Part shown: positions 1 through 58,715 of the stretch, piece by piece
Layout: every line of letters begins with the position of its first letter
Numbering within the stretch: position 1 is the stretch's first letter
NCBI GenBank assembly: GCA_964588505.1
Contig: CAZPPQ010000001.1
Location: forward strand, 1 to 58,715
Origin: an uncultured Gammaproteobacteria bacterium
Lineage (GTDB): Bacteria; Patescibacteriota; Patescibacteriia; UBA9934; GWF2-40-263
Reading direction: 5' to 3'
DNA: 58,715 bases
Program-made: the position numbers and the translations under genes
The notes under the pieces: generated by a model
Told to the model about the DNA's origin: nothing
Databases searched by the model: none
Seen by the model: only the letters and a program-made list of their open reading frames with translations

Positions 1-2
1 CT

Positions 3-575
3 GAACCGCTCCTCGTCTCCTGCAAGAGCAAATCCGCATGTATAAAATAGGCTGTCCACGAGGCTAGCCCAGAGGCTGTCCCCGAGGCTGTCCCCGAGGC
101 TGTCCCCGAGGCTAGCCCAGAGGCTGTCCCCGAGGCTGGCCCAGAGGCTGTCCACGAGGCTGGCACGGAGGCTGTCCCCGAGGCTGTCCCCGAGGCTGTC
201 CCCGAGGCTGGCCCAGAGGCTGTCCCCGAGGCTGTCTCCGAGGCTGGCCCAGAGGCTGGCCCAGAGGCTGTCCCGGAGGCTGTCCCAGAGGCTGTCTCGA
301 TAAACATTTTCGGTCATCCATTCCGGCTTTGGGAAAGGATGCTTCCGACTTACAAACACCACCTTTTCAACAGGCCTGCCTGTCGCTTTTGCAACAGCAA
401 CGGCGTAGGCGACAGCATTAATTTTCTTGTCAGGAACAAGCGGAAGCTTGCCTGTCTCCGCAACTTTGACCCAATGGACCAGAGCTTCCTCAACTCTTGT
501 CCAAAAGGCCATTTTGTCTTGCTTTTGGAAAAGATCTCTCAAAGGAGCAAGATCAACTTTGTTCATTTCTGCCAT
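3..575 (-). CDS. partial CDS running off the left edge: ~90-aa unknown N-terminal domain followed by about 20 tetrapeptide [D/A]-S-L-[W/G/R] repeats
   Basis: ATG at 575 with GGAG 7 nt upstream. I checked every plus-strand triplet starting at positions divisible by 3 from 573 down to 3 and found no tta/cta/tca. Absent from the ORF track, presumably because there is no stop in the window. Translation: MAEMNKVDLAPLRDLF...RDSLWDSLRDSLWASLWASLGDSLGDSL... Confidence 0.6.
   Translation of the reverse strand, partial: MAEMNKVDLAPLRDLFQKQDKMAFWTRVEEALVHWVKVAETGKLPLVPDKKINAVAYAVAVAKATGRPVEKVVFVSRKHPFPKPEWMTENVYRDSLWDSLRDSLWASLWASLGDSLGDSLWASLGDSLGDSLGDSLRASLVDSLWASLGDSLWASLGDSLGDSLGDSLWASLVDSLFYTCGFALAGDEERF
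51..299. repeat. tandem 12-bp repeat, about 20 units (variants gaggctgtcccc / gaggctggccca)
   Basis: Direct reading of lines 51-300. Unit variants differ at 2-4 positions. The array encodes the tetrapeptide repeats of the edge CDS. Confidence 0.9.
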
Positions 576-724
576 TGCGGTTCTCCTTTCTTCTTGTTGG
601 TTGGAAAAGAACAACCGCGAACCTTACTCCAAAGACGATTTTTGGTCAAGGTTTCTCATTTATTCCCGGGCGAAGGCATGGCGAGCATCTCGACAAGCTC
701 GATGAATAACAGGTCGCAATCTCT

Positions 725-795
725 TTTCCGGAATCCTTCCTCGCATCCGGAAAACATTTCTCGCTTTCATCCTGGAATTGACTTTTGCGGAGATC
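725..795 (-). repeat. degenerate half-copy of the F1 long-hairpin element
   Basis: The reverse complement aligns to the left arm of the elements at 3905 and 34202 (gatct.tgcaaaagtc...ttccggatgcgaggaaggattccggaaa) with about 6 mismatches. It abuts the permease stop codon at 797. Confidence 0.6.
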
Positions 796-796
796 A

Positions 797-1603
797 CTAT
801 ACTTTTCGTTTGAAAATTAACCCAAGAAAAAATAATGCGGTGCTGACGAGCACGATCGAGGCGCCGGAAGGAAGATTAAATTGATACGAAAGGAAAAGAC
901 CGATGATTACCGCAAATTCAGAGAGAACGACGGCGGCGTAAAAATACGATTTGAACGAGCCTGTGAGCAGGCGACTTGTGGCCGGCGGGATGATGAGAAG
1001 CGCGGAAATCAGAATGATTCCAAGAATTTTCACACCAAGCACGGTTGTGATCGCGAGCATGACATACAATGCGAGCGTGTGCCATTGCGTGCGAATGCCG
1101 GAAACCGCCGCGGTTTCTTCTGAAAGCGAGAGCAAAGTCAACGGACGGAATACGCGCCAGAGCCAGAATCCCATCACAAGGAATAGCCCGGCAATCGCGT
1201 ACACATCGGTTATACTGATTGCTAGGATATTTCCGAATAGATATGTAAGAAGCTCTGGCTGATAGCCTTTTGTCAGGCTCATCAAGACAACACCGAGCGC
1301 CATGCTGGCCGTGAACGCAATACCGATCAGTGTGTCAGAAGAGAGTCGTGTTTTGCGCTCGAACCAAAACAAAGCGAGCGCGACAAAAATTGCCCAGGCA
1401 ATCGCGATCGGAAGCGGAGCCATGCCGGCCAAAACAGCAATCGCGATGCCGGCAAGCGACGCGTGCGCGATCCCTTCGCCGAACAGCGCCATCCCGCGGA
1501 GCGTTACGAACACTCCGAGACTCGCGAGCATCGGGGCAATCAGTACGCTTGCCATCACAGCGCGCTGGAGAAATGGAAATTGCAGGAGATCTTGAAAAAA
1601 CAT
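797..1603 (-). CDS. metal (Zn/Mn-type) ABC transporter permease, ABC-3 family
   Basis: 268 aa, multi-pass membrane protein. The N-terminus (FPFLQRAVMASVLIA...GEGIAHASLAGIAIAV) is typical of ZnuB/MntB/TroCD permeases. Lies in an operon with ATPase and binding-protein genes. Confidence 0.85.
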   Translation of the reverse strand: MFFQDLLQFPFLQRAVMASVLIAPMLASLGVFVTLRGMALFGEGIAHASLAGIAIAVLAGMAPLPIAIAWAIFVALALFWFERKTRLSSDTLIGIAFTASMALGVVLMSLTKGYQPELLTYLFGNILAISITDVYAIAGLFLVMGFWLWRVFRPLTLLSLSEETAAVSGIRTQWHTLALYVMLAITTVLGVKILGIILISALLIIPPATSRLLTGSFKSYFYAAVVLSEFAVIIGLFLSYQFNLPSGASIVLVSTALFFLGLIFKRKV

Positions 1604-1618
1604 ATGACTTTTTAATTT

Positions 1619-1640
1619 CCTAACTCCCTAACTCCCTAAA
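1619..1640. repeat. octamer array (cctaactc units) between permease and ATPase genes
   Basis: cctaactccctaactccctaaa read directly; 8-nt period with CTAA cores. Confidence 0.7.
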
Positions 1641-1642
1641 AG

Positions 1643-2401
1643 TTACAAATGATGCTCATGATGAAACGGCGTTGCGCGCGTGTGATACAGCTCGGACAAA
1701 TGTTTCTCGGTAAGCGCGTGCTTTGGCGAGCCTGTGCAAAGAATCCGCTTGTTGAGACAAATGACTTGGCCAACCAGCCGATCCACCATCGAGATGTCGT
1801 GGGACACCATAAGGACGGTTGTGCCGTGTTCGTGATTCAGATGATCAATCACATCATAAAGCGCCGTTTCACCAACCATATCAATCCCGGTCGAGGGCTC
1901 GTCAAGAAAAAGGATGCTCGGATCATTCAAAATCGCCTGAGCCACGAGAACACGTTGAAGCTGGCCGCCAGAAAGGTGCCCGATGCGTTTTGTTAAAACA
2001 GATTGTGCAATCCCGACTTCCTCGAGCTTTTGACGAATGCTTGCTTTCGGATTGCGATAGTGCCTCGCCAGATCCATAAATTCATGCACGGTGATCGGAA
2101 ATTCGCGATCAAAAGAAAATTTCTGCGGCACATAGCCGATCTCTTTGCGCACTTCTGAAATCGGCTTGCCTTGTAATAAGACGCGGCCGGACCCAAACGG
2201 AAGCAGGCCGAGCATGGCACACATGAGCGTTGTTTTTCCGGATCCGTTCGGGCCGATAATCGCGGCAATCGTTCCATGAGTTATGGAAAACGAAATATCC
2301 TCCAGCACGCGCTGGGTTCCAAGAGTGATGGAGAGACCCTCGACCGAAATTGCCGGAACATCCTTGTGATCCTTATGGATTGTCGGCGATGGCTTTAGCA
2401 T
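1643..2401 (-). CDS. metal ABC transporter ATP-binding protein
   Basis: Walker A GPNGSGKTT, ABC signature LSGGQLQRV, Walker B ILFLDEP. Confidence 0.9.
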   Translation of the reverse strand: MLKPSPTIHKDHKDVPAISVEGLSITLGTQRVLEDISFSITHGTIAAIIGPNGSGKTTLMCAMLGLLPFGSGRVLLQGKPISEVRKEIGYVPQKFSFDREFPITVHEFMDLARHYRNPKASIRQKLEEVGIAQSVLTKRIGHLSGGQLQRVLVAQAILNDPSILFLDEPSTGIDMVGETALYDVIDHLNHEHGTTVLMVSHDISMVDRLVGQVICLNKRILCTGSPKHALTEKHLSELYHTRATPFHHEHHL

Positions 2402-3305
2402 TTTCCATCATGAGATTAATGAATGAGTCGCGCGGGGGTTTGCCGCCGATATCATCGAGAATGACGAGGCGCAGACCATAATCATTCGCAAATGGTCGGA
2501 GCGTCTCGGTCGAGAATTGCGGCTCGTGGAAGAGTGAACGCGCGCCAGACGCTTTGACGGCCTTTGCGAGCGCCGTAAGATAAAGTGCGGACGGTTCGCG
2601 CCCAGCTGTCGGCAGATATGTTCCAGCTATCGTGAGTCCGTAGGCATCAACGAAATAATACCACGCATCGTGCAAAGTGATGAGGGTCCGGCCTTTTGCA
2701 GGCGCCAAAATCATTTGTATTTTTTCTTCGGCTATGGAAAGTTTTTCAAGATATGCGTCCGTATTTTTTTGAAATTGGTCCGCGCGAGCAGGGAACCGCG
2801 ATCTTAAATCGGCATTGATTGTCTGCACCATCCTCTTGGCGTTCTGCATCGTGAGCCAAAAGTGAGGATCAACAGGACCCTCTTCTTCTGCGCCTCTGTC
2901 TGTAAAAATGACTTGCGATTGGCGAAGTCGGATCCCTGTATCCAAAACAACTTCCTCTGCATTCGTATTTGCGATAATCGGTCGAATCCACTCGTCAATT
3001 CCATGTCCGATTGTATAGACAGCCTCGGCACGTTGCAATTCTTTGATACGGGAAGGCGGCGGTTCAAACATGTGAGGCTCGCTCCCTGGCGGGACGATAA
3101 GGACGACCTTGACTTCGTTGCCGGCCACTTCGCGCGCGAGATCGTAGACAGGAAAAATGGAAGCGGCTACAAGAGGTTTTTGAGAGAGTTGAAAAGACGA
3201 TTTTTGAAAAAAATCCGCAATAAAAAAAAGACCGATCGCGACAAACAGACAGACAGCAATAATAAAAATTTTTCGACTCACAATTTGATAGGACCTATTG
3301 GTCAT
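2373..3305 (-). CDS. metal ABC transporter substrate-binding protein (ZnuA/TroA-like)
   Basis: 310 aa with an N-terminal membrane anchor. Looks like the cluster-9 binding-protein family. First gene of the three-gene importer operon. Confidence 0.8.
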   Translation of the reverse strand: MTNRSYQIVSRKIFIIAVCLFVAIGLFFIADFFQKSSFQLSQKPLVAASIFPVYDLAREVAGNEVKVVLIVPPGSEPHMFEPPPSRIKELQRAEAVYTIGHGIDEWIRPIIANTNAEEVVLDTGIRLRQSQVIFTDRGAEEEGPVDPHFWLTMQNAKRMVQTINADLRSRFPARADQFQKNTDAYLEKLSIAEEKIQMILAPAKGRTLITLHDAWYYFVDAYGLTIAGTYLPTAGREPSALYLTALAKAVKASGARSLFHEPQFSTETLRPFANDYGLRLVILDDIGGKPPRDSFINLMMENAKAIADNP

Positions 3306-3326
3306 AGAAGATCTACAGGACCTATC
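3287..3326. repeat. direct repeat of aggacctat (family iii octamer units) over the binding-protein start codon
   Basis: gataggacctattggtcatagaagatctacaggacctatc. The first copy encodes N-terminal residues TNRSYQ. Confidence 0.6.
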
Positions 3327-3345
3327 ATGCCAGTCATCGCAAAAG

Positions 3346-3374
3346 TTGACAATATGTTTTCTATTTTTTATAGT
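3346..3374 (+). promoter_or_regulatory. sigma70-type promoter for greA
   Basis: TTGACA (3346-3351), 17-nt spacer, TATAGT (3369-3374), 33 nt upstream of the greA ATG. Confidence 0.65.
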
Positions 3375-3406
3375 GCGTAGAGATATGTTTTGTTTTTAAT
3401 GATGTT

Positions 3407-3862
3407 ATGCCGACCTATTTATCAAAAGTGGGGCTCGAGACGCTGAACACGGAACTTCGACAGCGTAAAACAGTTGTACGCGCGGAAATAGCGGATCGCA
3501 TCGCTTCGGCAAAAGAACTGGGCGATCTTTCGGAAAATTTCGAATATCATGAGGCGAAAGAATCGCAAGCGCAAAATGAAATGCGCATTCTCGAATTGGA
3601 GAACATGGTCAAAGACACGGTCATGGTCGAACAGCAAAGTGGTGGAAACACGATCGAACTCGGGACGACTTTTGTCGTGGAAACAGAAGGCGGGGAACGG
3701 AAATTCGAGATTGTCGGATCAAATGAATCCGATCCGGTCGGCGGCAAAATCAGCAATGAATCGCCGCTCGGCCAGGCGTTTATCGGCCGTGGCAAAGGGG
3801 AAGTGGTTGAGGTCTCGGTTCCTTCCGGAACCATGACGTACAAGATTCTCTCCATTCAGTAA
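3407..3862 (+). CDS. greA: transcription elongation factor GreA
   Basis: 151 aa with the N-terminal coiled-coil motif LSENFEYHEAKE and the C-terminal motif ISNESPLGQAFIG. Confidence 0.9.
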   Translation: MPTYLSKVGLETLNTELRQRKTVVRAEIADRIASAKELGDLSENFEYHEAKESQAQNEMRILELENMVKDTVMVEQQSGGNTIELGTTFVVETEGGERKFEIVGSNESDPVGGKISNESPLGQAFIGRGKGEVVEVSVPSGTMTYKILSIQ

Positions 3863-3868
3863 ATTTGA

Positions 3869-3897
3869 TTGACATCCAGATGCATTTACGAATAAAA
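3869..3897 (+). promoter_or_regulatory. possible promoter reading into F1 element and lysS
   Basis: TTGACA, 17-nt spacer, ATAAAA (4/6 match to the -10 consensus). Confidence 0.35.
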
Positions 3898-3904
3898 TAC
3901 AGCA

Positions 3905-4065
3905 GGGATCTCTGCAAAAGTCCATTTCAGGATGAAAGCGAGGAATGTTTTCCGGATGCGAGGAAGGATTCCGGAAATGATATCGCCATATCATTGAGGA
4001 ATCCTGACGACGCAGCCGGAAAACATAACCGCTTTCAGGCCGGAAGCGACTTTTGCAGAGGTCCC
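3905..4065 (+). repeat. F1 long-hairpin (MITE/RPE-like) element, copy A, 161 nt
   Basis: 18-nt terminal inverted repeats gggatctctgcaaaagtc / gacttttgcagaggtccc. Nested internal pairings: gaaagcg/cgctttc, atgttttccgg/ccggaaaacat, aggattcc/ggaatcct, atgatat/atatcat. 160/161 identical to the copy at 34202. Confidence 0.85.
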
Positions 4066-4163
4066 CATAGATAGTGCCGTATTTTTGAAAGTCCTGGAGC
4101 CTCACCCGCCCGAACAAACGAATTTCGCACTGTCGTCTGGTCGGGCGGGCGCCCAAAGCCCTT

Positions 4164-5630
4164 ATGATTGACGAGGAATCAGTTCGCAGAGAACGACTCA
4201 AAAAACTTGTAGATGCGGGCGTAGACCCATTTCCTGCGCGCGCCGAGCGAACGCATACGATTGCCGAATTTCTTGCGCAGTTCGAGACGCTTCAATCCTC
4301 CGAAACTCGGGTAACGCTGGTCGGCCGCTTCCGCACGATCCGTAAGCACGGCGGCCTCACATTCGCGCATCTCGAAGACGGTTCCGGTCGAGTTCAGGTT
4401 GCGTTTCATCGCGACCGTTTTGGCGAAGACAAATACACATTTTTTCACGCCACCATGGACATCGGCGATTTCGTCGAGCTCAAAGGAAAGACTTTTGTTA
4501 CCAAAAAAGGCGAACGCTCGCTCGACGTGCTTTCCTGCAAGCTCCTTGCGAAATCCCTCTTGCCACTTCCGGAAAAATGGCATGGACTTTCTGATGTTGA
4601 GATCCGCTACCGTCAGCGCGAGCTTGACCTGATTGCAAATGATGAAGTGCGGCGTATGTTCAAATTGCGGGCAACGGCGATGAAAGCCATCCGAAATTAT
4701 CTTGATGATCACGGATTTTTGGAAGTCGAGACACCGGTGCTCCAGACGATTCCCGGCGGCGCGTCCGCGAAGCCGTTCATGACGCATCACAACGCGCTTG
4801 AACTCGACATGTATCTTCGCATTGCTCCGGAACTCTACCTCAAACGCTGTATCGTCGGCGGGTATGAACGCGTTTACGAAATGGCCCGATGCTTCCGCAA
4901 TGAAGGCGTGGATCATCTGCATAATCCTGAATTTACGCAAGTGGAGGGATATGCGGCTTACATGGATTATGAAGAGCTGATGAACTTCTTGGAAGGAATG
5001 ATGATCGAGGTTTTGAAAGCGTGCGGATTGCATCCGTCCGCGGTTCCATTTCAGGGCGATACGCTGGATTTTTCAACACCATGGCCGCGCGTCAAATTTC
5101 GCGACGTAATTCTAGAGCATACAAACATTGATATTGACGCGTTCAAGACGCGCGATGACATCGCCAAAGCCGCAATAAAAAACGGGGTCCCTGTGCAACC
5201 GACGGACAGCCAGATGACGATCGTGGATAACATCTACAAAACGCACGTGAGACCGAAGATCATCCAGCCGACCTATCTCATAGATTATCCGGCCGAGATT
5301 TCACCTCTGGCAAAACGCAAAGCATCCAATCCGCGCGTTGTGGAAATGTTTCAGCTTGTCTATGGCCGTGGCGTTGAAAACATCAAGGCATTTTCAGAAT
5401 TGAACGACCCGATTGATCAAGAATTCCGGTTCAAGGAGCAGGAAGCGTCCCGCGCGAAAGGGGATGAGGAAGCGCAATTCGGAGACGAAGATTTTGTCAC
5501 GGCGTTGAAGCACGGCATGCCGCCGACCGCCGGATTCGGCATGGGGATTGATCGGTTGATGATGCTTCTCACGGATTCGCATAGTTTGAAAGAGGTCATT
5601 TTGTTCCCAACATTGCGGCCGGAGTTTTGA
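4164..5630 (+). CDS. lysS: lysine--tRNA ligase (class II)
   Basis: 488 aa with an OB-fold N-domain and class II motifs (CFRNEG, GMGIDRLMMLL). Confidence 0.95.
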   Translation: MIDEESVRRERLKKLVDAGVDPFPARAERTHTIAEFLAQFETLQSSETRVTLVGRFRTIRKHGGLTFAHLEDGSGRVQVAFHRDRFGEDKYTFFHATMDIGDFVELKGKTFVTKKGERSLDVLSCKLLAKSLLPLPEKWHGLSDVEIRYRQRELDLIANDEVRRMFKLRATAMKAIRNYLDDHGFLEVETPVLQTIPGGASAKPFMTHHNALELDMYLRIAPELYLKRCIVGGYERVYEMARCFRNEGVDHLHNPEFTQVEGYAAYMDYEELMNFLEGMMIEVLKACGLHPSAVPFQGDTLDFSTPWPRVKFRDVILEHTNIDIDAFKTRDDIAKAAIKNGVPVQPTDSQMTIVDNIYKTHVRPKIIQPTYLIDYPAEISPLAKRKASNPRVVEMFQLVYGRGVENIKAFSELNDPIDQEFRFKEQEASRAKGDEEAQFGDEDFVTALKHGMPPTAGFGMGIDRLMMLLTDSHSLKEVILFPTLRPEF

Positions 5631-6796
5631 TGAGGAGGGATCCCATTTTTTTGTATCGTATGGCCCTCCACCGAACATGGATTGAGCTCGACGAGCGGGC
5701 TCTTGCTGGAAACATTGCGACATTGCGACGGCTATCTCCGGAAGCCCGTTTTTGCGCTGTGATCAAAGCAAACGCCTATGGGCACGGAATAAAAGAGATC
5801 GCGCAAGTGGCTTCGCGGAACGGCGTGGATGCGTTCGGCGTCGACCATATTGACGATGCGTTATTTTTGCGCGCGATTTTTCCTGGCGCTTTGGTGTTGG
5901 TTCTCGGGTATACGATGCGCGATCGTTACGCCGAGGCGATCGCCGGACACATTGATTTGACGGTTTATGACGTGGAGGCGATCAAGGCTTTGGAATCCGA
6001 AGCGCTTAAGCGGGCAGGGACCGCTCATATTCATCTGAAAGTTGAGACCGGAACGGCCAGACAAGGGGTGCCGCAAGAATTTTTACCGGACATATTAAAA
6101 ACGATCGCTTCGTGCTCTCATATAAAACTTGATGGACTTTCCACACATTTTGCCACGATTGAAAATACATCCGACACACACTTTGCGACGCAACAGGTTT
6201 TCCGTTTCAGAGAAGCGGAACGGATCGCGCGCTTAATGGGATTTTCTCCAAAATGGATTCACTGTGCTTGCAGTGCAGCCATTATTCTGTATCCGGATAC
6301 ACATGGGACGATGACACGCGCCGGCATTTCGATGTACGGTATATGGCCTTCGACGGATGTGGAAATCTCCGCAAGAAAAAATCTCATCAAATGCGATTTG
6401 GCTCCTGTTCTCACATGGAAGACACGCATCGCGCAAGTGAAATCCCTCGCGGCAGGAACGCCGATCGGATACGGACTTACCGAATCCCTCAAACGTTCGA
6501 GCCGCATCGCTGTCATTCCGGTCGGATATTTCGACGGCTACGATCGCCGACTTTCTTCAATCGGCGAGGCACTTGTGTCCGGCCATCGGTGCAAAGTGAT
6601 GGGACGCATATGTATGAATATGATGATGATTGATGTGTCCGAAGTACCGAACATCGGTCCGGAACAAGAAGTGATCCTCATCGGACGGAGCGGCAGGCAC
6701 GCCGTGACATTCGAAGAGCTCGCGCAAAAAGTCGGGACCATCCCTTACGAAATTCTCACGCGCATCAATCCGCTCTTGCCGCGAATTTTGGTATAA
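5630..6796 (+). CDS. alr: alanine racemase
   Basis: PLP-lysine motif AVIKANAYGHG. ATG at 5630 overlaps the lysS TGA (TGATG); the track start at 5627 is a TTG. Confidence 0.9.
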   Translation: MRRDPIFLYRMALHRTWIELDERALAGNIATLRRLSPEARFCAVIKANAYGHGIKEIAQVASRNGVDAFGVDHIDDALFLRAIFPGALVLVLGYTMRDRYAEAIAGHIDLTVYDVEAIKALESEALKRAGTAHIHLKVETGTARQGVPQEFLPDILKTIASCSHIKLDGLSTHFATIENTSDTHFATQQVFRFREAERIARLMGFSPKWIHCACSAAIILYPDTHGTMTRAGISMYGIWPSTDVEISARKNLIKCDLAPVLTWKTRIAQVKSLAAGTPIGYGLTESLKRSSRIAVIPVGYFDGYDRRLSSIGEALVSGHRCKVMGRICMNMMMIDVSEVPNIGPEQEVILIGRSGRHAVTFEELAQKVGTIPYEILTRINPLLPRILV

Positions 6797-6806
6797 TCGG
6801 CAAGAA

Positions 6807-6871
6807 GGGCGTTAGGCTCTAGGCTTTAGGACATTAAAGTTTAAATCCTTAACTCCCTAAATCCCTAACGG
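6807..6871. repeat. inverted pair of octamer arrays (ggcgttag/ggctctag ... ctaactcc/ctaaatcc)
   Basis: gggcgttaggctctaggctttagg, 11-nt spacer, taaatccttaactccctaaatccctaacgg. Fills the alr to ftsQ-like intergenic gap. Confidence 0.8.
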
Positions 6872-6877
6872 CTACCT

Positions 6878-7732
6878 ATGTCATCCACAGGAGGATATTT
6901 TCGACAAACGCAACGGAAACGTCTCGTGGTGCGGCCGTATCAAAATCCTTATTTCAGGCGCGAGCCGAAACGAAACTGGCGGAGATGGCTATTCATCGGG
7001 ATCGGATGCGTTTCGGCCGGGCTCGTATTCTTTTTTTTGGCCGCGCCGTGGTTTGAAATCCACGCGGTTGAAATCCGCGGAACCGAAATTCTCGTCCCTC
7101 GTGAAATCGAAGTGCGCGTCCGCGATCATCTCAACCAAAGACGTTTTTTTTCCTTTAAGAATGGCAATCAATTTCTCTTCCGACCGCAAGAATTAACAAA
7201 GGCTCTTGAAAAACAATACGTATTTGAATCTCTTTCCGTTATGAGGGAGGGCGGAACCGTGCGCATTGACATCCGCGAAAAACAATCCGAACTGGTGTGG
7301 ATGACACCTGAGAAAACCTATATCATTGATCGTGAAGGAGTCGTTCTCCGAACACTCTCGCAAGAAGAGAGCGGGGCGCGAGAAAATGGAACAGACCCTT
7401 TTGCTAGACTGCTTCAGTGCCGCAGTATGCAAAAACAGGCTCTATCGGTCGGGGCGTCGGTTCTCAACCCTTCTGAAGTCGAGACGCTTTTTTTCTTTCG
7501 GCGCGAGTGGGAACCGCTCGGAATTTTTATCAAGGAGATCAAAATTGATCGCGCTTCCGGCTCATGGATGACCGCAAAAACAGGGTTGGGATTTGAAATC
7601 CTTTTTGATCCGAACGGATCGGCTAAAGATCAAACATCCAACCTTTTTACGGTTTTTCGCGATCAAATCAAGGATCCCGGTCTACTTGAATATATTGATC
7701 TGCGGTTTGGAAATCACGTCTATTACAAATAG
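6878..7732 (+). CDS. FtsQ-like cell division protein (TM + POTRA)
   Basis: Basic N-terminus, one TM (WLFIGIGCVSAGLVFFFLA), then a POTRA-like segment IHAVEIRGTEILVPREI. Confidence 0.55.
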   Translation: MSSTGGYFRQTQRKRLVVRPYQNPYFRREPKRNWRRWLFIGIGCVSAGLVFFFLAAPWFEIHAVEIRGTEILVPREIEVRVRDHLNQRRFFSFKNGNQFLFRPQELTKALEKQYVFESLSVMREGGTVRIDIREKQSELVWMTPEKTYIIDREGVVLRTLSQEESGARENGTDPFARLLQCRSMQKQALSVGASVLNPSEVETLFFFRREWEPLGIFIKEIKIDRASGSWMTAKTGLGFEILFDPNGSAKDQTSNLFTVFRDQIKDPGLLEYIDLRFGNHVYYK

Positions 7733-7759
7733 AGACTCTCGTCTCAAAAATTTATTTCT

Positions 7760-8998
7760 ATGATTTCAAGCTCACACGTAACGTACGACGATGCAAACAT
7801 GGGAAAAGCCAATGAAGGAACGAGCGAAATTTCCGACAAATTGAAGAAAGCGCACGAGCGAATTGAGACGTTACGCAACGACGGCGCTCAAGGTTTTTTC
7901 GATCTGCCATTTGATGGAAAGATCGCCAAGGAGTTGGAACGGATGGCGAAAGAAATTCGCGGCCGCGGAATCAAGACATCCATCGTGATCGGCATAGGCG
8001 GATCAAACTTGGGTGCGAAAACCATTTTGCGCGCGCTGGATGAGGGGAAGGGGGCCGAAACGATTTTTCTAGACAATCCGGATCCGGAAAGCGTGTTTCC
8101 GTTTTTGTCCCCGTCATTTGATTGGAAAAAAACGATCCTTCTCGTCATCTCCAAATCCGGCCGGACGCTTGAGACAACGGCCATTTTTGACGCGCTTTGG
8201 AAAGTTTTAAAAAAAACTCTGGGTTCAACGGCAAACGAACACGTATTTATCATTACCGAATTGGTTTCCGGAAATCCACTTTTTGAGCGCGCCAAACAAG
8301 AATCATTTCAAGTGTTTCCGCATCCGACAAATACGGGCGGACGGTTTTCCGTTCTCTCGGCCGTTGGCCTTTTTCCCGCGGCATTGGCCGGATTGAACAT
8401 CAGAGGCTTGTTGAACGGAGCGAAAGAGATGGAGGAAGCCCGTCGAAAAGAAGGGATCAAACATCTCGCGGTACAATTTGCGGCTCGACAATATATTGCT
8501 TTGATTCAAGGAAAAAAGAGTATCCATGTCTTGATGCCATATGCAGATCGTTTGAGTCAATTCGTATTCTGGTTCTGTCAGCTTTGGGCCGAGTCTCTCG
8601 GAAAAAATGGACGCGGACAAACGCCGCTTCCGGCAATCGGAACGGTTGATCAACATGCGCAGATCCAGCTTTTTATTGATGGACCGGGCGACAAAGTCGT
8701 GACGTTTATCGCCGTGGAAAAAATGATGAAACAAGTGAAAACTCCTTCCGGATTGAATTTCGCTAAAATCATGGATGCCTCAAGGCAGGGAACAGCCCAT
8801 GCGCTCACGGCGCAAGGGAAACTGAATGGAACGCTGACAATTCCATCGCTCACTCCAGAGTCGCTAGGCGCGCTCTTTCAATTTTTTATGCTTGCGACAG
8901 CTTACTTGGGAGAGCTGCTTGAAATTAATGTGTATGACCAGCCGGGCGTCGAAGCCGGAAAAAAAGAAACGATGCGTTTGTTGGGTCTTGGGTCGTAA
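7760..8998 (+). CDS. pgi: glucose-6-phosphate isomerase (short SIS-type)
   Basis: GIGGSNLG and SKSGRTLET motifs; 412 aa. Confidence 0.85.
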   Translation: MISSSHVTYDDANMGKANEGTSEISDKLKKAHERIETLRNDGAQGFFDLPFDGKIAKELERMAKEIRGRGIKTSIVIGIGGSNLGAKTILRALDEGKGAETIFLDNPDPESVFPFLSPSFDWKKTILLVISKSGRTLETTAIFDALWKVLKKTLGSTANEHVFIITELVSGNPLFERAKQESFQVFPHPTNTGGRFSVLSAVGLFPAALAGLNIRGLLNGAKEMEEARRKEGIKHLAVQFAARQYIALIQGKKSIHVLMPYADRLSQFVFWFCQLWAESLGKNGRGQTPLPAIGTVDQHAQIQLFIDGPGDKVVTFIAVEKMMKQVKTPSGLNFAKIMDASRQGTAHALTAQGKLNGTLTIPSLTPESLGALFQFFMLATAYLGELLEINVYDQPGVEAGKKETMRLLGLGS

Positions 8999-9142
8999 AA
9001 CAGTTAAACGACACGCCTAACGCCTAAAACGCGCCAGGACGATTTGATGGGTATGCTCGTACCTCTATTAGGCCCTATAGGATCTATGGGGCCATGGCAA
9101 CAGGGCGTACATCGTAGGGAGTGTTGGAAAATATCGGCTATC

Positions 9143-9424
9143 TTAAGCTCGATATCGAGCTTGCGTCGTATAAGATTTATTGTACGACTCAATGAAGACA
9201 TCCGCGAGACCGCTTCCCCCCACAAAAATATCGGTAAAATAAACAAGGAGAAGAATCGTGGCGCCAAGCAATGTAATGGCAAACCCAAGCATCACCAGCG
9301 CTTTGATTTCCTCGTCGTCGTTCGCCGCGCCAAGAATAAGGTTCGCGCTGACACCGAGAGCTACAACGATTGGCGCAAGCGCCATCGCCCACCCAAAAAT
9401 TTTAATGGCAAACTCTAACGTCAC
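9143..9424 (-). CDS. small two-TM membrane protein, function unknown
   Basis: Two hydrophobic helices (ALAPIVVALGV..., VMLGFAITLLGATILLLVYF). The track start at 9451 is a TTG inside a repeat unit; GTG 9424 or ATG 9385 are more plausible. A palindrome aagctcgatatcgagctt follows the stop. Confidence 0.45.
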   Translation of the reverse strand: MTLEFAIKIFGWAMALAPIVVALGVSANLILGAANDDEEIKALVMLGFAITLLGATILLLVYFTDIFVGGSGLADVFIESYNKSYTTQARYRA

Positions 9425-9426
9425 AT

Positions 9427-9465
9427 GTCCTCTATGTCTTATAGGGTCCAATACGACCTATAAAC
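9427..9465. repeat. family iii octamer units (gtcttata/gggtccaa/gacctata)
   Basis: gtcctctatgtcttatagggtccaatacgacctataaac read directly between two minus-strand genes. Confidence 0.55.
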
Positions 9466-10723
9466 TCGGTAAATAGTCCGTCGGGTCAACCGGGATTCCT
9501 CCGCGCCTGACTTCAAAATGCAAGTGAGGCCCCGTGCTTAATCCCGCGCCTCGTGTCCCAGGCTTCCCTCCCGAGCGGCCAATCTCCTCTCCACGAGCCA
9601 CAAAATCATCAGCTTTCACGGAAATTTTTGACAAATGGGCATACAAAGTCGCGACGCCATCCGTATGAATAACCATCACATAATTTCCATAAGAGACACC
9701 GGTTCTCGTCCACGCGACATATCCCGGCGCAGCGGATTTTACGATAGTGCCCATAGGTTCGGGAATATCCAACCCGGAGTGTTCAAATAAACGCCGGAAC
9801 GGGTAAGTTGGATCGTGAAACGTGGCCGAAACACCCTTGTACGATGGATCAACCGGCCATGAAAGCACCGAGCTGTTGCCGCTCGCGTCCATGCTCTTTA
9901 ATTTTTGTTGAATGGAATCTTGCAGTTCTTCAATTTGACGGTTGATGTAAGCCTGTTCTTCACGTGTTTCTGCAAGAAGCTGTTTGAACTCGGTCTCTGA
10001 TTCTAGATTTGCGGCAAGCAAGCTGTTTTTGGCGTTTTCCTCGTTTTCGAGCGTCATTTTCTGGGCGAGTAGATCGGATGCCAATTCCTGAAGGCGCGCG
10101 CGCTTCCCTTCCTTTTCCGCGCGTGTCCGTTTCGCGTCGTCTTTTTCGGTTTTGACACGCGCCAACGTGTCGGATAAATCGTCGGTTATATTTTGAAGCG
10201 ATGCCAGCCGCTCGAATAATTCCGCGAAAGAATCCGTCCCGAAAAATAACCGAAGTCCGAAATCATCATCATACGCGTTCATTTTTACGAGAATGGCCTC
10301 AAGACTTTCTCGGTCTCTCGCAAGCCGCGTCTCAAGATCTCCGACGCGCAAATTCAAAATTTTTATTTCGGTCGCGACGGCTTTGTGCTTTTCTTGCGTT
10401 GACCGGAGCGTCAGCCGTGTTTCTTCCATGCGATTGAAAAGAATCTCCAGCTCATTCTGCAACGATATGCTTTTTGACTGCAATTGTATAAGACGCGTTT
10501 TATAATTCGCGATCTGTTTCTCCAAATCATTCGATGCCGCCTTCCGATCCTTCACTTCCCTTTGCAGTTCCTCCATTTCCTCAATCGCAACCGCACTTTG
10601 AATTTTTGAGGTGCGCTCCGGAACGACTTCAGACGCAAAAACAGAAAATCCCCGGCCCACCAATAAAAGCGAGCCGACAATAAATGTCAAAAAAGTTAAT
10701 TTTGAGATTGAAGCATTACGCAT
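9458..10723 (-). CDS. M23/LytM-family peptidase with long coiled coil (EnvC-like)
   Basis: C-terminal motifs HTDGVATLYAHL and GPHLHFEV, N-terminal TM, about 250 aa of coiled coil. ATG 10723 was chosen because the track start at 10852 overlaps gltX by 121 nt. Confidence 0.85.
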   Translation of the reverse strand: MRNASISKLTFLTFIVGSLLLVGRGFSVFASEVVPERTSKIQSAVAIEEMEELQREVKDRKAASNDLEKQIANYKTRLIQLQSKSISLQNELEILFNRMEETRLTLRSTQEKHKAVATEIKILNLRVGDLETRLARDRESLEAILVKMNAYDDDFGLRLFFGTDSFAELFERLASLQNITDDLSDTLARVKTEKDDAKRTRAEKEGKRARLQELASDLLAQKMTLENEENAKNSLLAANLESETEFKQLLAETREEQAYINRQIEELQDSIQQKLKSMDASGNSSVLSWPVDPSYKGVSATFHDPTYPFRRLFEHSGLDIPEPMGTIVKSAAPGYVAWTRTGVSYGNYVMVIHTDGVATLYAHLSKISVKADDFVARGEEIGRSGGKPGTRGAGLSTGPHLHFEVRRGGIPVDPTDYLPSL

Positions 10724-10731
10724 GATGGCTC

Positions 10732-12189
10732 TTAAAGAGATGTTGCCGCGGATGTGAGACGGCTGATCGTTTCGTTTTTCCCAAGCACCCAGGCGAGCTC
10801 GAATGGACTCGGGCTCGCCACGCGGCCGGAAAGCGCGACGCGCATAGGCCACAACACGTTGCCGTTCTTTAATTCCTTCTCTTTAATGTACCCCAACACG
10901 CGCTTCTCTAGCAATGCGACGGAATCAAAAACCGCTTCGGACTCTGAAAATAAAAGCGAGATCATCTCCTCGAGATTCTTTTTTGCATCAGCCGCATCGG
11001 CTTTTTTCCACACAAGCAAAGTCGGATCGTAAGATGGAACGGCAAGATACCCGTCAACGCGTTCCGCAATGTCCGCGAGAAGTGTCATGCGTTCCCTCTC
11101 GACCGCGCAGATTTTCTTCAGCGTCCAGGCCGGCACCTCCCTCTTTGCTGCGGCCAAAAATGGTTTCACTGATTCCACGAGTTTGTCCACTGACAATTTT
11201 CGAAGATACTGTTCATTCATCCACTTGAGTTTTTCAATATCGAACACTCCCCCCCCTTTGTTCACTTTTGACAAATCAAACAATTCAATCATTTCTCCAC
11301 GTGAATACATCTCCCGATCCCCTGTCGGATTGTATCCAATAAGCAGAATGAAATTGACAAGCGCCTCCGGCAGATATCCCTTCACAAGATAATCCTTTAC
11401 AGCGACATCGCCTTGGCGTTTAGAAAGCTTTGTCTTGTCAGGATTCAGGATAAGCGGGAGATGGGCGAATTCCGGAGCTTTCCAGCCGAAAGCCTCATAA
11501 AGTTTCAAATGTTTCGGGAGCGAAGAGAGCCATTCTTCACCGCGAATCACGTGCGTGATTTCCATCAGATGATCATCCACAACCGAAGCAAGATGGTACG
11601 TCGGGTACCCGTCGCTTTTCAAAATGATGAAATCCTCTTGGTCCGCGTTTGGAAATCTTACTTCCCCGCGGATGATATCCTCACCCTTTGTGAATCCGTC
11701 TCTTGGCATCTCAAATCGGATCGCGTGAGATTCTGTTTTTGCGCGGGCCGCCGCGTCTTCTTTTGAAATATCCTTGCAAGGATCCGGCTTGCGCGCGCGC
11801 GATAATGCATATTCCTCTTGTCGCGTTTCCAATGTCTCTTTTGTGCAAAAACAATAATGGGCAAGGCTGTTTGTCATAAGTTTTTCCGCATGCTCGCGAT
11901 ACAAAGCCAAACGTTGGGACTGGAGGTACGGTCCGTGCGAACCGATCTGAACAACCGCGCCGTCTTTGAGCATCGGACCTTCATCGTAAGAGATGCCTGA
12001 TTGAGAAAGCGCATCAACCAATTTTTCAACCGCTCCTGGAACAAGCCGCTCGCGATCCGTATCCTCGATTCGCAAAATGAATGCGCCATTATTTTTTTTG
12101 GCAAATAAAAAATTGTAAAGCGCCGTGCGCAGTCCGCCGATGTGGAGATAACCTGTCGGAGACGGGGCGAAGCGTGTGTGGATGGACAT
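10732..12189 (-). CDS. gltX: glutamate--tRNA ligase
   Basis: Class I motifs PTGYLHIGG (HIGH) and KLSKR (KMSKS). Confidence 0.95.
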   Translation of the reverse strand: MSIHTRFAPSPTGYLHIGGLRTALYNFLFAKKNNGAFILRIEDTDRERLVPGAVEKLVDALSQSGISYDEGPMLKDGAVVQIGSHGPYLQSQRLALYREHAEKLMTNSLAHYCFCTKETLETRQEEYALSRARKPDPCKDISKEDAAARAKTESHAIRFEMPRDGFTKGEDIIRGEVRFPNADQEDFIILKSDGYPTYHLASVVDDHLMEITHVIRGEEWLSSLPKHLKLYEAFGWKAPEFAHLPLILNPDKTKLSKRQGDVAVKDYLVKGYLPEALVNFILLIGYNPTGDREMYSRGEMIELFDLSKVNKGGGVFDIEKLKWMNEQYLRKLSVDKLVESVKPFLAAAKREVPAWTLKKICAVERERMTLLADIAERVDGYLAVPSYDPTLLVWKKADAADAKKNLEEMISLLFSESEAVFDSVALLEKRVLGYIKEKELKNGNVLWPMRVALSGRVASPSPFELAWVLGKNETISRLTSAATSL

Positions 12190-12204
12190 AGAAAGGCATT
12201 AAAA

Positions 12205-12248
12205 GCTCTAGGGATTTAGGCTCTAGGGATTTAGGCTCTAGGCTTTAG
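12205..12248. repeat. octamer array, GGNNNTAG orientation (ggctctag/ggatttag x5)
   Basis: gctctagggatttaggctctagggatttaggctctaggctttag, immediately 3' of the GT26 gene. Confidence 0.85.
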
Positions 12249-12256
12249 TCCTCAAC

Positions 12257-13144
12257 TTAATTCCCGACCTCTGACTTCTCCTCTTTATGAAATACTTGTC
12301 GGAAAATTTCCGGGACCGCGCGACGAAACGCGCGCAAGAAGATTCGATGCTTCAGTGTACTCCAAACGACCGCGGCTGGAAAGACGAGGATGGCGTTCCA
12401 GATCCTACGAAATCGTTTTGGTTCTTGCGCTAAGCGCCACACCCACTCGAGTCCGGATCGGCTCATCCATGCCGGAGCACGGGCAATCGTTCCGCTTTGC
12501 ACGTCGAACGCGCCGCCGACCCCGATGCCGATGCGCAGTGATGGAAGTAATGGAGCAACGTGGCATAAAAAGAATTCCTGCTTTTTCTGTCCGAGCCCGA
12601 CGGCGAGCACATCCGGAGCTTCGTTTCGGAGTCGAGTCATGATACCTCCCCATACCCCCTTCTTGGCAGGAGGGGGCATTTCTTGCATTCCTCCCCTGCC
12701 AAGGGCAGGTAAGCAGGGGTCGCCTAACTCGACCACTCCCGGATCGAATCCAAACACGCGAAGCGACGGAAACTTGGTTTTCAAAAATACAGCTGCTTTT
12801 TCCGCGCTTCCTGGTAAGCCTCCGACAAGCCCGAGCGTCTTCCCTTTCTCTGTACAAAGTTTCGCGAGCAGAAAAAGCGTGTCCGTTCCTGTATGCCGAT
12901 GTTGAAGAAGGTTTGGCGTGAGCGCCGCAATGGCAAACCGCATTCCGACCCCGTCTGGAAGAGCCAGGTCGGCTTTATGTAACAATTCATAAAATTCTTC
13001 GTCTTCCCTTGCCTGCAGTAAAAACTCCGGATTCAAAGTTGTGATAAGATGGAACGAAGGCGAGGCAAGATCATCTGAAAGAATCTCTAAAAGTCCAGCG
13101 AGAGGGATATCATCAATTTTTACGCCAAAAATTTCGTGTTTCAT
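12257..13144 (-). CDS. WecB/TagA/CpsF-family (GT26) glycosyltransferase
   Basis: 295 aa. N-terminus FGVKIDDIPL and C-terminus GLEWVWRLAQEPKRFRR are typical of GT26. Contains an apparent ~30-aa insertion encoded by a palindromic stretch (12662-12704). Confidence 0.75.
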   Translation of the reverse strand: MKHEIFGVKIDDIPLAGLLEILSDDLASPSFHLITTLNPEFLLQAREDEEFYELLHKADLALPDGVGMRFAIAALTPNLLQHRHTGTDTLFLLAKLCTEKGKTLGLVGGLPGSAEKAAVFLKTKFPSLRVFGFDPGVVELGDPCLPALGRGGMQEMPPPAKKGVWGGIMTRLRNEAPDVLAVGLGQKKQEFFLCHVAPLLPSLRIGIGVGGAFDVQSGTIARAPAWMSRSGLEWVWRLAQEPKRFRRIWNAILVFPAAVVWSTLKHRIFLRAFRRAVPEIFRQVFHKEEKSEVGN

Positions 13145-13179
13145 AAATCCCTAAATCCCTAACTCCCTAGAGCCTTTAG
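13145..13179. repeat. octamer array, CTANNNCC orientation (inverted relative to 12205-12248)
   Basis: aaatccctaaatccctaactccctagagcctttag, immediately 5' of the GT26 gene. Confidence 0.85.
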
Positions 13180-13206
13180 TCTTTTGAATCATCCTATCGA
13201 ATCCGC

Positions 13207-13235
13207 TTGACTTTTCCAAATTAGCACTCTATCAT
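13207..13235 (+). promoter_or_regulatory. sigma70-type promoter of clpB
   Basis: TTGACT, 17-nt spacer, TATCAT. The -10 hexamer lies inside the CIRCE spacer. Confidence 0.6.
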
Positions 13236-13247
13236 AAGGAGTGCTAA
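13221..13247 (+). promoter_or_regulatory. CIRCE operator (HrcA binding site)
   Basis: Exact match to the consensus TTAGCACTC-N9-GAGTGCTAA: ttagcactc tatcataag gagtgctaa. Confidence 0.9.
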
Positions 13248-13260
13248 GAAGAACTTACAG

Positions 13261-13286
13261 GTGATAGGTGTGAGCTTATAGCTTAT
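13261..13286. repeat. octamer units gtgatagg/gcttatag flanking F2 copy A (left)
   Basis: gtgataggtgtgagcttatagcttat read directly. Confidence 0.6.
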
Positions 13287-13447
13287 GGGGCTGTCGCCGA
13301 ATGTGCTTTTGAAGCGAAATGGCTGAATTTCGAGACAGAATCGTTGAATAAATTTTGAGGTTTATCAGTAGATAAGCCGAAAAATTTTGAAACGATTATG
13401 ACCGAAATTCAGACATTACAGCCAAAATGACATTCGGCGACAGACCC
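13287..13447 (+). repeat. F2 long-hairpin (MITE-like) element, copy A, 161 nt
   Basis: Terminal inverted repeats ggggctgtcgccgaatgt / acattcggcgacagaccc. Internal pairings ctgaatttcg/cgaaattcag and aatcgtt/aacgatt. About 93% identical to the copy at 21912. Confidence 0.85.
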
Positions 13448-13472
13448 TTTATAGGAAAAAAAGGAGAATTTT

Positions 13473-13506
13473 CTCCTATAAGCTATTCCCTATAACCTAT
13501 AAGCTT
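13473..13506. repeat. octamer array cctataag/ctattccc/ctataacc (right flank of F2 copy A)
   Basis: ctcctataagctattccctataacctataagctt read directly, 16 nt before the clpB ATG. Confidence 0.75.
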
Positions 13507-13521
13507 GTCCCAACATCTATT

Positions 13522-16185
13522 ATGATGCCTAACAATTTCACTTTAAAATCCCAAGAAGCTCTTCAGCAAGCGCATTCCATCGCGCTTGAAAACGGCCAGC
13601 AAGCCATGGAACCGATCCATTTGCTCGCTTCCCTGCTTGATCAAGAGGACGGCGTCGTTGCCGCGATCGTGAACAAAATTATGGGAAATGTCGGCGAGTT
13701 GCAGGATCGCGTGCGCCGCATCCTCGGATCTCTTCCGCAGGTCGAGGAACTCTCCGGCGGCTTGGGCCAGCTCTATCTTTCCCCGGATACAGTTTCTGTT
13801 TTAACACAAGCCGGAAAAAAAGCAAAACAATTTCATGATGAATTCATCTCGACTGAACACTTGCTTCTTGGTTTGATGACAAACAAAGCTGTCGGGCATT
13901 TGCTCGAAGGGTTTACGCTCACAGAGGAGACGGTGATGCGCGCACTCAAAGATATTCGCGGAAACCAGCGCGTGGATTCGCAAGAGCCAGAGTCGCGCTA
14001 TCAGGCGCTCGAACGCTACAGCAGAAACCTCACGGATGCCGCGCGTGCCGGAGAGCTTGATCCGATTATCGGTCGCAATATGGAAATCCGCCGCGTGATG
14101 CAAGTGCTTTCGCGCCGCACAAAAAATAATCCGGTTTTGATCGGCGAAGCCGGAGTCGGAAAAACCGCAATCGTCGAAGGTCTTGCGCAACGCATTGCCG
14201 CAGGCGATGTTCCTGAATTATTAAAGGAAAAGAAAATCGCCTCTCTCGATATCGGGGCCATGGTCGCCGGAACAAAATTCCGCGGCGAATTCGAAGAACG
14301 CCTCAAGGCCGTGATCAAAGAAGTCGAAGAATCAAACGGCAAGATCATCCTTTTTATTGACGAACTCCACACACTCGTCGGTGCCGGCACGACCGAGGGC
14401 GGCTCCCTGGACGCGAGCAATATGCTGAAGCCGGCTTTGGCGCGCGGCAAGCTTCATACGATCGGCGCAACGACCATAAAGGAATATCACAAGCACATCG
14501 AAAAAGATCCGGCTTTTGAACGCCGTTTCCAACCGGTTTTGATCGAAGAGCCGAGTCTTGAGGACACGATCGCCATCTTGCGCGGCATCAAGGAAAAATA
14601 TGAGGTTCATCACGGCGTGCGCATCAGCGACCCTGCCATTGTTTCCGCGACCGAACTCTCTTCGCGCTACATCGCGGACCGTTTCCTACCTGATAAGGCG
14701 GTTGATTTGATTGATGAGGCCGCGTCGGCCATGCGTATGGAGATTGATTCGATGCCCGAGGATCTGGATAAGTTGAAACGCGACGTGACGCGCCTAGAAA
14801 TCGAACGCAAGGCTATGCAAAATGAGGAAGACAAGGAATCCAAGGTGCGGCTCAAAGAGATCGAAAAATTGCTCGCGAACCTGAAAGAAAAAGCCGACGC
14901 GCTCGAAGGCAAATGGAAAAATGAAAAAGAAAAGATCACGGAAATCCAGACGCTGAAAGGCTCTATGGAAAAAATGCGCGGCGAAGCCGAGTTGGCTGAA
15001 CGCCGCGGGGATTTGGAAGCTGTGGCGAAAATCCGTTATGGAACCATCCCGGCCGAAGAGAAAAAACTCCATTCTGCGGAAAGTGCGCTGACAAAACTGC
15101 AACACGACCGCGGCATCTTGAAACAGGTCGTGACGGAAGAGGAAGTCGCGAGCGTTGTTTCGCGTTGGACGCACATTCCGGTCTCCAAAATGCTCGAATC
15201 CGAATTAAGCAAATTGGCGCGCATGGAAAATGAATTAGGCAAACGAGTGGTCGGACAAAACGAAGCCATCAAAGCCGTGAGTAACGCACTCCGCCGTTCG
15301 CGGGCAGGAATTGCCGAAGAGAACCGGCCGATCGGATCGTTCATTTTCCTCGGCCCGACAGGCGTTGGAAAAACCGAACTCGCTCGCGCACTGGCCGAAT
15401 TTATGTTCAACGACGCGACGGCGCTCATCCGACTTGATATGTCCGAGTATATGGAAAAACACGCCGTATCAAAAATCATCGGTTCGCCGCCAGGATATGT
15501 GGGGTATGAAGAAGGCGGCCAACTGACGGAAATCGTGCGGCGCAAACCGTACAGCGTGCTGTTGTTCGACGAAATTGAAAAAGCACATCCGGACACGTTT
15601 AACGTCCTTCTTCAGATTTTGGACGAGGGGCATCTGACGGATGCCAAAGGCCGGCGCGTGAATTTCAAGAACACGGTTATTATTATGACAAGCAACATCG
15701 GCTCGGACATCATCCTGAACGCCGGAAAAGAAATGACCTCCATTGGATTTTCAAAACTGTCGGAAGCGAAATCAAAGGATGAAGAAATCCGCGAACGGAT
15801 CTTGGGTATGCTGAAGGATCACTTTAAGCCCGAGTTTTTGAACCGCGTGGACGAAACCATTGTGTTCCATTCACTTACTGAAGAAAATATCGGAGAAATT
15901 GTCGAGCTTCAGCTTGAGCGCGTTTCCGTGCGTCTCAAAAAACAGCGCGACATCGCAATCAGCGTTACGCCTGCGGCGAAAAAATTGTTGGCGCAAAAAG
16001 GCTTTGAGCCCGCGTACGGCGCCCGTCCGTTGAAGCGCGTGATCCAATCTCTTATTCTCGACCCGCTCTCGATGAAAATCATCACCGGCGAAGTCCGCGA
16101 GGGGCATCAGGTTGAAATTGAAGAAAAAGAAAATGAAATTCTGATCGGAGAAAAACGAAAAACTCGGATATTGGCTCATGCCTAA
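13522..16185 (+). CDS. clpB: ATP-dependent chaperone ClpB
   Basis: 887 aa with two AAA+ modules ([16 protein letters not shown]) and a middle coiled-coil domain. The stop TAA lies inside a cctaacgc repeat unit. Confidence 0.95.
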
Positions 16186-16212
16186 CGCCCTAAATTCCTC
16201 ATTTCCTTAAAG

Positions 16213-16245
16213 AACCGGCGATTGACAAAATCGTCGGTTTCTGTT
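16213..16245 (+). terminator. rho-independent terminator of clpB
   Basis: Stem aaccggcgat / atcgtcggtt followed by tctgtt. Overlaps the next promoter. Confidence 0.55.
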
Positions 16246-16250
16246 ATATT
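16222..16250 (+). promoter_or_regulatory. sigma70-type promoter with extended -35 TTGACAAAAT
   Basis: TTGACA, 17-nt spacer, TATATT. Confidence 0.65.
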
Positions 16251-16314
16251 AAGCGCTCGGTCATGGGGACCGATGCGGCTGTTTTCCTTGTTTTTTCGTT
16301 CAGGAGGTTCAAAA

Positions 16315-17067
16315 ATGAGTGTGCGCTTGCTTGAAAAGGAGTGCTTCAAGGGCGCTCCGAACATCAAAAAGCGTATGATGGATCGCCGCGCGAACCGTAG
16401 CGAGCGCCGCCTTGCCAAGATGGCGCTCGCACAGGCCATTTCGGCCCGCATTGCCTTTCAAGGTTCAAAGCGGATGAAGCCGGAGCCACCGGTGTTCTAC
16501 GATCCTCACCTCGATATTTATTTTCAGTTCGATCCGAGTGTCGGGGACTTCATCGCGGTTCCGTGGCCGAAACCGGAAGGAGATATGCTGTTCCTTGCGA
16601 ACGAGCGGTTCGATGGGTTCGTCCATCCGATCAATACCAAAACAGTGGACGGAATGCAGGGCAATCGCATCAACACCATTCACCGCTGGCTGCGCACCTT
16701 GAACGGCAAATCGTGGATCGAGGTCTACTCAATTCTCAGATCTCGTTTCAACCACGGGACATATTTCCTGTGGTGCCGGAATGTCCGCGAATTCGGTCGC
16801 GAAGTCGAGGCCGCGGACAAGGACGATGAGTTCATGGAGTTCTACATCGAGGACGGCATCTTCCGCTGCCATCCGCGCGTGTCCATGAAACACATGGACA
16901 CGGTCATCGAGAAGCCGACAAAGCTCTCGGTAGCGAAGCGTCTGGAGGCAAAAGCGGCTCGTGAAGAGAAGTACAAGAAATCGTTTCGCGAGAAACGATT
17001 CATCATCTCGCACCGCAAGGCCAAGCGCCAAAAACAAGTACCTCTTCAAGAAGCCGTTGCCGACTAG
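16315..17067 (+). CDS. hypothetical protein (250 aa), Arg/Lys-rich termini, no recognised domain
   Basis: ATG at 16315 with AGGAGG ending 7 nt upstream, in frame with track ORF 16222-17067. Has its own promoter and a downstream hairpin. Sampled 60-nt lines are GC-richer than neighbouring genes. Confidence 0.6.
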   Translation: MSVRLLEKECFKGAPNIKKRMMDRRANRSERRLAKMALAQAISARIAFQGSKRMKPEPPVFYDPHLDIYFQFDPSVGDFIAVPWPKPEGDMLFLANERFDGFVHPINTKTVDGMQGNRINTIHRWLRTLNGKSWIEVYSILRSRFNHGTYFLWCRNVREFGREVEAADKDDEFMEFYIEDGIFRCHPRVSMKHMDTVIEKPTKLSVAKRLEAKAAREEKYKKSFREKRFIISHRKAKRQKQVPLQEAVAD

Positions 17068-17102
17068 GCTCGCGGACTAGTCATCGGCGGCTCAACCTCT
17101 TC

Positions 17103-17129
17103 CCCGACACGGATCCACTCCGTGTCGGG
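17103..17129 (+). terminator. GC-rich hairpin after the orphan gene (no U-tract)
   Basis: cccgacacgg atccact ccgtgtcggg, a perfect 10-bp stem. Confidence 0.4.
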
Positions 17130-17195
17130 CGCAGTACGAGATTCGAGAGCATTCAGCTCGCGACACTCGAAAATGCGGGGGTATTGGCCTCAAAT

Positions 17196-17224
17196 TTGAC
17201 AAAATCTGCCGGATATGGTATAAA
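17196..17224 (+). promoter_or_regulatory. sigma70-type promoter with extended -35 TTGACAAAAT
   Basis: TTGACA, 17-nt spacer, TATAAA. Confidence 0.65.
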
Positions 17225-17230
17225 TACGGT

Positions 17231-17437
17231 CCATTCAGTCTTCTGAAAAGTCGTACAAAGTCGAACCAAGACATTATCGTTCGCTTTCCCCTTATTCGTT
17301 TACGGATGGAATCGTTGTTCTCGAAGTCTCGCAATCCGGAATCAAAGCCAAGACATTATCGCTTGTTTCCCGCGAAATCCTCAAGACAAAGATAAAAACC
17401 GGTAATCTGCCATGCGGCGGAGACACCGGTTTTTGGT
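17231..17437 (+). ncRNA. candidate sRNA or cis-regulatory leader (~205 nt) with internal 24-25-nt imperfect direct repeat
   Basis: Bounded by a consensus promoter and the terminator aaaaccggt...accggttttt. Repeats of ccaagacattatcg..tttccc at 17266-17290 and 17348-17371. No credible ORF. Confidence 0.4.
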
Positions 17438-17460
17438 TTGTGGTATAATAGGCATCGCCT

Positions 17461-18831
17461 ATGCTTAAATGCTATTCTCTTTTTTGCTTACTTGTTTCGA
17501 TTTTTCTTTCTGCTTCGCCGATATCAGCTTTTGCTCAAATCAATCATGAATTCTTGCTATCGGATCAAGAACTTACTGACTCAAAATCCATGACTAAGCA
17601 GGAGATCCAGGCGTTTCTCAAAGAACAAAAAAGCTATCTTGCCAATTACCAGACCATTGATATCCGCGGCATCAAACGCTACGCCTCGGAAATCATCTCC
17701 CGTGTGGCCAACGCGTTCGACCTTAATCCGCGCGTGCTTCTTGTGATGCTCCAAAAAGAACAAAGCTTGATTAAAAACAAAAAAGTGACAAAAGACCAGC
17801 TCGACTGGGCCATGGGATACAGCATCTGCGACTCCTGCTCCAAGCGCGACCCGCGTCTTAAAAAATACAAGGGCTTTGCAAAACAGGTATTCTATGCGGC
17901 CGAACGCATCAGCGAATCCTATCTCGTAGATTTGAAAAAGAAGGGCTTTACCATCGCAGGCATCGGGCCCGGAAAAACAACGACGATTGACGGGGAGCTG
18001 GTTGTGCCGAAAAATGCGGCAACGGCCGTGCTGTACACGTACACCCCGCATTTCGAAGGAAACGAAAATTTTGTCCGTCTTTGGCGCGAATGGTTCGTGC
18101 CGGATTATCCAGACGGATCTCTTTTGCAAGATAAGACGAACGGCGGCGTCTGGCTTATTCAAAACGGTGTGAAACGTCCCATCACCTCGCGCGCGGCCCT
18201 TCTCTCGCGCTTCAACGAAAAAAATATCATCGCGGTGGAGCCGAGCGCGTTTGAGATGTTTCCCCGAGGATCCGCCATCTCTTTCCCGAACTATTCCCTG
18301 TTGCGCGTCCCGTCCGGTGACATCTTTCTTCTATCCGAAGAAACCCTCCGCCATATTGTTTCGGAAGAAATTTTTCGCGGCATCGGATTTACTATGGATG
18401 ATGTGATTGATGTTTCAGAAAATAATCTTGTGCCGTTCGCGCTCGGCACGCCGATTGATTCAGTAGACGCAAGCGCGCAGGGCGTTTTGATGCAAAACTC
18501 CAAAACCGGCGGCGTGTATTTCGTGGAAGCGGGAATCAAGCATCCAATTCCATCTCCAGAAGTTTTGAAAGCGCGCTTTGACAAGTGGCCAATGCAGAAA
18601 AAGACAGAAGAGGAGCTTGCGGTTTTTGCCAACGGGACGCCGGTTGTGTTTCCTGACGGAATCTTGGCGGCTATAAAAGGGTCTAAAATTGTTTATGTGA
18701 TTTCGAATGGAAAAAAACGCGAGATCGCGGGTGACGCTTTCAAATTTTATGGCTACAACAAGGCATTAATTTTGTACACGAACACTGCCACGCTTGCTCT
18801 TCACGAACAAGGGGAGGATGTAGTAAATTAG
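17461..18831 (+). CDS. secreted hypothetical protein
   Basis: Signal peptide MLKCYSLFCLLVSIFLSASPISAFA. 456 aa with no confidently recognised domain. TGGTATAAT lies 12 nt upstream of the ATG. Confidence 0.6.
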   Translation: MLKCYSLFCLLVSIFLSASPISAFAQINHEFLLSDQELTDSKSMTKQEIQAFLKEQKSYLANYQTIDIRGIKRYASEIISRVANAFDLNPRVLLVMLQKEQSLIKNKKVTKDQLDWAMGYSICDSCSKRDPRLKKYKGFAKQVFYAAERISESYLVDLKKKGFTIAGIGPGKTTTIDGELVVPKNAATAVLYTYTPHFEGNENFVRLWREWFVPDYPDGSLLQDKTNGGVWLIQNGVKRPITSRAALLSRFNEKNIIAVEPSAFEMFPRGSAISFPNYSLLRVPSGDIFLLSEETLRHIVSEEIFRGIGFTMDDVIDVSENNLVPFALGTPIDSVDASAQGVLMQNSKTGGVYFVEAGIKHPIPSPEVLKARFDKWPMQKKTEEELAVFANGTPVVFPDGILAAIKGSKIVYVISNGKKREIAGDAFKFYGYNKALILYTNTATLALHEQGEDVVN

Positions 18832-18834
18832 CTT

Positions 18835-19620
18835 ATGATTGTCTTTGCGGCTTTTACGCCACATTCTCCGCTTTTGATGCCAGCCATCGGGATAGCAAAG
18901 GAAAAACAACAGAAGAAAACTTCAGAGGCCATGCGCCTCCTCTCTTCGCGTTTGCGAAAAACAAAACCGGAAACGATTGTCGTTATTTCTTCCCACAGCT
19001 TCCAGCACAAGACGGCTTTTTCCATCAATCTGCACGACCGTTATATGACGGATCTTTCAAAATACGGAGACCTTGGCGCGCATAAAACATTCTTGCCGGA
19101 TGTACAGACGATTGACCAGGCCCAACGTTTTTTGCGAGGTCAGGATATACCGGTTACGCTGGATTCTGAAGAGACATTGGATTACAGCATTGCGGTCCCG
19201 CTTCTTCTGCTCACGGACAAACTGTCAGCGAAAATCATCCCGATCTCTTACAGTGGCCTCGGACCGAAAGAACATGCGGCCTTTGGCAATGCCCTTCGCG
19301 AGATCCTTTCCAGAAGTTCGAAACGTATCGCTCTGATTGCGACCGGGGATCTTTCCCACGCGCTCGAAAGTTCCGGACCGGCCGGATTCAAGCCGGAAGG
19401 AAAAAAATTTGATGATGCAGTCGCCGAAGCGATAAAACAGAAATCCCTCTCAAAGCTGCTTTCGCTCGACGAACAGATCGTGCGAGCATCATCGGAATGC
19501 GCCTACCTCCCCCTGCTCATTCTTTTCGGCGCTTTGGAAAAAATTCGTATGCGATCCGAGATTCTTTCTTACGAGACTCCATTCGGTGTAGGATATTTGG
19601 TCGCGGAATTTCATCTTTAG
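18835..19620 (+). CDS. class III extradiol dioxygenase subunit B / Memo-like family protein
   Basis: 261 aa. The N-terminus FAAFTPHSPLL and overall pattern resemble the LigB/Memo fold, from family-level recollection only. The stop TAG lies inside the first repeat unit. Confidence 0.5.
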   Translation: MIVFAAFTPHSPLLMPAIGIAKEKQQKKTSEAMRLLSSRLRKTKPETIVVISSHSFQHKTAFSINLHDRYMTDLSKYGDLGAHKTFLPDVQTIDQAQRFLRGQDIPVTLDSEETLDYSIAVPLLLLTDKLSAKIIPISYSGLGPKEHAAFGNALREILSRSSKRIALIATGDLSHALESSGPAGFKPEGKKFDDAVAEAIKQKSLSKLLSLDEQIVRASSECAYLPLLILFGALEKIRMRSEILSYETPFGVGYLVAEFHL

Positions 19621-19739
19621 GCGTTAGGGAGTTAGGGCGTTAGGAAGTTAAAGAAAATAAGAAGACCTAAATCCCTAGAGACTAAATCCCTAGAGCCTAG
19701 AGCCTAAATCCCTAGAGTCTAGAGCCTAACACCTAATCC
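19616..19739. repeat. largest inverted octamer-array pair in the window
   Basis: tttaggcgttagggagttagggcgttaggaagttaa, then a spacer, then cctaaatccctagagactaaatccctagagcctagagcctaaatccctagagtctagagcctaacacctaatcc. Fills the whole intergenic gap. Confidence 0.9.
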
Positions 19740-21383
19740 ATGCTTGCGGAAATCTATCCAATCAAACGTTTGCCGAGGCGATTTCGAACGCTTTCTTACA
19801 TGATCCCAAAAGGGATGGCTGTCGAACGCGGCACAATTGTAGAAATTCCGTTCCGAACCGGAACGGTTTTTGGTGTTGTGGCTTCCCTGCGCTCAGAGGA
19901 GGCTTCCGACCGATCCTTTTTCGCCAAACCGATCCTAAAAATTTTTTCCCCTCTCGTTTTCTCTTCCGCAGAAGTCGGATGGTTCGAGGCTCTTGCTGAA
20001 GAACTTGTGCAATCCGTCGCGTCCGTGCTGCACGCTGCTTTACCGTCTTTTCCGAAACGGGAAAAACTGACGGTGAAAAAAGTCTTCGGGGGAAAACAAC
20101 TCACGATTCCGGCGGACGAAATTCTTCCACTATCAGAAACGGCAAAACACATGGCAACCCTTGATCGCGCCTTTATTTTTTCGTTGGATTTGCGTCGGAG
20201 CGCCGCTCTCATTTCCGCTTACCGCAAACATTGTCCGGACATCTCAATTCAGATTATCGCGCCACACGTGCGGGACGCAGAGCTCCTGCAAACTCATCTT
20301 GCACATCTCTCCCCTTTTTTTCTGACCGGCGAAGAAACGGCCTTAAAACGATTCCGGATATGGAAAAATTATCGGGAAAGTTCGAACGGTATTTTGATCG
20401 GGAGCCGGGTCGCGGCTCTATTGCCGCATCCAAAACTCGGAGCCGTATTTCTCGTTCGCTCGAGTCATCGAGATCAAAAACAATCGAACCAAAATCCGCG
20501 TTACGACGCGCGGCATACGGCTTCCCTCCTCTCAAAATATCTGCACGCGCGGCTATTCTTTTTGGACGCGGCTCCGCGGACAGACGACCTTCTCTTATTT
20601 CCAGAAGCGCGATTCCTTCGGCCGCTTTCTCTTCCCCAGCCGTCCGTCGCAGATCTCGTGAGAGAACGGCTTGTCTCGCCACATCCGATTCTTTCAAGCA
20701 CAGCCGTCCAAACAATTTTTGAAACCCTCGAAAAGAAAAAACGCGTCCTGTGCGTCTACAACAAGCGCGGAGCGGACAATCGCGCCGCAGTAAACATCCT
20801 GAAACATCAATTTCCAAAAACCTCTATCGTTGGATTGGATAAGGAAATCGGTCTCACGAAAGAAGCGGAAACTGCAGACATTCTTGTTGCCACGCAATTT
20901 TACCTTGAGAGTATTTTTAATCCATTTGATCCCGACGATTTCGGTCTTGTCGTCATGCTTCAAGCGGATTTTCCGCTTTTTGAAAAAACATGCCGGGCGC
21001 TTGAACGAACGCTTGATTCTGCTGCGGAATGGCAAGGAGCCGCGCATGGCATGCGAGCAAAATTTTTACTGCAAAGTGAAACCCCGCGGCTCTTCTCATT
21101 ATTCTTCGACGAACCGCTCGCCGCGCTCAAAAAAGATTTGGAACAGCGCGCAGATTACCGGGAACCGCCTTGTTTCCGATCTCTTGCCATCAAACCGAAA
21201 CAACCGGATCAAAAAGGTCTGGAACAGCTTCGCGAACGTATATGGCGTGAGCGACCCGACGCAATCGTTGAAAAGGAAATGAATGGGATTTCCGTACGTG
21301 TTCATCCGGAAGCCTTTCGCGCGCTTCACACCCTCTTCTCACGGATCCCGGATCGTTTTATTATTGACACAACCGCGGATTGA
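19740..21383 (+). CDS. PriA (primosomal protein N')-like protein with degenerate helicase and zinc motifs
   Basis: The N-terminal 3'-DNA-binding-like domain (TLSYMIPKGMAVERGTIVEIPFRTGTVFGVV) and a core (GILIGSRVAALLPHPKLGAVFLV...PRYDARHTA) are collinear with PriA. Conserved priA-def-fmt synteny. No Walker A, RSSH in place of DEEH, and no Cys cluster. Confidence 0.6.
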   Translation: MLAEIYPIKRLPRRFRTLSYMIPKGMAVERGTIVEIPFRTGTVFGVVASLRSEEASDRSFFAKPILKIFSPLVFSSAEVGWFEALAEELVQSVASVLHAALPSFPKREKLTVKKVFGGKQLTIPADEILPLSETAKHMATLDRAFIFSLDLRRSAALISAYRKHCPDISIQIIAPHVRDAELLQTHLAHLSPFFLTGEETALKRFRIWKNYRESSNGILIGSRVAALLPHPKLGAVFLVRSSHRDQKQSNQNPRYDARHTASLLSKYLHARLFFLDAAPRTDDLLLFPEARFLRPLSLPQPSVADLVRERLVSPHPILSSTAVQTIFETLEKKKRVLCVYNKRGADNRAAVNILKHQFPKTSIVGLDKEIGLTKEAETADILVATQFYLESIFNPFDPDDFGLVVMLQADFPLFEKTCRALERTLDSAAEWQGAAHGMRAKFLLQSETPRLFSLFFDEPLAALKKDLEQRADYREPPCFRSLAIKPKQPDQKGLEQLRERIWRERPDAIVEKEMNGISVRVHPEAFRALHTLFSRIPDRFIIDTTAD

Positions 21384-21429
21384 GGGTAATCTTTCCCTTT
21401 CTCTTTCAATATCTTCAATGCCTCCCGGT

Positions 21430-21912
21430 ATGGCCATTCTCCCGATTCTCAAAGAACCGAACGAAATACTACGACAGATCGCAAAGCCTGTTTCTCTTGA
21501 CGATCTCGCGAAACCCGAAATACAAAACGTATTGGATGATATGGTCCATACCATGCATGTCGCGAAAGGGATCGGGCTTGCGGCGCCGCAAGTCGGCATA
21601 TCAAAACGGCTGATTGTGGTTTTGATGGGCGAGAAGCCGCGGATTTTTATCAATCCGGAAATCATTTCTTCGGCTTTCCGCAAAGTGGAAAGCGAGGAAG
21701 GATGCCTCTCGGTCCCTGGCGTGTTCGGGATCGTCAAACGAACACGCGGTGTTGAAGTCAAAGCGCTGGATCGCAACGGAAAATGCGTCACGGTAAAAAC
21801 GAACGGATTGCCGGCGATCATTTTTCAGCACGAGATTGATCATCTGAACGGAACACTCTTTATCGATAAAATAGAACGGCTTACCGAACACCACGAAACA
21901 GAAACGTTATAG
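21430..21912 (+). CDS. def: peptide deformylase
   Basis: Motifs GIGLAAPQ, EEGCLSVPG and QHEIDHLNG. ATG 21430 (MAILPIL...) was chosen to avoid overlap with the upstream gene. Confidence 0.9.
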   Translation: MAILPILKEPNEILRQIAKPVSLDDLAKPEIQNVLDDMVHTMHVAKGIGLAAPQVGISKRLIVVLMGEKPRIFINPEIISSAFRKVESEEGCLSVPGVFGIVKRTRGVEVKALDRNGKCVTVKTNGLPAIIFQHEIDHLNGTLFIDKIERLTEHHETETL

Positions 21913-22073
21913 GGGTCTGTCGCCGAATGTGCTTTTGAAGCGAAACGGCTGAATTTCGAGATAGAATCGTTGAATAAATTTTGAAGTTTATCAGGAGATA
22001 AGCCTAAAAATTTTGAAGCGATTATAGCCGAAATTCAGACATGGCAGCCAAAACGACATTCGGCGACAGACCC
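21912..22073 (+). repeat. F2 long-hairpin element, copy B, 162 nt
   Basis: ggggtctgtcgccgaatgt...acattcggcgacagaccc, flanked by tata on both sides. Sits between def and fmt. Confidence 0.85.
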
Positions 22074-22098
22074 TATAGACCCTTTTATAAAATATCTT

Positions 22099-23034
22099 AT
22101 GAAAATCGTCTTTTTCGGAACACCAAAGTTTTCTGTGCCGTTCTTTTCCGAACTTCTGCGCACACCCGGGATCGAAATTGCGGCCGTTGTCACCCAGCCG
22201 GATAAACCGGCCGGCCGGCATCATGACCTCACGGCATGCCCGATCAAAGAGCAGGCCGTCGAACAGAATATCCCGGTTCTCCAACCGGCAAAATTGAAAG
22301 AGGAATCCACGATCGCCGCTTTGCGCGATCTGCAAGCGGAACTGTTCGTCATCGTGGCCTACGGAAAAATCATCCCGCCGGCCGTCCTTGCATTGCCGCG
22401 TCTCGGATGCGTCAACCTGCATCCGTCGCTCCTTCCGAAATACCGCGGTCCGTCTCCGATCCCCTGGGCCATTGCTGAAGGCGACAAAGAAACTGGCGTC
22501 TCCGTCATGTTGATTGACTCCGGGATGGATACCGGCCCTTTACTTGCACAAAAAATATTCCAGATCGAAAAAATGGAAACAGTCGAAAGTCTCGTACGAA
22601 AAATTCACGACATAGGCCCGAGCTTTTTGGCGGAAACGATCCTTTCCTATGCGGCCGGAACCGCAAAGCCCGTTCCGCAACCGACCGAAGGCACGTCCGT
22701 GACACATCTGCTCGAACGCGAAGACGGACGCGTGAAATGGAATCTTTCGGCCGAGACAATCGAGCGTCAATTTCGCGCGTACCATCCGTGGCCAGGGCTT
22801 TGGACTGTTTGGCTACGCAATGGAAAGCCGATCCGCCTCAAACTACTCAAAATATCTGTCGAAAACGGCTCGCTTCCGCCGGGAAAAGTGGAAGCGAAAG
22901 CCGACCATCTGCTGGTCGGCGCGAAAGACAAACTTATCCGGGTTGTTGAACTTCAAGCTGAAGGATCTTTACCGACCGATGCGGCAAGGTTCATCCGTGG
23001 GCACGCGGACATGGCCGGAACGACATTCGTCTGA
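22099..23034 (+). CDS. fmt: methionyl-tRNA formyltransferase
   Basis: 311 aa with the formyltransferase motif NLHPSLLPKYRG and the C-terminal Fmt domain. Confidence 0.9.
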   Translation: MKIVFFGTPKFSVPFFSELLRTPGIEIAAVVTQPDKPAGRHHDLTACPIKEQAVEQNIPVLQPAKLKEESTIAALRDLQAELFVIVAYGKIIPPAVLALPRLGCVNLHPSLLPKYRGPSPIPWAIAEGDKETGVSVMLIDSGMDTGPLLAQKIFQIEKMETVESLVRKIHDIGPSFLAETILSYAAGTAKPVPQPTEGTSVTHLLEREDGRVKWNLSAETIERQFRAYHPWPGLWTVWLRNGKPIRLKLLKISVENGSLPPGKVEAKADHLLVGAKDKLIRVVELQAEGSLPTDAARFIRGHADMAGTTFV

Positions 23035-24539
23035 ACAACAGGTTCAAGAACCGCAGATTCCGAAAAAACAAGAATTGCGGTTTTTTGTTTCCAAAACGGA
23101 ATCCAAAATAAAAGCAAACCGAGTCCGAGCGGATGATTCAGATACGGTGTAAAAATATTCGTCAGATACAGCATAAAAATCGTGGCAATCGCGGCATAGC
23201 CGATCCATGTTTGCGGAGACCTCTTTTCAGGCCATAAACCGGCGGCCATAACGCAAAACAAAATGAAAAATCCGACCATACCCAGAAGGCCGGTCTTCAG
23301 CCAAACATCAAGCCATCCCCACTCGAATGCGGTCGTTGTCCATGTTCCGTCCGGAAAAACCGCGCGGGCGCGTGGATCATCCGTTAAAAATGTAACCGAC
23401 TCTCCAAACCCCTTCCCTAAAATCGGCGCTTCGCGAATTTCCCGCATAAGCGGTGAAAGCAGATTCCATCGGCTTGAAAGAGCGACATCTCCGCTCACGG
23501 CCGCGCGTTCGGAAAAAATGCTTGACAAACCTTGATACGACACCGATCTTGGGGGAATGAGAACGATGCCGGCAAGAAACGCGGCACCGAGAACCATGGA
23601 AAGAAAAATCCATCCGCCGGTTTCCGTGGAATGTCGCCAGCGCGGACGCTCGCGAAAAAAGATAACGAAAATCGTCACAACGGCGGTCACAAGAAGTGCG
23701 AGCCAAAAACTTCGCGACAAACTGATAAAAATGACTGAAAACAATGCGGCGGATGTTCCCAAAAAAAGGAAGACGCGGCTCCGCGGACGAAAAAAAGAAA
23801 AAGACGAGAGCCATGCAAAAATGGAAATAATGACAATCGAGACGGCAACGGAAAATTGCGCCTGAAGAAAAATGCGGAACAATCCGCCGCTCATGCGCGT
23901 AAGCTCGCCGGTGCGCGTGTCTCTGACGAATGTGTAGATCGGCGAGAGCGCTTCATTTGAAAGATGTGTAAACACGAATAACAATCCGATGCTCAAAAGC
24001 ACAACCCAGCCGGATGCGGCTGAAAGCGTTTGGAGCAGAAGCCGCTTGCGCGCGGATGTCCACTGGATCGAGAGAATCGGGAATACATACGCAAGATAGA
24101 CATACGCGTTTCCGTCCTTGAACGCCTCAATCGCCGGATGTTTCAAAAATCCGATCAAAAATCCTATGATGATCCCTGCGAACAATGGAAAGAACGCCCG
24201 TAATCTGCGGTCGCGTAAAGGAAATTTTATTTTTTTGAAAACGAGAAGTCCGAGATAGCCGGACATCACGCCGCAAAAAATCGCCATGCGAAGCGAAAAA
24301 GAAAATCCGGATATCGTGGCGGAAATCAGATGACCGTGCGCATTCGCGAAGAGCTCGGCAAACGCGATCAGTATGCCGTACTCCGGGCGTTTCCATGTCG
24401 CTCTTGCGGCGCCGACCGCGGCAAAAAGAAGAAACGGGAACGCGAAGATTGTTTGAAACAGAAAAAGAGATAACAGAAAAGTCGCGGCCAAACCGCCGAG
24501 CACGATCCAAAACGGCTTTCCAAAAAATTGGTCTGTCAT
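22953..24539 (-). CDS. O-antigen ligase/polymerase-like multi-pass membrane protein
   Basis: At least 10 predicted TM helices, in a glycan-assembly context. ATG 24539 forms an ATGA overlap with the upstream GT2 stop. The 3' end overlaps fmt by 82 nt. Confidence 0.55.
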   Translation of the reverse strand: MTDQFFGKPFWIVLGGLAATFLLSLFLFQTIFAFPFLLFAAVGAARATWKRPEYGILIAFAELFANAHGHLISATISGFSFSLRMAIFCGVMSGYLGLLVFKKIKFPLRDRRLRAFFPLFAGIIIGFLIGFLKHPAIEAFKDGNAYVYLAYVFPILSIQWTSARKRLLLQTLSAASGWVVLLSIGLLFVFTHLSNEALSPIYTFVRDTRTGELTRMSGGLFRIFLQAQFSVAVSIVIISIFAWLSSFSFFRPRSRVFLFLGTSAALFSVIFISLSRSFWLALLVTAVVTIFVIFFRERPRWRHSTETGGWIFLSMVLGAAFLAGIVLIPPRSVSYQGLSSIFSERAAVSGDVALSSRWNLLSPLMREIREAPILGKGFGESVTFLTDDPRARAVFPDGTWTTTAFEWGWLDVWLKTGLLGMVGFFILFCVMAAGLWPEKRSPQTWIGYAAIATIFMLYLTNIFTPYLNHPLGLGLLLFWIPFWKQKTAILVFSESAVLEPVVQTNVVPAMSACPRMNLAASVGKDPSA

Positions 24540-25306
24540 ACAAGCTGATGCTTTTTGACAATGACTTCGCGCGCTTCGTGATATCGCTTTATCGCTCGAG
24601 GCATCCAGCCGAGACGATCCCATGGAATATGATACAGGAATCGCGGCAGCCATGAAGACCCGATGCGGGATTTTCCGTCAATCGCGACATCGCAAAGAAC
24701 ATCCGGAACAAGAATGCCTGTTTTGCCGGCTGAAAGCATCGTGAGCCACACATCCCAATCCTGCAGACGCTTGATGGACTCGTCGAATCCCGGAAAATCC
24801 GCGGCGCGGATAAGACTTGATGTGTGTATGAAATTGTGTTGACGCAGTTTCTCGGCGTTGAAGGGAACTCCGCCGAATTTTTTCCATCCGAAACGAAACG
24901 CACCATACGCGTAACTCGCCTCCGGATGTGCCGCGAGCGCGGCGGCCATCTTTTCAAGCATGTTCGGACGCATGCGAACATCTGCATCGCAAAAAATCAA
25001 CAAATCGCCTCTGGCCTCTTTCCATCCGCGATTGCGCGCCGCCTGCGCGCCGCGATTTTCTTGATTCATCACGATAAATTTCCATGAACCTGCGACAAGT
25101 TCCTCGGCATTGCTTTTCCTCCGGTCCGGACTTGTCGCCGAATTCTGCGCTTGCAAGAATTGCTGTAATATTTTTTCTGTCCCGTCAGTCGAACCGTCGT
25201 TCACGACGATAATCTCATCCGGCAACATGGTCTGGCGCAAAATCGAATCAAGACACGCTCCAATCGTGCCAGCATGTTGAAAGGTCGGGATGATAACCGA
25301 AATCAT
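24536..25306 (-). CDS. family 2 glycosyltransferase
   Basis: ISVIIPTFQHAGTIGACLDSILRQT, IIVVNDGSTDGT and FCDADV motifs. Confidence 0.85.
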   Translation of the reverse strand: MISVIIPTFQHAGTIGACLDSILRQTMLPDEIIVVNDGSTDGTEKILQQFLQAQNSATSPDRRKSNAEELVAGSWKFIVMNQENRGAQAARNRGWKEARGDLLIFCDADVRMRPNMLEKMAAALAAHPEASYAYGAFRFGWKKFGGVPFNAEKLRQHNFIHTSSLIRAADFPGFDESIKRLQDWDVWLTMLSAGKTGILVPDVLCDVAIDGKSRIGSSWLPRFLYHIPWDRLGWMPRAIKRYHEAREVIVKKHQLV

Positions 25307-26400
25307 AAAAATTTTTTGAAGACTTCATGCTGGGACGTGCAGGAAAATTGAGTTCGAACGCGCTCCGACGCCTGTTGCGCGAGCGTCTCGCGCAACGGAC
25401 GATCCGATGCCAATCTGGCCATCGCGTCTGCCAGAGCCGGAATATCCCCGTCTGAAATCAAGAGACCAGTCTTCCCGTCCGCAATGGCTTCATCAACTCC
25501 CGGATGGCGCGTAGCGATTGATGGCACTCCGAAAGCCGCGGCCTCGAGATATACCAGTCCGAATCCCTCCCTGTCTTCCTGCTTACGGAGCGTCGGCATC
25601 ACGAAAACATCGCTTGAAACGTACGCGCGTTCGCGATCCGCGTCTGAAACTCCTGATTCCATGCGCACAATGTCAGAAAGACACAATTCCTCGATCCGCT
25701 TGCGGATCGCTCCAGCCATCGGGCCATCGCCGATAATGCGATAGCGGATGTCGCGCAGCAACCCGCGCTCACGCAATAATGCCAGAGCCTCGAGCACGCG
25801 CAGATGTCCTTTACGCTCCACGAGCCTTGAAACGGTCAGGAACCGGCATCCGCCATCCTGATGGCGCACAATCGGCGATTCCGGAATCATATTTGACAAG
25901 ACGCACGGGTAGCTTACGAAGACGCGCGCGACGCCGAATTGTTTTTTTAATTCTTCGGCAAGCGAGTGGGAATTCGTCACGATGGCACGCGCGCCGCGAA
26001 GCACGAGTCCTGTCAAAAATTGTTTCCATAATCCACACATCGCGAGCCGGATGTCCATCCCATGCACGATAATCACGTACGGCTTTCTCGTAAACCATCC
26101 CGCGATCCATGCTGCTGTGCCGAACGGAAGCACGTGGCTCACGACGATGGTCTTCATTTTTGCGGATTCGCGTATGAGAATCCAAACGCTTTTCAACCAG
26201 TTTGGCCAAAAAAATCCGAATGACAATGCTTCGCGGCGAATCGGATATTCCGCGTGCTGATCGAAAAAACGCGCTTGTGCATCCGGTTCCGCCACCACAA
26301 AGATACGGTCATAAAAACTCGTCGCGAACGCGTGAAGATATTTTGCGACTCCGCCTTGTCGCGGAGGAAAATCAGGCGTCAAGAGAAGGATGTCCGGCAT
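25303..26400 (-). CDS. family 4 (GT-B) glycosyltransferase
   Basis: C-terminal EGFGLVYLEAAAFGVPSIA (E-x7-E region); 365 aa. Confidence 0.8.
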   Translation of the reverse strand: MPDILLLTPDFPPRQGGVAKYLHAFATSFYDRIFVVAEPDAQARFFDQHAEYPIRREALSFGFFWPNWLKSVWILIRESAKMKTIVVSHVLPFGTAAWIAGWFTRKPYVIIVHGMDIRLAMCGLWKQFLTGLVLRGARAIVTNSHSLAEELKKQFGVARVFVSYPCVLSNMIPESPIVRHQDGGCRFLTVSRLVERKGHLRVLEALALLRERGLLRDIRYRIIGDGPMAGAIRKRIEELCLSDIVRMESGVSDADRERAYVSSDVFVMPTLRKQEDREGFGLVYLEAAAFGVPSIATRHPGVDEAIADGKTGLLISDGDIPALADAMARLASDRPLRETLAQQASERVRTQFSCTSQHEVFKKFL

Positions 26401-27901
26401 ACGGATGCTCTTCCTGTTTTAAAAGTCGGAACGCTTTTTGCAGGTGTTCTCTTCGCAAGGCTCCAGTGAGCATCAACATCCCGCCATACACAAAGGTCGC
26501 AAGCGGAATGCTTGCCGAAAAACCGACAAATGGACGAAAAAATTTCGTGCAAAGCCCCATCACAATCCCGCTCAACAAGACAGGCAGGACATGCCGGAAA
26601 AAGTCGCGATACACATACCCGGGAATGGCGTAACGCACCTGCCAGAGTCCGGCCAAAAACAGGAATGAAAAACTCACAAGCGCGGAAATCGCCGCGCCCA
26701 TGCTTTCAAAAATCGGAATGAGGATGATGTTCGCGACTATGTTCACAATCATCGTGACGGCGACGATCACCGTTTTTGTTTTTTGTCTTCCGACCGCATT
26801 CAAGAGCGAGCCGATCGGAAAATCAAGAAACAACGGGATGAGCGCAAAAACCAACACCTCGAGCACAGGCGCCGCATGACGATACGCATCGCCCGCAAGA
26901 AGAACCGCATCAGGCGCGATGGCCCACAATCCGAACACGATCGGCGCCGCGAGAAGCGCGAGATACCAAAATCCCTCGTTCAGCAATTCCGAAAGCTTCG
27001 CGCGATCCCCGTCTGACTGACAGGCGGGTTTTCCGGCGACAGCGCTCATGCCGGGATAGAGCGCGGCGACAAACGCCATGGGCAAAAATTGGAACGCGTA
27101 CGTAAATTTGTACGCGACGCTATACACGCCGACAGCGGTTGTGCCGGAAAAAAAAGCGAGGATAATCGCGTCAGCCGAGGAATAGACTTTTGTGAAAATA
27201 CCGGCGAGCGCGAACGGGATCGCTGTCCAAAACAGCCGCCGCGCGCCCACATCGAATTGTGGAAAAAACGCGCGCCATCCGATCCGTTCAGCCACGCGCG
27301 TCGCGGAAAAAATCATATTAAAAATGCTCCCGCACAAAAGAACGAAAACGAGAAGCCAGAGAGACGGAAAGAAAATCAGCGCAACACCGCCGAGACAGAG
27401 CGTGATGCATTGGCCGATAAAGATTCCAAACGACTCATATTTCAAAAGATGAAACCCACGAAGGATACCGTAGAAAAGCAAAGAAAACGCATCGGCGATC
27501 ATCACGAGACATGCGAGCCATACGAGCAGGCGCACCGTCTCGTCAAATCCGAACGCAAAAGACGCGATGAATGTAAATAGAACAGCAATCACGCACAGAG
27601 GAATCTTGAGTCCGATCCCCTGCCGCAAAAGACGAACGGCTTGCGCCGGATCTTTTGCAATGTCGCGAATGAGCACGGAGGTTACGCCGAAATCCGTGAC
27701 AACGGAAAATAACCCCGTGAGCGAGAGCGCTAAAAAATAGGCACCGGTTCCTTCAGGTTTCATCACGCGCGCGAGCAACAAAAAATAGGCAAAAGCGAGG
27801 ACTTTTTGCCCAATGGAAGCGGCCGTGAGATAGAGCGTATTTTTTGCGACGTGTTCTGACATAACTGCGGAAATCATACCAGTTTTAGCCGAAAAAATCA
27901 A
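26372..27901 (-). CDS. Wzx/MOP-family polysaccharide flippase
   Basis: 509 aa with about 12-14 TM helices. The N-terminus VAKNTLYLTAASIGQKVLAFAYFLLLAR is typical of the polysaccharide biosynthesis protein family. Start uncertain. Confidence 0.7.
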   Translation of the reverse strand: MIFSAKTGMISAVMSEHVAKNTLYLTAASIGQKVLAFAYFLLLARVMKPEGTGAYFLALSLTGLFSVVTDFGVTSVLIRDIAKDPAQAVRLLRQGIGLKIPLCVIAVLFTFIASFAFGFDETVRLLVWLACLVMIADAFSLLFYGILRGFHLLKYESFGIFIGQCITLCLGGVALIFFPSLWLLVFVLLCGSIFNMIFSATRVAERIGWRAFFPQFDVGARRLFWTAIPFALAGIFTKVYSSADAIILAFFSGTTAVGVYSVAYKFTYAFQFLPMAFVAALYPGMSAVAGKPACQSDGDRAKLSELLNEGFWYLALLAAPIVFGLWAIAPDAVLLAGDAYRHAAPVLEVLVFALIPLFLDFPIGSLLNAVGRQKTKTVIVAVTMIVNIVANIILIPIFESMGAAISALVSFSFLFLAGLWQVRYAIPGYVYRDFFRHVLPVLLSGIVMGLCTKFFRPFVGFSASIPLATFVYGGMLMLTGALRREHLQKAFRLLKQEEHPYAGHPSLDA

Positions 27902-27935
27902 AAACAGAGCCTTGCGGTCCTGTCTTGATTTCGCA

Positions 27936-28364
27936 TTAACGTTTTGCCCACTGCGGAGAACGACGGGCAGATTTCTTTCCGTATTTTTTGCGCTCGCGCA
28001 CGCGCGCGTCGCGTGTCAAGAATCCGGCCTTTTTCAATGTCGCGCGATAGTCAGGATTGAACGCAATCAACGCGCGGGCAATGCCCAGGCGTGCGCTTTC
28101 AGCCTGGCCGCGAACGCCACCGCCCCTGATTTTAATCGTAAAAGAAAACTTCTCTTCTCCTCCGACCAAAGTCAATGGAGAAACAACGATCTGCTGCAAG
28201 AGAGGCGTTGGAAAATACGTTTTGTATTCCTTGTCGTTCACCGTAATCGAACCGTCTCCGTTCGGAAACAAACGCACCTGCGAGGTGGCCTCTTTGCGCC
28301 GCCCGCGAGATCGGGTGTATGCGCGTTCATCGGTCTTTTCGATTGTTGTTGGTTTTTCTGCCAT
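27936..28364 (-). CDS. rpsI: 30S ribosomal protein S9
   Basis: IKIRGGGVRGQAESARLGIARAL motif; C-terminal basic tail. Confidence 0.95.
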   Translation of the reverse strand: MAEKPTTIEKTDERAYTRSRGRRKEATSQVRLFPNGDGSITVNDKEYKTYFPTPLLQQIVVSPLTLVGGEEKFSFTIKIRGGGVRGQAESARLGIARALIAFNPDYRATLKKAGFLTRDARVRERKKYGKKSARRSPQWAKR

Positions 28365-28367
28365 AGG

Positions 28368-28721
28368 CTATTTCAAGATGGTGAGACGCTTCATCCGTCC
28401 GTCGCGCATTTTATTTTTCGGAATCATACGGGAAACCGCGCGCCGTAGAACATCTTGCGGATGGTCCCGCATCACGATTTTCATTGGCTCTGCCTTAAAC
28501 CCGCCGGGATGGGCCGTGTGGCCATAATAAACCCGCTGATCGAGCTTCTTGCCGGTAAACGCCATTTTGGAAGCATTTACGACTTCAACCGAATCCCCGC
28601 TATCTATGTTCGGTGTAAAACCGGCCTTCCCTTTTCCGATCAGAAAAGAGGCAATCTTGGTTGCGAGACGTCCGGGTGTTTTTCCCGCGGCATCAATTTT
28701 CTGAATCTCTCTTTTAATCAT
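28368..28721 (-). CDS. rplM: 50S ribosomal protein L13 (short, 117 aa)
   Basis: DAAGKTPGRLATKIASFL...YYGHTAHPGG is collinear with L13. N- and C-termini are trimmed compared with the E. coli protein. Confidence 0.9.
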   Translation of the reverse strand: MIKREIQKIDAAGKTPGRLATKIASFLIGKGKAGFTPNIDSGDSVEVVNASKMAFTGKKLDQRVYYGHTAHPGGFKAEPMKIVMRDHPQDVLRRAVSRMIPKNKMRDGRMKRLTILK

Positions 28722-28728
28722 AGTTCGA

Positions 28729-29079
28729 TCAAACTAATTCAATCATAACAACATTCGCTCCGTCATTTTGACGACGGCCGAGTTTTATGATGCGCGTGTA
28801 ACCTCCGGCGCGCGAAGCGTAACGCGGCCCGAGCACTTCCAAAATTTTCTTCACCGGATGCGCCGTATAAAAAACTTTCATCAGTTCGCGGCGGGAAGCA
28901 AGCGTCGGTTTTTTTCCTGTCGTAATCGCCCGTTCAACCAAAGAACGGACCGCGCGGGCCTTGGCATCGGTCGTCTTGATTTTTTCGTATAAAATAACGC
29001 TCGCCGCCAAATTACGGAGAAGCGAACGTCGCGGCCCTGCCTTGCGATCAAGTGTTTTTCCTTGTTTTCGATGGCGCAT
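28729..29079 (-). CDS. rplQ: 50S ribosomal protein L17
   Basis: MRHRKQGKTLDRKAGPRRSLLRNL... is the canonical L17 N-terminus. Confidence 0.95.
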   Translation of the reverse strand: MRHRKQGKTLDRKAGPRRSLLRNLAASVILYEKIKTTDAKARAVRSLVERAITTGKKPTLASRRELMKVFYTAHPVKKILEVLGPRYASRAGGYTRIIKLGRRQNDGANVVMIELV

Positions 29080-29105
29080 AATTCATTCCCGAGACCTCTG
29101 TAAAT

Positions 29106-29834
29106 TTATTCCTCTGCCGGCGGTTCTGCGGATTCCGCAAAGGCCGATGGATTTTGCCGTAAAATCGAAAAAAAGTCAATCAATGTTTTTGCGGACTCAC
29201 GGACCGCTTCCTCCGGAAGGATGGTTCCATCCGTTTCAATCGTCATAATGAGCTTGTCATAGTTGGTAATTTCGCCGACGCGGGTGTTTTCCACCCGGTA
29301 TCCTACGTTGCGTACCGGAGAAAACAAGGCATCAATCGCCAGTGTTCCGATTTCAAGATTTTCGTTCACGCGTTCCTCAGTCGGAGAATATCCGCGCCCG
29401 CGGCTTACGGTCAATTCCATCTCGAAACGCGCTTTCGGATCCGTCAGTGTCGCTAATTTTATCTCCGGATTCACGATTTCCACATCCGCATTCGGCTCGA
29501 TATCCTTTCCGGTTACGGATTTCAACCCGTCCGCCTTTAAAAAAAGCTTCACCGGTTCTTCGCTAAAACACTTCAGCCGGAGGGATTTAAGATTCAAAAT
29601 GATCTCGAGAACATCTTCTTTCACGTTTTCAACAGCCTGAAATTCATGCGAGACTCCCTTGATCTTTACGGCAACAACGGCCGCCCCTGGAAGGGAGGAA
29701 AGCAAAACGCGGCGCAGGGCGTTTCCCAATGTCGTCCCATATCCGTGAAAACAAGGCTCGACGATCATCACCCCCTCGTGTGGGCGCGACCCTGGCTCGA
29801 AACGGATTGAAGACGGAAGAAGAATGTTCTCCAT
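29106..29834 (-). CDS. rpoA: DNA-directed RNA polymerase alpha subunit, N-terminal domain only (242 aa)
   Basis: GYGTTLGNALRRVLLSSLPGAAV motif. The ORF ends after the NTD and rplQ starts 26 nt later. Confidence 0.9.
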   Translation of the reverse strand: MENILLPSSIRFEPGSRPHEGVMIVEPCFHGYGTTLGNALRRVLLSSLPGAAVVAVKIKGVSHEFQAVENVKEDVLEIILNLKSLRLKCFSEEPVKLFLKADGLKSVTGKDIEPNADVEIVNPEIKLATLTDPKARFEMELTVSRGRGYSPTEERVNENLEIGTLAIDALFSPVRNVGYRVENTRVGEITNYDKLIMTIETDGTILPEEAVRESAKTLIDFFSILRQNPSAFAESAEPPAEE

Positions 29835-29857
29835 ACGATCGAGAGACGAAAATTAAA

Positions 29858-30478
29858 TTAGCGGGAATAAAATTCAACGATGAGCGTCGGATCGAACACC
29901 TGCCGCAAATCCTCTCCTTCCGGCAAGGCAATCACTTTTCCTGAAAGGCCTGCCATGTCCAACGAAAGCCATCTTGACGGCTCGTATTTTGCCAGGCGTT
30001 CTGTCGCGCCGGCAAAAATCCCTTTTTTCTTTTTTGTCTCTTTGACCGCGATCACATCTCCAACGCGGACGCGGTAAGACGGAATGTCAACGTTTTTTCC
30101 GTTCACCGTAAAAAAACCGTGATTGACCAGCTGGCGGGATTGGCGGCGCGTAATCCCGAACCCGAGGCGATAGACGGCGTTGTCAAGACGGCGTTCAAGC
30201 AACTCGACGAGATACGTCGCCGTGTTTCCGGTTTTTCCGGTCGCTTCTTCAAAATATTTTCGGAACTGGCGTTCCATAACAAGATACAAGCGTTTGGCTT
30301 TCTGTTTTTCGCGCAATTGAGTCCCATACGAAGACAAACGCGGCCGACGCCCTTCTTGGGCCGGCCCATGCTGTCCCGGTGCGAACGCACGGCGCTTCAC
30401 CGCGCATTTTTCCCGTCCACAGAGCGATACGCCTTCACGGCGGCACAATTTACATGTTGTTTTGAGTGATGCTCCCAT
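29858..30478 (-). CDS. rpsD: 30S ribosomal protein S4
   Basis: 206 aa with an N-terminal Cys-containing segment (CKLCRREG) and an S4 RNA-binding domain. Confidence 0.95.
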   Translation of the reverse strand: MGASLKTTCKLCRREGVSLCGREKCAVKRRAFAPGQHGPAQEGRRPRLSSYGTQLREKQKAKRLYLVMERQFRKYFEEATGKTGNTATYLVELLERRLDNAVYRLGFGITRRQSRQLVNHGFFTVNGKNVDIPSYRVRVGDVIAVKETKKKKGIFAGATERLAKYEPSRWLSLDMAGLSGKVIALPEGEDLRQVFDPTLIVEFYSR

Positions 30479-30487
30479 AGTTTCAAA

Positions 30488-30907
30488 TTAAACCCGGCGA
30501 GGACGCGGCGAACGACAGCCATTATGCGGCAAAGAAGTCACATCCTTGATTCCAAGCACGTTGAATCCTTGCGCATTCAGTGCGCGAATCGCTGAATCGC
30601 GTCCTTGGCCGACTCCTTTTGCATAAATGAAAATGTCCTTTAACCCTGTTTCCGCCACGCGTTCGGCAACCGTCTTTACGATCACGCCGGCCGCATACGG
30701 GGTGGCCTTTTTTGGACCGCGAAATCCGCAGTTTCCCGCACTCGCCCAAGCAATCGTATTACCGTTTATGTCCGTCAAGGTGACGATTGTGTTATTGTAC
30801 GTCGTATGGACGTAAGCGCACCCTTGCGACACTTGTCTCACGGCTTTTTTCTTTTTCGTTCTTTCTTTGACAGCCGGAACCGTGGAAGTTGTTTTTTCAT
30901 TTGCCAT
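30488..30907 (-). CDS. rpsK: 30S ribosomal protein S11
   Basis: YVHTTYNNTIVTLTD...GFRGPKKATPYAA motifs. ATG 30907 is preferred over the GTG at 30919 used by the track. Confidence 0.9.
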   Translation of the reverse strand: MANEKTTSTVPAVKERTKKKKAVRQVSQGCAYVHTTYNNTIVTLTDINGNTIAWASAGNCGFRGPKKATPYAAGVIVKTVAERVAETGLKDIFIYAKGVGQGRDSAIRALNAQGFNVLGIKDVTSLPHNGCRSPRPRRV

Positions 30908-30924
30908 ATTACTATTCACGAGCC

Positions 30925-30945
30925 ATTAGGCGTTAGGCGTTAGCC
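30925..30945. repeat. octamer units ggcgttag x2 inside the ribosomal operon
   Basis: attaggcgttaggcgttagcc between rpsM and rpsK. Confidence 0.7.
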
Positions 30946-30985
30946 ATCGAATCGAGCTACATGCAAAAGGCTAAAGGCTGGGTCT

Positions 30986-31372
30986 TTACGTCTTAGTCAA
31001 CATACGGCGACCGCTGGTCATCGTGCGGCGCACATTGCCGCGCACGGTCCTCGAATTCGTCTTTGTTCTCTGTCCGCGCGCCGGAAGATGTTTGATGTGG
31101 CGCGCTCCGCGGTAACAGCCGATTTCTTTCAAGCGTTTGATGTTTGAAAGCGTCGTGCGGCGAAGATCACCTTCGAGGCGATACTGTTTTTCGAGAATCT
31201 GACGGATCGCGTTTGCCTGATCTTCCGTCAAGTCTTTAGCGCGGATCTCATGGCTGATATTTGCCTCTTTCAACACTTTGCGGGCCGTCGAGTCGCCGAC
31301 GCCGTAAATATAAGTAAGCGCGATCACGATGCGCTTGTCATTCGGAAGAGTTACGCCTGAAATACGTGCCAT
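30986..31372 (-). CDS. rpsM: 30S ribosomal protein S13
   Basis: [26 protein letters not shown] is the canonical S13 N-terminus. Confidence 0.95.
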
Positions 31373-31373
31373 A

Positions 31374-31487
31374 TTAGCCTTGACGCTGTTTATGTCTCGG
31401 GTTCTTGCAAATCACAACCACTCGACCTCTGCGTCTGATAACTTTGCAGTCTCGACAAATGGCTTTTGCTGAAGACCGGACTTTCAT
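31374..31487 (-). CDS. rpmJ: 50S ribosomal protein L36 (37 aa, below the ORF-track size cut-off)
   Basis: Hand translation of the minus strand gives [37 protein letters not shown] followed by a stop, matching the L36 zinc-ribbon pattern CxxC...CxxxH. Confidence 0.9.
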
Positions 31488-31510
31488 AATCGAAGAAATG
31501 ATGAAGCAGA

Positions 31511-31540
31511 AACGTCATCGAGAAATTTCCCGATGACGTT
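31511..31540 (-). other. perfect 10-bp hairpin between infA and rpmJ
   Basis: aacgtcatcg (10-nt loop) cgatgacgtt. Confidence 0.6.
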
Positions 31541-31558
31541 CAGGAGAATTTTTGAGAT

Positions 31559-31783
31559 TTAAAAACGATACACGATGCGCCCTTTTGTCAGATCATACGG
31601 GCTCATTTCCACTTTCACTTCATCCCCTGGGAGAATCCGAATATGATTCATCCGCATCTTTCCGGAAAGATGGCCCAAAATGACCTGATCGTTTTCTAAG
31701 GTAATCTTGAATTGAGCCGCCGGCAGAAGCTCATCCACCGTTCCCCGCATCTCGATAAACTGCTTTGTCCCTTGGTCACTCAT
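31559..31783 (-). CDS. infA: translation initiation factor IF-1
   Basis: [12 protein letters not shown]...[39 protein letters not shown] 31783 gives the usual ~74 aa; ATG 31804 is also possible. Confidence 0.9.
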
Positions 31784-31902
31784 AAAGTGCGAAAATTCTA
31801 TCATCTAAGCCAAAAGTTCGCAAGGGGGCTGTGGATATTCAAATGTGGGCATATTTTAGAGAAACCCTTAAAAAATGTCAAGTGAATATTTTGATGGAAA
31901 TT

Positions 31903-32002
31903 TTAGGTGATAGCTTAGAGGTGATAGCTTATAAAAATTGGCTCATAAAAGCGATAAAAAATCTCCTATAAACTATAAGCTATAAGCTAAAACCTATAAG
32001 CC
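31903..32002. repeat. inverted octamer arrays (ggtgatag/gcttatag ... cctataag/ctataagc)
   Basis: ttaggtgatagcttagaggtgatagcttataa, then a spacer, then ctcctataaactataagctataagctaaaacctataagcc. The last unit supplies the alaS stop codon (minus-strand gcttatag). Confidence 0.8.
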
Positions 32003-33862
32003 CCCCTCGACGACGGCCTTAATTCTCCGGATTCCGGAAGCGACAGCCTCCTCTTTTACGATCTTGAAATTTTCCAGCTCTCCTGTGCGCTCCACATGCG
32101 GACCGCCGCACACTTCCTTGCTAAAATAATCGCCGGTCTTTTCGTCTCCGATAAAATAGACTTTGATCTGATCTCCGAGTGTCGCGTATGTATCCTCAAA
32201 CACACCGATCGCTCCGCGTTGTTTCGCTTCGACAACGCTCATGATTTCAAAATGCACCGGCAGATTTTTTTTGATGGCGTCGTTCACGATCCCTTCGATT
32301 TTTTTTAATTGCTCCGGTGTCACCTTTTGCGGATGAGAAAAGTCAAAACGCAGACGCTCGCTCGTGATGTTTGATCCTTTTTGAAACACGTGATCGCCGA
32401 GCACAAGACGGAGCGCTTGATCCAAAAGATGCGTCGCTGTATGCAATCGTGTCGTTTCCTCCGAACGGTCAGCGAGCCCGCCGGTGAATTTCTGTTCCGC
32501 TCCGGCGCGCGAAAGTTGCTGATGCTTTTTGAACTCCGCGCCAAATGTTTCGCGGTCTACATCCTGACCGCGATCTTTCGCGAGCTCCTCGGTTAGCTCC
32601 AGCGGAAATCCGTAAGTTGAATACAAAATAAACGCGTCTTCTCCGGAAATCGCCGAACCTTTCAAAAACATTTTCTCGAACTCGCGCAAACCTTTTTCCA
32701 AAGTTTTTCCGAATTTCTTTTCCTCGCGCGCGAGTTCATCAAAAATACGACTTTTGTTTTTCGCAAGCTCCGGATAGACATCTTTATACCTTTCAACAAC
32801 GACCTCGGCGATTGCAACCATAAACGATCCGGCTATTCCAAGCTGGCGGCCATGGCGCACCGCGCGTCGAATCAAGCGGCGCAAGACATATCCCTGCTCA
32901 ACATTCGACGGCGCAACTCCGCGCGCGTCCCCAAGAACAAACACGGCCGCGCGCGTATGGTCCGCGATAATGCGTGTGGAACGGTTAGAGGACATAAAAG
33001 ACCTATAGGACATATCGGAACGTTTTTCGATCGCTTCAAGCATCGGCGCGAACGCGTCCGTTTCAAACACGGTTGCCGCGCTGTTCACTACCGCGGTGAT
33101 GCGCTCGAGTCCCATACCTGTATCCACGTTGCGGTGAGTAAGAGGAACATAATCTCCGTCCGCAGTCTTGTTATACTGCATAAACACATCATTCCAAATC
33201 TCAATAAACCGGCCGCAGTCGCAAGCCGGATGACACGCAACGCCAAACGCCGCATCGTGCGGCCGTCCGGAGTCATAATACATTTCCGTATCTGGACCGC
33301 ATGGGCCCGTGAGTCCAGCCGGACCCCACCAATTCTGCTTTCGGCCATAAGGATAGATGCGCGCGCCGCCCGCAATGTCAGGAGACTCAGCATCGGCAAC
33401 TTCTGCATTGATTCCGGAACTTTGAAACGCCTTTTTCCACATTTCGATCGCTTCATCGTCGCGAAAAATCGCACCATCCCCCCGGAACACACTCACATAT
33501 AATCGTTTCGGATCCAACCCGAGCCACTTTTTTCCCGTAAGAAACTCGAAACTCCACACGATCGCTTCTTCTTTGAAATAGTCACCGAGCGACCAGTTTC
33601 CAAGCATTTCAAAAAAAGTCAGGTGCCGATTGTCTCCGACTTCATCAATGTCGCCGGTGCGAATGCATTTTTGCACATTTGCGATCCGTGGGCCGCCAGG
33701 ATGCGTTTGTCCTAAAAGATACGGCACGAGCGGATGCATTCCGGAGGTCGTGAATAACACGGTCGGATCATTTTCCGGAATCAACGAGGCGGAAGGAATG
33801 ATCGTGTGTTCTTTTTGTTTGAAAAATTCGAGAAATTTTGCGCGGATGTCGGCAGTGGTCAT
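31994..33862 (-). CDS. alaS: alanine--tRNA ligase, short form (622 aa) ending after the editing domain
   Basis: Class II catalytic core and the editing-domain motif HTATHLL...H. No C-Ala domain. Confidence 0.9.
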   Translation of the reverse strand: MTTADIRAKFLEFFKQKEHTIIPSASLIPENDPTVLFTTSGMHPLVPYLLGQTHPGGPRIANVQKCIRTGDIDEVGDNRHLTFFEMLGNWSLGDYFKEEAIVWSFEFLTGKKWLGLDPKRLYVSVFRGDGAIFRDDEAIEMWKKAFQSSGINAEVADAESPDIAGGARIYPYGRKQNWWGPAGLTGPCGPDTEMYYDSGRPHDAAFGVACHPACDCGRFIEIWNDVFMQYNKTADGDYVPLTHRNVDTGMGLERITAVVNSAATVFETDAFAPMLEAIEKRSDMSYRSFMSSNRSTRIIADHTRAAVFVLGDARGVAPSNVEQGYVLRRLIRRAVRHGRQLGIAGSFMVAIAEVVVERYKDVYPELAKNKSRIFDELAREEKKFGKTLEKGLREFEKMFLKGSAISGEDAFILYSTYGFPLELTEELAKDRGQDVDRETFGAEFKKHQQLSRAGAEQKFTGGLADRSEETTRLHTATHLLDQALRLVLGDHVFQKGSNITSERLRFDFSHPQKVTPEQLKKIEGIVNDAIKKNLPVHFEIMSVVEAKQRGAIGVFEDTYATLGDQIKVYFIGDEKTGDYFSKEVCGGPHVERTGELENFKIVKEEAVASGIRRIKAVVEGGL

Positions 33863-33872
33863 ACTGGGTTCT

Positions 33873-33897
33873 TGGGCGTTAGGCGTTAGGCTCTAGG
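33873..33897. repeat. octamer units ggcgttag/ggctctag upstream of alaS
   Basis: gggcgttaggcgttaggctctagga read directly. Confidence 0.75.
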
Positions 33898-33946
33898 ATT
33901 TTGTTTCGAATGAAGTGTACAAAAAATCAAGGCGGAGGTCTAGAGG

Positions 33947-33990
33947 AAAAAAAACGGCGGCATTTCCTGCTGTCACAGGCCATGCCGTCG
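33947..33990 (-). terminator. rho-independent terminator (minus strand)
   Basis: On the minus strand: cgacggcat, loop, atgccgccg, followed by eight T residues. Confidence 0.7.
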
Positions 33991-34164
33991 AAAAAATTTT
34001 CTATGATTTTCCACGCAAGCCCAAACCCGCTGCCGCGCATCGGTAATACCGAAACATCTGCGACTGGCTTTTCGGACGAAACACTCTATGAAACCGACTT
34101 CTTTCTTAAAGCCGTTTGCGCGTCTCTACGAGTTATTTATGAGAGACCCTCTGTCCCAAACAGC
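33947..34164 (-). ncRNA. candidate sRNA (~215 nt) between murJ and alaS
   Basis: A consensus-like promoter (34171-34199) and a strong terminator (33947-33990) enclose a stretch with several local hairpins and no ORF with an RBS. Confidence 0.4.
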
Positions 34165-34170
34165 TGGGAG

Positions 34171-34199
34171 AAATTATCAAAAAACAACTATTTTGTCAA
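34171..34199 (-). promoter_or_regulatory. sigma70-type promoter with extended -35 TTGACAAAAT
   Basis: Minus strand: TTGACA, 17-nt spacer, TAATTT. The -35 ends 2 nt from the F1 copy B boundary. Confidence 0.5.
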
Positions 34200-34201
34200 T
34201 A

Positions 34202-34362
34202 GGGATCTCTGCAAAAGTCCATTTCAGGATGAAAGCGAGGAATGTTTTCCGGATGCGAGGAAGGATTCCGGAAATGATATCGCCATATCATTGAGGAATC
34301 CTGACGACGCAGCCGGGAAACATAACCGCTTTCAGGCCGGAAGCGACTTTTGCAGAGGTCCC
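34202..34362 (+). repeat. F1 long-hairpin element, copy B, 161 nt
   Basis: Identical to copy A except one A-to-G change, which turns an A:T stem pair into G:T (G:U in RNA). Ends 11 nt from the murJ stop. Confidence 0.85.
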
Positions 34363-34373
34363 AATATCAAAAA

Positions 34374-35987
34374 TCAGAAGTCGGAATCTGTCGGGAGCGC
34401 TTCTTTTGGACAATAGTGTTTGAAGAATCTACGGCGCACGCCGATCAGAAGATTATGCAACTCTTCGCTCCGGAACAGAAATGCGACGACCCCATACACC
34501 AAAAGTCCGAATCCTCCGGCAACCGCCGCTTGCAAGAACACACCCCAAAATGTATTGAGCGAAAGAACTTGCACGGTAAACGGTTTCAAAGACTGGGCCG
34601 CGAGCGCGGCGCACAAGGCGGCGACGGAAATGGAAATAAGTGATCGGATGATGTGAGCCTCGTCAAGCGATCTGATGCGTAGGCGCAATGGAATCCAGAG
34701 CGTCGCCAAGTTCAGAAACGAGGCGAGAGAAAACGCCATCGCAAGCCCTTTCACGCCGAACCACTGCGAAAAATACCAGGCCGAAATAATGCCGACAGTT
34801 GCGGAAATCGCGCCTGACACGAGCGGCGTGACCGTATTTCGCATAGCGAAAAACGCGCGCGCCAGTACATAGACAAGGCTCTGCGCGGCCAAGCTCAATA
34901 AAAACCAGGCAAGAATATCCATCGTCTGATACGTCTCGCTCCACCCGAACGTTCCGGCCCCGACGACGAGCCGCACAGCCTGCACGCGCAGGACAAGAAG
35001 CAACATCATCATTGGAACCGTCAAAAACAGCACCCCACGCACGGTTTGAGAAAAAATCAAAACGAATCGCTTTATATCCCCTGCCCCGAACGCTTCGGCA
35101 AAAGACGGAAAAACCGCGATTGCATACGAGACACCGATAATCCCCACCGCAAAAAATTGGATGTTGTAGGCGAATTGAAAAACCGTGACGGATCCGGCCG
35201 TAAACAGTGAGGCCATGACCGTAAATAAAAGAAATTGAACTTGGGAAACGGCGAGCGAAAGCGTACGCGGACCCATGGTTTTCAGAATCTCGCGGCTCTC
35301 GGAATCAAACGGACGGAAACGGAGCGCATAGCGATATCCAAGAAGATGCGACCCAAACCACTGGATCAACATATGAAGAAACGCGCCGAGCACGACGCCC
35401 CACGCAAGAGCCAAGGGGCCGAATATCGGGACAAAAAAGACCGCGCCAAAAATAATGCCGAGATTGTAAAAAATCGGAGCGAGAGAAGCGAGAAAAAAGC
35501 GTTTAGACCCTTGAAGAATGCTTCCGAAGATGGAGGATCCAGCAAGCAAAAATTGTGCGAACAACATCATGCGTGTGAATCCGACCACGAGCGTGTGCTT
35601 TTCGCCCGAAAATCCCGGAGCGATCATCCAACCGACGGAATCCGCGAAGAAAAAAACAACAAGCGAAAGTCCGGCCATGGCCGCGAGCACGAGGTGTAGG
35701 ATGTTATTCGCCAGGTGCCACGCGCGCTCTTTTTCTCCGGAAGAAATATGCCTCGTGAAAAGCGGGATAAAACTCGCGGACACGGCGCCGACGACGAGCA
35801 GATTGAATAAAAGATCCGGAACTTTGAATGCCGCATAGTACGCGTCAAGCACATCTCCGGCTCCGAATGTTCCAGCCAGAATGCGGTCGCGGACCAGGCC
35901 AAAAAGGCGGCTTACAAACGAAAGAACGCCGACAATGGCCGCGGCGCTCGCAACGGTTTTTGATTCAACATTCAAGAAACGAAACAT
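34374..35987 (-). CDS. murJ: lipid II flippase MurJ
   Basis: 537 aa, 14-TM MOP-family pattern. The N-terminus VGVLSFVSRLFGLVRDRILAGTFGAG is characteristic of MurJ/MviN. Confidence 0.9.
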   Translation of the reverse strand: MFRFLNVESKTVASAAAIVGVLSFVSRLFGLVRDRILAGTFGAGDVLDAYYAAFKVPDLLFNLLVVGAVSASFIPLFTRHISSGEKERAWHLANNILHLVLAAMAGLSLVVFFFADSVGWMIAPGFSGEKHTLVVGFTRMMLFAQFLLAGSSIFGSILQGSKRFFLASLAPIFYNLGIIFGAVFFVPIFGPLALAWGVVLGAFLHMLIQWFGSHLLGYRYALRFRPFDSESREILKTMGPRTLSLAVSQVQFLLFTVMASLFTAGSVTVFQFAYNIQFFAVGIIGVSYAIAVFPSFAEAFGAGDIKRFVLIFSQTVRGVLFLTVPMMMLLLVLRVQAVRLVVGAGTFGWSETYQTMDILAWFLLSLAAQSLVYVLARAFFAMRNTVTPLVSGAISATVGIISAWYFSQWFGVKGLAMAFSLASFLNLATLWIPLRLRIRSLDEAHIIRSLISISVAALCAALAAQSLKPFTVQVLSLNTFWGVFLQAAVAGGFGLLVYGVVAFLFRSEELHNLLIGVRRRFFKHYCPKEALPTDSDF

Positions 35988-35991
35988 GAAC

Positions 35992-37245
35992 TCAAGTTTC
36001 TTTTTTTCGACCGAGACCGGACCATTTCGCCAAAAGTATAATCATCAGAACCGCACCTATGCCGAGAGCGACCAGCAAAAGGACGATGGATGGATTTTCA
36101 AGAGTGAAAAAAGGAACAGAGATACGCGTCGCGTCTTCCGCGATTTTTCCGTCCGGATCCGTCATTTTGAGCGAGATGTCAAACGCGCCGCTTCGGCGAA
36201 AGGCGTGAGAAACCGTGTGGCGGCGCGAGGTGACGCCGTCTCCAAAATCCCATACAAACTTATATCCCGGGATGGCCGGGGCCGCGGCGGAAAATTCAAA
36301 GATGTTCCATGCCGAACGGCGGAAAGAAAAAATCGCTTTTGGAGAAAGAACTTCCACCCCTGTCGCGGCGGATGTCTCTGCCGCAGGTTCGCTTAAAATT
36401 TCTTGCGCAGAGTTTGCTATTTTTTCACCAGAGCCGGCAAATTCAGATCCTGTCGTTTCCGGTGTCTTCGACACTTTTGATATTGAGCCTGTCGCGCTGT
36501 TCTTCGCGTCCGGCCATTCGGTCATTTCTGCGCTTGGAGCGGTTTCTTCAGTAGGCGTTTGCGTCGGTTTCTGCTTCGGCGCGGGCGCGGGCTCTGGTTT
36601 TGACAGCTCCAAAACAGACCGCGAAGCATCGAGCGGGTATGCGTCCTGTAGATCGTTGACATTGTCGCCATCCGTATCTTTCAATATCGGACTTGTGCCG
36701 TGTTGCGCCTCATCAAAATCCGTCCATCCGTCGTTGTCATCGTCCGTATCGCACGCGTCGCCCATTCCATCTTGATCAGCATCAGATTGATCCTTATTCG
36801 CGCTTGAAGGACAATTATCCTTTTCATTCTCGATGCCATCCCGATCATCATCAAAAATAGGATTAAAAAGGCCTGTCAGAATCGTATCGTTCGACGCGTT
36901 CACATCCGCAGGATCCGTGCCACGAATTTCCGCACGGATGTTAAACGCTTGTGACGGAACCACAAAATCCACATACACTTCGTCCTGAACCCCGCCTCCG
37001 CGCAAAGAGACGACTTGCGATTCGCCAATTGGAATGGTCCCTTGAAAAAACGAAACGTATCCGGATGTATCAACTGTCCCCTCATTTTTGACGCTGGCGT
37101 ACAGACGCACGCGCTCTCCGGAAACCAACGGCGCGGAAAAAGAAATGTTATTTGCAGAAATGGAAAGATCAGAACCAGTGGTCGCGGATGCCGCGGTCGC
37201 GATGAAAAGAAAAGAGAGAATGGACGGAAGCAAGAAGCGCTTCAT
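35992..37245 (-). CDS. anchored surface protein: signal peptide, CARDB-like domain, Asp-rich thrombospondin-type-3-like Ca-binding repeats, PKD-like domain, C-terminal TM
   Basis: MKRFLLPSILSFLFIATAASA; DDDRDGIENEKDNCPSSANKDQSDADQDGMGDACDTDDDNDG; FVWDFGDGVTSRRHTVSHAF; C-terminal VLLLVALGIGAVLMIILLA. Confidence 0.7.
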   Translation of the reverse strand: MKRFLLPSILSFLFIATAASATTGSDLSISANNISFSAPLVSGERVRLYASVKNEGTVDTSGYVSFFQGTIPIGESQVVSLRGGGVQDEVYVDFVVPSQAFNIRAEIRGTDPADVNASNDTILTGLFNPIFDDDRDGIENEKDNCPSSANKDQSDADQDGMGDACDTDDDNDGWTDFDEAQHGTSPILKDTDGDNVNDLQDAYPLDASRSVLELSKPEPAPAPKQKPTQTPTEETAPSAEMTEWPDAKNSATGSISKVSKTPETTGSEFAGSGEKIANSAQEILSEPAAETSAATGVEVLSPKAIFSFRRSAWNIFEFSAAAPAIPGYKFVWDFGDGVTSRRHTVSHAFRRSGAFDISLKMTDPDGKIAEDATRISVPFFTLENPSIVLLLVALGIGAVLMIILLAKWSGLGRKKET

Positions 37246-37958
37246 ACAGATGATGTTTTTTTGGAAGAATGACCGAACGTGTAATTAAATAATTTATGGC
37301 GGATTGGGCCGATGACGGCGATGTGTAACTCCGCGAGCGCATATTTTATGGCGACACTCGCGCGCCCGTCGCGATCCAACCGCCGCGTGGAAACCGGCAC
37401 AGCCATGGACAAAAATCCGAATCGGCCGGCGTGCGCCGCACGATGCGCATAATCATGATCCTCACAAAATGTTACGGTTTCGTCGAACCCGCCGATGGCA
37501 TCATGTAAAGATTTTTTCACGAAAATGCAGAAACCAGGCGCATGTGGCATGATCGGGCTTACGAAACGCACATAAGAATTATACGCCTTATGAAGCGCGC
37601 GATCGAGACGCGAATCATTCGACGGCGCAACATCGCAAGTCGCAAGATCCAAACCGCGTTCCGTCATTTCTTTAAACGCTCGTTCCAACATGGTCGGATC
37701 GTCAAGTCTCACATCCGCATCCAAAAAAAGGATGTAAGGAGTTTTCACTTCCGCGGCCCCGCGATTCCTTCCTGCGCCAGGCAATCCTCCCTCAACAACT
37801 TTGGCCCCAAAAGTTGCGGCGATCTCGCGCGTCGCGTCCATCGAGCCGGCGTCTGCCACGATGATTTCTACTGGCAGGAGCGTCTGTTTCTTTATTGTTT
37901 CCAAAAGAATCTGGAGATAATGTTCCTCGTTCTTTGTCGGAATGACGATGGTGAACAT
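37242..37958 (-). CDS. family 2 glycosyltransferase
   Basis: FTIVIPTKNEEHYL, IIVADAGSMDAT and FLDADV motifs. Confidence 0.85.
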   Translation of the reverse strand: MFTIVIPTKNEEHYLQILLETIKKQTLLPVEIIVADAGSMDATREIAATFGAKVVEGGLPGAGRNRGAAEVKTPYILFLDADVRLDDPTMLERAFKEMTERGLDLATCDVAPSNDSRLDRALHKAYNSYVRFVSPIMPHAPGFCIFVKKSLHDAIGGFDETVTFCEDHDYAHRAAHAGRFGFLSMAVPVSTRRLDRDGRASVAIKYALAELHIAVIGPIRHKLFNYTFGHSSKKTSSV

Positions 37959-38002
37959 GGAGTTTGGATTTAGGTGTTAAGCTTTGGATACAAATTATTT
38001 TA

Positions 38003-38452
38003 CTATTTCGCAACCGAGAGAGCAAACATGGCGATACCCGCGGCCACGGATACATTGATCGAACGCTTGCGGCCCGGCATCGGAATCTCTACTTTCATAT
38101 CCGCAACGGCAAGAATTTCCGGCTCGATCCCATTGACCTCGTTTCCCAAAATAAGAACGACGCGATCCGCAGGAACCGAAATTTCCATAATAGGACAAGC
38201 GCCATCTCCTGTTTCAAGCGCAAGAACGCTAAATCCTCCCTGTTTCAATTCCGTAATGAGCTTGAGAATATCCTCGCAACGCTCCCACGACACGCGCGTT
38301 TCTGATCCAAGAGCCGTCTTCGCTATCTCTTTCCGCGGCGGCGTTCCTGTAAATCCGGTGAGATACAACCGTTCAACACCAAAAGCGTCCGCGGATCGAA
38401 AAATCGCCCCGACATTATGAAGAGAGCGGATGTTGTGGACAATGACGAGCAT
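38003..38452 (-). CDS. SpoU/TrmH-family RNA 2'-O-methyltransferase
   Basis: 149 aa with NVGAIFRSADAFGV and SINVSVAAGIAMF (SPOUT knot motifs). Confidence 0.8.
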   Translation of the reverse strand: MLVIVHNIRSLHNVGAIFRSADAFGVERLYLTGFTGTPPRKEIAKTALGSETRVSWERCEDILKLITELKQGGFSVLALETGDGACPIMEISVPADRVVLILGNEVNGIEPEILAVADMKVEIPMPGRKRSINVSVAAGIAMFALSVAK

Positions 38453-38555
38453 GGTATTAGGCGTTAGACTTTGACAACCAATTCTAGCAGAAACGATGAA
38501 AGATGAAAGTAATGTTCCATTGACGAAAACGATTTTTTATGATTTCATACGCGCT

Positions 38556-39425
38556 ATGACGAACCAGACGCAGACAAAAAAATCCGGCATCGCTGTGCTG
38601 GTCGGCCGCAGTAATGTAGGCAAGTCCACGCTCCTCAATGCGCTCGTCGGCACCAAGGTCGCCATCACGACCCCGAAGCCGCAAACGACCCGCCTCCCGA
38701 TCCACGGAATCCTCACGACCGACGAGGGCCAAATTGTGTTTGTAGATACGCCTGGTATTTTTAAGAATGCGAAAGACGCGCTTTCCAAAAAACTCAACTC
38801 GAGCATTCGTCGATCGCTTGAAGATGTGCATGTCATCATCTATGTGGCTGATCCGACGCGCGCGATCGGGGATGAAGAAAAGGAACTGCTTCGTATGATA
38901 GAAACGCTCGAGATTCCAAAGATTCTCGTCATAAATAAAATTGACCTCGAGAAAAAACCGTTTGTGGATTTTTACCGCGACCTTGCGCCGAAATTTTCGC
39001 AAGTATTCGAGCTTTCGGCTATCAACAACGCGCATATCAAACCGCTCATCCGCGCCATTTTTTCTCTCATTCCGCAAGGCGGGCTGATGTATCCGGAATT
39101 CCAATTCACGAATCTCGAAAACAAAAAATGGATTGCTGAACTTATCCGCGAAAAACTTTTTCTCCGCTTGCGCCAAGAGATTCCCTATACGCTCACGGTT
39201 GAGGTGGACGAAATCGAAGAGCGCGAAAACGGCGTTCTCTACATCCACGCCCGCATCTTGACGACCGAAGATCGTTACCAGCGCATCATCATCGGCAAAG
39301 GGGCGCGCGGCGTGAAAGAAATCGGCCAATCCACACGCAAGGAACTCGAAACCGCGATGAACCGAAAAATTTTTCTAGATCTGATTGTGGACGTGGATCC
39401 GCACTGGGTCGAGAGGATGGAATAA
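38556..39425 (+). CDS. era: GTPase Era
   Basis: G1 GRSNVGKST, QTTR, G3 DTPG, G4 NKID and a C-terminal KH domain. ATG 38556 fits the Era N-terminus; the track start is 38496. Confidence 0.9.
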   Translation: MTNQTQTKKSGIAVLVGRSNVGKSTLLNALVGTKVAITTPKPQTTRLPIHGILTTDEGQIVFVDTPGIFKNAKDALSKKLNSSIRRSLEDVHVIIYVADPTRAIGDEEKELLRMIETLEIPKILVINKIDLEKKPFVDFYRDLAPKFSQVFELSAINNAHIKPLIRAIFSLIPQGGLMYPEFQFTNLENKKWIAELIREKLFLRLRQEIPYTLTVEVDEIEERENGVLYIHARILTTEDRYQRIIIGKGARGVKEIGQSTRKELETAMNRKIFLDLIVDVDPHWVERME

Positions 39426-39471
39426 TCTCCCTTCGCCCGGCCACCGGCCGGGCTACGGAGGAATAAAAAAT

Positions 39472-39516
39472 ACCCCGCATCCCTCTCGTTTGAGGAAAGC
39501 GGGGGTTAAGTTTTCG
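39472..39516 (+). terminator. hairpin terminator between convergent era and orphan gene
   Basis: ccccgc...gcgggg stem followed by gttaagttttcg. Confidence 0.45.
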
Positions 39517-40611
39517 TTAGGAGATGGCAAGCTCCATCAGAAACATGTGCCGACCTGTGAGACCCCAGTAGCGCCACGTTCCGTCTTGATTGAAGATCTC
39601 GGAAACAGCGTCGAAGCGCGCATGTTGCGGCTTTGAGCCGATCGTGTAATAAACAGACCCGTCGTTTCTCACTTTCCACACTGGCATCTGTTGATTATTG
39701 CCGGCAAGACACCGGAGACCGAGAATTTGACCACATGGAACACACGGAATTCTCCTGGTGTCGAAACCAGAAAGAGGCATAGTAAACGACGAGTCACTGT
39801 CATCTCTTTCCCTGCCGACGGCATGAGTGCCGCCGTCTGCAATCCAGAACCCGAGAAATTGTTCCCGAACATTCATCGAGACCGGAAAGACTTCTCCGGT
39901 AGTCGTGTTTATGAACCGACGAGAACCGTTGCCTGTTACATAGGTGGCGATCACCTGCCCGTCATGGGTAAGACCGAATCGAACGGTAGTAGAGACGTTC
40001 GGAATCGGCGCACTCAGCCGGTTCTTCTCGACATCGAGTAGATGGTGTGCATCCGTCTTCTTGTTGAAGACCGAAAGGTACAGCGTGCTGTTCGGTGTGA
40101 GAAGGATTCCGTCCACTTCAGTCAATTTCTCCATATCACGGAAACCAACCGAAGACTGTAGTGGAGCGATTGAAAAACGTTTCTCGAACAACTCTTGACC
40201 TATGTAGAGCCGGCACTTGTCTTTGGATACAGAACTTGTGCCGAACCAGAGTGGCTCGCCTTTGTAGAAGCCGAGAAAGACATTTCCAGAACTCGCTTTC
40301 CGTTCCCACAAACGCCACTTCTTGAGCGTAATGCCGCGGTCGTCGATCTCGACAACGACGTCTGTTTCGTCATTGTCGTATCCTTCACACAAAACACACT
40401 CGCTAAATGTATCAAATATCACATGGACACCATTGGGTTCCAAGATGAAATTTGGCACACAAACGACCTTCCTTGTCGCCTCCGGAATGATCGGTCCGTG
40501 CGGACGCTTCATGAACCGGTCGAGCTCGTCCGGACCGAAGTGGCCGGCGGCGTTCCTTTCAAGAAAAGCCCTTATTTGGCCCGAACTGATTTCGTCGTTT
40601 TTCGGCCTCAT
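39517..40611 (-). CDS. hypothetical protein (364 aa), no recognised domain
   Basis: GAGGAG RBS, its own TTGACA-17-TATAAA promoter and a ~115-nt hairpin-rich leader. The sequence looks beta-rich and repeat-like. Confidence 0.6.
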   Translation of the reverse strand: MRPKNDEISSGQIRAFLERNAAGHFGPDELDRFMKRPHGPIIPEATRKVVCVPNFILEPNGVHVIFDTFSECVLCEGYDNDETDVVVEIDDRGITLKKWRLWERKASSGNVFLGFYKGEPLWFGTSSVSKDKCRLYIGQELFEKRFSIAPLQSSVGFRDMEKLTEVDGILLTPNSTLYLSVFNKKTDAHHLLDVEKNRLSAPIPNVSTTVRFGLTHDGQVIATYVTGNGSRRFINTTTGEVFPVSMNVREQFLGFWIADGGTHAVGRERDDSDSSFTMPLSGFDTRRIPCVPCGQILGLRCLAGNNQQMPVWKVRNDGSVYYTIGSKPQHARFDAVSEIFNQDGTWRYWGLTGRHMFLMELAIS

Positions 40612-40729
40612 TGTGAGACTCCTCTGCTCCGAGCAACAGCGCCGAATTCCCGAAAGCTTTGTTGCGGCCGAGGGAATTCCATTCTGTTGCGAAAGAGCGT
40701 CCTTCGAACCGAATCGCTCGAAGAATAAC

Positions 40730-40758
40730 TTTATAATTCATTTTTGATTGAATGTCAA
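40730..40758 (-). promoter_or_regulatory. sigma70-type promoter of the 364-aa orphan gene
   Basis: Minus strand: TTGACA, 17-nt spacer (ttcaatcaaaaatgaat), TATAAA. Confidence 0.6.
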
Positions 40759-40777
40759 TAGGGTGTACTCTATTTAC

Positions 40778-41410
40778 ATGCAAAAGTGTTTTCCTATCGC
40801 TCTCTTCTGTCTCATCCTCGCCGCTCTTCTCGTCGGCCAGAGATTTGGCATGCCAAAACTCTTTCCGAATGAACCGCAGAGCGTAGTCAGATTAGACAGC
40901 GCCAATGGTGTGGCATTGTTTGTAAAACACGGCAAAAAAGTCGGGGTGGTCGGAAATAAAAACCAAAGGCGCGGCCAGATCATCTTCACTGGAGAATCAA
41001 CTTACGCGTCGTTTTTCATCGGTGAATCCACGCGGCTGTTTTTGGACGAACGCACTGATGTGGAACTCATCGAACTTACGCGCGGCAAAGAGACAATAAA
41101 ACTCATTCGCGGCCGCATTCTTCTCGAACACGAGAGAGACACTCCGATTACGGTTACCACGAATTTTACAAAATCCTTTTTTACGAATGGTCTGGCGTCG
41201 TTCGTGAATTTCGATTTTCAAGAAACGGTCCATGTGATCCCGCTTGAAGAAACGACCGTCGCCGTCAGCCTTGGAAAAACCGGCGGGACCGTGACAAAAA
41301 CACCGGTGCGAATTCACGAAACCGATCCGCAATCCATTGCGGATTTTTCTCCATCGCTTCACGTCCCTCCGGCAAACAATTTTTACGCGTGGACAAAAGG
41401 AACACGCTGA
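40778..41410 (+). CDS. FecR-domain-like exported protein
   Basis: N-terminal anchor MQKCFPIALFCLILAALLVG. The central IGESTRLFLDERTDVELI...IKLIRGRILLEH resembles the FecR fold (weak). ATG 40778; the track start at 40748 is a TTG. Confidence 0.45.
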   Translation: MQKCFPIALFCLILAALLVGQRFGMPKLFPNEPQSVVRLDSANGVALFVKHGKKVGVVGNKNQRRGQIIFTGESTYASFFIGESTRLFLDERTDVELIELTRGKETIKLIRGRILLEHERDTPITVTTNFTKSFFTNGLASFVNFDFQETVHVIPLEETTVAVSLGKTGGTVTKTPVRIHETDPQSIADFSPSLHVPPANNFYAWTKGTR

Positions 41411-41453
41411 TGTAAGGTGAAGCGCCCTTTCACAACCAACCGGAGAAATCGTC

Positions 41454-42329
41454 ATGAGTGAACAACGCACGCTTCTTTTTTGTGTTCCGGAAAATCACAT
41501 CCGCAAAGTCTTGCGCGGATGTGAAAACAGTGAAAAACCGTTCATCATAAGCGGAGGAGGGCGTGAGGAACTGAAAGCAAAACTCCGGCGTCACAGACCA
41601 ACGGCTGTCGTGGCGGATTTTGACGGAACAATCTGTCGCGGTAATTCTTTCACACGATTGTGGAGCGACCTTCCGATTGAGCTTCGTAAGATATACCAAA
41701 AAATTCTCGAGCTCTACGAATCGAATCAAATGTCCGGGATTGAAAAAGCCGTGCTCGAAAGCGGGATGGTCGGTCTGCTGGCCGCTTCGTTCGGAGCCTG
41801 CAAACGATCCAGATGGAGCATTGAAGACGCGGCGGGAGATGCGGTCCTGCGCGCTGGCGCAAAAGATTTTTTTGATCTTTTTCATCCCAAAAACCGTTGC
41901 ATCGTGAGTCTCTCGATCGCGGATTATATCCGCGAGGTTATGCGGACGAATGGAATCAAGATCGGACACATACTCGGAAACGAACTTTTGTATCGGGAAG
42001 ATCCGCAGTGTCCGATTGAAGATCAAAGAGCGGCCGTTGCGTTCGCTGTACAGCCGGAAATACAGATCACCTCGGAAACCAAATGGTCTGCCGTTTGCCA
42101 GCGTATGCCCAAAGAATTTATGAAACGGAAAAAACTTTGCATCGGCGATTCTCCGCCGGTTGATCACGGGCTCTGGATGCAAGAGCCACGGACATTCAAC
42201 GTGCTCATCCGCCCTGCGTCGCAGCCGATCGCAGTCGAGCAGGTTCCGGATATCTGGCACAAGCTCGACCTCATTGTTTCGGATCTTCCGACACTCACGA
42301 ATTTCCTTCGCGAGAACGGCGTCGGCTAA
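41454..42329 (+). CDS. HAD-superfamily hydrolase (subfamily IB-like)
   Basis: Motif I VVADFDGTI, motif II IVSLS, motif IV GDSPPVD. GGAG 8 nt upstream and a terminator downstream. Confidence 0.6.
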   Translation: MSEQRTLLFCVPENHIRKVLRGCENSEKPFIISGGGREELKAKLRRHRPTAVVADFDGTICRGNSFTRLWSDLPIELRKIYQKILELYESNQMSGIEKAVLESGMVGLLAASFGACKRSRWSIEDAAGDAVLRAGAKDFFDLFHPKNRCIVSLSIADYIREVMRTNGIKIGHILGNELLYREDPQCPIEDQRAAVAFAVQPEIQITSETKWSAVCQRMPKEFMKRKKLCIGDSPPVDHGLWMQEPRTFNVLIRPASQPIAVEQVPDIWHKLDLIVSDLPTLTNFLRENGVG

Positions 42330-42344
42330 ATCGCGCCATCTTTC

Positions 42345-42372
42345 AACCACCGAATACTAGGTGGTTTTTTGT
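42345..42372 (+). terminator. rho-independent terminator
   Basis: aaccac cgaatacta gtggtt followed by tttttgttt. Confidence 0.65.
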
Positions 42373-42467
42373 TTATGCCATTCTGACCCAGCCAACGGCT
42401 AAGAAAGAATCCTGCGATCTCTCTATTCGTGAGATCCTTCACTGGCGCACAGGATGACGGAAATATC

Positions 42468-44309
42468 CTACTCTCTCTTTAACACGTTGAGATACGCATC
42501 CGTCGGAATTTTCACTGAGCCTCGTCCCTGTGCGGCCATGCGTGCCTTTCCTTTTTTCTGCTTCTCGAGCAATTTATTCTTGCGTGTCACGTCGCCGCCG
42601 TATAACTTTGCGATGACATCTTTCTTGAGCGCGGAGATTCGTTCAGCCGCGATAATCTTGCCACCGATTGCGGCTTGTAATTTGATAACAAACGATTCCG
42701 GAGGAATGGATGCCTTCAACACTTGTACGATGCGGCGGCCGACCCGCTCGGCCTCATCATGATATACGAGCGATGCAAACGCTTCGACCGGCTCCTCTGC
42801 GACCAGCACATCGAGCTTCACCACATCGGCCGCGCGATAATCCAAAAATTCATAATTCAGCGACGCATAACCGGATGTAACGCTCTTCAACTTATCGTAA
42901 AAATCCACAATCACGGTCGCAAGCGGCATATCATAATGCAAAATCACTTGCTGTTGCGAAAGATACTCCGTGGTTTTGTAAATACCACGACGGTCCTGCG
43001 CCAATTGCATCACGCCGCCCACGAACGAACTCGGCGTTACAATATCCACCTTGACCCAGGGCTCCAAAATTGTTTCAACAGCCGAAACATCCGGCAGTTC
43101 GAGCGGGCTTTTGATCGTAAATTCTTCCTGGCCTTTCGTCTTCACGCGATACGCAACCGATGGAACCGTCACAACCAAATCAAGATTGAACTCGCGGCGC
43201 AGGCGCTCCTTCACGATTTCCAAATGCAACATCCCGAGCAGGCCGCACCGAAATCCGTAACCGATCGCCGGCGAATGTTCCGGTTCATACGAAAGCGAGG
43301 AATCGTTGAGCTTGAGACGCTCCATGGCTTCGCGCAGACGCGCAAAATCGCTTCCTTCTTTTGGAAAGATGCCGGCATACACCATAGGCTTTACCACGCG
43401 ATAACCGGGCAAAGACTCGGCCGCTCGAAGTGTTTCAATCGTGATAGTGTCGCCGACGCGACATCCTTGGATATCTTTTTGTCCGGAGACAACATAGCCG
43501 ATCTGGCCGTTTTCGAGTTGTTGGAGCGGCTTGAATCCAAACGGTCCGAGTGAACCCAATTCCAATATTTCGCCAGTCGCCTTGGTCGCCATAAATCGCG
43601 CTATGTCGCCTTTTTTGAACGCACCGTCCACGACGCGCACATACGCGACGACTCCTTTGTAATCGTTGTACGCGGAATCAAACACGAGCGCGCGTGCCGG
43701 AGCGTTTTCGTTTCCCTTTGGCGGCGGCACGCGCTCCACGATCGCCTCGAGCAATTCCGGAACGCCCTTTCCTGTCTTTCCGCTCACAAGCAAAATCTCT
43801 TCTGGTTTGCATCCTAGCAACCGCACGATTTCTTCCGTGCGTTTCGGAATGTCAGCGGCCGGAAGATCAATCTTGTTTAAAACAGGAATAATCGCGAGGT
43901 CCTCACTGAGCGCGAGATACAAATTTCCGATGGTCTGAGCCTGCACGCCTTGGGTCGCGTCCACAAGCAAAACCGCGCCCTCGACTGCCGCGAGCGATCG
44001 TGACACCTCATACGTAAAATCCACATGCCCTGGCGTGTCAATCAAGTTCAACACGAATTCCCCCCTTTCAAACGGGGAATGAACGGGAGTTGCCGGCGAA
44101 CCGCAGTAGGTATATTTCATCCTCGCCGGCGCGAGCTTAATGGTAATTCCCTTCTCGCGCTCGAGATCCATGGAATCCAAAATTTGATCCTTCATCTGCC
44201 GCTTGTCCACTGTTCCTGTAATTTCAAGCAACCGATCGGCAAGTGTGGACTTGCCATGATCAATATGGGCTATGATGCAAAAGTTTCTGATGTGATTTTG
44301 CTCGTTCAT
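42468..44309 (-). CDS. lepA: translation elongation factor 4 (LepA)
   Basis: 613 aa with G-domain motifs AHIDHGKST, DTPGH and NKID, plus the LepA C-terminal domain. Confidence 0.95.
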   Translation of the reverse strand: MNEQNHIRNFCIIAHIDHGKSTLADRLLEITGTVDKRQMKDQILDSMDLEREKGITIKLAPARMKYTYCGSPATPVHSPFERGEFVLNLIDTPGHVDFTYEVSRSLAAVEGAVLLVDATQGVQAQTIGNLYLALSEDLAIIPVLNKIDLPAADIPKRTEEIVRLLGCKPEEILLVSGKTGKGVPELLEAIVERVPPPKGNENAPARALVFDSAYNDYKGVVAYVRVVDGAFKKGDIARFMATKATGEILELGSLGPFGFKPLQQLENGQIGYVVSGQKDIQGCRVGDTITIETLRAAESLPGYRVVKPMVYAGIFPKEGSDFARLREAMERLKLNDSSLSYEPEHSPAIGYGFRCGLLGMLHLEIVKERLRREFNLDLVVTVPSVAYRVKTKGQEEFTIKSPLELPDVSAVETILEPWVKVDIVTPSSFVGGVMQLAQDRRGIYKTTEYLSQQQVILHYDMPLATVIVDFYDKLKSVTSGYASLNYEFLDYRAADVVKLDVLVAEEPVEAFASLVYHDEAERVGRRIVQVLKASIPPESFVIKLQAAIGGKIIAAERISALKKDVIAKLYGGDVTRKNKLLEKQKKGKARMAAQGRGSVKIPTDAYLNVLKRE

Positions 44310-44377
44310 GTGCCGTTATCCTAGCGGATTTGTTGGATGATGTCGAGAAAACGACTCTTCAAATACCATGTTCTAAA

Positions 44378-44419
44378 ATATGTTATAAGTCCTATTGGTC
44401 CAATCGGTCCCATATGACC
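44378..44419. repeat. family iii octamer units (ataagtcc/tattggtc/caatcggt/cccatatg)
   Basis: atatgttataagtcctattggtccaatcggtcccatatgacc read directly in the intergenic gap. Confidence 0.55.
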
Positions 44420-44465
44420 AAAATAAAAAATCCCCGCGGAAAACGCGAGGATGTAGAGAAAAAGG

Positions 44466-45746
44466 CTAGTGTGCGAACGGTCTGCACACCTTGCCGATGA
44501 TTTCTGACATCCGGAGCCGGATGGCGACGCTCCTATTGGCAACAGCACGGATATCCACCGGCGCGCCATCCTTTGGCGCGACGAGTGCGGCGAGGTTAGA
44601 ATCGTATGACGGCTCGTGAGGATTCCGTGCCTCTGACGCGACAGGAGGCCGGATCGCGGCCGGCGCGGCAAGCTTGGCTTTTTGTTTGGATGTATCGGAT
44701 CGTTTCTCGTAGAATTCCCAACACGCCTTGAAAAATACTTTGACTGTGGCGATGAAAAGCGCGAGACAAACATTCGCGGCCGCGAAGATACCACAGAGAT
44801 AGAACGCGGCGAAGAGTTTCGTGTCCCACGGAATTGGCTTCGAGGAAGCCCATCCGAGGAGAGAGAGAAAGGCAAATATCACGAACGGGATGATCGGCCT
44901 AAACCACTTTGTCACAAGATGGAAATTTTTGTTGACGCGCGGCGACATCCAGATGCATTCCCATTTTTTCACTTTAGATCCCCACTGACTCGACTGTTTC
45001 CACGGATCTTCAAAAAATTCGCGCGTGAAGAAGTCTCGCCAGCGCGTTCCTTTGCTCGGGTAGTCTCCCATCAAAATGATCACGAAGGCCGAGGACACGA
45101 GAACTGCAGTGAGGGCGAGAACGTATCGCGTCATCTTGAATAGGTAGAGGATCGGAAACCAGAAGATCGAGACAAATGCCGAGATGATGAACTGTCTGCG
45201 GAAATCGCACTGATCAGATGGACGACCTCGGAAGAAGTAACCGACCAGCCCCTGCATCCACAGCGGAGGCGGCTTGGCGAAGCACTCGGCAGGAACATTC
45301 ACATCGAGCGTGCCGCACGGCTGATGCAGTTCGCGGTGCTGATTGTGATACAAGATTGGCTCTGCAAACGTATCTCCTTCCGGAACAACAACCCAATGTT
45401 CCCAAGAAATTCCACGGAATTCCAGATAAAACTGACGCGGGTCGTAACGTCTCGAAGAAATGTCGCGTGATTCGGCGGCGACGAAAGCAAAAATGCGATT
45501 TCTGCCAGGTCGCGCGAAACGAACGTGAGCCATCTGATCCTCGAGCCGCACAACTTTGCGTAGCTCAAGATTAATATAACGATCCGCTCCGCCTTCCGGA
45601 ACAGTCACAAGAACGACAAACGCCTTTTTCGAGAGCCCGGCGCGCTCAAGCGCCCGAAGCGTGCTCTTTGAAACCGTCCATCTTACAAGCACGGTCGCGC
45701 TAGAAAGACGGCGGTCTTGCTCCGCAATATGAAGTTTGAGAGCCAT
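44466..45746 (-). CDS. hypothetical membrane protein: ~190-aa soluble N-domain plus 4-5 TM helices
   Basis: ATG 45746 with GGAGG 6 nt upstream. Hydrophobic segments FIISAFVSIFWFPILYLF, VLALTAVLVSSAFVIILMG, IIPFVIFAFLSLLGW and AAFYLCGIFAAANVCLALFIA. Confidence 0.6.
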   Translation of the reverse strand: MALKLHIAEQDRRLSSATVLVRWTVSKSTLRALERAGLSKKAFVVLVTVPEGGADRYINLELRKVVRLEDQMAHVRFARPGRNRIFAFVAAESRDISSRRYDPRQFYLEFRGISWEHWVVVPEGDTFAEPILYHNQHRELHQPCGTLDVNVPAECFAKPPPLWMQGLVGYFFRGRPSDQCDFRRQFIISAFVSIFWFPILYLFKMTRYVLALTAVLVSSAFVIILMGDYPSKGTRWRDFFTREFFEDPWKQSSQWGSKVKKWECIWMSPRVNKNFHLVTKWFRPIIPFVIFAFLSLLGWASSKPIPWDTKLFAAFYLCGIFAAANVCLALFIATVKVFFKACWEFYEKRSDTSKQKAKLAAPAAIRPPVASEARNPHEPSYDSNLAALVAPKDGAPVDIRAVANRSVAIRLRMSEIIGKVCRPFAH

Positions 45747-45845
45747 GTCTCGCCTCCGTTGCCTTTCGGCGGTAAAAAGTGAAAAGAGCAAAACGCTTGC
45801 GGACCTTGCGCAAGGAAAGAATGGTAATACGAAAAAGTCCTGCTG

Positions 45846-47213
45846 TCAAACCTCGTACGTTTTTCCGGTTTCCGGAATCGTAATTTCCGATCCGGCGAGC
45901 GAGGCGCGCAAATGTTCGGCAAACGCCGTCTTTGCCTCCGCGTCCCCATGAACGAGCAAAACTTTTTTAGGCGCGGGGCCTTCTTCGGGATGCAACCAGC
46001 GCGTAAGTTTAGCCTGATCGCCGTGCGCGGAAAAAGCTCCAATCGCTTTTACCGCGGCCCGCACATCAAATCGTTGACCAAAAATCGTCACATAAGGTTC
46101 TTTGTTAAAAATCCTGCGTCCAAGCGTGCTAGCGGCCTGAAATCCGATAATAAGAACGGTCGCAAACTTTTGATTCACATACCGCGACAGATGGTGCAGG
46201 ATGCGCCCGCCGGTCATCATTCCGGAACCGGCGATGATAATCTTCGGCCGTTTAACATCATTGATGACTTTCGACTCATCAACAGAGAGCGTCTCCCGCA
46301 AGTTTGAAAACGAAAAAAAGTCATGATCTTTTTCTCCAAAAATCGGAGCGTCGAATTGGAGGAACTGATCAAAATGGCGATACACTTGGGTCGCGCGAAT
46401 GGCCATGGGGCTGTCGAGATAAATCGGCACATTTGTTTTGAACTGTTCCAAAAGCAGATGGATTTCGTACAACAGTTCCTGCGTGCGCTCGATTGAAAAG
46501 GACGGGATCAACAAGACACCGCGGTTTGCAACCGTATGCTCGACGACCGCGCGAAGTTTCTTGGATCGTTCTTCCATTGATTCATGCAGCCGGTTGCCGT
46601 AGGTGGATTCGCAAACAACCGCATCCGCCCGCGAAATCGCCTCGGTCTCCGGCAAGATCGGCACATCATCGTTTCCGATGTCGCCAGAAAAAACAACTCG
46701 TTTCCCCTCGGCCTCGACCGAAATGTAAGCGGATCCAAGGATATGCCCGGCATCGTGGAACATCACGGTCACGCCAGGAGCAAATTCAATCGCCTGATGA
46801 TACGCGACTGTTCTTACATTCGCGAGAACCGCGTCCAAATCCTCTTTTGTGTAAAGAAGCGGCCTCGCATCATCTTTTGCGTCTTGTCCCATAATCTGAA
46901 ACGCGTCTTCGAGCACCAGCCGCGTGAGCGCGAGTGTCGGCTCGGTCATAAAGACGAACCAGCGATAGCCGTCCTTGCAGAGCTTGGGCAAACGGCCCGT
47001 GTGATCCGCGTGCGCGTGCGTGACGAACACGGCCTCGATCTCTGCCGGATCAAAACCGAATGACTCGTAACTTTTTCGCGTTACAGTCTCCTCGCCCTGA
47101 AATAATCCGCAGTCAATCAACAAACGATGTATTTTTCCTTTTACATCCATTGCTTCAAGCAATGCGCATGATCCGGTCACTTCATCAGTCGCGCCATAAA
47201 AAGTAAGGTGCAC
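45846..47213 (-). CDS. MBL-fold beta-CASP ribonuclease (RNase J/CPSF-like)
   Basis: HAHADHTG motif and beta-CASP region. GTG 47213 (then HLTFYGATDEVTGSC) was chosen because the track start at 47273 is a TTG that overlaps the upstream gene. Confidence 0.8.
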   Translation of the reverse strand: MHLTFYGATDEVTGSCALLEAMDVKGKIHRLLIDCGLFQGEETVTRKSYESFGFDPAEIEAVFVTHAHADHTGRLPKLCKDGYRWFVFMTEPTLALTRLVLEDAFQIMGQDAKDDARPLLYTKEDLDAVLANVRTVAYHQAIEFAPGVTVMFHDAGHILGSAYISVEAEGKRVVFSGDIGNDDVPILPETEAISRADAVVCESTYGNRLHESMEERSKKLRAVVEHTVANRGVLLIPSFSIERTQELLYEIHLLLEQFKTNVPIYLDSPMAIRATQVYRHFDQFLQFDAPIFGEKDHDFFSFSNLRETLSVDESKVINDVKRPKIIIAGSGMMTGGRILHHLSRYVNQKFATVLIIGFQAASTLGRRIFNKEPYVTIFGQRFDVRAAVKAIGAFSAHGDQAKLTRWLHPEEGPAPKKVLLVHGDAEAKTAFAEHLRASLAGSEITIPETGKTYEV

Positions 47214-47218
47214 ATCGT

Positions 47219-47461
47219 TTACAATTGCGGCTCGGATGAATCCAAGCCGAGCTCTTCTTTGTAATCCATCCAACGCCCTTGGAGCATTTCGGACATTCCG
47301 ACCGTAGACGAATCCTTGTCTATTTCGCCCACGTCAACATGCTCCTGCACGATTTCCTCGCACAGCTCGTTGTATGTCTCCTGATCCACGACCCCTTGCT
47401 CACGACCGCGATCTACGATCTCCTCAAAAATCGCCTGCTTATCCACATCGAGAAATTCCAT
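47219..47461 (-). CDS. small acidic hypothetical protein (80 aa)
   Basis: ATG start, coding-like composition, 5 nt upstream of the nuclease gene on the same strand. Confidence 0.5.
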   Translation of the reverse strand: MEFLDVDKQAIFEEIVDRGREQGVVDQETYNELCEEIVQEHVDVGEIDKDSSTVGMSEMLQGRWMDYKEELGLDSSEPQL

Positions 47462-47573
47462 AATAAAAGAAGTTAAGAGATAAAAGCTTGATTCCAGTGT
47501 AACATACGCAAAGAACGCGCCCGAGAGTGCTTGTCAACTGCGTGCGAAAACAGTATCCTCTCACTTTCCAACA

Positions 47574-47606
47574 CTCTAAAGCCTAACTCCCTAAATCCCT
47601 AGAGCC
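47574..47606. repeat. octamer array ctaaagcc/taactccc/taaatccc/tagagcc upstream of dus
   Basis: ctctaaagcctaactccctaaatccctagagcc read directly. Confidence 0.8.
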
Positions 47607-47629
47607 TTCATCGCCTTTAACGCCTTCCT

Positions 47630-48706
47630 GTGTTCTCTTGGAAATCCGCCGAAAAACCGATCGTTGCGCTTTCGCCAATGGCTGATATGACAGATTCGGC
47701 GTTTTGTCGCGTGGTGAAAGAAGTCCTTCTTGAAGTCGACAACCAACAAAGCCCCTCGACTCCGGCCGGCTCTGCCGGCCTTCGCTCGGGGAATAAAAAT
47801 CCTACAAGCTACCAGCTACAAGCTACAAGCTTCCCGTTGATTTTTCGCGAAATGATCTCGTCCGAAGCGGTCGTGCGCAAAAATAAAAAGACGCTCGCAA
47901 TGGCCGAACTCCATCCAAGCGAGCGACCAATCATTCAACAAATTTTCGGGGGGGATCCGGAAGTGATGGCCAAAGCCGCTCGGGAAATCGAAGAGACATT
48001 CTATCTAGACGGCATTGACATCAATATGGGATGTCCTGTGTATAAAATCGTCTCAAACTTCAATGGCGCGGCGCTGATGAAAGAGCCGGCGCGCGCGGCG
48101 CAGATTGTGCGCGCGGTGAAAGCCGTTGTCTCTGTTCCTGTCTCGGTGAAAATCCGACTCGGATGGAACGATCCGAACGAGTGCGTCGCGTTCGCAAAAG
48201 TGTTGGAAGCCTCTGGAGCGGATGCGATCGAGGTGCACGCGCGCACAAAAATGCAAGGGTATTCCGGAAAGGCAAACTGGGCGCAAGTTGCAAAAATAAA
48301 ACGGGTAGTTTCGATTCCTGTGCTTGTGAACGGCGACATTGTTTCAGGCGCGACCGCGCTTGAGGCGCTTGAAAAGAGTGGGGCGGACGGCGTTTTAATC
48401 GGCCGTGGGGCTTTGGGAAATCCGTGGATTTTTTTGGAGATAAAACAAGCGATAAAAGATATGTCCGATAGGTCTTATAAGACCTATCGGACATATCAAC
48501 CGCTTGCAGAACGTCTCCATGTTATCCGCCGCCATTTGGAATTGCATTGCGAACAATACGGCGAGCGCGGCGTCGTGACATTCCGCAAACATCTCGGCTG
48601 GTACTTCCGCGGCCTGCCGCATGCAAAAGAAATCCGCGAACGATTGTTCGCGGCAAAGACAAGAGAGGAATTGATCGCAGCCCTCGACCGAGGCGACGAC
48701 CCTTGA
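47630..48706 (+). CDS. tRNA-dihydrouridine synthase
   Basis: GTG start. Dus motifs ALSPMADMTDSAF, DINMGCP, VKIRLGW and GRGALGNPWIF. Carries two repeat-derived in-frame insertions. Confidence 0.9.
   Translation: MFSWKSAEKPIVALSPMADMTDSAFCRVVKEVLLEVDNQQSPSTPAGSAGLRSGNKNPTSYQLQATSFPLIFREMISSEAVVRKNKKTLAMAELHPSERPIIQQIFGGDPEVMAKAAREIEETFYLDGIDINMGCPVYKIVSNFNGAALMKEPARAAQIVRAVKAVVSVPVSVKIRLGWNDPNECVAFAKVLEASGADAIEVHARTKMQGYSGKANWAQVAKIKRVVSIPVLVNGDIVSGATALEALEKSGADGVLIGRGALGNPWIFLEIKQAIKDMSDRSYKTYRTYQPLAERLHVIRRHLELHCEQYGERGVVTFRKHLGWYFRGLPHAKEIRERLFAAKTREELIAALDRGDDP
47752..47832 (+). repeat. in-CDS insertion: GC-rich hairpin + aataaaaat + heptamer array (ctacaag x4)
   Basis: cccctcgactccggccggctctgccggccttcgctcggggaataaaaatcctacaagctaccagctacaagctacaagctt encodes ...SPSTPAGSAGLRSGNKNPTSYQLQATSF..., which is absent from the usual Dus N-terminal region. 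Confidence 0.65.
48458..48497. repeat. perfect 40-bp palindrome of five 8-nt units inside the dus CDS
   Basis: gatatgtc cgataggt cttataag acctatcg gacatatc. I verified that it equals its own reverse complement. Encodes DMSDRSYKTYRTY. Confidence 0.95.
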
Positions 48707-48741
48707 GTTGCAAGGCATCGTCGTCCGGCCGCGGGCTCGCA

Positions 48742-48784
48742 GGCGAGCTGTGTCTTCCACGCATCGCCTTTTTTGGTTGTTCGC
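48742..48784 (+). terminator. rho-independent terminator of dus
   Basis: ggcgagctgtg...cacgcatcgcc stem followed by tttttt. Confidence 0.6.
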
Positions 48785-48803
48785 GTCGTGTCTCCGAAAT
48801 GTG

Positions 48804-49001
48804 TCAGGCGGCCTTCTTGCCGCCCTTCCGCACGCCTCCCTCGAGGTGGTACTTCGAGTAGACGCGCCTGCGCTGCTCGTGGCCGTGCAGAGTCACGTTT
48901 TTGTGGTGCTCCAGACGCTCTGCCCGAGGCGACGAGAACCTGCAGCCGTGAACGCCGCAGGTGAATTTCGCGTGCCCCCCGGCACCCTTCTGTTTCGCCA
49001 T
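48804..49001 (-). CDS. 65-aa basic protein with a single C2H2-type zinc finger
   Basis: ATG 49001 with AGGAGG 8 nt upstream. FTCGVHGCRFSSPRAERLEHHKNVTLH fits C-x4-C-x12-H-x5-H with Leu at -3 of the first His. Confidence 0.6.
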   Translation of the reverse strand: MAKQKGAGGHAKFTCGVHGCRFSSPRAERLEHHKNVTLHGHEQRRRVYSKYHLEGGVRKGGKKAA

Positions 49002-49061
49002 CGTCGAAACCTCCTGTCTCCTCGAGAATCGGCACCCATGTGCGCGATTGGAAGACCCACC

Positions 49062-49090
49062 AATATACACTATTTTAAGCATTTTGTCAA
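49062..49090 (-). promoter_or_regulatory. sigma70-type promoter with extended -35 TTGACAAAAT
   Basis: Minus strand: TTGACA, 17-nt spacer (aaatgcttaaaatagtg), TATATT. Confidence 0.65.
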
Positions 49091-49133
49091 TAACAATACC
49101 CCCAAAAATAGCGAAAAAGTTGATATTTCGCGT

Positions 49134-50177
49134 TCATTTCAACGTAAATCTCTCGGCCTTCGATTCGCACGAACGGTGCGGCCAAACCTCAAGCGTCCGC
49201 GCGGCAGGATCAATAATGAGTTTGGCGATTGTTTCCTCATCCGTCTGATGATTTTTGTGAGCGCAAACGGATTTTGGCGCGCGCTCGTGGTCAGAAAGCG
49301 TTATGATCAAATCATCCTTAGTGATCAACCCTTTTTTTTCTCCTAATAATTCAAAAACGCGTTCGCGACGATATTTTGAATACGAACGGTCCTGCTGAAG
49401 CTCCAGCGTCGCGGTCTTTTTCGCTTGATAATCATTCGCGTGAACGCGGATAGGTGTTCGAGAAGTAAGTGAAAGAGTCGCTGTCTCGGTTGCGGTTGTT
49501 TCGAGAATCATCCCTTCTGTAGGCAAAGCAAAAACATAAGAATGTCCATCTGATCTTGGAAGCAACCGGATCCTTCGAACGGCTTGACTAACGGTATTGC
49601 ACCGTAGAATATCCCGCCCGATAAGCGTCTGGCTCAAACCAACGCGCCTGTCCTTGGATGTATTCGAGTCAGCGACCAATGCAAGCCCATCCGCGTTCAC
49701 GCCGTATTGCGGAATCCACGCGCCATACGTGAACGCGAGAAACGCCGGCTCGCCGACAGGACGACATCGCAAAATATAAACGAGACGGCCGTCCGCCGAA
49801 ATCCAATCCTCGTTATGAGCGATGAGACAGGACCCTGTCGCGGATTTTGATGAAGAAACAAGAATGGATGTACAGCGTTCTCGAGACCGAAAAACTCCGA
49901 TCATCTCCATGGAGTTGATGAGAAAGAGATTTTTGAATAGCACCCCGCTTCCATCGGCTATGCCGCGCAACTCCTCAAATGTTTTCGGGAGGAGCTTTGC
50001 GGTGAGAGAAAAGCACGGTTCGATGAGCGCCAAATGCTTGCCAAACGCCGCGCCGTTCAGTTTCTTCCAGTGCGATTCGTAAAACTCCACGCCTGCGCGG
50101 ATCATCTTTTTGGCCAGCGCCCCGATCTGCAAGCCCATCTCATATGGATTGCCTGAAACTTCGAAAAAAGGAAGCAT
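49134..50177 (-). CDS. C45-family (acyl-CoA:6-APA acyltransferase / Ntn-hydrolase-like) protein
   Basis: N-terminus FEVSGNPYEMGLQIG and candidate nucleophile context ERCTSILV. Family-level recollection only. Confidence 0.55.
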   Translation of the reverse strand: MLPFFEVSGNPYEMGLQIGALAKKMIRAGVEFYESHWKKLNGAAFGKHLALIEPCFSLTAKLLPKTFEELRGIADGSGVLFKNLFLINSMEMIGVFRSRERCTSILVSSSKSATGSCLIAHNEDWISADGRLVYILRCRPVGEPAFLAFTYGAWIPQYGVNADGLALVADSNTSKDRRVGLSQTLIGRDILRCNTVSQAVRRIRLLPRSDGHSYVFALPTEGMILETTATETATLSLTSRTPIRVHANDYQAKKTATLELQQDRSYSKYRRERVFELLGEKKGLITKDDLIITLSDHERAPKSVCAHKNHQTDEETIAKLIIDPAARTLEVWPHRSCESKAERFTLK

Positions 50178-50231
50178 AAAGATATTAAAATTTGAATGGA
50201 TCTATCATAACAGAAAAACGATTTTTCACCA

Positions 50232-50260
50232 TTGACGAGACGATTTTTGCGCGTTATAGT
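50232..50260 (+). promoter_or_regulatory. sigma70-type promoter of tRNA-Gln
   Basis: TTGACG, 17-nt spacer, TATAGT, ending 19 nt before the tRNA. Confidence 0.65.
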
Positions 50261-50278
50261 TCTGACACAAAAACACAC

Positions 50279-50352
50279 TCCGGGATCGTCTAATGGCAGG
50301 ACAACGGACTCTGAATCCGTTTATCTTGGTTCGAATCCAAGTCCCGGAACCA
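50279..50352 (+). tRNA. tRNA-Gln (anticodon CUG), CCA encoded
   Basis: Hand-folded cloverleaf: acceptor tccggga/tcccgga, D stem gtct/ggac, anticodon stem acgga/tccgt with loop ctCTGaa, T stem cttgg/ccaag with loop ttcgaat. Confidence 0.9.
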
Positions 50353-50353
50353 A

Positions 50354-50386
50354 CAAAAAATTCGAGTATCAGCTCGAGTTTTTTGT
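50354..50386 (+). terminator. hairpin terminator after tRNA-Gln
   Basis: aaaaaattcgag tatcag ctcgagtttttt. Confidence 0.6.
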
Positions 50387-50571
50387 TGGTTTAGCCGGTG
50401 ACAGCCGGCCACTATGTCCGTGATTTTCGCAAGACATAGTGAGGGGCACGGAAGCGACGACTTGAGGCCATCTTTAGCCGCAAAACGCCGCTTTCAAGGG
50501 AACCTGGATAAGAATGAACTAAGGGAGCAATATAGCAGAAAAAGAGGCGAAAGTCAAGGTTCGGTGCCTTT

Positions 50572-52350
50572 TTATTCAAACCGTACAGACTGACCTGCTT
50601 TCAGAGAACCAGTCTTCTCTTCCAGTAGCTTCTCTATCTTTGGCTTTTCTGATTTCAACAAAGGCTTTGATTGCGGAGGCACTTTCGCCGGCAGTGTCTT
50701 CAACACTTGCGGCTTCGGCTTCGCAACCGTCTCTTTGGATTTCTCAACGATGGTCGCAAGAGAAATGGCTGGCGCGACGGATGTCTTTTGGATCACCTCT
50801 CCATCGGTGACTTTCGCCAGAGTCGTCAAAACCGTCGGTTTCATCGGCATCGGTGAAGACTTCCCTTTTTTCCGTTCATCGCGGACTAATTCAATGCAGG
50901 TCTCGCAATAAATCGGGCGCGATTTGTCGAGCTCGACCGGCAGATGAATATCCTTGCCGCACCGCGTGCAAACATAATCAAAATTCGGCTTTTTCGAAAA
51001 CTTCATCGCTTTCTTTTTTGCCTCGGCTTCGGCGAGAAGCGTATCCACATCGGACAAATCTTCAAAGCCACTCCATTTCATAATTTTTTCCTCAATCTCG
51101 GCGCGCGGCAGGGCATATCGCTCGCGCGTGATTTTGATGACCTTTTCGGAAGAATGTGTCCGCTTGGCAATCGGCGGAAGACAGATCGCGGAAAACGGCG
51201 GACTCGTCACTCCATCAATCAACAGTTTTAGATACACATTGTACTTCGGCAGGTTGATGATGTCGGAAACCATAAACCGCGGCGCAAATTCCTTTTCCAT
51301 AAACTCTCCGTCCGGCGCCCCGACGCGCATCGAGATGATCGTGCCGACATTTCCGAACACCGCTTCGCGCACCTCGTCCGAAAGTTGAGCCACATATTGA
51401 TGGGCCATCGTGAGACAAAGACGGTACTTGCGAGCCTCGGACAAAATGGAGGCGAACGATTCCACGGCGAAATTCTGAAACTCATCAACGTAAAGGTAAA
51501 AGTCTTTTCGATCCTTTTCCGGAACATCCACGCGTTCCATAGCCGCGAGCTGGAGCTTGGTGATGAGCATGCCTCCGAGCAGTCTTGAACTGTCTTCTCC
51601 GATGCGGCCCTTGGACAAGTTGACGATAAAAATTTTTTCCTCATCCATGATGTTACGAATGTCTATCGTGGATTTCACCTGGGCCACGATGTTGCGGATG
51701 ATGGACGCGGAAAGGAATTGCCCGATCTTATTCTGAATCGGAGCCACGGCCTCCTGCGCGTATTTTTCGTTGTAGGTCGCAAACTCTTTCACCCAGAATT
51801 GCTTCACGATCGGATCTTTTACATTGCCGATGATGCGCTTTCGGTACTCTGCGTCCGACAGCATGCGATTGATGCCAAGAAGAGTTGAGCCTGGATTATC
51901 CAAAAGCGCCAAAATGGAATTGTTCAGAATGTACTCCATGCGTGCAGACCACAAATTTTCCCAGATTTTTTTGAACACGCCCATCATTCCGCTCGCGACA
52001 AGATGTTTATGACGCTCGTCCACAGCTTCCAAAATGTTAAATCCGATCGGATAATCCATATCAGACGGATTCAAGTACACCACATCGTTCATGCGCCAGC
52101 TTGGAATAAAATCAATCAAACGCTCGGCTGTGTCGCCGTGAGGATCCACATAACAGCACCCGTGCCCGGCGTAAATATCCGCAAGGATCATATTTTCGAG
52201 CAGAGTCGTCTTTCCCATGCCGGTTTTTCCAATCACATACACATGCCGACGGCGATCGTCGGTCTTGATGCCGAACTTTGTGAATGTGTTGCGAAAATTC
52301 GTCCTGGCAAAGTAGATGACCTCGTTTTCGTGTTCGTGAGGGTAGGACAT
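50572..52350 (-). CDS. VirD4/TraD-like (type IV coupling protein family) P-loop ATPase with C-terminal CxxC-x17-CxxC zinc ribbon
   Basis: Walker A GKTGMGKTT and Walker B-like FYLYVDEFQNF, with the TraG-D_C-like motif LTMAHQYVAQL. C-terminal YVCTRCGKDIHLPVELDKSRPIYCETC. Confidence 0.6.
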   Translation of the reverse strand: MSYPHEHENEVIYFARTNFRNTFTKFGIKTDDRRRHVYVIGKTGMGKTTLLENMILADIYAGHGCCYVDPHGDTAERLIDFIPSWRMNDVVYLNPSDMDYPIGFNILEAVDERHKHLVASGMMGVFKKIWENLWSARMEYILNNSILALLDNPGSTLLGINRMLSDAEYRKRIIGNVKDPIVKQFWVKEFATYNEKYAQEAVAPIQNKIGQFLSASIIRNIVAQVKSTIDIRNIMDEEKIFIVNLSKGRIGEDSSRLLGGMLITKLQLAAMERVDVPEKDRKDFYLYVDEFQNFAVESFASILSEARKYRLCLTMAHQYVAQLSDEVREAVFGNVGTIISMRVGAPDGEFMEKEFAPRFMVSDIINLPKYNVYLKLLIDGVTSPPFSAICLPPIAKRTHSSEKVIKITRERYALPRAEIEEKIMKWSGFEDLSDVDTLLAEAEAKKKAMKFSKKPNFDYVCTRCGKDIHLPVELDKSRPIYCETCIELVRDERKKGKSSPMPMKPTVLTTLAKVTDGEVIQKTSVAPAISLATIVEKSKETVAKPKPQVLKTLPAKVPPQSKPLLKSEKPKIEKLLEEKTGSLKAGQSVRFE

Positions 52351-52353
52351 AGA

Positions 52354-52433
52354 GGCTTATAGCTTATAGGAATTAGCTTATAGGAATTGATAATTAACCG
52401 TTTTCTATCCTATAAGCTATAACCTATAAGCTT
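52354..52433. repeat. inverted octamer arrays (gcttatag/gaattagc ... cctataag/ctataacc)
   Basis: ggcttatagcttataggaattagcttataggaatt, 18-nt spacer, atcctataagctataacctataagctt. Fills the gap between the two genes. Confidence 0.85.
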
Positions 52434-52438
52434 TCGAA

Positions 52439-58715: not shown

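What the first reader, a model, noticed from the sequence alone, without database searches (positions are those of the whole stretch)
3905..4065. F1: a 161-nt long-hairpin element present in near-identical copies in untranslated regions
Two copies (3905-4065 and 34202-34362) differ at one base, and a diverged half-copy lies at 725-795 on the opposite strand. The element has 18-nt terminal inverted repeats and at least four nested internal helices, so almost the whole sequence folds into one long imperfect hairpin. The single difference converts an A:T stem pair to G:T, which remains a wobble pair in RNA. Both strands are free of stops in at least one frame, as in Rickettsia palindromic elements. 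Copy A sits between a possible promoter and lysS. Copy B lies 11 nt after the murJ stop, and the half-copy abuts the permease stop. I saw no clear target-site duplication. It is either a non-autonomous mobile element (MITE) or a structured RNA module.
Basis: seen in the sequence. Interest (0 to 1): 0.65.

Follow-up and report, generated by a model that had tools for sequence, protein, structure and literature searches.

The report
Hairpin mini-transposon (MITE) in Uhrbacteria
The 161-base hairpin repeat is a miniature, gene-less transposon that borrows the transposase of an IS5-family insertion sequence and has recently multiplied in a small-genome groundwater bacterium; it is a previously undescribed member of a well-known kind of element.

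Summary
There are two 161-nt copies, 160 of 161 bases identical, and an approximately 82-nt half-copy. Each full copy has 18-nt terminal inverted repeats and folds into one long hairpin (RNA -96 kcal/mol, z = -12.9).

It is a MITE. Related sequences gave 76 unique copies, mostly 160-163 nt. Of the 75 with readable flanks, 43 have a perfect 4-bp target-site duplication, against 1 of 75 in a shifted control. Copy A has none.

The same terminal repeats (16-18 of 18 bases) bound 1.2-kb insertion sequences. These encode a 321-aa IS5-family DDE transposase and also make 4-bp duplications. One sits in a Candidatus Uhrbacteria genome; another occurs in the same metagenomes as the window organism. The window itself has no transposase.

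Copies at least 97% identical occupy at least 12 sites in one groundwater sample, so the element was active recently.

The hairpin is kept by compensatory changes (25 of 50 pairs), and one strand consistently folds better. A second 161-nt element in the window shares the hairpin core but has different ends and a 5-bp duplication.

No Rfam family matches, and I found no paper describing MITEs in this bacterial group. Verdict: new member of a known kind, of moderate interest.

The parts
3905..4065 (+). MITE copy A, 161 nt, between greA and lysS. Left terminal repeat 3905-3922, right terminal repeat 4048-4065. Flanks AGCA and CATA, so no target-site duplication.
   Evidence: The same junctions appear in five independent assemblies.
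34202..34362 (+). MITE copy B, 161 nt, in the murJ-alaS intergenic region (both genes on the minus strand). One base differs from copy A.
34198..34201 (.). Left copy of the 4-bp target-site duplication AATA of copy B. The right copy is at 34363-34366.
716..797 (-). Truncated left-half copy (terminal repeat GTGATCTCCGCAAAAGTC, 2 mismatches). It ends near the hairpin apex and overlaps the TAG stop of the ABC-3 permease gene by one base.
3869..3898 (+). Sigma-70-like promoter match TTGACA-18-TAAAAT, 6 nt upstream of copy A. The predicted lysS transcript would start at about the first base of the MITE. This is an inference.
   Evidence: A homologous promoter lies upstream of lysS in relative L222, which has no MITE there.
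13287..13447 (+). Related 161-nt element (family 2). Its hairpin core is homologous to F1, but its terminal repeats differ (GGGGCTGTCGCCGAATGT). Flanks are CTTAT and TTTAT. It lies between wecG and clpB.
21913..22073 (+). Second family-2 element, 161 nt, with a 5-bp target-site duplication TATAG (21908-21912 and 22074-22078). It is inserted at the stop codon of def, in the def-fmt intergenic region.

Best explanation
F1 is a non-autonomous transposon (MITE) that depends on an IS5-family insertion sequence resident in Candidatus Uhrbacteria and related Patescibacteria.

Proposed mechanism: a 321-aa DDE transposase (DUF772 N-terminal domain plus DDE_Tnp_1 domain), encoded elsewhere, recognises the roughly 18-21-bp terminal repeats G(G/A)GA(C/T)CTCTGCAAAAGTC. 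It cuts the element out and pastes it into A+T-rich T-W-W-A sites with a 4-bp stagger, which leaves a 4-bp duplication.

Shown here: the terminal repeats, the 4-bp duplications, multiple copies at different sites, and full insertion sequences with the same ends and the same duplication length. Inferred: mobilisation in trans by that transposase.

The window lineage had a recent burst, with at least 12 sites carrying copies 97-100% identical in one groundwater sample. The half-copy is a decayed insertion. Copy A's mismatched flanks are best explained by a rearrangement or decay at the element; this is an inference.

The element is also a conserved, roughly 65-bp imperfect hairpin of fixed length. 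When transcribed, it would place a very stable stem at the 5' end of the lysS mRNA (copy A) and downstream of murJ (copy B). It may therefore affect mRNA stability or processing, as Correia and ERIC elements do. This effect is inferred and untested.
For: 1. Terminal repeats and hairpin in the window.
2. 76 unique paired-repeat copies in public genomes and metagenomes, with a length mode of 161 nt (32 copies) and most at 160-163 nt. 43 of 75 have perfect 4-bp duplications and 11 more have one mismatch, against 1 of 75 in the shifted control.
3. Duplicated sites are 78% A+T, with T favoured at position 1 and A at position 4.
4. Full elements of 1203-1215 bp carry the same ends. L146 and L121 have a left repeat identical 18 of 18. 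L194 (a Candidatus Uhrbacteria MAG), L195, L196/L197 and L204-L213 match 16 of 18. Their 4-bp duplications are TATT, TATA, TATT, TAAT and AATA.
5. The transposase matches Pfam DDE_Tnp_1 (1e-27) and DUF772 (3e-20), and NCBIfam NF033581 'IS5 family transposase' at 272-276 bits against a cutoff of 140.
6. Named relatives include IS5 transposases of Candidatus Uhrbacteria and Patescibacteria.
7. The insertion sequence occurs in the same metagenomes as the window organism.
8. Near-identical copies lie at 12 or more sites, and contigs break inside the element.
9. All named LysS relatives are Uhrbacteria or Patescibacteria.
10. The hairpin is conserved: 96.9% of cells are paired, 25 of 50 pairs show changes on both sides, and 0 of 500 shuffles reach this.
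Against: 1. No transposase homologue lies in the 58.7-kb window or in the other 1.3 Mb of fetched loci that hold MITE copies. Residence of the partner in the same genome is therefore not shown.
2. Similarity between the MITE and the insertion sequence stops after about 21-25 nt. The interior is not a simple deletion derivative.
3. Copy A lacks a duplication.
4. I found no clean empty-versus-filled allele pair. Relative L222 lacks the element after the orthologous promoter, but the downstream sequence is not alignable.
5. A plain cut-and-paste MITE does not by itself explain the conserved length, the whole-length compensatory hairpin, or the strand asymmetry.
Confidence: 0.88

Rival explanations
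1. The conserved hairpin core is the selected functional unit, acting as an RNA or single-stranded DNA structure (for example an mRNA-end stabiliser, an RNase III site or a protein-binding hairpin). The transposon ends are only its vehicle, which is why the core has been coupled to more than one kind of terminal repeat.
For: 1. Compensatory changes keep about 65 bp paired across subfamilies that are less than 70% identical.
2. Length is held at 160-163 nt.
3. One strand folds on average 15 kcal/mol better, and that strand matches the homology orientation in all 55 copies.
4. G.T mispairs outnumber A.C mispairs, 152 to 68.
5. The same core occurs with a different terminal repeat and a 5-bp duplication, in the window and in another Patescibacteria genome.
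6. Copy A sits exactly between the lysS promoter-like site and the gene.
Against: 1. Orientation relative to neighbouring genes is only weakly biased: 14 sense against 7 antisense for tandem contexts, which is not significant and rests on crude gene calls. Window copy B is antisense.
2. There is no Rfam match.
3. Palindrome arms can homogenise each other by template switching or gene conversion, which mimics compensatory change without selection.
4. The strand was chosen by folding energy, which inflates the G.T excess.
5. Subfamilies share ancestry, so there are few independent events.
Confidence: 0.2
2. It is a cis-regulatory or small-RNA gene that has been duplicated, not a mobile element.
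For: Strong fold, with z about -13. Location in untranslated regions next to lysS, murJ and the permease gene.
Against: 1. 4-bp duplications flank most copies.
2. Copies lie next to unrelated genes and in both orientations.
3. The ends match those of transposase-bearing insertion sequences.
4. No Rfam family reaches threshold. The best E-values are 0.26 and 0.51, to eukaryotic families.
Confidence: 0.03
3. It belongs to another repeat class: a REP/BIME element moved by a RAYT transposase, a Tn3-derived TIME, or a Rickettsia-type palindromic element that inserts in frame into genes.
For: 1. It is palindromic and intergenic like REP elements.
2. Its ends begin GGG like Tn3-family ends.
3. Stop-free frames occur on both strands in 14 of 35 copies against 2.4 expected, and 161 + 4 = 165 is a multiple of 3.
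Against: 1. REP elements are 20-40 nt and have no duplication. F1 is 161 nt with a 4-bp duplication.
2. Tn3-type elements make 5-bp duplications and have repeats of about 38 bp. F1 makes 4-bp duplications and has 18-21-bp repeats.
3. None of 69 restored insertion sites lies inside a real gene.
Confidence: 0.03

Closest known systems
Prokaryotic MITEs derived from IS5-family insertion sequences (IS5 group, which makes 4-bp duplications)
   Same: Small size and no transposase gene. Terminal repeats shared with a DDE IS5-family element. 4-bp duplication at A+T-rich sites. Many intergenic copies.
   Different: The interior is unrelated to the partner beyond about 25 nt. The whole element is one hairpin of fixed length, about 161 nt. 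The hosts are Uhrbacteria and other Patescibacteria, a group for which I found no paper describing MITEs. The large MITE census in PMC11602168 used RefSeq and excluded suspect MAGs.
Correia elements of Neisseria and ERIC/IRU elements of enterobacteria
   Same: Size of about 100-160 bp with terminal repeats. They are co-transcribed with neighbouring genes as long hairpins. In those systems the hairpin is cut by RNase III or changes transcript levels (PMC10969869). This is a plausible working model for F1 copies in untranslated regions.
   Different: There is no sequence similarity. My recollection, not tested here, is that Correia elements duplicate TA and have about 26-bp repeats and no known partner transposase. 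F1 has a 4-bp duplication and an identified IS5-type partner. No RNA-level effect has been shown for F1.
Rickettsia palindromic elements (RPEs)
   Same: Palindromic, about 150 bp, and often stop-free in some frames.
   Different: RPEs characteristically sit in frame inside genes (PMC10969869). All F1 copies tested are intergenic.
Tn3-derived inverted-repeat miniature elements (TIMEs)
   Same: Non-autonomous, with ends that begin GGG. The window's second family has a 5-bp duplication like Tn3-family elements, and mosaic non-autonomous elements are known for TIMEs (title of PMC4133298).
   Different: F1 has a 4-bp duplication and short repeats matching an IS5-type element. The partner of family 2 was not found.

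Membership tests
MITE (miniature inverted-repeat transposable element) | Short (tens to a few hundred bp) and without a transposase gene | tested here: met
   161 nt. Only stop-free frames, no gene.
MITE (miniature inverted-repeat transposable element) | Terminal inverted repeats | tested here: met
   18-nt repeats. 5 matches in the window against 0.06 expected. The repeats are conserved across the family.
MITE (miniature inverted-repeat transposable element) | Target-site duplication of fixed length flanking the copies | tested here: met
   43 of 75 copies have a perfect 4-bp duplication and 11 have one mismatch, against 1 of 75 in the control. Window copy B has AATA. Copy A is not flanked.
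MITE (miniature inverted-repeat transposable element) | Several copies at unrelated sites in one genome | tested here: met
   Two full copies and a half-copy in 58.7 kb. At least 12 sites with copies at least 97% identical in sample 3300025308. That all of these belong to one genome is inferred.
MITE (miniature inverted-repeat transposable element) | An autonomous element with matching ends and the same duplication length | tested here: met
   L146, L121, L194-L197 and L204-L213: 1.2-kb elements whose repeats match 16-18 of 18, with 4-bp duplications.
MITE (miniature inverted-repeat transposable element) | Empty and filled alleles of the same site (direct evidence of movement) | tested here: inconclusive
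   All strain-level contigs carry the element or break in it. Relative L222 lacks it after the orthologous lysS promoter, but the downstream flank is not alignable. L221 has a scaffold gap at that position.
IS5 family (partner element) | DDE transposase that matches the curated IS5-family model | tested here: met
   NF033581 at 272-276 bits against a cutoff of 140. Pfam DDE_Tnp_1 plus DUF772.
IS5 family (partner element) | Partner transposase encoded in the same genome as the window's copies | not testable with these tools
   Absent from the window. Present in the same metagenomes (3300009296, ERZ909578, ERZ27254845) and in a Candidatus Uhrbacteria MAG.
Rfam RNA families | Match to a curated covariance model at its gathering score | tested here: not met
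   Only a tRNA elsewhere in the window. At the element, the best E-values are 0.26 and 0.51, to eukaryotic families.
REP/BIME elements (moved by RAYT transposases) | 20-40-nt palindromes with no target duplication | tested here: not met
   The element is 161 nt and has a 4-bp duplication.
Rickettsia palindromic elements | In-frame insertion inside protein-coding genes | tested here: not met
   0 of 69 restored sites lie inside a real gene. The apparent read-through ORFs lie upstream of the true starts.
Tn3-derived TIMEs | 5-bp duplication and long (about 38-bp) Tn3-type terminal repeats | tested here: not met
   F1 has a 4-bp duplication and 18-21-bp repeats. The window's family 2 does have a 5-bp duplication, but its partner is unknown.

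The most novel reading that the evidence does not exclude
The roughly 120-nt hairpin core, rather than the transposon ends, may be the conserved and selected unit. On this reading it is a structured RNA or single-stranded DNA module that spreads through small Patescibacteria genomes by being coupled to at least two different transposase-recognition ends. One is the IS5 type, with a 4-bp duplication. The other has an unknown partner and a 5-bp duplication. The consistent G.U-tolerant strand would then mark the functional strand.
Probability: 0.18. Interest if true: 0.7.

Novelty: new member of a known kind. Interest (0 to 1): 0.4.

Why it matters
Candidate Phyla Radiation (Patescibacteria) bacteria have genomes of about 1 Mb with very short intergenic regions. 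I found no paper describing MITEs in them. The largest MITE census used RefSeq genomes and excluded suspect metagenome-assembled genomes (PMC11602168).

An active IS5 and MITE pair has three consequences. It explains why assemblies of these organisms break or join wrongly at particular sites. It provides a marker for strain-level variation. It also inserts a very stable hairpin between promoters and essential genes (lysS, and the def-fmt pair for the sister family), which could alter their expression.

If the shared hairpin core proves to be functional, it would be an example of a structured module that moves between transposition systems.

Tried and rejected
1. Rfam at gathering and at E-value thresholds found nothing relevant.
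2. blastn of the element against 72,556 plasmids gave only short chance matches.
3. Scans of viral contigs for both kinds of terminal repeat gave 7 hits. None has a partner repeat or a hairpin, so they are chance matches.
4. Single unpaired 18-mer hits in unrelated taxa (Tannerella, Paenibacillus, Cyanobium, an archaeon and others) were set aside. About 69 chance hits are expected in 596 Gb (my estimate).
5. I looked for a transposase next to unpaired repeats in 11 loci and found none. tblastn of the transposase against the window and all other loci hit only L146 and L121.
6. MAFFT plus RNAalifold on 31 divergent copies recovered only the outer stem, because the interior was misaligned. A 14-sequence alignment worked.
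7. My first gene-orientation analysis was spoiled by spurious ORFs reading through the stop-free element. I repeated it with the elements masked, but it is still crude.
8. Apparent intragenic insertions turned out to lie upstream of the true start codons.
9. Looking up names for the window's own proteins returned none.

Full report
**1. Observation**

The window holds two 161-nt copies, at 3905-4065 and 34202-34362. They differ at one base. A minus-strand left-half copy lies at about 716-797.

The ends are 18-nt inverted repeats, GGGATCTCTGCAAAAGTC and GGGACCTCTGCAAAAGTC. The window has 5 matches with up to 3 mismatches, against 0.06 expected.

The element folds into one imperfect hairpin:
- RNA, + strand: -96.0 kcal/mol, z = -12.9.
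- RNA, - strand: -87.5 kcal/mol, z = -10.3.
- DNA parameters: -56.8 kcal/mol, z = -12.1.

The single A-to-G difference keeps the same fold, at -95.5 kcal/mol. One frame on each strand is stop-free. Rfam gives no match at the gathering score or at E up to 1.

**2. Host**

Exact copies of the window's LysS occur only on groundwater metagenome contigs. All named LysS relatives, at 55-69% identity, are Candidatus Uhrbacteria, Patescibacteria or Parcubacteria.

Several assemblies break inside the element (L001, L198-L201). Two others join foreign flanks across it (L002, L193). This is the behaviour expected of a multi-copy repeat.

**3. Family**

I scanned 185,579 species genomes for the terminal 18-mer and the JGI metagenome collection for the commoner variant. 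About 69 chance hits are expected for the first pattern (my estimate), so I counted only paired, inverted hits.

These gave 76 unique elements. The length distribution is sharp: 32 copies at 161 nt, 10 at 162, 5 at 160 and 4 at 163.

Most of the 160-163-nt copies come from Candidatus Uhrbacteria and Patescibacteria MAGs. Some come from MAGs labelled 'uncultured Gammaproteobacteria'. The neighbouring genes of those MAGs resemble Uhrbacteria genes at up to 93% identity, so the label is doubtful.

Shorter elements (121-137 nt) have the same ends but unrelated interiors. They occur in Planctomycetota and Verrucomicrobiota MAGs and in the isolate Lautropia dentalis KCOM 2505, where the duplication is CTTG.

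**4. Transposition signature**

- 43 of 75 copies are flanked by a perfect 4-bp direct repeat, and 11 more by a repeat with one mismatch. A shifted control gives 1 of 75.
- The duplicated sites are 78% A+T and approximate T-W-W-A.
- Window copy B has AATA on both sides. Copy A has AGCA and CATA, and this is the same in five independent assemblies.
- In sample 3300025308, which also holds the window's lysS region, copies 97-100% identical to copy A lie at 12 or more distinct sites. Their duplications include CGAG, TATA, TCTA, ATAT, ACAA, TTAA and TAAA.

**5. Partner element**

Two metagenome contigs carry inverted repeats about 1.2 kb apart: L146 341-1543 and L121 177-1384. The left end, GGGACCTCTGCAAAAGTCGCT, is identical to the MITE end over 18-21 nt. 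Between the ends lies a 321-aa ORF.

The ORF matches Pfam DDE_Tnp_1 (1e-27) and DUF772 (3e-20). It also matches NCBIfam NF033581 'IS5 family transposase' at 272-276 bits, against a cutoff of 140.

It has 258 relatives at E of 1e-40 or better. Most sit on contigs of about 1.2 kb. Named ones include IS5 transposases of Candidatus Uhrbacteria (70% identity) and Patescibacteria (89%).

Full elements with flanks:

| Locus | Host or source | Duplication |
|---|---|---|
| L194 5907-7121 | Uhrbacteria MAG GCA_043808565.1 | TATT |
| L195 688-1894 | metagenome | TATA |
| L196 / L197 | metagenome | TATT |
| L204-L213 | metagenomes, two sites | TAAT and AATA |

The L204-L213 element has ends GAGACCTCTGCAAAACTC and GAGACCTCTGAAAAAGTT. 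It occurs in the same metagenomes as the window organism (3300009296, ERZ909578, ERZ27254845).

Two limits apply. The window and the other MITE-bearing loci contain no such transposase. Similarity between the MITE and the insertion sequence stops after about 21-25 nt.

**6. The hairpin is conserved**

Subfamilies fall below 70% identity, yet each folds into 57-69 bp at -65 to -116 kcal/mol.

On a 14-sequence alignment, 96.9% of cells form standard pairs. Column shuffles give 86%, and slid partners give 41-52%. 25 of 50 pairs show changes on both sides, and 0 of 500 shuffles reach the observed values.

One strand folds better by 15 kcal/mol on average (range 4-34). When copies are oriented by that strand, every one of 55 copies is also more similar in sequence to the others than when flipped. 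G.T mispairs outnumber A.C mispairs, 152 to 68.

Three caveats apply. The strand was chosen by folding energy. The subfamilies share ancestry. The arms of a palindrome can also correct each other without any selection.

Orientation relative to flanking genes is only weakly biased, at 14 sense against 7 antisense for tandem contexts, and it rests on crude ORF calls.

All copies tested are intergenic, and many lie within 0-30 nt of a gene end. Stop-free frames on both strands are commoner than in shuffles (14 of 35 against 2.4 expected). However, no copy lies inside a real gene.

**7. Local consequences (inferred)**

An 11-of-12 promoter match, TTGACA-18-TAAAAT, ends 6 nt before copy A. A homologous promoter precedes lysS in a relative with 83% LysS identity, and that relative has no MITE there (L222). 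The lysS transcript would therefore begin with the 161-nt hairpin.

Copy B lies between murJ and alaS, on the strand opposite to the better-folding one. Neither copy is followed by a run of T, and no terminator-like site overlaps either copy.

Copy A's unmatched flanks may reflect rearrangement at the element. In L222 an extra 515-aa gene lies between greA and the lysS promoter, and the sequence downstream of the promoter differs from the window's.

**8. A sister family**

The window's second palindromic repeat, at 13287-13447 and 21913-22073, is also exactly 161 nt. Its interior matches the F1 profile (E = 4e-8 and 2e-7). It is most similar in the alignment to the F1 subfamily of Patescibacteria H43-bin187. 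About 11 of the terminal 18 nt differ (GGG(G/T)CTGTCGCCGAATGT).

Its duplication is 5 bp: TATAG in the window and ATAAT in L132/L151. One copy sits exactly at the stop codon of def, in the def-fmt pair. I did not find its partner transposase.

**9. Comparison and verdict**

F1 meets every sequence-level criterion of a MITE. It pairs with an IS5-family element that makes 4-bp duplications. It is not a REP, TIME or RPE element, and it is not a known RNA family.

In the way it may act on transcripts, it most resembles Correia and ERIC elements (PMC10969869). That resemblance is an analogy and has not been tested here.

I found no paper on MITEs in Patescibacteria. The largest census did not cover such MAGs.

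It is a new member of a known kind. The fixed length, the compensatory hairpin, the strand asymmetry and the core shared between two kinds of ends remain unexplained and are worth following up.

Noticed in passing
window 13287-13447 and 21913-22073; also L132 8681-8841: A second 161-nt palindromic element shares F1's hairpin core but has different terminal repeats (GGGKCTGTCGCCRAATGT) and a 5-bp duplication (TATAG; ATAAT in L132). One copy sits exactly at the def stop codon, inside the def-fmt pair. Its partner transposase is unknown.
   Followed up: partly
window 1603-1651, 6806-6880, 12192-12250, 13142-13190, 19611-19735, 30925-30957, 33870-33902, 47568-47618; also 13469-13498, 31959-32002, 52355-52432; L222 2410-2490: Short tandem arrays of 7-8-nt units (TAAATCCC, CCTAACTC, CCTAGAG; a second kind is CTATAAG) appear at many places in both orientations. 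A similar array fills the lysS leader of relative L222, and a similar-looking sequence flanks the insertion sequence in L196. Their function is unknown.
   Followed up: no
window 49-296: A 12-nt tandem repeat (AGGCTGTCCCCG, about 20.7 copies, 84% matches), with a 24-nt super-period, lies at the start of the window.
   Followed up: no
window 4107-4150: A G+C-rich stem-loop (CCCGCCCGA...TCGGGCGGG) lies 14 nt upstream of the lysS start codon, between MITE copy A and the gene. Rfam gives no match for it.
   Followed up: no
L146 465-482, L194 6972-6989, L196 about 1635-1650: Several of the IS5-type partner elements (L146, L194, L196/L197) carry a second, internal right-end-like repeat just after the transposase stop codon. 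It is followed by a tail of about 115-130 nt, which contains its own hairpin in some copies, before the true right end.
   Followed up: partly
L002 1350-1360 and L193 845-850: Two public contigs join foreign flanks across the MITE (an FtsW/RodA-like gene to lysS, and the murJ-side flank to other DNA). These are either chimeric assemblies or real recombinants at the repeat.
   Followed up: partly
L221 2383-2480: In a relative with 82% LysS identity, the greA-lysS intergenic region is a run of N (a scaffold gap). This is consistent with an unresolved repeat at the same place.
   Followed up: no
L013, L020, L023, L025, L026, L028, L032, L034, L040, L047, L057, L060 and others: MAGs deposited as 'uncultured Gammaproteobacteria' carry the same MITE subfamilies as Uhrbacteria MAGs. 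Their neighbouring genes are up to 93% identical to those of Uhrbacteria MAGs, so the taxonomic label looks wrong.
   Followed up: partly
L017 1219-1353 and L081 about 2330-2461 (Lautropia dentalis KCOM 2505); L052, L062, L014: Elements with the same terminal repeats but unrelated, shorter interiors (121-137 nt; duplication CTTG in L017) occur in a cultured betaproteobacterium and in Planctomycetota and Verrucomicrobiota MAGs. This type of IS5 end is therefore widespread beyond Patescibacteria.
   Followed up: partly

Follow-up and report, generated by a model that had tools for sequence, protein, structure and literature searches.

The stretch of DNA analysed here, a window of 58,715 nt, carries two near-copies of a 161-nt sequence that folds back on itself from end to end, one ahead of clpB and one between def and fmt. 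What kind of element is this family, which we call F2, how did it come to occupy these two sites, and what moves it? With a probability of about 0.8 for the explanation as a whole, we propose that F2 is a MITE family of Patescibacteria, that its transposase is supplied in trans, and that it shares a common scaffold with F1, a second hairpin family in the window.

The two copies differ at 12 positions over 161 nt (92.5% identity), close to the 93% reported in the first-pass annotation of this DNA, and both are real; a repeat search of the window returned them untrimmed as 13284–13451 and 21910–22077, at 92%. Each copy forms a single end-to-end hairpin, as that annotation had described. Folded as RNA, copy A reaches −76.1 kcal/mol (z −13.3) and copy B −72.6 kcal/mol (z −11.1), with 0 of 200 shuffles as good in either case, and DNA folding of copy A gives −52.1 kcal/mol (z −14.6). 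The terminal inverted repeats (TIRs), first put at 17–18 nt, are genuine and 17 nt long, and the 14-mer CTGTCGCCGAATGT has four exact occurrences in the window, which are the four ends of copies A and B (Table 1). The start first assigned to copy B, 21912, is one base too far left, as G21912 belongs to the target TATAG and to the def stop codon. Two stem changes between the copies were read correctly at the outset: C50:G114 of copy A becomes T:A in copy B, a compensatory change, and one A:T pair becomes a G:T wobble. The remaining nine differences include four that disrupt pairs and five at unpaired positions, and the A/B comparison alone is thus little proof of selection on the stem.

Copy A does lie within a gcttatag/cctataag hairpin, as was also noticed, and these octamers are members of a separate motif, AGCTTATAGG. 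With one mismatch allowed, this 10-mer has 17 matches in the window against about one expected, and at three places between genes (13273–13505, 31912–32002 and 52361–52432) it is arranged in inverted arrays spaced by 7 or 14 nt. Copy A interrupts the centre of one array, and AGCTTATAGG is a short repeat independent of F2.

Table 1. Positions of F2 and F1 copies in the window, with their ends and target-site duplications, and of three serine recombinase genes in other loci.
Feature	Source	Position	Strand	Remarks
F2 copy A	window	13287..13447	+	full-length hairpin MITE, 161 nt; clpB 5′-UTR
Copy A left target-site duplication	window	13282..13286		CTTAT; 4/5 bases equal to right side
Copy A right target-site duplication	window	13448..13452		TTTAT
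Copy A left TIR	window	13287..13303	+	GGGGCTGTCGCCGAATG
Copy A right TIR	window	13431..13447	+	CATTCGGCGACAGACCC
F2 copy B	window	21913..22073	+	161 nt; between def and fmt, exactly at def stop codon
Copy B left target-site duplication	window	21908..21912		TATAG; includes def stop codon TAG
Copy B right target-site duplication	window	22074..22078		TATAG; perfect match to left
Copy B left TIR	window	21913..21929	+	GGGTCTGTCGCCGAATG
Copy B right TIR	window	22057..22073	+	CATTCGGCGACAGACCC
F1 copy a	window	3905..4065	+	shared scaffold, different 12-nt sub-terminal box, 4-bp duplications
F1 copy b	window	34202..34362	+	AATA on both sides
Serine recombinase paralog	L004	94-1620		
Serine recombinase paralog	L011	480-2042		
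Serine recombinase paralog	L052	148-1054		

Beyond the window, F2 is a repeat family. One genome per prokaryotic species was scanned for exact matches to two 12-nt cores lying 112–142 nt apart, which yielded 85 stretches, all in Patescibacteria-type MAGs. The hosts comprise Magasanikbacteria, Kerfeldbacteria, Falkowbacteria, 'Azambacteria', Parcubacteria and unclassified 'Patescibacteria group' MAGs, together with two MAGs that carry the label Gammaproteobacteria (label as given). The host of the window is itself a Patescibacterium, with an Fmt nearest to Uhrbacteria-labelled proteins, and the host range of F2 appears to be specific to Patescibacteria. Using an HMM made from 83 oriented copies (alignment A3), an nhmmer census counted 113 full copies and 35 partial ones, distributed over 21 MAGs. 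The richest, a Magasanikbacteria MAG, contains at least 43 full copies plus 20 partial ones within 215 kb of examined sequence, and a second contains 33 full and 9 partial copies in 143 kb. Nearest-neighbour identity of copies within one MAG reaches 98.8–99.4%, and contig ends often fall inside copies.

F2 elements have no ORF of their own beyond spurious read-through and usually span 160–164 nt from GGGnC to GnCCC, bounded in all copies by a conserved 17-nt TIR, GGGnCTGTCGCCGAATG, whose position 4 covaries as A:T, T:A or G:C. Several relatives carry the same substitutions at both termini: three in L078 (5830–5990; GGGCTTATCACCAAATG), one in L048 (7028–7188; GGGGCTGCCGCCGAATG), and matching changes in a 147-nt relative in L023 (7212–7358; GGGGCTCCGGTGAAT). 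Given these variants, the 12-nt core looks invariant partly because only exact matches to it were searched for, and the true family is wider than that search recovered. Internally deleted 'minis' of about 76–80 nt keep both ends (L076 125–205 and L016 ~5712–5790), and the L076 example has its own perfect ATTAT duplication, which suggests that minis may retain mobility. In some Magasanikbacteria copies the two arms derive from different subfamilies, and these chimeras fold more poorly; as they persist with mismatched arms, an inserted copy evidently needs no hairpin to persist.

The flanks of the copies provide the mark of insertion. A 5-bp direct repeat lies flush outside GGGnC...GnCCC and is perfect in 37 of 80 copies, compared with 1.5% for permuted flanks, while at least four of the five flank bases match in 51 of the 80. 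The signal exists only at n = 5, and is gone at the other lengths from 2 to 9 or when the boundary is shifted by 1–2 bases. The duplicated pentamers are direct rather than inverted, include non-palindromic examples without TA (TGCAG, AGTGT, ATGGT and TTGAA), and conform to a target consensus W-T-W-A-W in which A/T makes up 86–92% per position against a background of 56%. Duplication quality showed no relation to copy age. This survey of flanks, proposed in the first-pass annotation as a check on its own suggestion, therefore finds a consistent duplication and, with the census, supports F2 as a MITE-like mobile element with terminal inverted repeats. The 'tata' described on both sides of copy B is present there, but it is incomplete, the full repeat being the 5-bp TATAG/TATAG.

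The def–fmt junction preserves the state before insertion in related genomes. In the three nearest relatives found (L093–L095), whose Fmt proteins are 75–76% identical and whose gene order is likewise Memo-PriA-Def-Fmt, the ends of def and fmt share 4 nt with no spacer, a comparison of presence versus absence only, as relatives at ~70% nucleotide identity are too diverged for base-by-base reconstruction. The empty junction in all three identifies copy B as a derived insertion, which now keeps the two genes, once overlapping, at a distance of 186 nt. A search inside and at the edge of copy B found no consensus for a promoter or a terminator, and fmt presumably needs read-through across a −73 kcal/mol hairpin. 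At its other end, fmt overlaps the 3′ end of a convergent downstream ORF by 82 nt (22953–23034), an arrangement that is conserved in the relatives (L093 3858–3939, L094 3230–3311 and L095 2464–2545).

Copy A occupies the region between the promoter/CIRCE segment (13207–13247) and the clpB start at 13522. A perfect CIRCE operator (13221–13247, TTAGCACTC-N9-GAGTGCTAA) stands upstream of clpB and is overlapped by a promoter-like TTGACT-17-TATCAT (13207–13235, +), and as a sequence match it implies putative HrcA-type heat-shock control of clpB in this Patescibacterium. Lying 40 nt downstream of CIRCE and ending 74 nt upstream of the clpB start, copy A should belong to the heat-shock-regulated clpB leader in the sense direction. 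From position, transcription of F2 is plausible both in this leader and in the def–fmt spacer, and F2 may affect the expression of clpB or fmt. Copy A is fixed in this strain across five independent groundwater assemblies, with ClpB preceded by the same 377-nt upstream spacer. F2 is also found upstream of clpB in two further MAG lineages (L068 2812–2975 and the L078 variant at 5830–5990); the positions and orientations differ, indicating independent insertions, and the recurrence may be coincidence or target preference. On the other side of this intergenic region, a run of CCCTAA-like heptamers (AAATCCCTAAATCCCTAACTCCCTA, 13145–13170) lies directly upstream of the start of a divergent gene for a WecG-family glycosyltransferase.

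Across the family, F2 lies in divergent intergenic regions 24 times and in convergent ones 6 times, compared with a background of 83 to 77; this excess is the only positional signal that proved robust, and it fits the AT-rich target preference. An apparent orientation bias, with the upstream gene opposite in 53 cases versus 25, dissolved into this enrichment, and tandem contexts gave 16 sense and 24 antisense copies, which is not significant; all of these counts come from crude ORF-based gene calls in which fmt is mis-called.

Together, the defined ends, the fixed duplication, the empty orthologous site, the minis and the near-identical copies define F2 as a MITE, with a repeat family and a target preference to match. 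MITEs carry TIRs and a target-site duplication but no transposase, and the length of the duplication mirrors that of the parent IS (PMC6382973). We took as a MITE any short element of ~50–600 bp without a transposase gene, a range that includes F2. Bacterial MITEs such as MITEAba12, ERIC/IRU, Correia, RUP and Nezha were compared with it, and it resembles MITEs in being short, non-coding and multi-copy, with TIRs and a fixed-length duplication, as well as in its AT-rich intergenic targets, its potential for a long hairpin and the expectation of a parent transposase in trans (PMC6382973). F2 differs from them as a distinct sequence family with Patescibacteria hosts, in its 5-bp duplication (9 bp in MITEAba12), in that no co-resident parent IS was identified in the loci examined, and in its full-length complementarity and strand asymmetry. 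Searches of the literature for its terminal motifs and for MITEs in CPR bacteria turned up no description of F2, only chance primer matches and arthropod mites; the family is new, and the kind of element well known. Scored against Rfam 15, the window gives only a tRNA at the gathering score, with no match to F2, and permissive thresholds applied to F2 return generic miRNA hairpins only (one of them scores 40.6 bits where the threshold is 195). A known structured RNA family was rejected on the lack of a match at the gathering score.

All F2 copies fold end to end, with ~65 pairs and a mean of −79.5 kcal/mol. A covariation analysis, which the first-pass annotation had also suggested, was run by laying the structure of copy A, with 63 pairs, on alignment A3. 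Standard pairing is found in 87.9% of cells, versus 34–53% when partners are slid by 1–3 columns, and 36 of the 63 pairs have changed on both sides. The covariation score is 0.217. Shuffled alignments give 0.107, with none of 500 attaining the score observed, and slid partners give no more than 0.081. The stem thus covaries, and its complementarity is kept far past the ~25 nt expected for transposase binding.

The two strands of this hairpin are not equivalent. RNA parameters make the + strand of the window, and the strand homologous to it elsewhere, the more stable one in 82 of 84 copies, with a mean advantage of ~11 kcal/mol; DNA parameters do so in 81 of 84. Unpaired bases of the better-folding strand are 71% purine, and 73 of 83 copies share a conserved U:G wobble. 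F1 has a similar asymmetry, with a median of 84% purine among unpaired bases and the same homologous strand favoured in 41 of 50 copies. Such asymmetry may go back to a small number of master copies, or may be the result of selection acting on one strand.

F1 provides the closest comparison for F2. A metagenome scan for F1 yielded 104 stretches, mostly in high-GC contigs that are not CPR-like, with a median contig GC of 63% versus 43% for F2 and ~50% in the window. The presence of F1 in high-GC contigs as well as in a CPR window hints at a very broad host range or at horizontal transfer. Its flush duplication is 4 bp, perfect in 47 of 94 copies against a null of 3.3% (loci L096–L199), with CTTG, CAAG, CTGG, TTAA and TTAG common and an overall YNNR-like pattern. 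The F2 HMM matches the interior of some F1-type copies (nhmmer, E=2.5e-8 for L109), and in alignment A6 the bridging copies L109, L108 and L129 have F1 ends (GGGAC-CTCTGCAAAAGT-C) around an F2-like core (GCTTTyG.AGCGA...ATTTCGAG...GTTTA-loop-TAAGC...GCCGAAAT...CAG..GAAATG).

F1 and F2 are therefore homologous, and the initial statement that they share no sequence is wrong at the level of the families. Their equal length and GGG...CCC ends reflect common descent, as the bridging copies indicate. Both families have the scaffold GGGnC + 12-nt box + C + GCTTTyG/CATTTC + hairpin core, a length of 161 nt and strand asymmetry, while 8 of the 12 box positions differ and a 4-bp YNNR-like duplication in F1 stands against a 5-bp WTWAW duplication in F2. 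A common mobilisation mechanism, once suggested for the two, holds only loosely, as the differing duplication lengths imply different transposases; F1 and F2 share ancestry, not an enzyme. Within high-GC contigs, F1 also recurs inside one imperfect palindrome, CCCTGCGCCCTTG / F1 / CTTGCGCGGGAGG, in both orientations (L103, L110, L112, L115, L119 and L131), which suggests that it is nested in, or targeted to, another repeated element.

The partner transposase was sought in blocks of up to 8 kb around F2 copies. No transposase gene flanked by F2 ends was found in ~0.7 Mb of F2-bearing loci, nor any kilobase-spaced pair of F1 or F2 ends in all loci. Solo F2 ends in these loci are half-copies, ~76-nt deletion minis or degenerate copies, and their neighbours are housekeeping genes, among them those for MiaA, RNase HII, ribosomal proteins L1 and L25 and RF-1. 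Clustering of 1002 ORFs, with Pfam assignment of those that were recurrent or adjacent, returned housekeeping proteins and a large serine recombinase, with no transposase partner among them; the recurrent proteins near F2 are PpdK-like proteins, ABC transporters, ATPases and this recombinase. The recombinase (Resolvase + Recombinase + Zn-ribbon) occurs as three diverged paralogs in one Magasanikbacteria MAG (Table 1). An F2 copy follows those of L004 and L011 within 40–170 nt, and that of L052 is internally deleted and pseudogene-like, with no more than a weak F2-type end in its vicinity. None of the three paralogs has a TIR on its far side. Scans of viral contigs gave two chance matches for F2 ends and zero for F1 ends, and BLAST against a plasmid collection found neither family. 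Duplications of 4 bp and of 5 bp both occur in IS701/ISAba11, ISH3 and IS1380, and by analogy groups of this type would be a better fit to the F1/F2 pair.

The duplication also bears on which parent F2 could have had. The origin first proposed, from an IS630/Tc1-mariner-type parent that duplicates TA or TATA, is suggested by the TATA(G) flanks of copy B and by the AT-rich targets, and is hardly credible given a duplication of 5 bp, pentamers that often have no TA, and flush repeats at n = 2 in 20% of copies against a null of 17.6%; such an origin is excluded by the 5-bp length. The ends of the IS1016 group (IS1595 family), GGGgctg, resemble the terminal GGGGCTG of some F2 copies. This group makes direct repeats of 7–9 bp (PMC12561309), and derivation of F2 from it is excluded by the 5-bp duplication and by flush repeats in 0 of 80 copies at n = 7–9. 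We consider it improbable that F2 belongs to the TIMEs, MITEs of Tn3-family origin that a TnpA of this family moves replicatively. Tn3-type inverted repeats (IRs) carry an inner TAAG motif, which is present in 0 of 168 F2 ends. The canonical Tn3 IR, checked in at least 5000 plasmids, does agree with 9–10 of the first 12 nt of F2 ends (P~0.001, as a single comparison), but only in a register shifted by 1 base, the true register falling below the null. As in F2, direct repeats in the Tn3 family and TIMEs are AT-rich and 5 bp long (sometimes 6 bp) and the termini are G-rich, features that point towards this family as the parent, and TIMEs form long RNA stem-loops that can adjoin gene ends (PMC4133298, PMC13367494), with energies of −70 to −115 kcal/mol (PMC4133298). 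TIMEs are nevertheless ~256–262 bp long, inhabit Proteobacteria and end in ~38-bp IRs homologous to those of Tn3-family transposons, whose TnpA mobilises them, whereas F2 measures 161 bp, inhabits CPR bacteria and has a conserved end of ~25 nt. The 4-bp duplications of the sister family F1 contrast with the 5 or 6 bp of the Tn3 family, and no Tn3-type transposase or res site was seen in F2 loci.

Other readings place the hairpin, rather than the ends, at the centre. F2 could be an immobile cis-regulatory or terminator hairpin, or a REP/PATE-type element of an HUH enzyme (RAYT, IS200/IS605), as long stable intergenic hairpins and the lack of a transposase in F2 loci would allow; both forms are very improbable in view of the flush 5-bp duplications, the unrelated neighbour genes and the absence at the orthologous site. 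F2 has no intrinsic-terminator tail and no Rfam match, and its perfect TIRs and 5-bp duplication leave strand asymmetry as the sole resemblance to HUH-dependent elements, which have a sub-terminal hairpin recognised on one strand and are not known to make a target duplication. The MITE explanation has difficulties of its own. No autonomous partner appears among F2 loci, plasmids or viral contigs, and a plain model of TIRs in double-stranded DNA needs no full-length complementarity and leaves the one-strand folding (82/84) and the purine-rich unpaired bases unexplained. Strand-specific selection on a hairpin scaffold with interchangeable boxes, acting on a structured RNA or on a single-stranded DNA hairpin during transposition, is compatible with mobility, and we hold it to be possible, although on the unlikely side. 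It would account for the bias towards one homologous strand and for purines in both families, for covariation well past the termini with a conserved U:G wobble, and for a core common to families with different boxes, and both window copies are, by position, sense-oriented within transcribed regions. The absence of a gene-sense bias in tandem contexts and the persistence of chimeras with mismatched arms argue against it; the asymmetry may come through shared ancestry from a few master copies, and the purine measure is partly biased by taking the strand that folds better. Templated quasi-palindrome correction can also maintain the complementarity of the arms without selection. Bolder, and in our view distinctly improbable, is the idea that the hairpin is a strand-specific module, re-armed with different boxes and driven in Patescibacteria by an unrecognised transposase family. 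Serving as a single-stranded DNA hairpin in transposition or as a processed RNA, such a module would have been re-armed at least twice, with a 4-bp stagger in F1 and a 5-bp stagger in F2, and an unrecognised transposase would explain why no partner is visible beside dozens of young copies in genomes of ~1 Mb.

For F2 as a MITE, we envisage the following model. A transposase supplied in trans, presumably of DDE type with cut-and-paste or copy-and-paste chemistry, would bind both ends of the element and insert it at AT-rich W-T-W-A-W pentamers through 5-bp staggered cuts, and repair of the stagger would leave the 5-bp direct repeat. Insertions would build up in intergenic DNA, with a preference for divergent promoter regions and with either orientation tolerated. 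In the window, one F2 would have entered the clpB leader, and the other would have struck the def stop codon, which lies within the left TATAG, so that the duplication restored the stop. The ancestral scaffold of F1 and F2 would have consisted of GGGnC, a 12-nt box, C-GCTTTyG and the hairpin core, with box and duplication length diverging later, presumably together with the transposases.

At the copy density of the richest Magasanikbacteria MAG, F2 is a major source of assembly breaks and spurious ORFs in the tiny, streamlined genomes of Patescibacteria, and its terminal motif and HMM offer annotators a simple mask. Its insertions, such as those into the heat-shock leader of clpB and between def and fmt, two genes that normally overlap, are possibly a source of regulatory change. 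A scaffold shared by F1 and F2, with different boxes and duplication lengths, is a naturally occurring case in which to study the change of a MITE from one transposase to another, and the partner transposase, if found, would show which transposases act in CPR bacteria.

Two further repeats of the window stand apart from both families. A tandem array of a 12-nt unit occupies its start (1–335), with at least 19 registers at 60–90% identity, and a perfect 40-nt palindrome without a spacer (GATATGTCCGATAGGTCTTA / TAAGACCTATCGGACATATC) is located at 48458–48497.

What the first reader, a model, noticed from the sequence alone, without database searches (positions are those of the whole stretch)
19616..19739. 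Genome-wide punctuation by 8-nt-periodic stop-codon arrays at gene boundaries
At least 14 intergenic junctions carry tandem 8-nt units with a CTA[A/G/T] core. Examples are ctaaatcc, ctagagcc, ctaacgcc, ctaactcc, ctataagc and ctataacc, or their complements ggatttag, ggctctag, ggcgttag and gcttatag. The arrays are at 1619, 6807, 12205, 13145, 13261/13473, 16181, 19616, 30925, 31903, 33873, 37966, 38453, 47574 and 52354. Most units contain a stop on both strands (CTAA/TTAG; CTAG is self-complementary). Because the period is 8 (2 mod 3), three consecutive units place stops in all three frames, so arrays of three or more units act as six-frame translational stops. Arrays often occur as oppositely oriented pairs around a short spacer. 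I do not recognise them as a described repeat class such as REP, BOX, ERIC, STRR or HIP1.
Basis: seen in the sequence. Interest (0 to 1): 0.72.

Follow-up and report, generated by a model that had tools for sequence, protein, structure and literature searches.

The report
Seven/eight-base repeat arrays between genes
A groundwater Uhrbacteria (candidate phyla radiation) genome has recently filled about 40% of its gene-to-gene spacers with short tandem arrays of 7- and 8-base units that all share a CTA/TAG core. They are real and far from random, but they are a new example of a repeat class already described in Xanthomonas, Nostoc and Beggiatoaceae, not a new stop-codon punctuation system.

Summary
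The arrays exist at every listed coordinate. I count 15 chains of at least 3 CTA/TAG cores spaced 7 or 8 nt, against 0.08 expected, and 14 of them lie in the 7.8% of DNA that is intergenic. Independent assemblies carry identical arrays, so they are not an artefact. The period is mixed: 35 heptamers and 15 octamers.

The host is a Candidatus Uhrbacteria bacterium. Relatives at 90-93% ClpB identity carry arrays at the same junctions, with other copy numbers and unit variants. Four syntenic relatives at 75-78% have none, and there the same genes overlap or abut.

The arrays are therefore recent insertions or expansions. They sit between the clpB promoter/CIRCE operator and the clpB ATG, and inside the znuCB, rpsM-rpsK and ligB-priA operons, so they are almost certainly transcribed and are not terminators.

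The C-rich strand usually lies just 5' of start codons. Opposite arrays are always ordered G then C, and the heptamer pairs fold into strong hairpins.

This matches published dispersed heptamer repeats (TAACTGA, GGGAATC/GGGGAYT). Best reading: slippage-driven, largely selfish long-unit simple sequence repeats, confined to gene junctions because they are full of stop codons. Nothing I found shows that blocking translation is what they are for.

The parts
1619..1641 (+). CTA-type array (CTAACTCC x2 + partial) between the znuC stop (1643) and the znuB start (1603). Both genes are on the minus strand, so the array is G-type in their sense.
6810..6832 (+). TAG-type array (3 heptamers), 14 nt after the alr stop. 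It is the left arm of a loose G->C pair.
   Evidence: pair fold z = -0.8
6846..6874 (+). CTA-type array ending 4 nt before the ATG of the 284-aa gene. It is the right arm of the pair.
9013..9029 (+). Two-unit CTAACGC array between the pgi stop and the next gene.
12205..12250 (+). TAG-type array of 6 units with a 15-nt super-period at 100% identity, between the gltX start (12189) and the wecG stop (12257), both on the minus strand. In the transcribed sense it is C-type, 18 nt upstream of the gltX ATG.
   Evidence: These genes overlap by 4 nt in relative L008.
13144..13172 (+). CTA-type array abutting the wecG start codon. It is G-type in the wecG sense and is the main exception to the polarity rule.
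   Evidence: The orthologous array has 7 units in L005 and 3 in L007.
13270..13286 (+). G arm (GCTTATAG x2) of the clpB-leader hairpin pair. It lies downstream of the clpB promoter (13207-13235) and the CIRCE operator (13221-13247).
13475..13505 (+). C arm (CTATAAG-type, 4 units) of the clpB-leader pair, 17 nt before the clpB ATG. A 161-nt MITE-like element (13287-13447) is inserted between the two arms.
   Evidence: In L005 the same site holds an intact CTACAAG hairpin with fold z = -7.1.
16182..16203 (+). Two CTA-type units (CTAACGCC, CTAAATTCC) that begin inside the clpB stop codon.
   Evidence: L007 has a 7-unit TAG-type array at this junction and L005 has none.
19616..19650 (+). TAG-type array of 4-5 units. 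Its first TAG is the ligB/memo stop codon.
19666..19739 (+). CTA-type array of 10 units (CTAAATCC/CTAGAGC, 22-nt super-period) ending directly at the priA ATG (19740).
   Evidence: Fold of the pair gives z = -2.5. ligB and priA overlap by 4 nt in L008, and the protein termini are preserved.
30925..30945 (+). TAG-type array (GCGTTAG x2.6) between rpsM (S13) and rpsK (S11) on the minus strand. In sense it is C-type, 18 nt upstream of the S11 ATG.
31903..31933 (+). G arm (14-nt super-period, 100% identity) of the hairpin pair that follows the alaS stop on the minus strand.
   Evidence: (z = -4.2). A promoter-like site (11/12 match, 31881-31853, minus strand) lies between this pair and infA.
31964..32001 (+). 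C arm (CTATAAG x5) overlapping the alaS stop codon (31994-31996).
33873..33899 (+). TAG-type array of 3 units. In the alaS sense it is C-type, 11-17 nt upstream of the alaS ATG (33862).
   Evidence: Contigs L130 and L131 break here.
37966..37982 (+). Degenerate two-unit array (ggatttaggtgttaag). In sense it is C-type, 8 nt upstream of the glycosyltransferase ATG (37958).
38459..38474 (+). Two-unit array (ttaggcgttag). In sense it is C-type, 5-7 nt upstream of the spoU-family methylase ATG (38452).
47574..47605 (+). CTA-type array of 4 units in the dus leader, downstream of a TTGTCA-17-TATCCT promoter-like site that I read by eye.
47800..47832 (+). Intragenic array (CTACAAG/CTACCAG x4) read in frame as PTSYQLQATS. 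It lies inside an insert of about 34 aa in the dus gene. CTACAAG is the only unit type with no stop on the CTA strand.
52354..52388 (+). G arm (14-nt super-period, 100% identity) of a hairpin pair between the DUF8128 gene stop and the TraG/TrwB-like gene start, both on the minus strand.
   Evidence: (z = -5.9)
52408..52433 (+). C arm (CTATAAG-type, 3 units) of the same pair.

Best explanation
These are dispersed long-unit simple sequence repeats with 7- and 8-nt units. They are the Uhrbacteria counterpart of the intergenic heptamer arrays of Xanthomonas, Nostoc and Beggiatoaceae.

Inferred origin and growth: they arise and change by replication slippage of one to three units. In the paired form, strand or template switching between the two arms keeps the arms complementary.

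Shown: they spread recently within one narrow Uhrbacteria lineage. They are found almost only in gene-to-gene spacers.

Inferred filter: because nearly every unit carries stop codons, only junction insertions survive selection.

Shown by position, inferred as consequence: they lie between promoters and start codons and inside conserved operons. They must therefore be transcribed as leader or intercistronic RNA, and they cannot be efficient terminators.

Shown: they turn formerly overlapping or abutting junctions and near-leaderless starts into 20-120-nt spacers. The C-rich, G-poor strand usually lies just 5' of the start codon, without a Shine-Dalgarno sequence. The G-rich strand usually follows the upstream stop.

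Inferred effect: G->C pairs fold into long RNA hairpins. I think the arrays are mostly selfish or neutral DNA. Their polarity probably reflects selection against G-rich, SD-like or structure-prone sequence in translation-initiation regions. Any effect on translation start or mRNA stability is secondary.
For: - Slippage signature: there are 14-, 15-, 16- and 22-nt super-periods at 93-100% identity.
- Copy number and unit type differ at orthologous junctions among relatives at 90-93% ClpB identity. The wecG-start array has 3, 7 and 3 units. The clpB stop has 2, 0 and 7 units.
- Concerted change that preserves complementarity in the clpB-leader hairpin: all four C-arm units differ T/C between the window and L005, and the G arm carries the matching change.
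- Recent and lineage-restricted: there are no arrays in 78.8 kb of four syntenic Uhrbacteria at 75-78% ClpB identity. In the best-studied of these, L008, ligB/priA, gltX/wecG and def/fmt overlap, and CIRCE abuts the clpB ATG in L008 and L010.
- ORF termini are preserved to within a residue around the arrays.
- Location filter: enrichment in intergenic DNA is roughly 100-fold. The only intragenic array uses the stop-free unit, in frame.
- Transcribed and not terminating: the arrays lie downstream of the conserved clpB promoter and CIRCE and inside znuC-znuB, rpsM-rpsK and ligB-priA. None of the 6 convergent junctions has one.
- Polarity: in the window, 10 of 12 arrays nearest a start codon were scored C-type in sense. 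One of the two G-type calls (31964-32001) is a misassignment; that array actually overlaps the alaS stop. In 118 loci from other phyla the counts are start-C 31 against start-G 10, and stop-G 48 against stop-C 17, Fisher p = 9e-7.
- Order of opposite neighbours: G->C in 12 cases (5 window, two of them found only by looser detection; 7 other phyla), C->G in 1.
- Hairpins: z = -4.2, -5.9 and -7.1 for heptamer pairs. Single arrays are unstructured.
- The same syndrome is published for TAACTGA (PMC4679880) and for GGGAATC/GGGGAYT (PMC4692102).
Against: - The CTA/TAG core is present in all 14 intergenic 7/8-nt arrays that TRF finds in the window. In other phyla's 7/8-nt arrays it occurs only at chance level, about 22%. 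Purely neutral drift of units would not obviously keep one trinucleotide fixed, so recognition by a factor, or selection for stops, is not excluded.
- The arrays show no length polymorphism among ten contigs of the same population, so slippage is not fast.
- The placement is very precise, often 0-20 nt from the ATG, and the hairpin arms stay complementary. Both could reflect function.
- No transcript data are available.
- Turnover was compared at only four junctions, in two short relatives.
Confidence: 0.55

Rival explanations
1. The arrays are multivalent binding sites for an oligomeric RNA-binding (or DNA-binding) protein that reads CUA/UAG triplets at a 7-8-nt pitch. HutP reads UAGNNNNUAGNNNNUAG in this way and TRAP reads (G/U)AG repeats; ribosomal protein S1 or a cold-shock protein are other candidates. 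Together the sites would form a lineage-specific post-transcriptional regulon acting on translation starts that lack Shine-Dalgarno sequences.
For: - The trinucleotide core is invariant while the other 4-5 unit positions vary.
- The arrays have 3-10 units and sit 0-20 nt from start codons that lack SD sequences.
- CTA/TAG is the rarest trinucleotide in coding DNA.
- HutP's motif is exactly UAG plus 4 sequence-independent spacer bases, repeated three times, in two sites (PMC2425495).
- The same idea was proposed for TAACTGA repeats (PMC4679880).
Against: - No candidate protein was found. No HutP- or TRAP-like family appears among window proteins in the Pfam results.
- The genes preceded by arrays are unrelated housekeeping genes.
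- Arrays are gained, lost and resized between 90-93% relatives.
- CTA/TAG rarity is equally present in array-free relatives.
- The strand next to start codons is CUA-type, not UAG-type.
Confidence: 0.2
2. The paired heptamer arrays (CTTRTAG)n-loop-(CTAYAAG)n are copies of a small mobile palindromic element, REP/REPIN- or MITE-like, moved by a transposase encoded elsewhere in the genome. The single arrays would be decayed halves.
For: - Four hairpins share one architecture, including a recurrent TAGGAATT loop start and an AGGTGATAG flank.
- Insertion falls precisely between intact ORF ends.
- The genome clearly hosts mobile small elements: two 161-nt families with terminal inverted repeats, and an in-frame 40-nt palindrome in dus.
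Against: - Arm lengths, unit numbers and loops differ in every copy, and similarity is essentially confined to the units themselves.
- Most arrays (the CTAAMTCC/CTAGAGC type) are single and unstructured.
- No transposase gene is present in the window.
- The super-period duplications point to growth in place.
Confidence: 0.12
3. The arrays are selected as six-frame stop-codon barriers that end any translation crossing a gene boundary.
For: - 45 of 50 units carry a stop on the CTA strand, and every unit carries TAG on the other strand.
- Periods 7 and 8 rotate the frame, so 3 units cover all frames.
- Arrays often begin in, or abut, the upstream stop codon.
Against: - Close relatives do without any arrays, and their genes overlap at the same junctions.
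- The stop-free CTACAAG unit builds normal intergenic arrays in L005.
- The Xanthomonas GGGAATC arrays show the same distribution, and tandem GGGAATC reads without a stop codon on either strand (read from the unit sequence).
- Convergent junctions, where read-through from both sides would matter, have no arrays (0 of 6).
- Arrays of 10 units are far longer than a stop barrier needs.
Confidence: 0.06
4. The arrays are transcription terminators or insulators, or act through G-quadruplex formation.
For: - Pairs fold into hairpins of -31 to -41 kcal/mol.
- The alaS pair lies between the alaS stop and a strong promoter-like site for infA.
- Related G-rich heptamers form G4 structures in vitro (PMC4692102).
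Against: - The clpB hairpin lies between the only conserved promoter/CIRCE and the ATG, so it cannot terminate efficiently.
- Arrays sit inside the rpsM-rpsK and znuCB operons.
- No U-tracts follow the hairpins, and the terminator scan does not flag them.
- Convergent junctions use ordinary GC-rich hairpins instead.
- No window array has four GGG tracts; the maximum is 3, at 13144-13172.
Confidence: 0.05

Closest known systems
TAACTGA heptamer direct repeats of marine Beggiatoaceae, also in some Cyanobacteria and Bacteroidetes (MacGregor 2015, PMC4679880)
   Same: Both are tandem 7-nt units, with related variant units interspersed, at many dispersed intergenic sites. In both, the stop-rich 'forward' orientation lies directly upstream of start codons (often 1 nt away) where no ribosome-binding site is present. 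Both occur inside ribosomal-protein operons. Intragenic copies occur only in the stop-free orientation. Close relatives lack them, so the phyletic distribution is patchy. The unit even shares the TAACT pentamer with CTAACTCC.
   Different: Here there are several unit families (7 and 8 nt) mixed within one array and sharing only CTA. Inverted G->C pairs and hairpins are common here, whereas only one inverted case is reported in BOGUAY. Density is higher: about 1 array per 3 kb, against about 1 per 50 kb (rough figure, from 169 sets among about 5,330 genes). The host is a small candidate-phyla-radiation genome.
GGGAATC (Xanthomonas) and GGGGA(C/T)T (Nostoc; STRR-type) intergenic heptamer repeats (Rehm et al. 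2015, PMC4692102)
   Same: Both have heterogeneous tandem units and about 90% intergenic location. Both lie within about 50 nt of ORF ends with the same polarity: the G-rich strand is on the coding strand after stops and on the non-coding strand before starts. Convergent inverted pairs are frequent in both. Position is conserved but length varies between related species. The Xanthomonas repeats are shown to be transcribed.
   Different: Those units carry G3-4 tracts, favour 4 units and form G-quadruplexes. The window arrays have at most 3 GGG tracts, and many units have none. Tandem GGGAATC carries no stop codons on either strand (read from the unit sequence), whereas these carry them in nearly every unit. 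Those repeats are rare between divergent genes, whereas here divergent junctions are often occupied.
REP/BIME/REPIN elements of proteobacteria (from my own knowledge; REPIN paper PMC3116915 seen but not read)
   Same: Both are short extragenic palindromes, often as inverted doublets, placed between co-transcribed genes and transcribed as hairpins.
   Different: REPs are single imperfect palindromes with a conserved 5' GTAG and a cognate RAYT transposase. They are not built of tandem 7-8-nt units. No RAYT was seen here.
HutP and TRAP RNA sites (HutP motif from PMC2425495; TRAP from my own knowledge)
   Same: Both present UAG triplets separated by sequence-independent spacers at a 7-nt pitch, in two clusters separated by a linker.
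   Different: Those are single regulatory sites in one operon leader, bound by a known protein. Here there are about 20 sites in 59 kb, next to unrelated genes, with no known binding protein.
Contingency-locus SSRs of host-adapted pathogens, which cause phase variation (from my own knowledge and the introductions of PMC4692102 and PMC12721329)
   Same: Both are tandem short units prone to slippage, and some lie in promoters or 5' UTRs.
   Different: Those have homogeneous units (mostly 1-5 nt), sit at a few surface or restriction-modification genes, and are hypervariable within populations. Here the arrays are identical across ten contigs of the population and flank housekeeping genes.

Membership tests
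Dispersed intergenic hepta/octanucleotide SSR arrays (STRR / GGGAATC / TAACTGA kind) | Head-to-tail tandem units of 7 (or 8) nt, with related variant units interspersed | tested here: met
   There are 35 heptamers and 15 octamers of 19 unit variants. TRF reports periods 7, 8, 14, 15, 16 and 22.
Dispersed intergenic hepta/octanucleotide SSR arrays (STRR / GGGAATC / TAACTGA kind) | Many separate loci, strongly over-represented in intergenic DNA | tested here: met
   About 20 arrays lie at 15 of 38 spacers. 14 of 15 chains lie in the 7.8% of DNA that is intergenic.
Dispersed intergenic hepta/octanucleotide SSR arrays (STRR / GGGAATC / TAACTGA kind) | Close to ORF ends, with strand polarity (one strand before starts, the other after stops) | tested here: met
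   In the window, 10 of 12 arrays nearest a start were scored C-type in sense. One of the two G-type calls (31964-32001) is a misassignment, because that array overlaps the alaS stop. The uncorrected window Fisher test gives p = 0.16, so the window alone shows only a trend. The same octamer in 118 loci of other phyla gives p = 9e-7.
Dispersed intergenic hepta/octanucleotide SSR arrays (STRR / GGGAATC / TAACTGA kind) | Convergent inverted pairs occur | tested here: met
   There are 5 G->C pairs in the window and 7 in other phyla, with no C->G among those and one C->G neighbour in L005.
Dispersed intergenic hepta/octanucleotide SSR arrays (STRR / GGGAATC / TAACTGA kind) | Site kept but length and sequence variable between related genomes; absent from other relatives | tested here: met
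   L005, L006 and L007 compared with the window. L008, L010, L166 and L167 have none.
G-quadruplex-forming repeats (Rehm et al. subclass) | At least 4 consecutive G3+ tracts in an array | tested here: not met
   The maximum is 3 GGG tracts (13144-13172). The heptamer families CTAGAGC, CTATAAG and CTAACGC have none.
Cyanobacterial STRR1-3 in the strict sense | Unit sequences CCCCAGT, TTGGTCA or CAACAGT (recalled from my own knowledge) | tested here: not met
   None of the 19 unit variants matches.
REP/REPIN | Conserved imperfect palindrome of 20-40 nt with a 5' GTAG, plus a RAYT transposase in the genome | tested here: inconclusive
   The hairpin pairs share an architecture but are built of tandem units of variable number. 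GTAG occurs only in the CTACAAG type. There is no transposase in the window, and the rest of the genome was not available.
Intrinsic (Rho-independent) terminator | GC-rich stem-loop followed by a U-tract at a transcript end | tested here: not met
   The scans do not flag the arrays, apart from one trivial internal match at 19702-19688. No T-runs follow the hairpins. The clpB hairpin lies between promoter and ATG.
Phase-variation (contingency) SSR | Copy-number polymorphism within a population | tested here: not met
   Arrays are identical in L001-L004 and L129-L134. These are consensus assemblies only, so minor variants would be missed.
HutP-type RNA site | UAGNNNNUAGNNNNUAG motif, and a HutP-family protein in the genome | tested here: inconclusive
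   The motif is present in the heptamer TAG-type arrays, for example 30927-30943 and 33880-33896. No HutP family appears among the Pfam hits of window genes. The whole genome was not available.
Rfam RNA families | Match to a curated covariance model | tested here: not met
   Only tRNA-Gln reaches the gathering score in the window.

The most novel reading that the evidence does not exclude
The invariant CUA/UAG core at a 7-8-nt pitch is a code read by an oligomeric RNA-binding protein, HutP/TRAP-like or a ribosome-associated factor. One Uhrbacteria lineage would then have recently wired about a quarter of its genes, including ribosomal-protein, tRNA-synthetase and chaperone genes, into a new translation-initiation or mRNA-stability regulon that works without Shine-Dalgarno sequences. 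Hairpin pairs would serve as its two-site version.
Probability: 0.12. Interest if true: 0.75.

Novelty: new member of a known kind. Interest (0 to 1): 0.4.

Why it matters
Candidate-phyla-radiation genomes are regarded as streamlined. Here one lineage has recently let repeat arrays occupy 11% of its intergenic DNA, together with two MITE-like families and in-frame palindromes. The arrays split ancestrally overlapping genes and put long leaders on genes that were nearly leaderless.

Array-free syntenic relatives and array-bearing close relatives both exist in public metagenomes. That makes this a clean natural before-and-after series. It could be used to ask how dispersed heptamer repeats are born, why they adopt a fixed polarity toward ORF ends, and whether they affect translation that does not use Shine-Dalgarno sequences. 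These questions were left open by the Xanthomonas/Nostoc and Beggiatoaceae studies.

A practical point: these arrays break short-read assemblies. Several contigs end at them.

Tried and rejected
- Assembly or scaffolding artefact: rejected, because ten independent contigs are identical.
- Pure 8-nt periodicity: rejected, because 70% of units are heptamers.
- Known RNA family: none found.
- Terminator or promoter consensus in the arrays: not found, and overall site counts were not above shuffles.
- G-quadruplex: too few G-tracts.
- Phase variation: no polymorphism found.
- Is the CCTAAMTC octamer exceptional among octamer repeats? The genome-contig scan gave more than 118 stretches across many phyla. 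In viral contigs the target gave 11 loci and two shuffled-unit controls gave 15 and 4. Cross-phylum recurrence therefore cannot be taken as evidence of common origin or special status.
- CTA core as a general property of bacterial 7/8-nt repeats: rejected. It is only about 22% in other phyla, which is chance level.
- The metagenome-contig scan with the LigB protein returned a single short locus and added nothing.
- Text searches for the unit sequences returned only primer lists.
- No paper combining 'candidate phyla radiation' with 'simple sequence repeats' was found.
- hyp250 (16315-17067), an orphan basic protein present only in array-bearing lineages, was considered as a possible trans-acting factor. 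It has no family match, and the co-occurrence rests on three genomes. I did not pursue it.
Full report
OBSERVATION

The span 19616-19739 reads tttaggcgttagggagttagggcgttaggaagtta, then a 15-nt spacer, then cctaaatccctagagactaaatccctagagcctagagcctaaatccctagagtctagagcctaacacctaatcc, followed directly by ATG.

A scan for chains of at least 3 CTA or TAG cores spaced 7 or 8 nt finds 15 chains, against 0.08 in Markov simulations. Eight chains have at least 4 units, against none simulated. Tandem Repeats Finder recovers the same arrays independently. It also finds 14-, 15-, 16- and 22-nt super-periods at 93-100% identity.

Splitting the arrays at CTA gives 35 heptamers and 15 octamers among internal units. 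The main types are CTAAATCC, CTAGAGC, CTATAAG, CTAACTCC, CTAACGC and CTAAAGC. The '8-nt period' is therefore wrong as a general description. The shared CTA/TAG core is right.

ARTEFACT CHECK AND HOST

ClpB, AlaRS and a TraG/TrwB-like protein of the window are encoded on ten other contigs. These come from several groundwater metagenome assemblies, including scaffolds labelled ANAN16 and MEGAHIT k141/k127 contigs. They are 99.8-100% identical to the window, and their arrays are identical. The only differences are N-runs and a few SNPs.

The closest named ClpB homologues are from Candidatus Uhrbacteria (Parcubacteria/Patescibacteria).

GENE CONTEXT

I built the gene map from gene calls on those identical contigs plus Pfam. 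The window has 38 spacers of at least 15 nt, and about 15 of them carry arrays.

- Fourteen chains of at least 3 units and 8 two-unit chains lie in 4,454 nt of intergenic DNA. One and four, respectively, lie in 53,000 nt of coding DNA. Arrays make up 11% of intergenic bases.
- Arrays occur at co-directional and divergent junctions but at none of the 6 convergent ones (Fisher p = 0.06). The convergent junctions carry ordinary GC-rich hairpins instead.
- Several arrays lie inside operons that are conserved across bacteria: znuC-znuB (1619), rpsM-rpsK (30925) and ligB-priA (19616).

COMPARATIVE EVIDENCE

Four syntenic Uhrbacteria contigs at 75-78% ClpB identity (L008, L010, L166, L167; 78.8 kb) have no CTA/TAG chains and no intergenic 7/8-nt repeats. 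In L008, ligB/priA, gltX/wecG and def/fmt overlap by 4 nt, and alr is followed within 4 nt by the next gene. In L008 and L010 the CIRCE operator of clpB abuts the ATG.

In the window the protein termini are preserved to within a residue. LigB ends ..EFHL* against ..QFHLI*, and PriA starts MLAEIYP against MIAETYP. The arrays therefore sit exactly between intact ORF ends.

Contigs at 93% (L005, L006) and 90% (L007) ClpB identity do carry arrays, with these differences:

- wecG start: 3, 7 and 3 units of CTAAMTCC type.
- clpB leader: a CTATAAG pair split by a 161-nt MITE in the window, an intact CTACAAG hairpin in L005, and a single CTA-type array in L007.
- After the clpB stop: 2, 0 and 7 units.
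- gltX-wecG junction: 6 units in the window, none in L005 or L007.

The arrays are therefore recent, restricted to a narrow lineage, and turning over.

In the clpB-leader hairpin, all four C-arm units differ T/C between the window and L005, and the G-arm units carry the complementary change. This is concerted evolution that keeps the arms complementary.

ARE THE ARRAYS TRANSCRIBED?

The clpB promoter (TTGACT-17-TATCAT, 13207-13235) and a perfect CIRCE operator (13221-13247) are conserved in all relatives. In the array-bearing genomes they lie upstream of the arrays. The arrays must therefore be part of the clpB 5' UTR, and the hairpin there cannot be an efficient terminator. The operon-internal positions lead to the same conclusion. 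This is an inference from position; no transcript data were available.

POLARITY

In the sense of the adjacent gene, the CTA-type (C-rich, G-poor) strand lies 0-20 nt upstream of start codons. It was scored that way for 10 of 12 arrays whose nearest ORF boundary is a start. One of the two G-type calls, 31964-32001, is a misassignment, because that array overlaps the alaS stop. The uncorrected window test gives Fisher p = 0.16, so the window alone shows only a trend. wecG is the clear exception. TAG-type arrays tend to follow stops, and often the stop codon itself is the first TAG.

Few genes here have Shine-Dalgarno sequences at all. Opposite-type neighbours are always ordered G then C. That is 5 in the window (3 by the chain scan, 2 more by looser detection) and 7 in other phyla, against one C->G case, binomial p = 0.003.

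FOLDING

Heptamer pairs fold strongly as RNA: -33, -31 and -41 kcal/mol, with z = -4.2, -5.9 and -7.1. The 19612-19742 pair folds moderately (z = -2.5) and the 6797-6880 pair does not (z = -0.8). Single arrays are unstructured.

STOP CODONS

Forty-five of 50 units carry a stop on the CTA strand, and all carry TAG on the other strand by construction. The exception is CTACAAG/CTACCAG. This is exactly the unit of the only intragenic array (47800-47832). There it is read in frame inside an insert of about 34 residues in the dihydrouridine synthase gene, relative to PDB 1vhn.

This fits stops acting as a filter on where arrays can survive. CTA/TAG is the rarest trinucleotide in coding DNA, but equally so in array-free relatives.

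WIDER DISTRIBUTION

The hits are in Cyanobacteria, Planctomycetota, Bacteroidales, Acidobacteriota, Desulfobacterales, Verrucomicrobiales, Chloroflexota and Armatimonadota, often several per genome and up to 15 or more units.

- In those loci, periods 7 and 8 dominate all tandem repeats. Other units there carry CTA/TAG only at chance level, about 22%.
- The polarity toward ORF ends holds there. Within 50 nt the counts are start-C 31 against start-G 10, and stop-G 48 against stop-C 17, p = 9e-7.
- I could not run a control in that collection. In the viral collection the target and two shuffled-unit controls gave 11, 15 and 4 loci. The recurrence of this particular octamer is therefore not shown to be exceptional.

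LITERATURE

Rehm et al. 2015 (PMC4692102) describe GGGAATC arrays in Xanthomonas and GGGGAYT arrays in Nostoc. These have heterogeneous units and are about 90% intergenic. They lie near ORF ends with the same polarity, form frequent convergent inverted pairs, keep their position while varying in length between species, and are transcribed.

MacGregor 2015 (PMC4679880) describes TAACTGA arrays in Beggiatoaceae. The stop-rich orientation lies directly upstream of start codons without a ribosome-binding site, including in ribosomal-protein operons. Intragenic copies occur only in the stop-free orientation, and the phyletic distribution is patchy.

A Nostoc preprint reports modest reporter effects of heptamer repeats, with no binding partner identified. 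No paper linking such repeats to the candidate phyla radiation was found.

VERDICT

It is a new member of a described kind: dispersed intergenic hepta/octanucleotide simple sequence repeats.

The best-supported mechanism is slippage-driven, largely selfish expansion that is confined to gene junctions by its stop content. The arrays are transcribed as leader or spacer RNA. Their polarity probably reflects what translation-initiation regions tolerate (confidence 0.55).

A protein-read CUA/UAG code remains a live minority alternative, with HutP's UAGNNNN x3 motif as a precedent (PMC2425495). A REP-like mobile hairpin is another. The six-frame-stop function and the terminator reading are unlikely.

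Noticed in passing
window 13287-13447 and 21913-22073: A 161-nt MITE-like element with 25-nt terminal inverted repeats (GGGKCTGTCGCCGAATGTGCTTTTG); the two copies are 92% identical. One copy sits between the two arms of the clpB-leader hairpin. The other sits between the def stop and the fmt start, genes that overlap in relatives. The flanks resemble TATAG/TTATAG array units.
   Followed up: partly
window 3905-4065 and about 34205-34365; partial copy near 745-797: A second element of about 161 nt with terminal inverted repeats (GGGATCTCTGCAAAAGTC...GACTTTTGCAGAGGTCCC). The copies are 99% identical over 125 nt. Assembly contigs end at it.
   Followed up: partly
window 48458-48497: A perfect 40-nt palindrome (GATATGTCCGATAGGTCTTA|TAAGACCTATCGGACATATC) lies in frame inside the dus gene and is read as DMSDRSYKTYRTY. 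It recalls the in-frame palindromic elements of Rickettsia (from my own knowledge).
   Followed up: no
window about 47760-47840: The dus gene carries an in-frame insert of about 34 aa relative to PDB 1vhn. The insert holds a GC hairpin (ccggccggctctgccggcc) followed by the CTACAAG x4 array.
   Followed up: partly
window 13207-13247: A perfect CIRCE (HrcA) operator, TTAGCACTC-N9-GAGTGCTAA, overlaps a sigma-70-like promoter of clpB. It is conserved in all Uhrbacteria relatives. In array-free relatives it abuts the ATG, which implies near-leaderless clpB mRNAs.
   Followed up: yes
window 49-296: A 12-nt tandem repeat of about 20 copies (AGGCTGTCCCCG, with a 24-nt super-period) is open on the minus strand as ((G/W)(D/A)SL)n. 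It lies in an ORF that runs off the window start.
   Followed up: no
window 16315-17067 (promoter-like site 16222-16250): An orphan basic 250-aa protein with an 11/12 promoter match and a strong AGGAGG ribosome-binding site. It is present after clpB only in the array-bearing lineages (window, L005, L007) and is absent at this site in L008, L166 and L167. It has no family match.
   Followed up: partly
window, most gene starts (for example 7799, 17461, 18835, 19740): Most genes lack a recognisable Shine-Dalgarno sequence, although a few have a perfect one. Several promoters sit so close to the ATG that the transcripts would be leaderless, for example TGgTATAAT 11 nt before the ATG at 17461.
   Followed up: no
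L011-L128 (loci): Identical (CCCTAAAT)n and (CCCTAACT)n octamer arrays occur in genomes of at least eight phyla with GC content from 32 to 67%, often several per genome. Those genomes also carry many other 7-8-nt repeat types.
   Followed up: partly

What the first reader, a model, noticed from the sequence alone, without database searches (positions are those of the whole stretch)
48458..48497. Perfect 40-bp palindrome built from five octamers, in frame inside tRNA-dihydrouridine synthase
The sequence gatatgtccgataggtcttataagacctatcggacatatc equals its own reverse complement. It is translated as DMSDRSYKTYRTY between the conserved GNPWIF motif and the C-terminal helical domain of Dus. Related units (taggacct, tatcggac, tataagac) recur in several places. 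They occur at the start of the metal-binding-protein gene (3287-3326, encoding TNRSYQ) and inside alaS (about 32990-33022, encoding DMSYRSF). They also occur in intergenic DNA at 9064, 9427, 44378, 58293 and 58677. Tolerated in-frame palindromic insertions in essential genes parallel the Rickettsia palindromic elements, but this unit structure is different.
Basis: seen in the sequence. Interest (0 to 1): 0.68.

Follow-up and report, generated by a model that had tools for sequence, protein, structure and literature searches.

The report
In-frame 40-bp palindrome in Dus
A perfect 40-base palindrome sits in frame in a flexible linker of a tRNA-modifying enzyme gene of an uncultured groundwater bacterium (Candidate Phyla Radiation); it is one copy of a small family of dispersed repeats with a 9-base period, and it shows how short repeats and hairpin-forming replication errors rewrite protein loops in these tiny genomes.

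Summary
The palindrome at 48458-48497 is real. It is perfect, it is the only palindrome longer than 18 bp in the window, and it is identical in four other assemblies. It lies in frame in a DusB-type gene of a Candidatus Uhrbacteria-like (CPR) genome. It is not built from octamers: its period is 9 nt (unit about TATNGGWCC), so any copy keeps the reading frame.

Seven further arrays of 27-45 nt from this family lie in the window, where about 0.1 would be expected by chance. Some share more than 30 nt and similar ends, so they are copies of one another.

In Dus the segment is a true lineage-specific gain. The inter-domain linker is 20 aa in 66 of 74 related Dus genes and 27 aa here, and it is modelled as a low-confidence coil. 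A sister lineage carries a different repeat at the same site, and a second relative's contig ends there inside a third repeat. In AlaS the "insertion" is refuted, because orthologues have the same length; it is a replaced patch.

Only the Dus copy forms a hairpin. Perfect hairpins are over-represented in Uhrbacteria Dus loops, and one has conserved codons as one arm. I therefore favour replication template switching as the source of the perfect symmetry. The parallel with Rickettsia palindromic elements is functional only. Moderately interesting; a new variant of a known kind.

The parts
48458..48497 (.). Perfect 40-bp palindrome made of 4.4 nonamer units in two inverted half-arrays. It encodes DMSDRSYKTYRTY in the Dus linker.
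   Evidence: Folds as DNA at -18.4 kcal/mol (z -9.5). Identical in L001-L004.
47630..48706 (+). DusB-type tRNA-dihydrouridine synthase ORF that hosts the palindrome. All invariant family residues are kept.
   Evidence: The model matches 1vhn and 6ei9 with target-normalised TM-scores of 0.87 and 0.86.
48446..48506 (+). Extended mRNA hairpin. CAAGCG (48446-48451) pairs with CGCTTG (48501-48506) around the 18-bp perfect stem.
   Evidence: -37.6 kcal/mol, z -10. The outer 6-bp stem could be chance (my estimate p about 0.02).
47798..47831 (+). Second repeat-derived in-frame insertion in the same gene: a CTACAAG heptamer array (4.3 units, TSYQLQATS) in the hypervariable N-terminal loop.
   Evidence: It shares 21 identical nt with the sister species' AlaS-IF1 spacer. 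pLDDT is below 50 for residues 48-65.
3287..3326 (.). 40-nt quasi-palindromic family copy with the same GATA...TATC ends (30/40 ungapped identity to the Dus copy). It straddles the annotated znuA start codon.
   Evidence: (12/18 symmetric positions, centre exactly mid-element).
32977..33016 (-). Family copy inside alaS (DMSYRSFMSSN). It is 20/23 identical to the Dus arm and starts with the same GATATGTCC in the same frame. It is a replacement patch, not an insertion.
44375..44420 (.). Intergenic family copy (4 units) between a terminator-like hairpin and the lepA start.
9058..9097 (.). Intergenic family copy (about 3 units).
9422..9465 (.). Family copy (4.4 units) at the 5' end of a possible small membrane-protein ORF (9143-9451, minus strand). 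It is about 87% identical over 31 nt to the copy at 58290.
58288..58327 (.). Family copy that supplies the last four codons (YRSY) and the stop codon of the ORF 58306-58620 (weak 23S_rRNA_IVP match).
58664..58703 (.). Weaker family copy (about 3 units) upstream of the same ORF.
   Evidence: score 17/24.

Best explanation
**What it is.** The 40-bp palindrome is one copy of a lineage-restricted family of very short dispersed repeats. Each copy is 27-45 bp long and holds 3.4-4.4 units of a 9-bp module. The module is about TAT-N-GGWCC, that is, a TATA-like tetramer plus a GGWCC-like pentamer, each of which is itself symmetric.

**Why it is tolerated in a gene.**
- The period is three codons, so any copy preserves the reading frame.
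- The consensus unit is free of stop codons in four of six frames.
- Copies therefore survive in non-coding DNA, at gene ends and in permissive protein loops.
- In Dus the copy occupies the linker between the TIM barrel and the helical domain. It replaces about 6 ancestral residues with 13 (net +7 aa), and the model predicts a flexible coil there.

**How the perfect symmetry arose (inferred).** It is not a property of the family. I infer that a roughly 20-nt half-array, like the one now found in alaS, was copied in reverse complement by intramolecular template switching (snap-back) during replication. That mechanism produces a perfect inverted repeat in one event.

**What it does (inferred).** It is most likely neutral or nearly neutral at the protein level. 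Its one predictable side effect is a very stable hairpin in the dus mRNA.

**Shown:** the anatomy, the dispersal, the lineage-specific gain, the coil prediction and the excess of coding hairpins in relatives.

**Inferred:** the template-switch step, the neutrality, and how family copies reach new sites.
For: **Period and family**
- The period is 9 nt.
- The scan finds 6-7 family loci in the window against 0.1-0.6 in shuffles. It finds 1 hit in 1.1 Mb of non-CPR control loci.
- Pairwise local scores between copies are 10-22, against a null of 7.7 +/- 2.5.
- Sub-groups share more than 30 nt and their ends. The Dus and alaS copies both begin with GATATGTCC in the same codon phase. The 9427 and 58290 copies share the end GACCTATAAAC. 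The Dus and znuA copies are both 40 nt with GATA...TATC ends.
- The same family occurs in two other Uhrbacteria Dus genes, in the other variable loop (L085, L107).

**Gain in Dus**
- The linker is 20 aa in 66 of 74 related Dus ORFs and 27 aa here.
- The segment is modelled as coil with pLDDT of about 60, between helices 267-278 and 292-310.
- The sister L088 has 61 aa at this site from another repeat. The contig of L090 ends there inside a third repeat.

**Template switching**
- Only the Dus copy folds (z -9.5). The other seven have z values between -2.5 and +1.1.
- Perfect hairpins with stems of at least 10 bp occur 7 times in 73 Uhrbacteria Dus ORFs (0.53 expected). They occur once in 71 non-CPR Dus ORFs (0.50 expected).
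- In L142, one arm of a 15-bp stem is the conserved FCRTVR codons and the other arm forms the variable loop. That gives the polarity expected of a template switch.
- In L126, a +3 aa gain at this same linker is an 11-bp-stem perfect hairpin.
- The window holds 4 perfect hairpins with stems of at least 10 bp, against about 0.1-0.4 expected.
- The mechanism itself is established. Template switching creates perfect stems in one event (PMC8794818), and quasipalindrome template-switch mutations are known in E. coli (PMC7202029).
Against: - No close outgroup with the ancestral linker was found. The nearest relatives carry other repeats at the site, and the metagenome scan found neither the same species nor intermediate forms. 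The polarity of a template switch therefore cannot be shown for this locus.
- The znuA copy has the same 40-nt length, the same ends and a symmetry centre exactly at its middle (12/18 positions). That also fits a discrete palindromic element that inserts as a unit and then decays.
- How family copies reach new sites is unknown. No transposase, terminal inverted repeats or target-site duplications were seen.
- The hairpin excess rests on small counts (7 against 1).
- Neutrality and the mRNA effect are untested.
Confidence: 0.55

Rival explanations
1. The 40-bp palindrome is a discrete, very small mobile palindromic element, similar in kind to REP or RPE elements. It inserted as a unit into the Dus linker, and the Dus copy is simply the youngest, undecayed copy. 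The other copies are older, decayed or partial.
For: - The znuA copy is also 40 nt, has the same GATA...TATC ends and a central symmetry point, and is 30/40 identical to the Dus copy.
- Copies fall in a narrow size range of 3.4-4.4 units.
- Termini recur (NATNTGTCC).
- Three related lineages carry three different repeats at the same linker site. The N-terminal loop collects hairpin repeats in many Uhrbacteria.
Against: - There is no second perfect or near-perfect copy in 58.7 kb. The next best copy is 75% identical.
- Five of the eight copies are no more symmetric than random sequence.
- The alaS and L107 copies replace sequence with a net change of only +1 or +2 aa, rather than inserting 40 nt.
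- No terminal inverted repeats or target-site duplications were found. No transposase or RAYT-like gene appears in the window or in the Pfam tables for L001 and L086.
Confidence: 0.25
2. The hairpin is a selected functional element inside the dus coding region. It could be an RNA structure such as an RNase III site, a translational pause or a stability element. It could also be a dyad-symmetric protein-binding site.
For: - The predicted stem is exceptionally stable: RNA -37.6 kcal/mol, z -10.
- It is strictly identical in all assemblies and in two variant strains.
- Inverted pairs of other short arrays in intergenic regions show concerted or compensatory changes between the sister species.
Against: - The assemblies are 99.9% identical overall, so identity here says nothing about selection.
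- Relatives lack the element, or have unrelated sequence at the site.
- There is no Rfam match.
- A 40-bp dyad is much longer than typical operators (established knowledge).
- The other family copies do not fold.
Confidence: 0.08
3. The nonamer family derives from collagen-like (Gly-Pro-Ile)n coding repeats. Short stretches of a GGW-CCT-ATN array elsewhere in the genome, or in a phage, would have been copied ectopically into other loci.
For: - The consensus unit GGWCCTATN is exactly a Gly-Pro-Ile collagen triplet.
- Perfect arrays of at least 3 units occur in more than 120 viral contigs, and a checked example translates as a GPIGPIGPQ collagen-like ORF.
- L085 and L107 read their Dus copies as GPIGPI and PIGPIG.
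Against: - No collagen-like ORF occurs in the window or in about 0.6 Mb of related loci.
- The Dus, alaS, znuA and 58306-58620 copies are read in the SYR/YRT frames, not as G-P-I.
- The units are very degenerate: about 1 in 30 matches TATNGGWCC exactly.
- The resemblance may follow simply from GGNCC encoding Gly-Pro.
Confidence: 0.07
4. The palindrome is an assembly artefact or a chance occurrence.
For: Palindromes and repeats can cause misassembly. The contig of L090 breaks inside the same linker.
Against: - The 40-mer is identical in the window and in four other assemblies from different samples and assemblers.
- The ORF is intact and in frame.
- The chance expectation is about 5e-8.
Confidence: 0.02

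Closest known systems
Rickettsia palindromic elements (RPEs)
   Same: Both are dispersed repeats found inside unrelated housekeeping genes in frame, tolerated at permissive and probably surface positions, in a small genome (PMC10969869).
   Different: RPEs are about 100-150 bp, form several families that each encode a conserved peptide, and are restricted to Rickettsia. The elements here are 27-45 bp, built from 9-bp units, read in different frames and mostly not palindromic. One copy (alaS) replaces sequence instead of inserting.
Template-switch (quasipalindrome-associated) mutations that create perfect hairpins
   Same: A single replication event copies neighbouring sequence in reverse complement and yields a perfect stem (PMC8794818, PMC7202029, PMC8604942). 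The L142 Dus loop shows exactly this pattern, and the Dus palindrome here has the expected product.
   Different: For this locus the ancestral arm cannot be identified. The arms are themselves members of a dispersed repeat family, which simple local template switching does not explain.
Coding palindromes in Nematomorpha mitochondrial genes
   Same: Both are perfect inverted repeats embedded in frame in functional protein-coding genes (PMC6649704).
   Different: Those reach up to 284 bp, are numerous in each genome, and both arms encode conserved protein regions. Here there is one 40-bp case, in a non-conserved linker.
REP / REPIN elements mobilised by RAYT transposases
   Same: Size of 20-40 bp, dispersal, partial dyad symmetry and frequent intergenic location (PMC3733652).
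   Different: There is no GTAG or CGTC head, most copies do not form a hairpin, some copies are intragenic, and no RAYT gene was seen in the window.
Short tandem repeat arrays (cyanobacterial STRR heptamers; Borg tandem repeats)
   Same: Both are short units repeated in tandem, dispersed over many loci. Units whose length is divisible by three are tolerated in ORFs, where they create disordered segments (PMC9879509). The window's 7/8-nt CCTA-type arrays resemble STRRs in form (own knowledge for STRRs).
   Different: Borg repeats are near-perfect, locally generated and differ between loci. Here the units are degenerate and the same roughly 30-40-nt segments recur at different loci.
Collagen-like Gly-X-Y triplet repeats
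   Same: The consensus nonamer GGWCCTATN equals a Gly-Pro-Ile triplet, and perfect arrays in viral contigs are collagen-like ORFs.
   Different: The copies here have at most 4.4 units, are mostly read in other frames or not at all, and have no collagen-like gene nearby.

Membership tests
Rickettsia palindromic elements (RPE) | Element of about 100-150 bp belonging to one of the described RPE families, in Rickettsia | tested here: not met
   The copies are 27-45 bp. The organism is an Uhrbacteria-like CPR bacterium. The size and taxon of RPEs are taken from PMC10969869.
Rickettsia palindromic elements (RPE) | In-frame insertion into an otherwise conserved ORF at a structurally tolerated position | tested here: met
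   Dus gains 7 aa net in a linker that is 20 aa in 66 of 74 relatives. The segment is coil with pLDDT of about 60. This is not met for alaS.
Rickettsia palindromic elements (RPE) | Family-wide palindromic (hairpin) structure and a conserved encoded peptide | tested here: not met
   Only 1 of 8 copies folds significantly. The copies are read as DMSDRSY, GPIGPI or YRSY*, or lie in non-coding DNA.
REP/REPIN (RAYT-associated) | Conserved GTAG or CGTC head followed by an imperfect palindrome | tested here: not met
   The ends are GATA / NATNTGTCC. Five of the eight copies are no more symmetric than random sequence.
REP/REPIN (RAYT-associated) | A cognate RAYT (Y1 transposase) gene in the genome | not testable with these tools
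   None appears among the ORFs and Pfam tables that cover the window. The rest of the genome is not available.
MITE | Terminal inverted repeats, target-site duplication and a size of about 50-500 bp | tested here: not met
   The alignment with flanks shows no target-site duplication or terminal inverted repeats, and the size is below 50 bp. Two genuine MITE-like repeats of 166 and 168 nt do exist elsewhere in the window.
Template-switch (quasipalindrome) mutation product | Perfect reverse-complement arms adjacent to each other | tested here: met
   20 + 20 nt, with no mismatches.
Template-switch (quasipalindrome) mutation product | One arm ancestral and the other new relative to an outgroup, arising as one clustered change | tested here: inconclusive
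   No outgroup keeps the ancestral linker. The pattern is met in the related gene of L142, where one arm is the conserved FCRTVR codons.
Collagen-like triple-helix repeat | A long Gly-X-Y run read in the Gly frame within an ORF | tested here: not met
   There are at most 4.4 units. Dus reads the SYR/YRT frames. No run of (G-X-Y) with 5 or more repeats occurs in the window, and the only run of 6 or more in the related loci is a non-collagen 6-triplet stretch in L006.
tRNA-dihydrouridine synthase B (host gene) | Dus TIM barrel plus helical domain with conserved catalytic motifs | tested here: met
   Pfam PF01207 is recorded for the identical protein P0001. E-values are 3e-48 to 1vhn and 1e-40 to E. 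coli DusB. All invariant columns are kept. Target-normalised TM-scores are 0.87 and 0.86.

The most novel reading that the evidence does not exclude
Some Uhrbacteria (CPR) may carry a so far undescribed class of ultra-short (about 30-40 bp), nonamer-structured dispersed elements with defined ends. These would spread by short-patch copying (template switching or ectopic conversion) rather than by transposition. They can overwrite as well as extend coding sequence in frame. Together with an elevated rate of hairpin-forming template switches, they would be a major source of new protein loops in these reduced genomes.
Probability: 0.22. Interest if true: 0.7.

Novelty: new variant of a known kind. 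Interest (0 to 1): 0.42.

Why it matters
CPR bacteria have tiny, densely coding genomes, and many of their proteins carry unexplained insertions. This locus gives a concrete, sequence-level example of where such insertions come from. Short dispersed repeats and template-switch hairpins land again and again in the same two permissive loops of one conserved enzyme.

The evidence includes related lineages that carry different repeats at one site. It also includes one copy (alaS) that overwrites sequence without changing its length. If this is general, it bears on three things:
- how insertions in CPR proteins should be interpreted, that is, as repeat debris rather than functional domains;
- assembly breaks in CPR genomes reconstructed from metagenomes;
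- whether reduced repair and exonuclease gene sets raise template-switch mutagenesis.

For the Dus enzyme itself the consequence is probably small.

Tried and rejected
- **Octamer model.** Rejected by autocorrelation: 0.12 at a shift of 8 against 0.71 at a shift of 9.
- **Hairpin as a family property.** Rejected: seven of the eight copies do not fold significantly.
- **Link to a GGWCC (AvaII-type) restriction site.** GGACC and GGTCC are neither avoided nor enriched: 30 and 31 observed against 36 and 40 expected.
- **Known RNA family.** The only Rfam match at gathering threshold in the window is a tRNA elsewhere.
- **Arrays as the ends of a cassette carrying a 23S-IVP-like gene.** The second pair of arrays (9058/9427) flanks an unrelated ORF with no Pfam match.
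- **Exact-pattern census of the family in public collections.** The units are too degenerate: no window copy matches even two consensus units. The 3-unit consensus instead retrieves viral collagen-like genes. The Dus/alaS arm pattern has no viral hit.
- **Search for intermediate or ancestral states of the linker.**
  - The metagenome scan returned no same-species locus, and the only sister it returned was one already in hand.
  - The protein search missed the sister Dus. I reached it only through the neighbouring beta-CASP gene.
- **Copy-number polymorphism of the arrays among the near-identical assemblies.** None was found.
- **Collagen-like genes in the window and related loci.** None was found.
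Full report
**1. Observation**

The sequence at 48458-48497 is GATATGTCCGATAGGTCTTATAAGACCTATCGGACATATC. It equals its own reverse complement and cannot be extended. It is the only perfect palindrome longer than 18 bp in the 58,715-bp window. Chance would give about 5e-8 such palindromes.

It lies in frame in ORF 47630-48706 (+) and encodes DMSDRSYKTYRTY. The ORF is a DusB-type tRNA-dihydrouridine synthase:
- E = 3e-48 to 1vhn and 1e-40 to E. coli DusB 6ei9;
- PF01207 is recorded for the identical protein P0001;
- all invariant residues of a 36-sequence alignment are kept.

The nearest named homologues are Candidatus Uhrbacteria / Patescibacteria, so the organism is a CPR bacterium.

The exact 40-mer is present in four other public assemblies from different groundwater samples and assemblers (L001-L004). 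Two slightly different strains keep the peptide (P0121, P0122). These assemblies are at least 99.9% identical to the window. An assembly chimera is therefore very unlikely, although reads could not be inspected.

**2. Anatomy: nonamers, not octamers**

Self-identity of the 40-mer is 0.71 at a shift of 9 and 0.12 at a shift of 8. Read in phase, it is GATATGTCC GATAGGTCT TATAAGACC TATCGGACA TATC. That makes 4.4 units of about TAT-N-GGWCC, with two GTC-type units followed by two GAC-type units.

A TATA-like tetramer and a GGWCC-like pentamer are each symmetric. Any run of such units is therefore a quasi-palindrome, and a period of three codons preserves the reading frame. The consensus unit has a stop codon in only one frame per strand.

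**3. A dispersed family**

- A 3-unit consensus scan (at least 18 of 24 informative positions) finds 6 loci in the window against 0.1 in shuffles. At a threshold of 17 it finds 7 against 0.6.
- The same scan gives 1 hit in 1.1 Mb of non-CPR control loci and none in seven CPR loci from reference genomes.
- Pairwise local alignment scores between copies are 10-22, against a null of 7.7 +/- 2.5.

Sub-groups share much more than the unit:
- Dus and alaS are 20/23 identical over the arm, and both start with GATATGTCC in the same codon phase (DMS...).
- Dus and znuA are both 40 nt with GATA...TATC ends (30/40 ungapped, 32/42 with the two flanking bases) and have a symmetry centre exactly in the middle.
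- The 9427 and 58290 copies are about 87% identical over 31 nt and share the end GACCTATAAAC.

The copies are therefore related by copying of segments of about 30-40 nt. They are not just independent local expansions.

Their positions are as follows:

| Copy | Position relative to genes |
|---|---|
| 9058, 44375, 58668 | intergenic |
| 3287 | straddles the annotated znuA start codon; a GTG start lies downstream |
| 9427 | 5' end of a possible small membrane-protein ORF |
| 58290 | provides YRSY and the stop codon of ORF 58306-58620 |
| Dus, alaS | internal to the genes |

**4. Is it an insertion?**

*Dus: yes.* I delimited the stretch from GNPW to the ER of the first helix of the helical domain in related Dus ORFs. 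It is 20 aa in 66 of the 74 ORFs where it could be delimited, 27 aa in the window, 61 aa in a sister lineage and 23 aa in L126. The palindrome replaces about six ancestral residues (consensus GKTPEP) with thirteen.

An AlphaFold2 model has mean pLDDT 85 and matches 1vhn and 6ei9 with target-normalised TM-scores of 0.87 and 0.86. It places residues 279-291 in a coil between helices 267-278 and 292-310. The mean pLDDT for residues 281-290 is 60.

Through the neighbouring beta-CASP gene I recovered the Dus genes of two closer relatives.
- L088/L089 have, at the same linker position, an unrelated insertion of about 41 aa. It contains the repeat AACCTCCCCTTAACCCCTCCTTGGCAGGAGGGGA. That repeat also sits in their N-terminal loop.
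- The contig of L090 ends at the same position, inside a third repeat (CGTCATTGCGAGGAGCCGCAGGCGACG).

Homology among the three breaks within a few codons of the same point.

*alaS: no.* Thirty-eight orthologues, including sisters at 80% identity, have the same length there: SDMSYRSFMSSNRS against SGKTYGSDETTDRS, which is +1 aa relative to the sister. At the DNA level it is a roughly 40-nt patch of low identity inside a 77%-identical alignment.

The same holds for a family copy in the Dus N-terminal loop of L107. It replaces about 36 nt with 42 nt relative to L142, its relative at 83% identity.

**5. Other genomes**

In about 470 kb of Uhrbacteria-type Dus loci, the family was found only twice. 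Both copies lie in the Dus N-terminal loop: L085 (TACAGGTCCTATCGGACCTATTGAACC, read as PTGPIGPIEP) and L107 (read as SPMSPIGPIGL). These two genes are separated by relatives without the array. That N-terminal loop ranges from 10 to 65 aa and often contains recognisable hairpin repeats.

Comparison with a sister species is possible over window positions 22-38.5 kb, where the two are collinear at about 75% nucleotide identity. It shows that short-unit arrays are gained, inherited and homogenised:
- The S13-S11 spacer is 77 nt in the window and 3 nt in the sister.
- The window has 25 extra nt at the SpoU-GT2 junction.
- An orthologous array in the AlaS-IF1 spacer differs at the same position in every unit (CTTATAG against CTTGTAG), also in its inverted partner. 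The window has one extra unit there.

**6. Why is this copy a perfect palindrome?**

Palindromy is not a property of the family. As single-stranded DNA, the Dus copy folds at -18.4 kcal/mol (z -9.5), whereas the other seven have z values between -2.5 and +1.1. In a symmetry count, znuA and 44375 reach 12/18 (the 99th percentile of random windows), and the rest are at background.

Perfect inverted repeats are, however, over-represented in this clade's coding DNA:
- The window has four with stems of at least 10 bp and loops of at most 6 nt, against about 0.1-0.4 expected.
- There are seven in 73 distinct Uhrbacteria Dus ORFs (0.53 expected) and one in 71 non-CPR Dus ORFs (0.50 expected). Most of the seven lie in the two variable loops.
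- In L142, a 15-bp stem has the conserved FCRTVR codons as one arm and the variable loop (APFDK) as the other. A second 9-bp stem follows. This is the polarity expected of replication template switching.
- In L126, the +3 aa gain in the same linker is an 11-bp-stem hairpin.

Template switching is known to create perfect stems in one step and to "correct" quasi-palindromes (PMC8794818, PMC7202029, PMC8604942). I therefore infer that a half-array of about 20 nt, like the alaS patch, was reverse-complement-copied in place. This step is inferred, not shown, because no outgroup retains the ancestral linker.

The main rival is that a 40-bp palindromic element inserted as a unit and that the Dus copy is simply young. 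The znuA copy's identical length, ends and centre support this. The absence of any second near-perfect copy, and the replacement-type copies, argue against it.

**7. Function**

Nothing indicates a dedicated function.
- There is no Rfam match at the site.
- No mobile-element or defence genes lie next to it.
- Relatives have unrelated sequence there.

The predictable consequence is a very stable mRNA hairpin: -37.6 kcal/mol, z -10, with an outer CAAGCG/CGCTTG stem that may be chance. Whether it affects translation or decay is untested.

**8. Comparison with known systems**

- **RPEs.** The locus works like RPEs in that repeats are tolerated in frame in conserved genes (PMC10969869). It fails RPE membership on size, taxon, family-wide hairpin and conserved peptide.
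- **REP/REPIN.** It lacks the GTAG/CGTC head and the hairpin of REPs (PMC3733652).
- **MITEs.** It lacks terminal inverted repeats and target-site duplications.
- **Coding palindromes.** As a perfect coding palindrome it resembles those of Nematomorpha mitochondria (PMC6649704), but on a much smaller scale and in a non-conserved segment.
- **Collagen-like repeats.** The consensus nonamer GGWCCTATN equals a Gly-Pro-Ile collagen triplet. Perfect arrays in more than 120 viral contigs are collagen-like ORFs. No collagen-like gene was found in the window or in related loci, and most copies here use other frames. I treat this as a possible origin of the motif, or a coincidence.
- **Literature.** Full-text searches found no description of such elements in CPR or Patescibacteria.

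**9. Verdict**

The feature is real and not due to chance. It is wrong about the octamers and about alaS. I classify it as a new variant of a known kind (small dispersed repeats and template-switch hairpins that remodel protein loops), documented here for an Uhrbacteria lineage. Interest is moderate.

Noticed in passing
window 47798-47831: A second in-frame repeat insertion lies in the same Dus gene. It is a CTACAAG heptamer array (4.3 units, TSYQLQATS) in the hypervariable N-terminal loop. It shares 21 identical nt (TACAAGCTACCAGCTACAAGC) with an intergenic array in the sister species' AlaS-IF1 spacer.
   Followed up: partly
window 1619-1639, 6807-6880, 12205-12248, 13144-13175, 19620-19735, 30926-30943, 33874-33898, 47568-47627, 52355-52432: About 15 arrays of 7/8-nt units containing CCTA/TAGG (CCTAAATC, CCTAACTC, CCTAGAG, TTAGGCG, CTATAAG) occur in the window, and almost all are intergenic. 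They often form inverted pairs that fold at -23 to -36 kcal/mol, and often abut start codons with the C-rich strand in mRNA sense. The units resemble telomere-type repeats (TTAGGG / TTTAGGG). Their function is unknown.
   Followed up: partly
window 31905-32001 versus L086 7771-7860: The AlaS-IF1 spacer array is orthologous in the two sister species. Every unit is CTTATAG in the window and CTTGTAG in the sister, and the same change occurs in the inverted partner array. The window also has one extra 7-nt unit. This indicates concerted or compensatory evolution of a hairpin-forming array pair.
   Followed up: partly
window 30909-30985 and 33864-34391, versus L086: The window lineage has a 77-nt spacer between the S13 and S11 genes where the sister has 3 nt. 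It has a 528-nt spacer between MurJ and AlaS where the sister has 52 nt. The extra DNA consists of short-unit arrays and a 166-nt repeat.
   Followed up: yes
window 3904-4069, 34201-34366, 716-800: A 166-nt repeat with internal inverted repeats is present in two 99%-identical copies, plus a partial inverted copy. It looks like a MITE.
   Followed up: no
window 13284-13451 and 21910-22077: A 168-nt repeat (92% identity between the copies) is bounded by 25-nt terminal inverted repeats (GGGTCTGTCGCCGAATGTGCTTTTG). It looks like a second MITE family.
   Followed up: no
window 49-296: A 12-nt tandem repeat (AGGCTGTCCCCG, 20.7 copies, with a 24-nt super-period) lies at the very start of the contig. 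It is possibly a repetitive coding region cut off by the contig end.
   Followed up: no
L088 988-2208 (sister Dus), L090 1-60: The sister Dus carries the same GC-rich hairpin repeat (AACCTCCCCTTAACCCCTCCTTGGCAGGAGGGGA, peptide PPLNPSLAGG) in both the N-terminal loop and the linker. The contig of L090 stops in the linker inside a CGTCATTGCGAGGAGCCGCAGGCGACG repeat. Related repeats, read as IARSEATKQS...ARND, fill the N-terminal loops of other Uhrbacteria Dus genes (L119, L132, L157).
   Followed up: partly
L142, Dus codons for FCRTVRSLAPFDKLRQLVV: The N-terminal loop consists of two successive perfect hairpins with 15-bp and 9-bp stems. One arm of the first is the conserved FCRTVR coding sequence. 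This is a clear footprint of serial template switching that created protein sequence.
   Followed up: yes
window 16878-16902, 25374-25396, 31655-31672: Further perfect inverted repeats lie inside ORFs. Two have 10-bp stems. The third is an 18-bp palindrome (CATCTTTCCGGAAAGATG) in the IF-1 gene.
   Followed up: no
window 46829 versus L001 9141-9151: One assembly (ERZ28564302) has an extra 11 nt (CCGCGTCCACG). This splits the beta-CASP/MBL RNase gene into two ORFs. It is either a population variant or an assembly error.
   Followed up: no
L175-L254 (IMG/VR contigs): Perfect (GGWCCTATN)n arrays are common in viral contigs. A checked example (L180) encodes a collagen-like GPIGPIGPQ repeat, so the consensus nonamer equals a Gly-Pro-Ile triplet.
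   Followed up: partly
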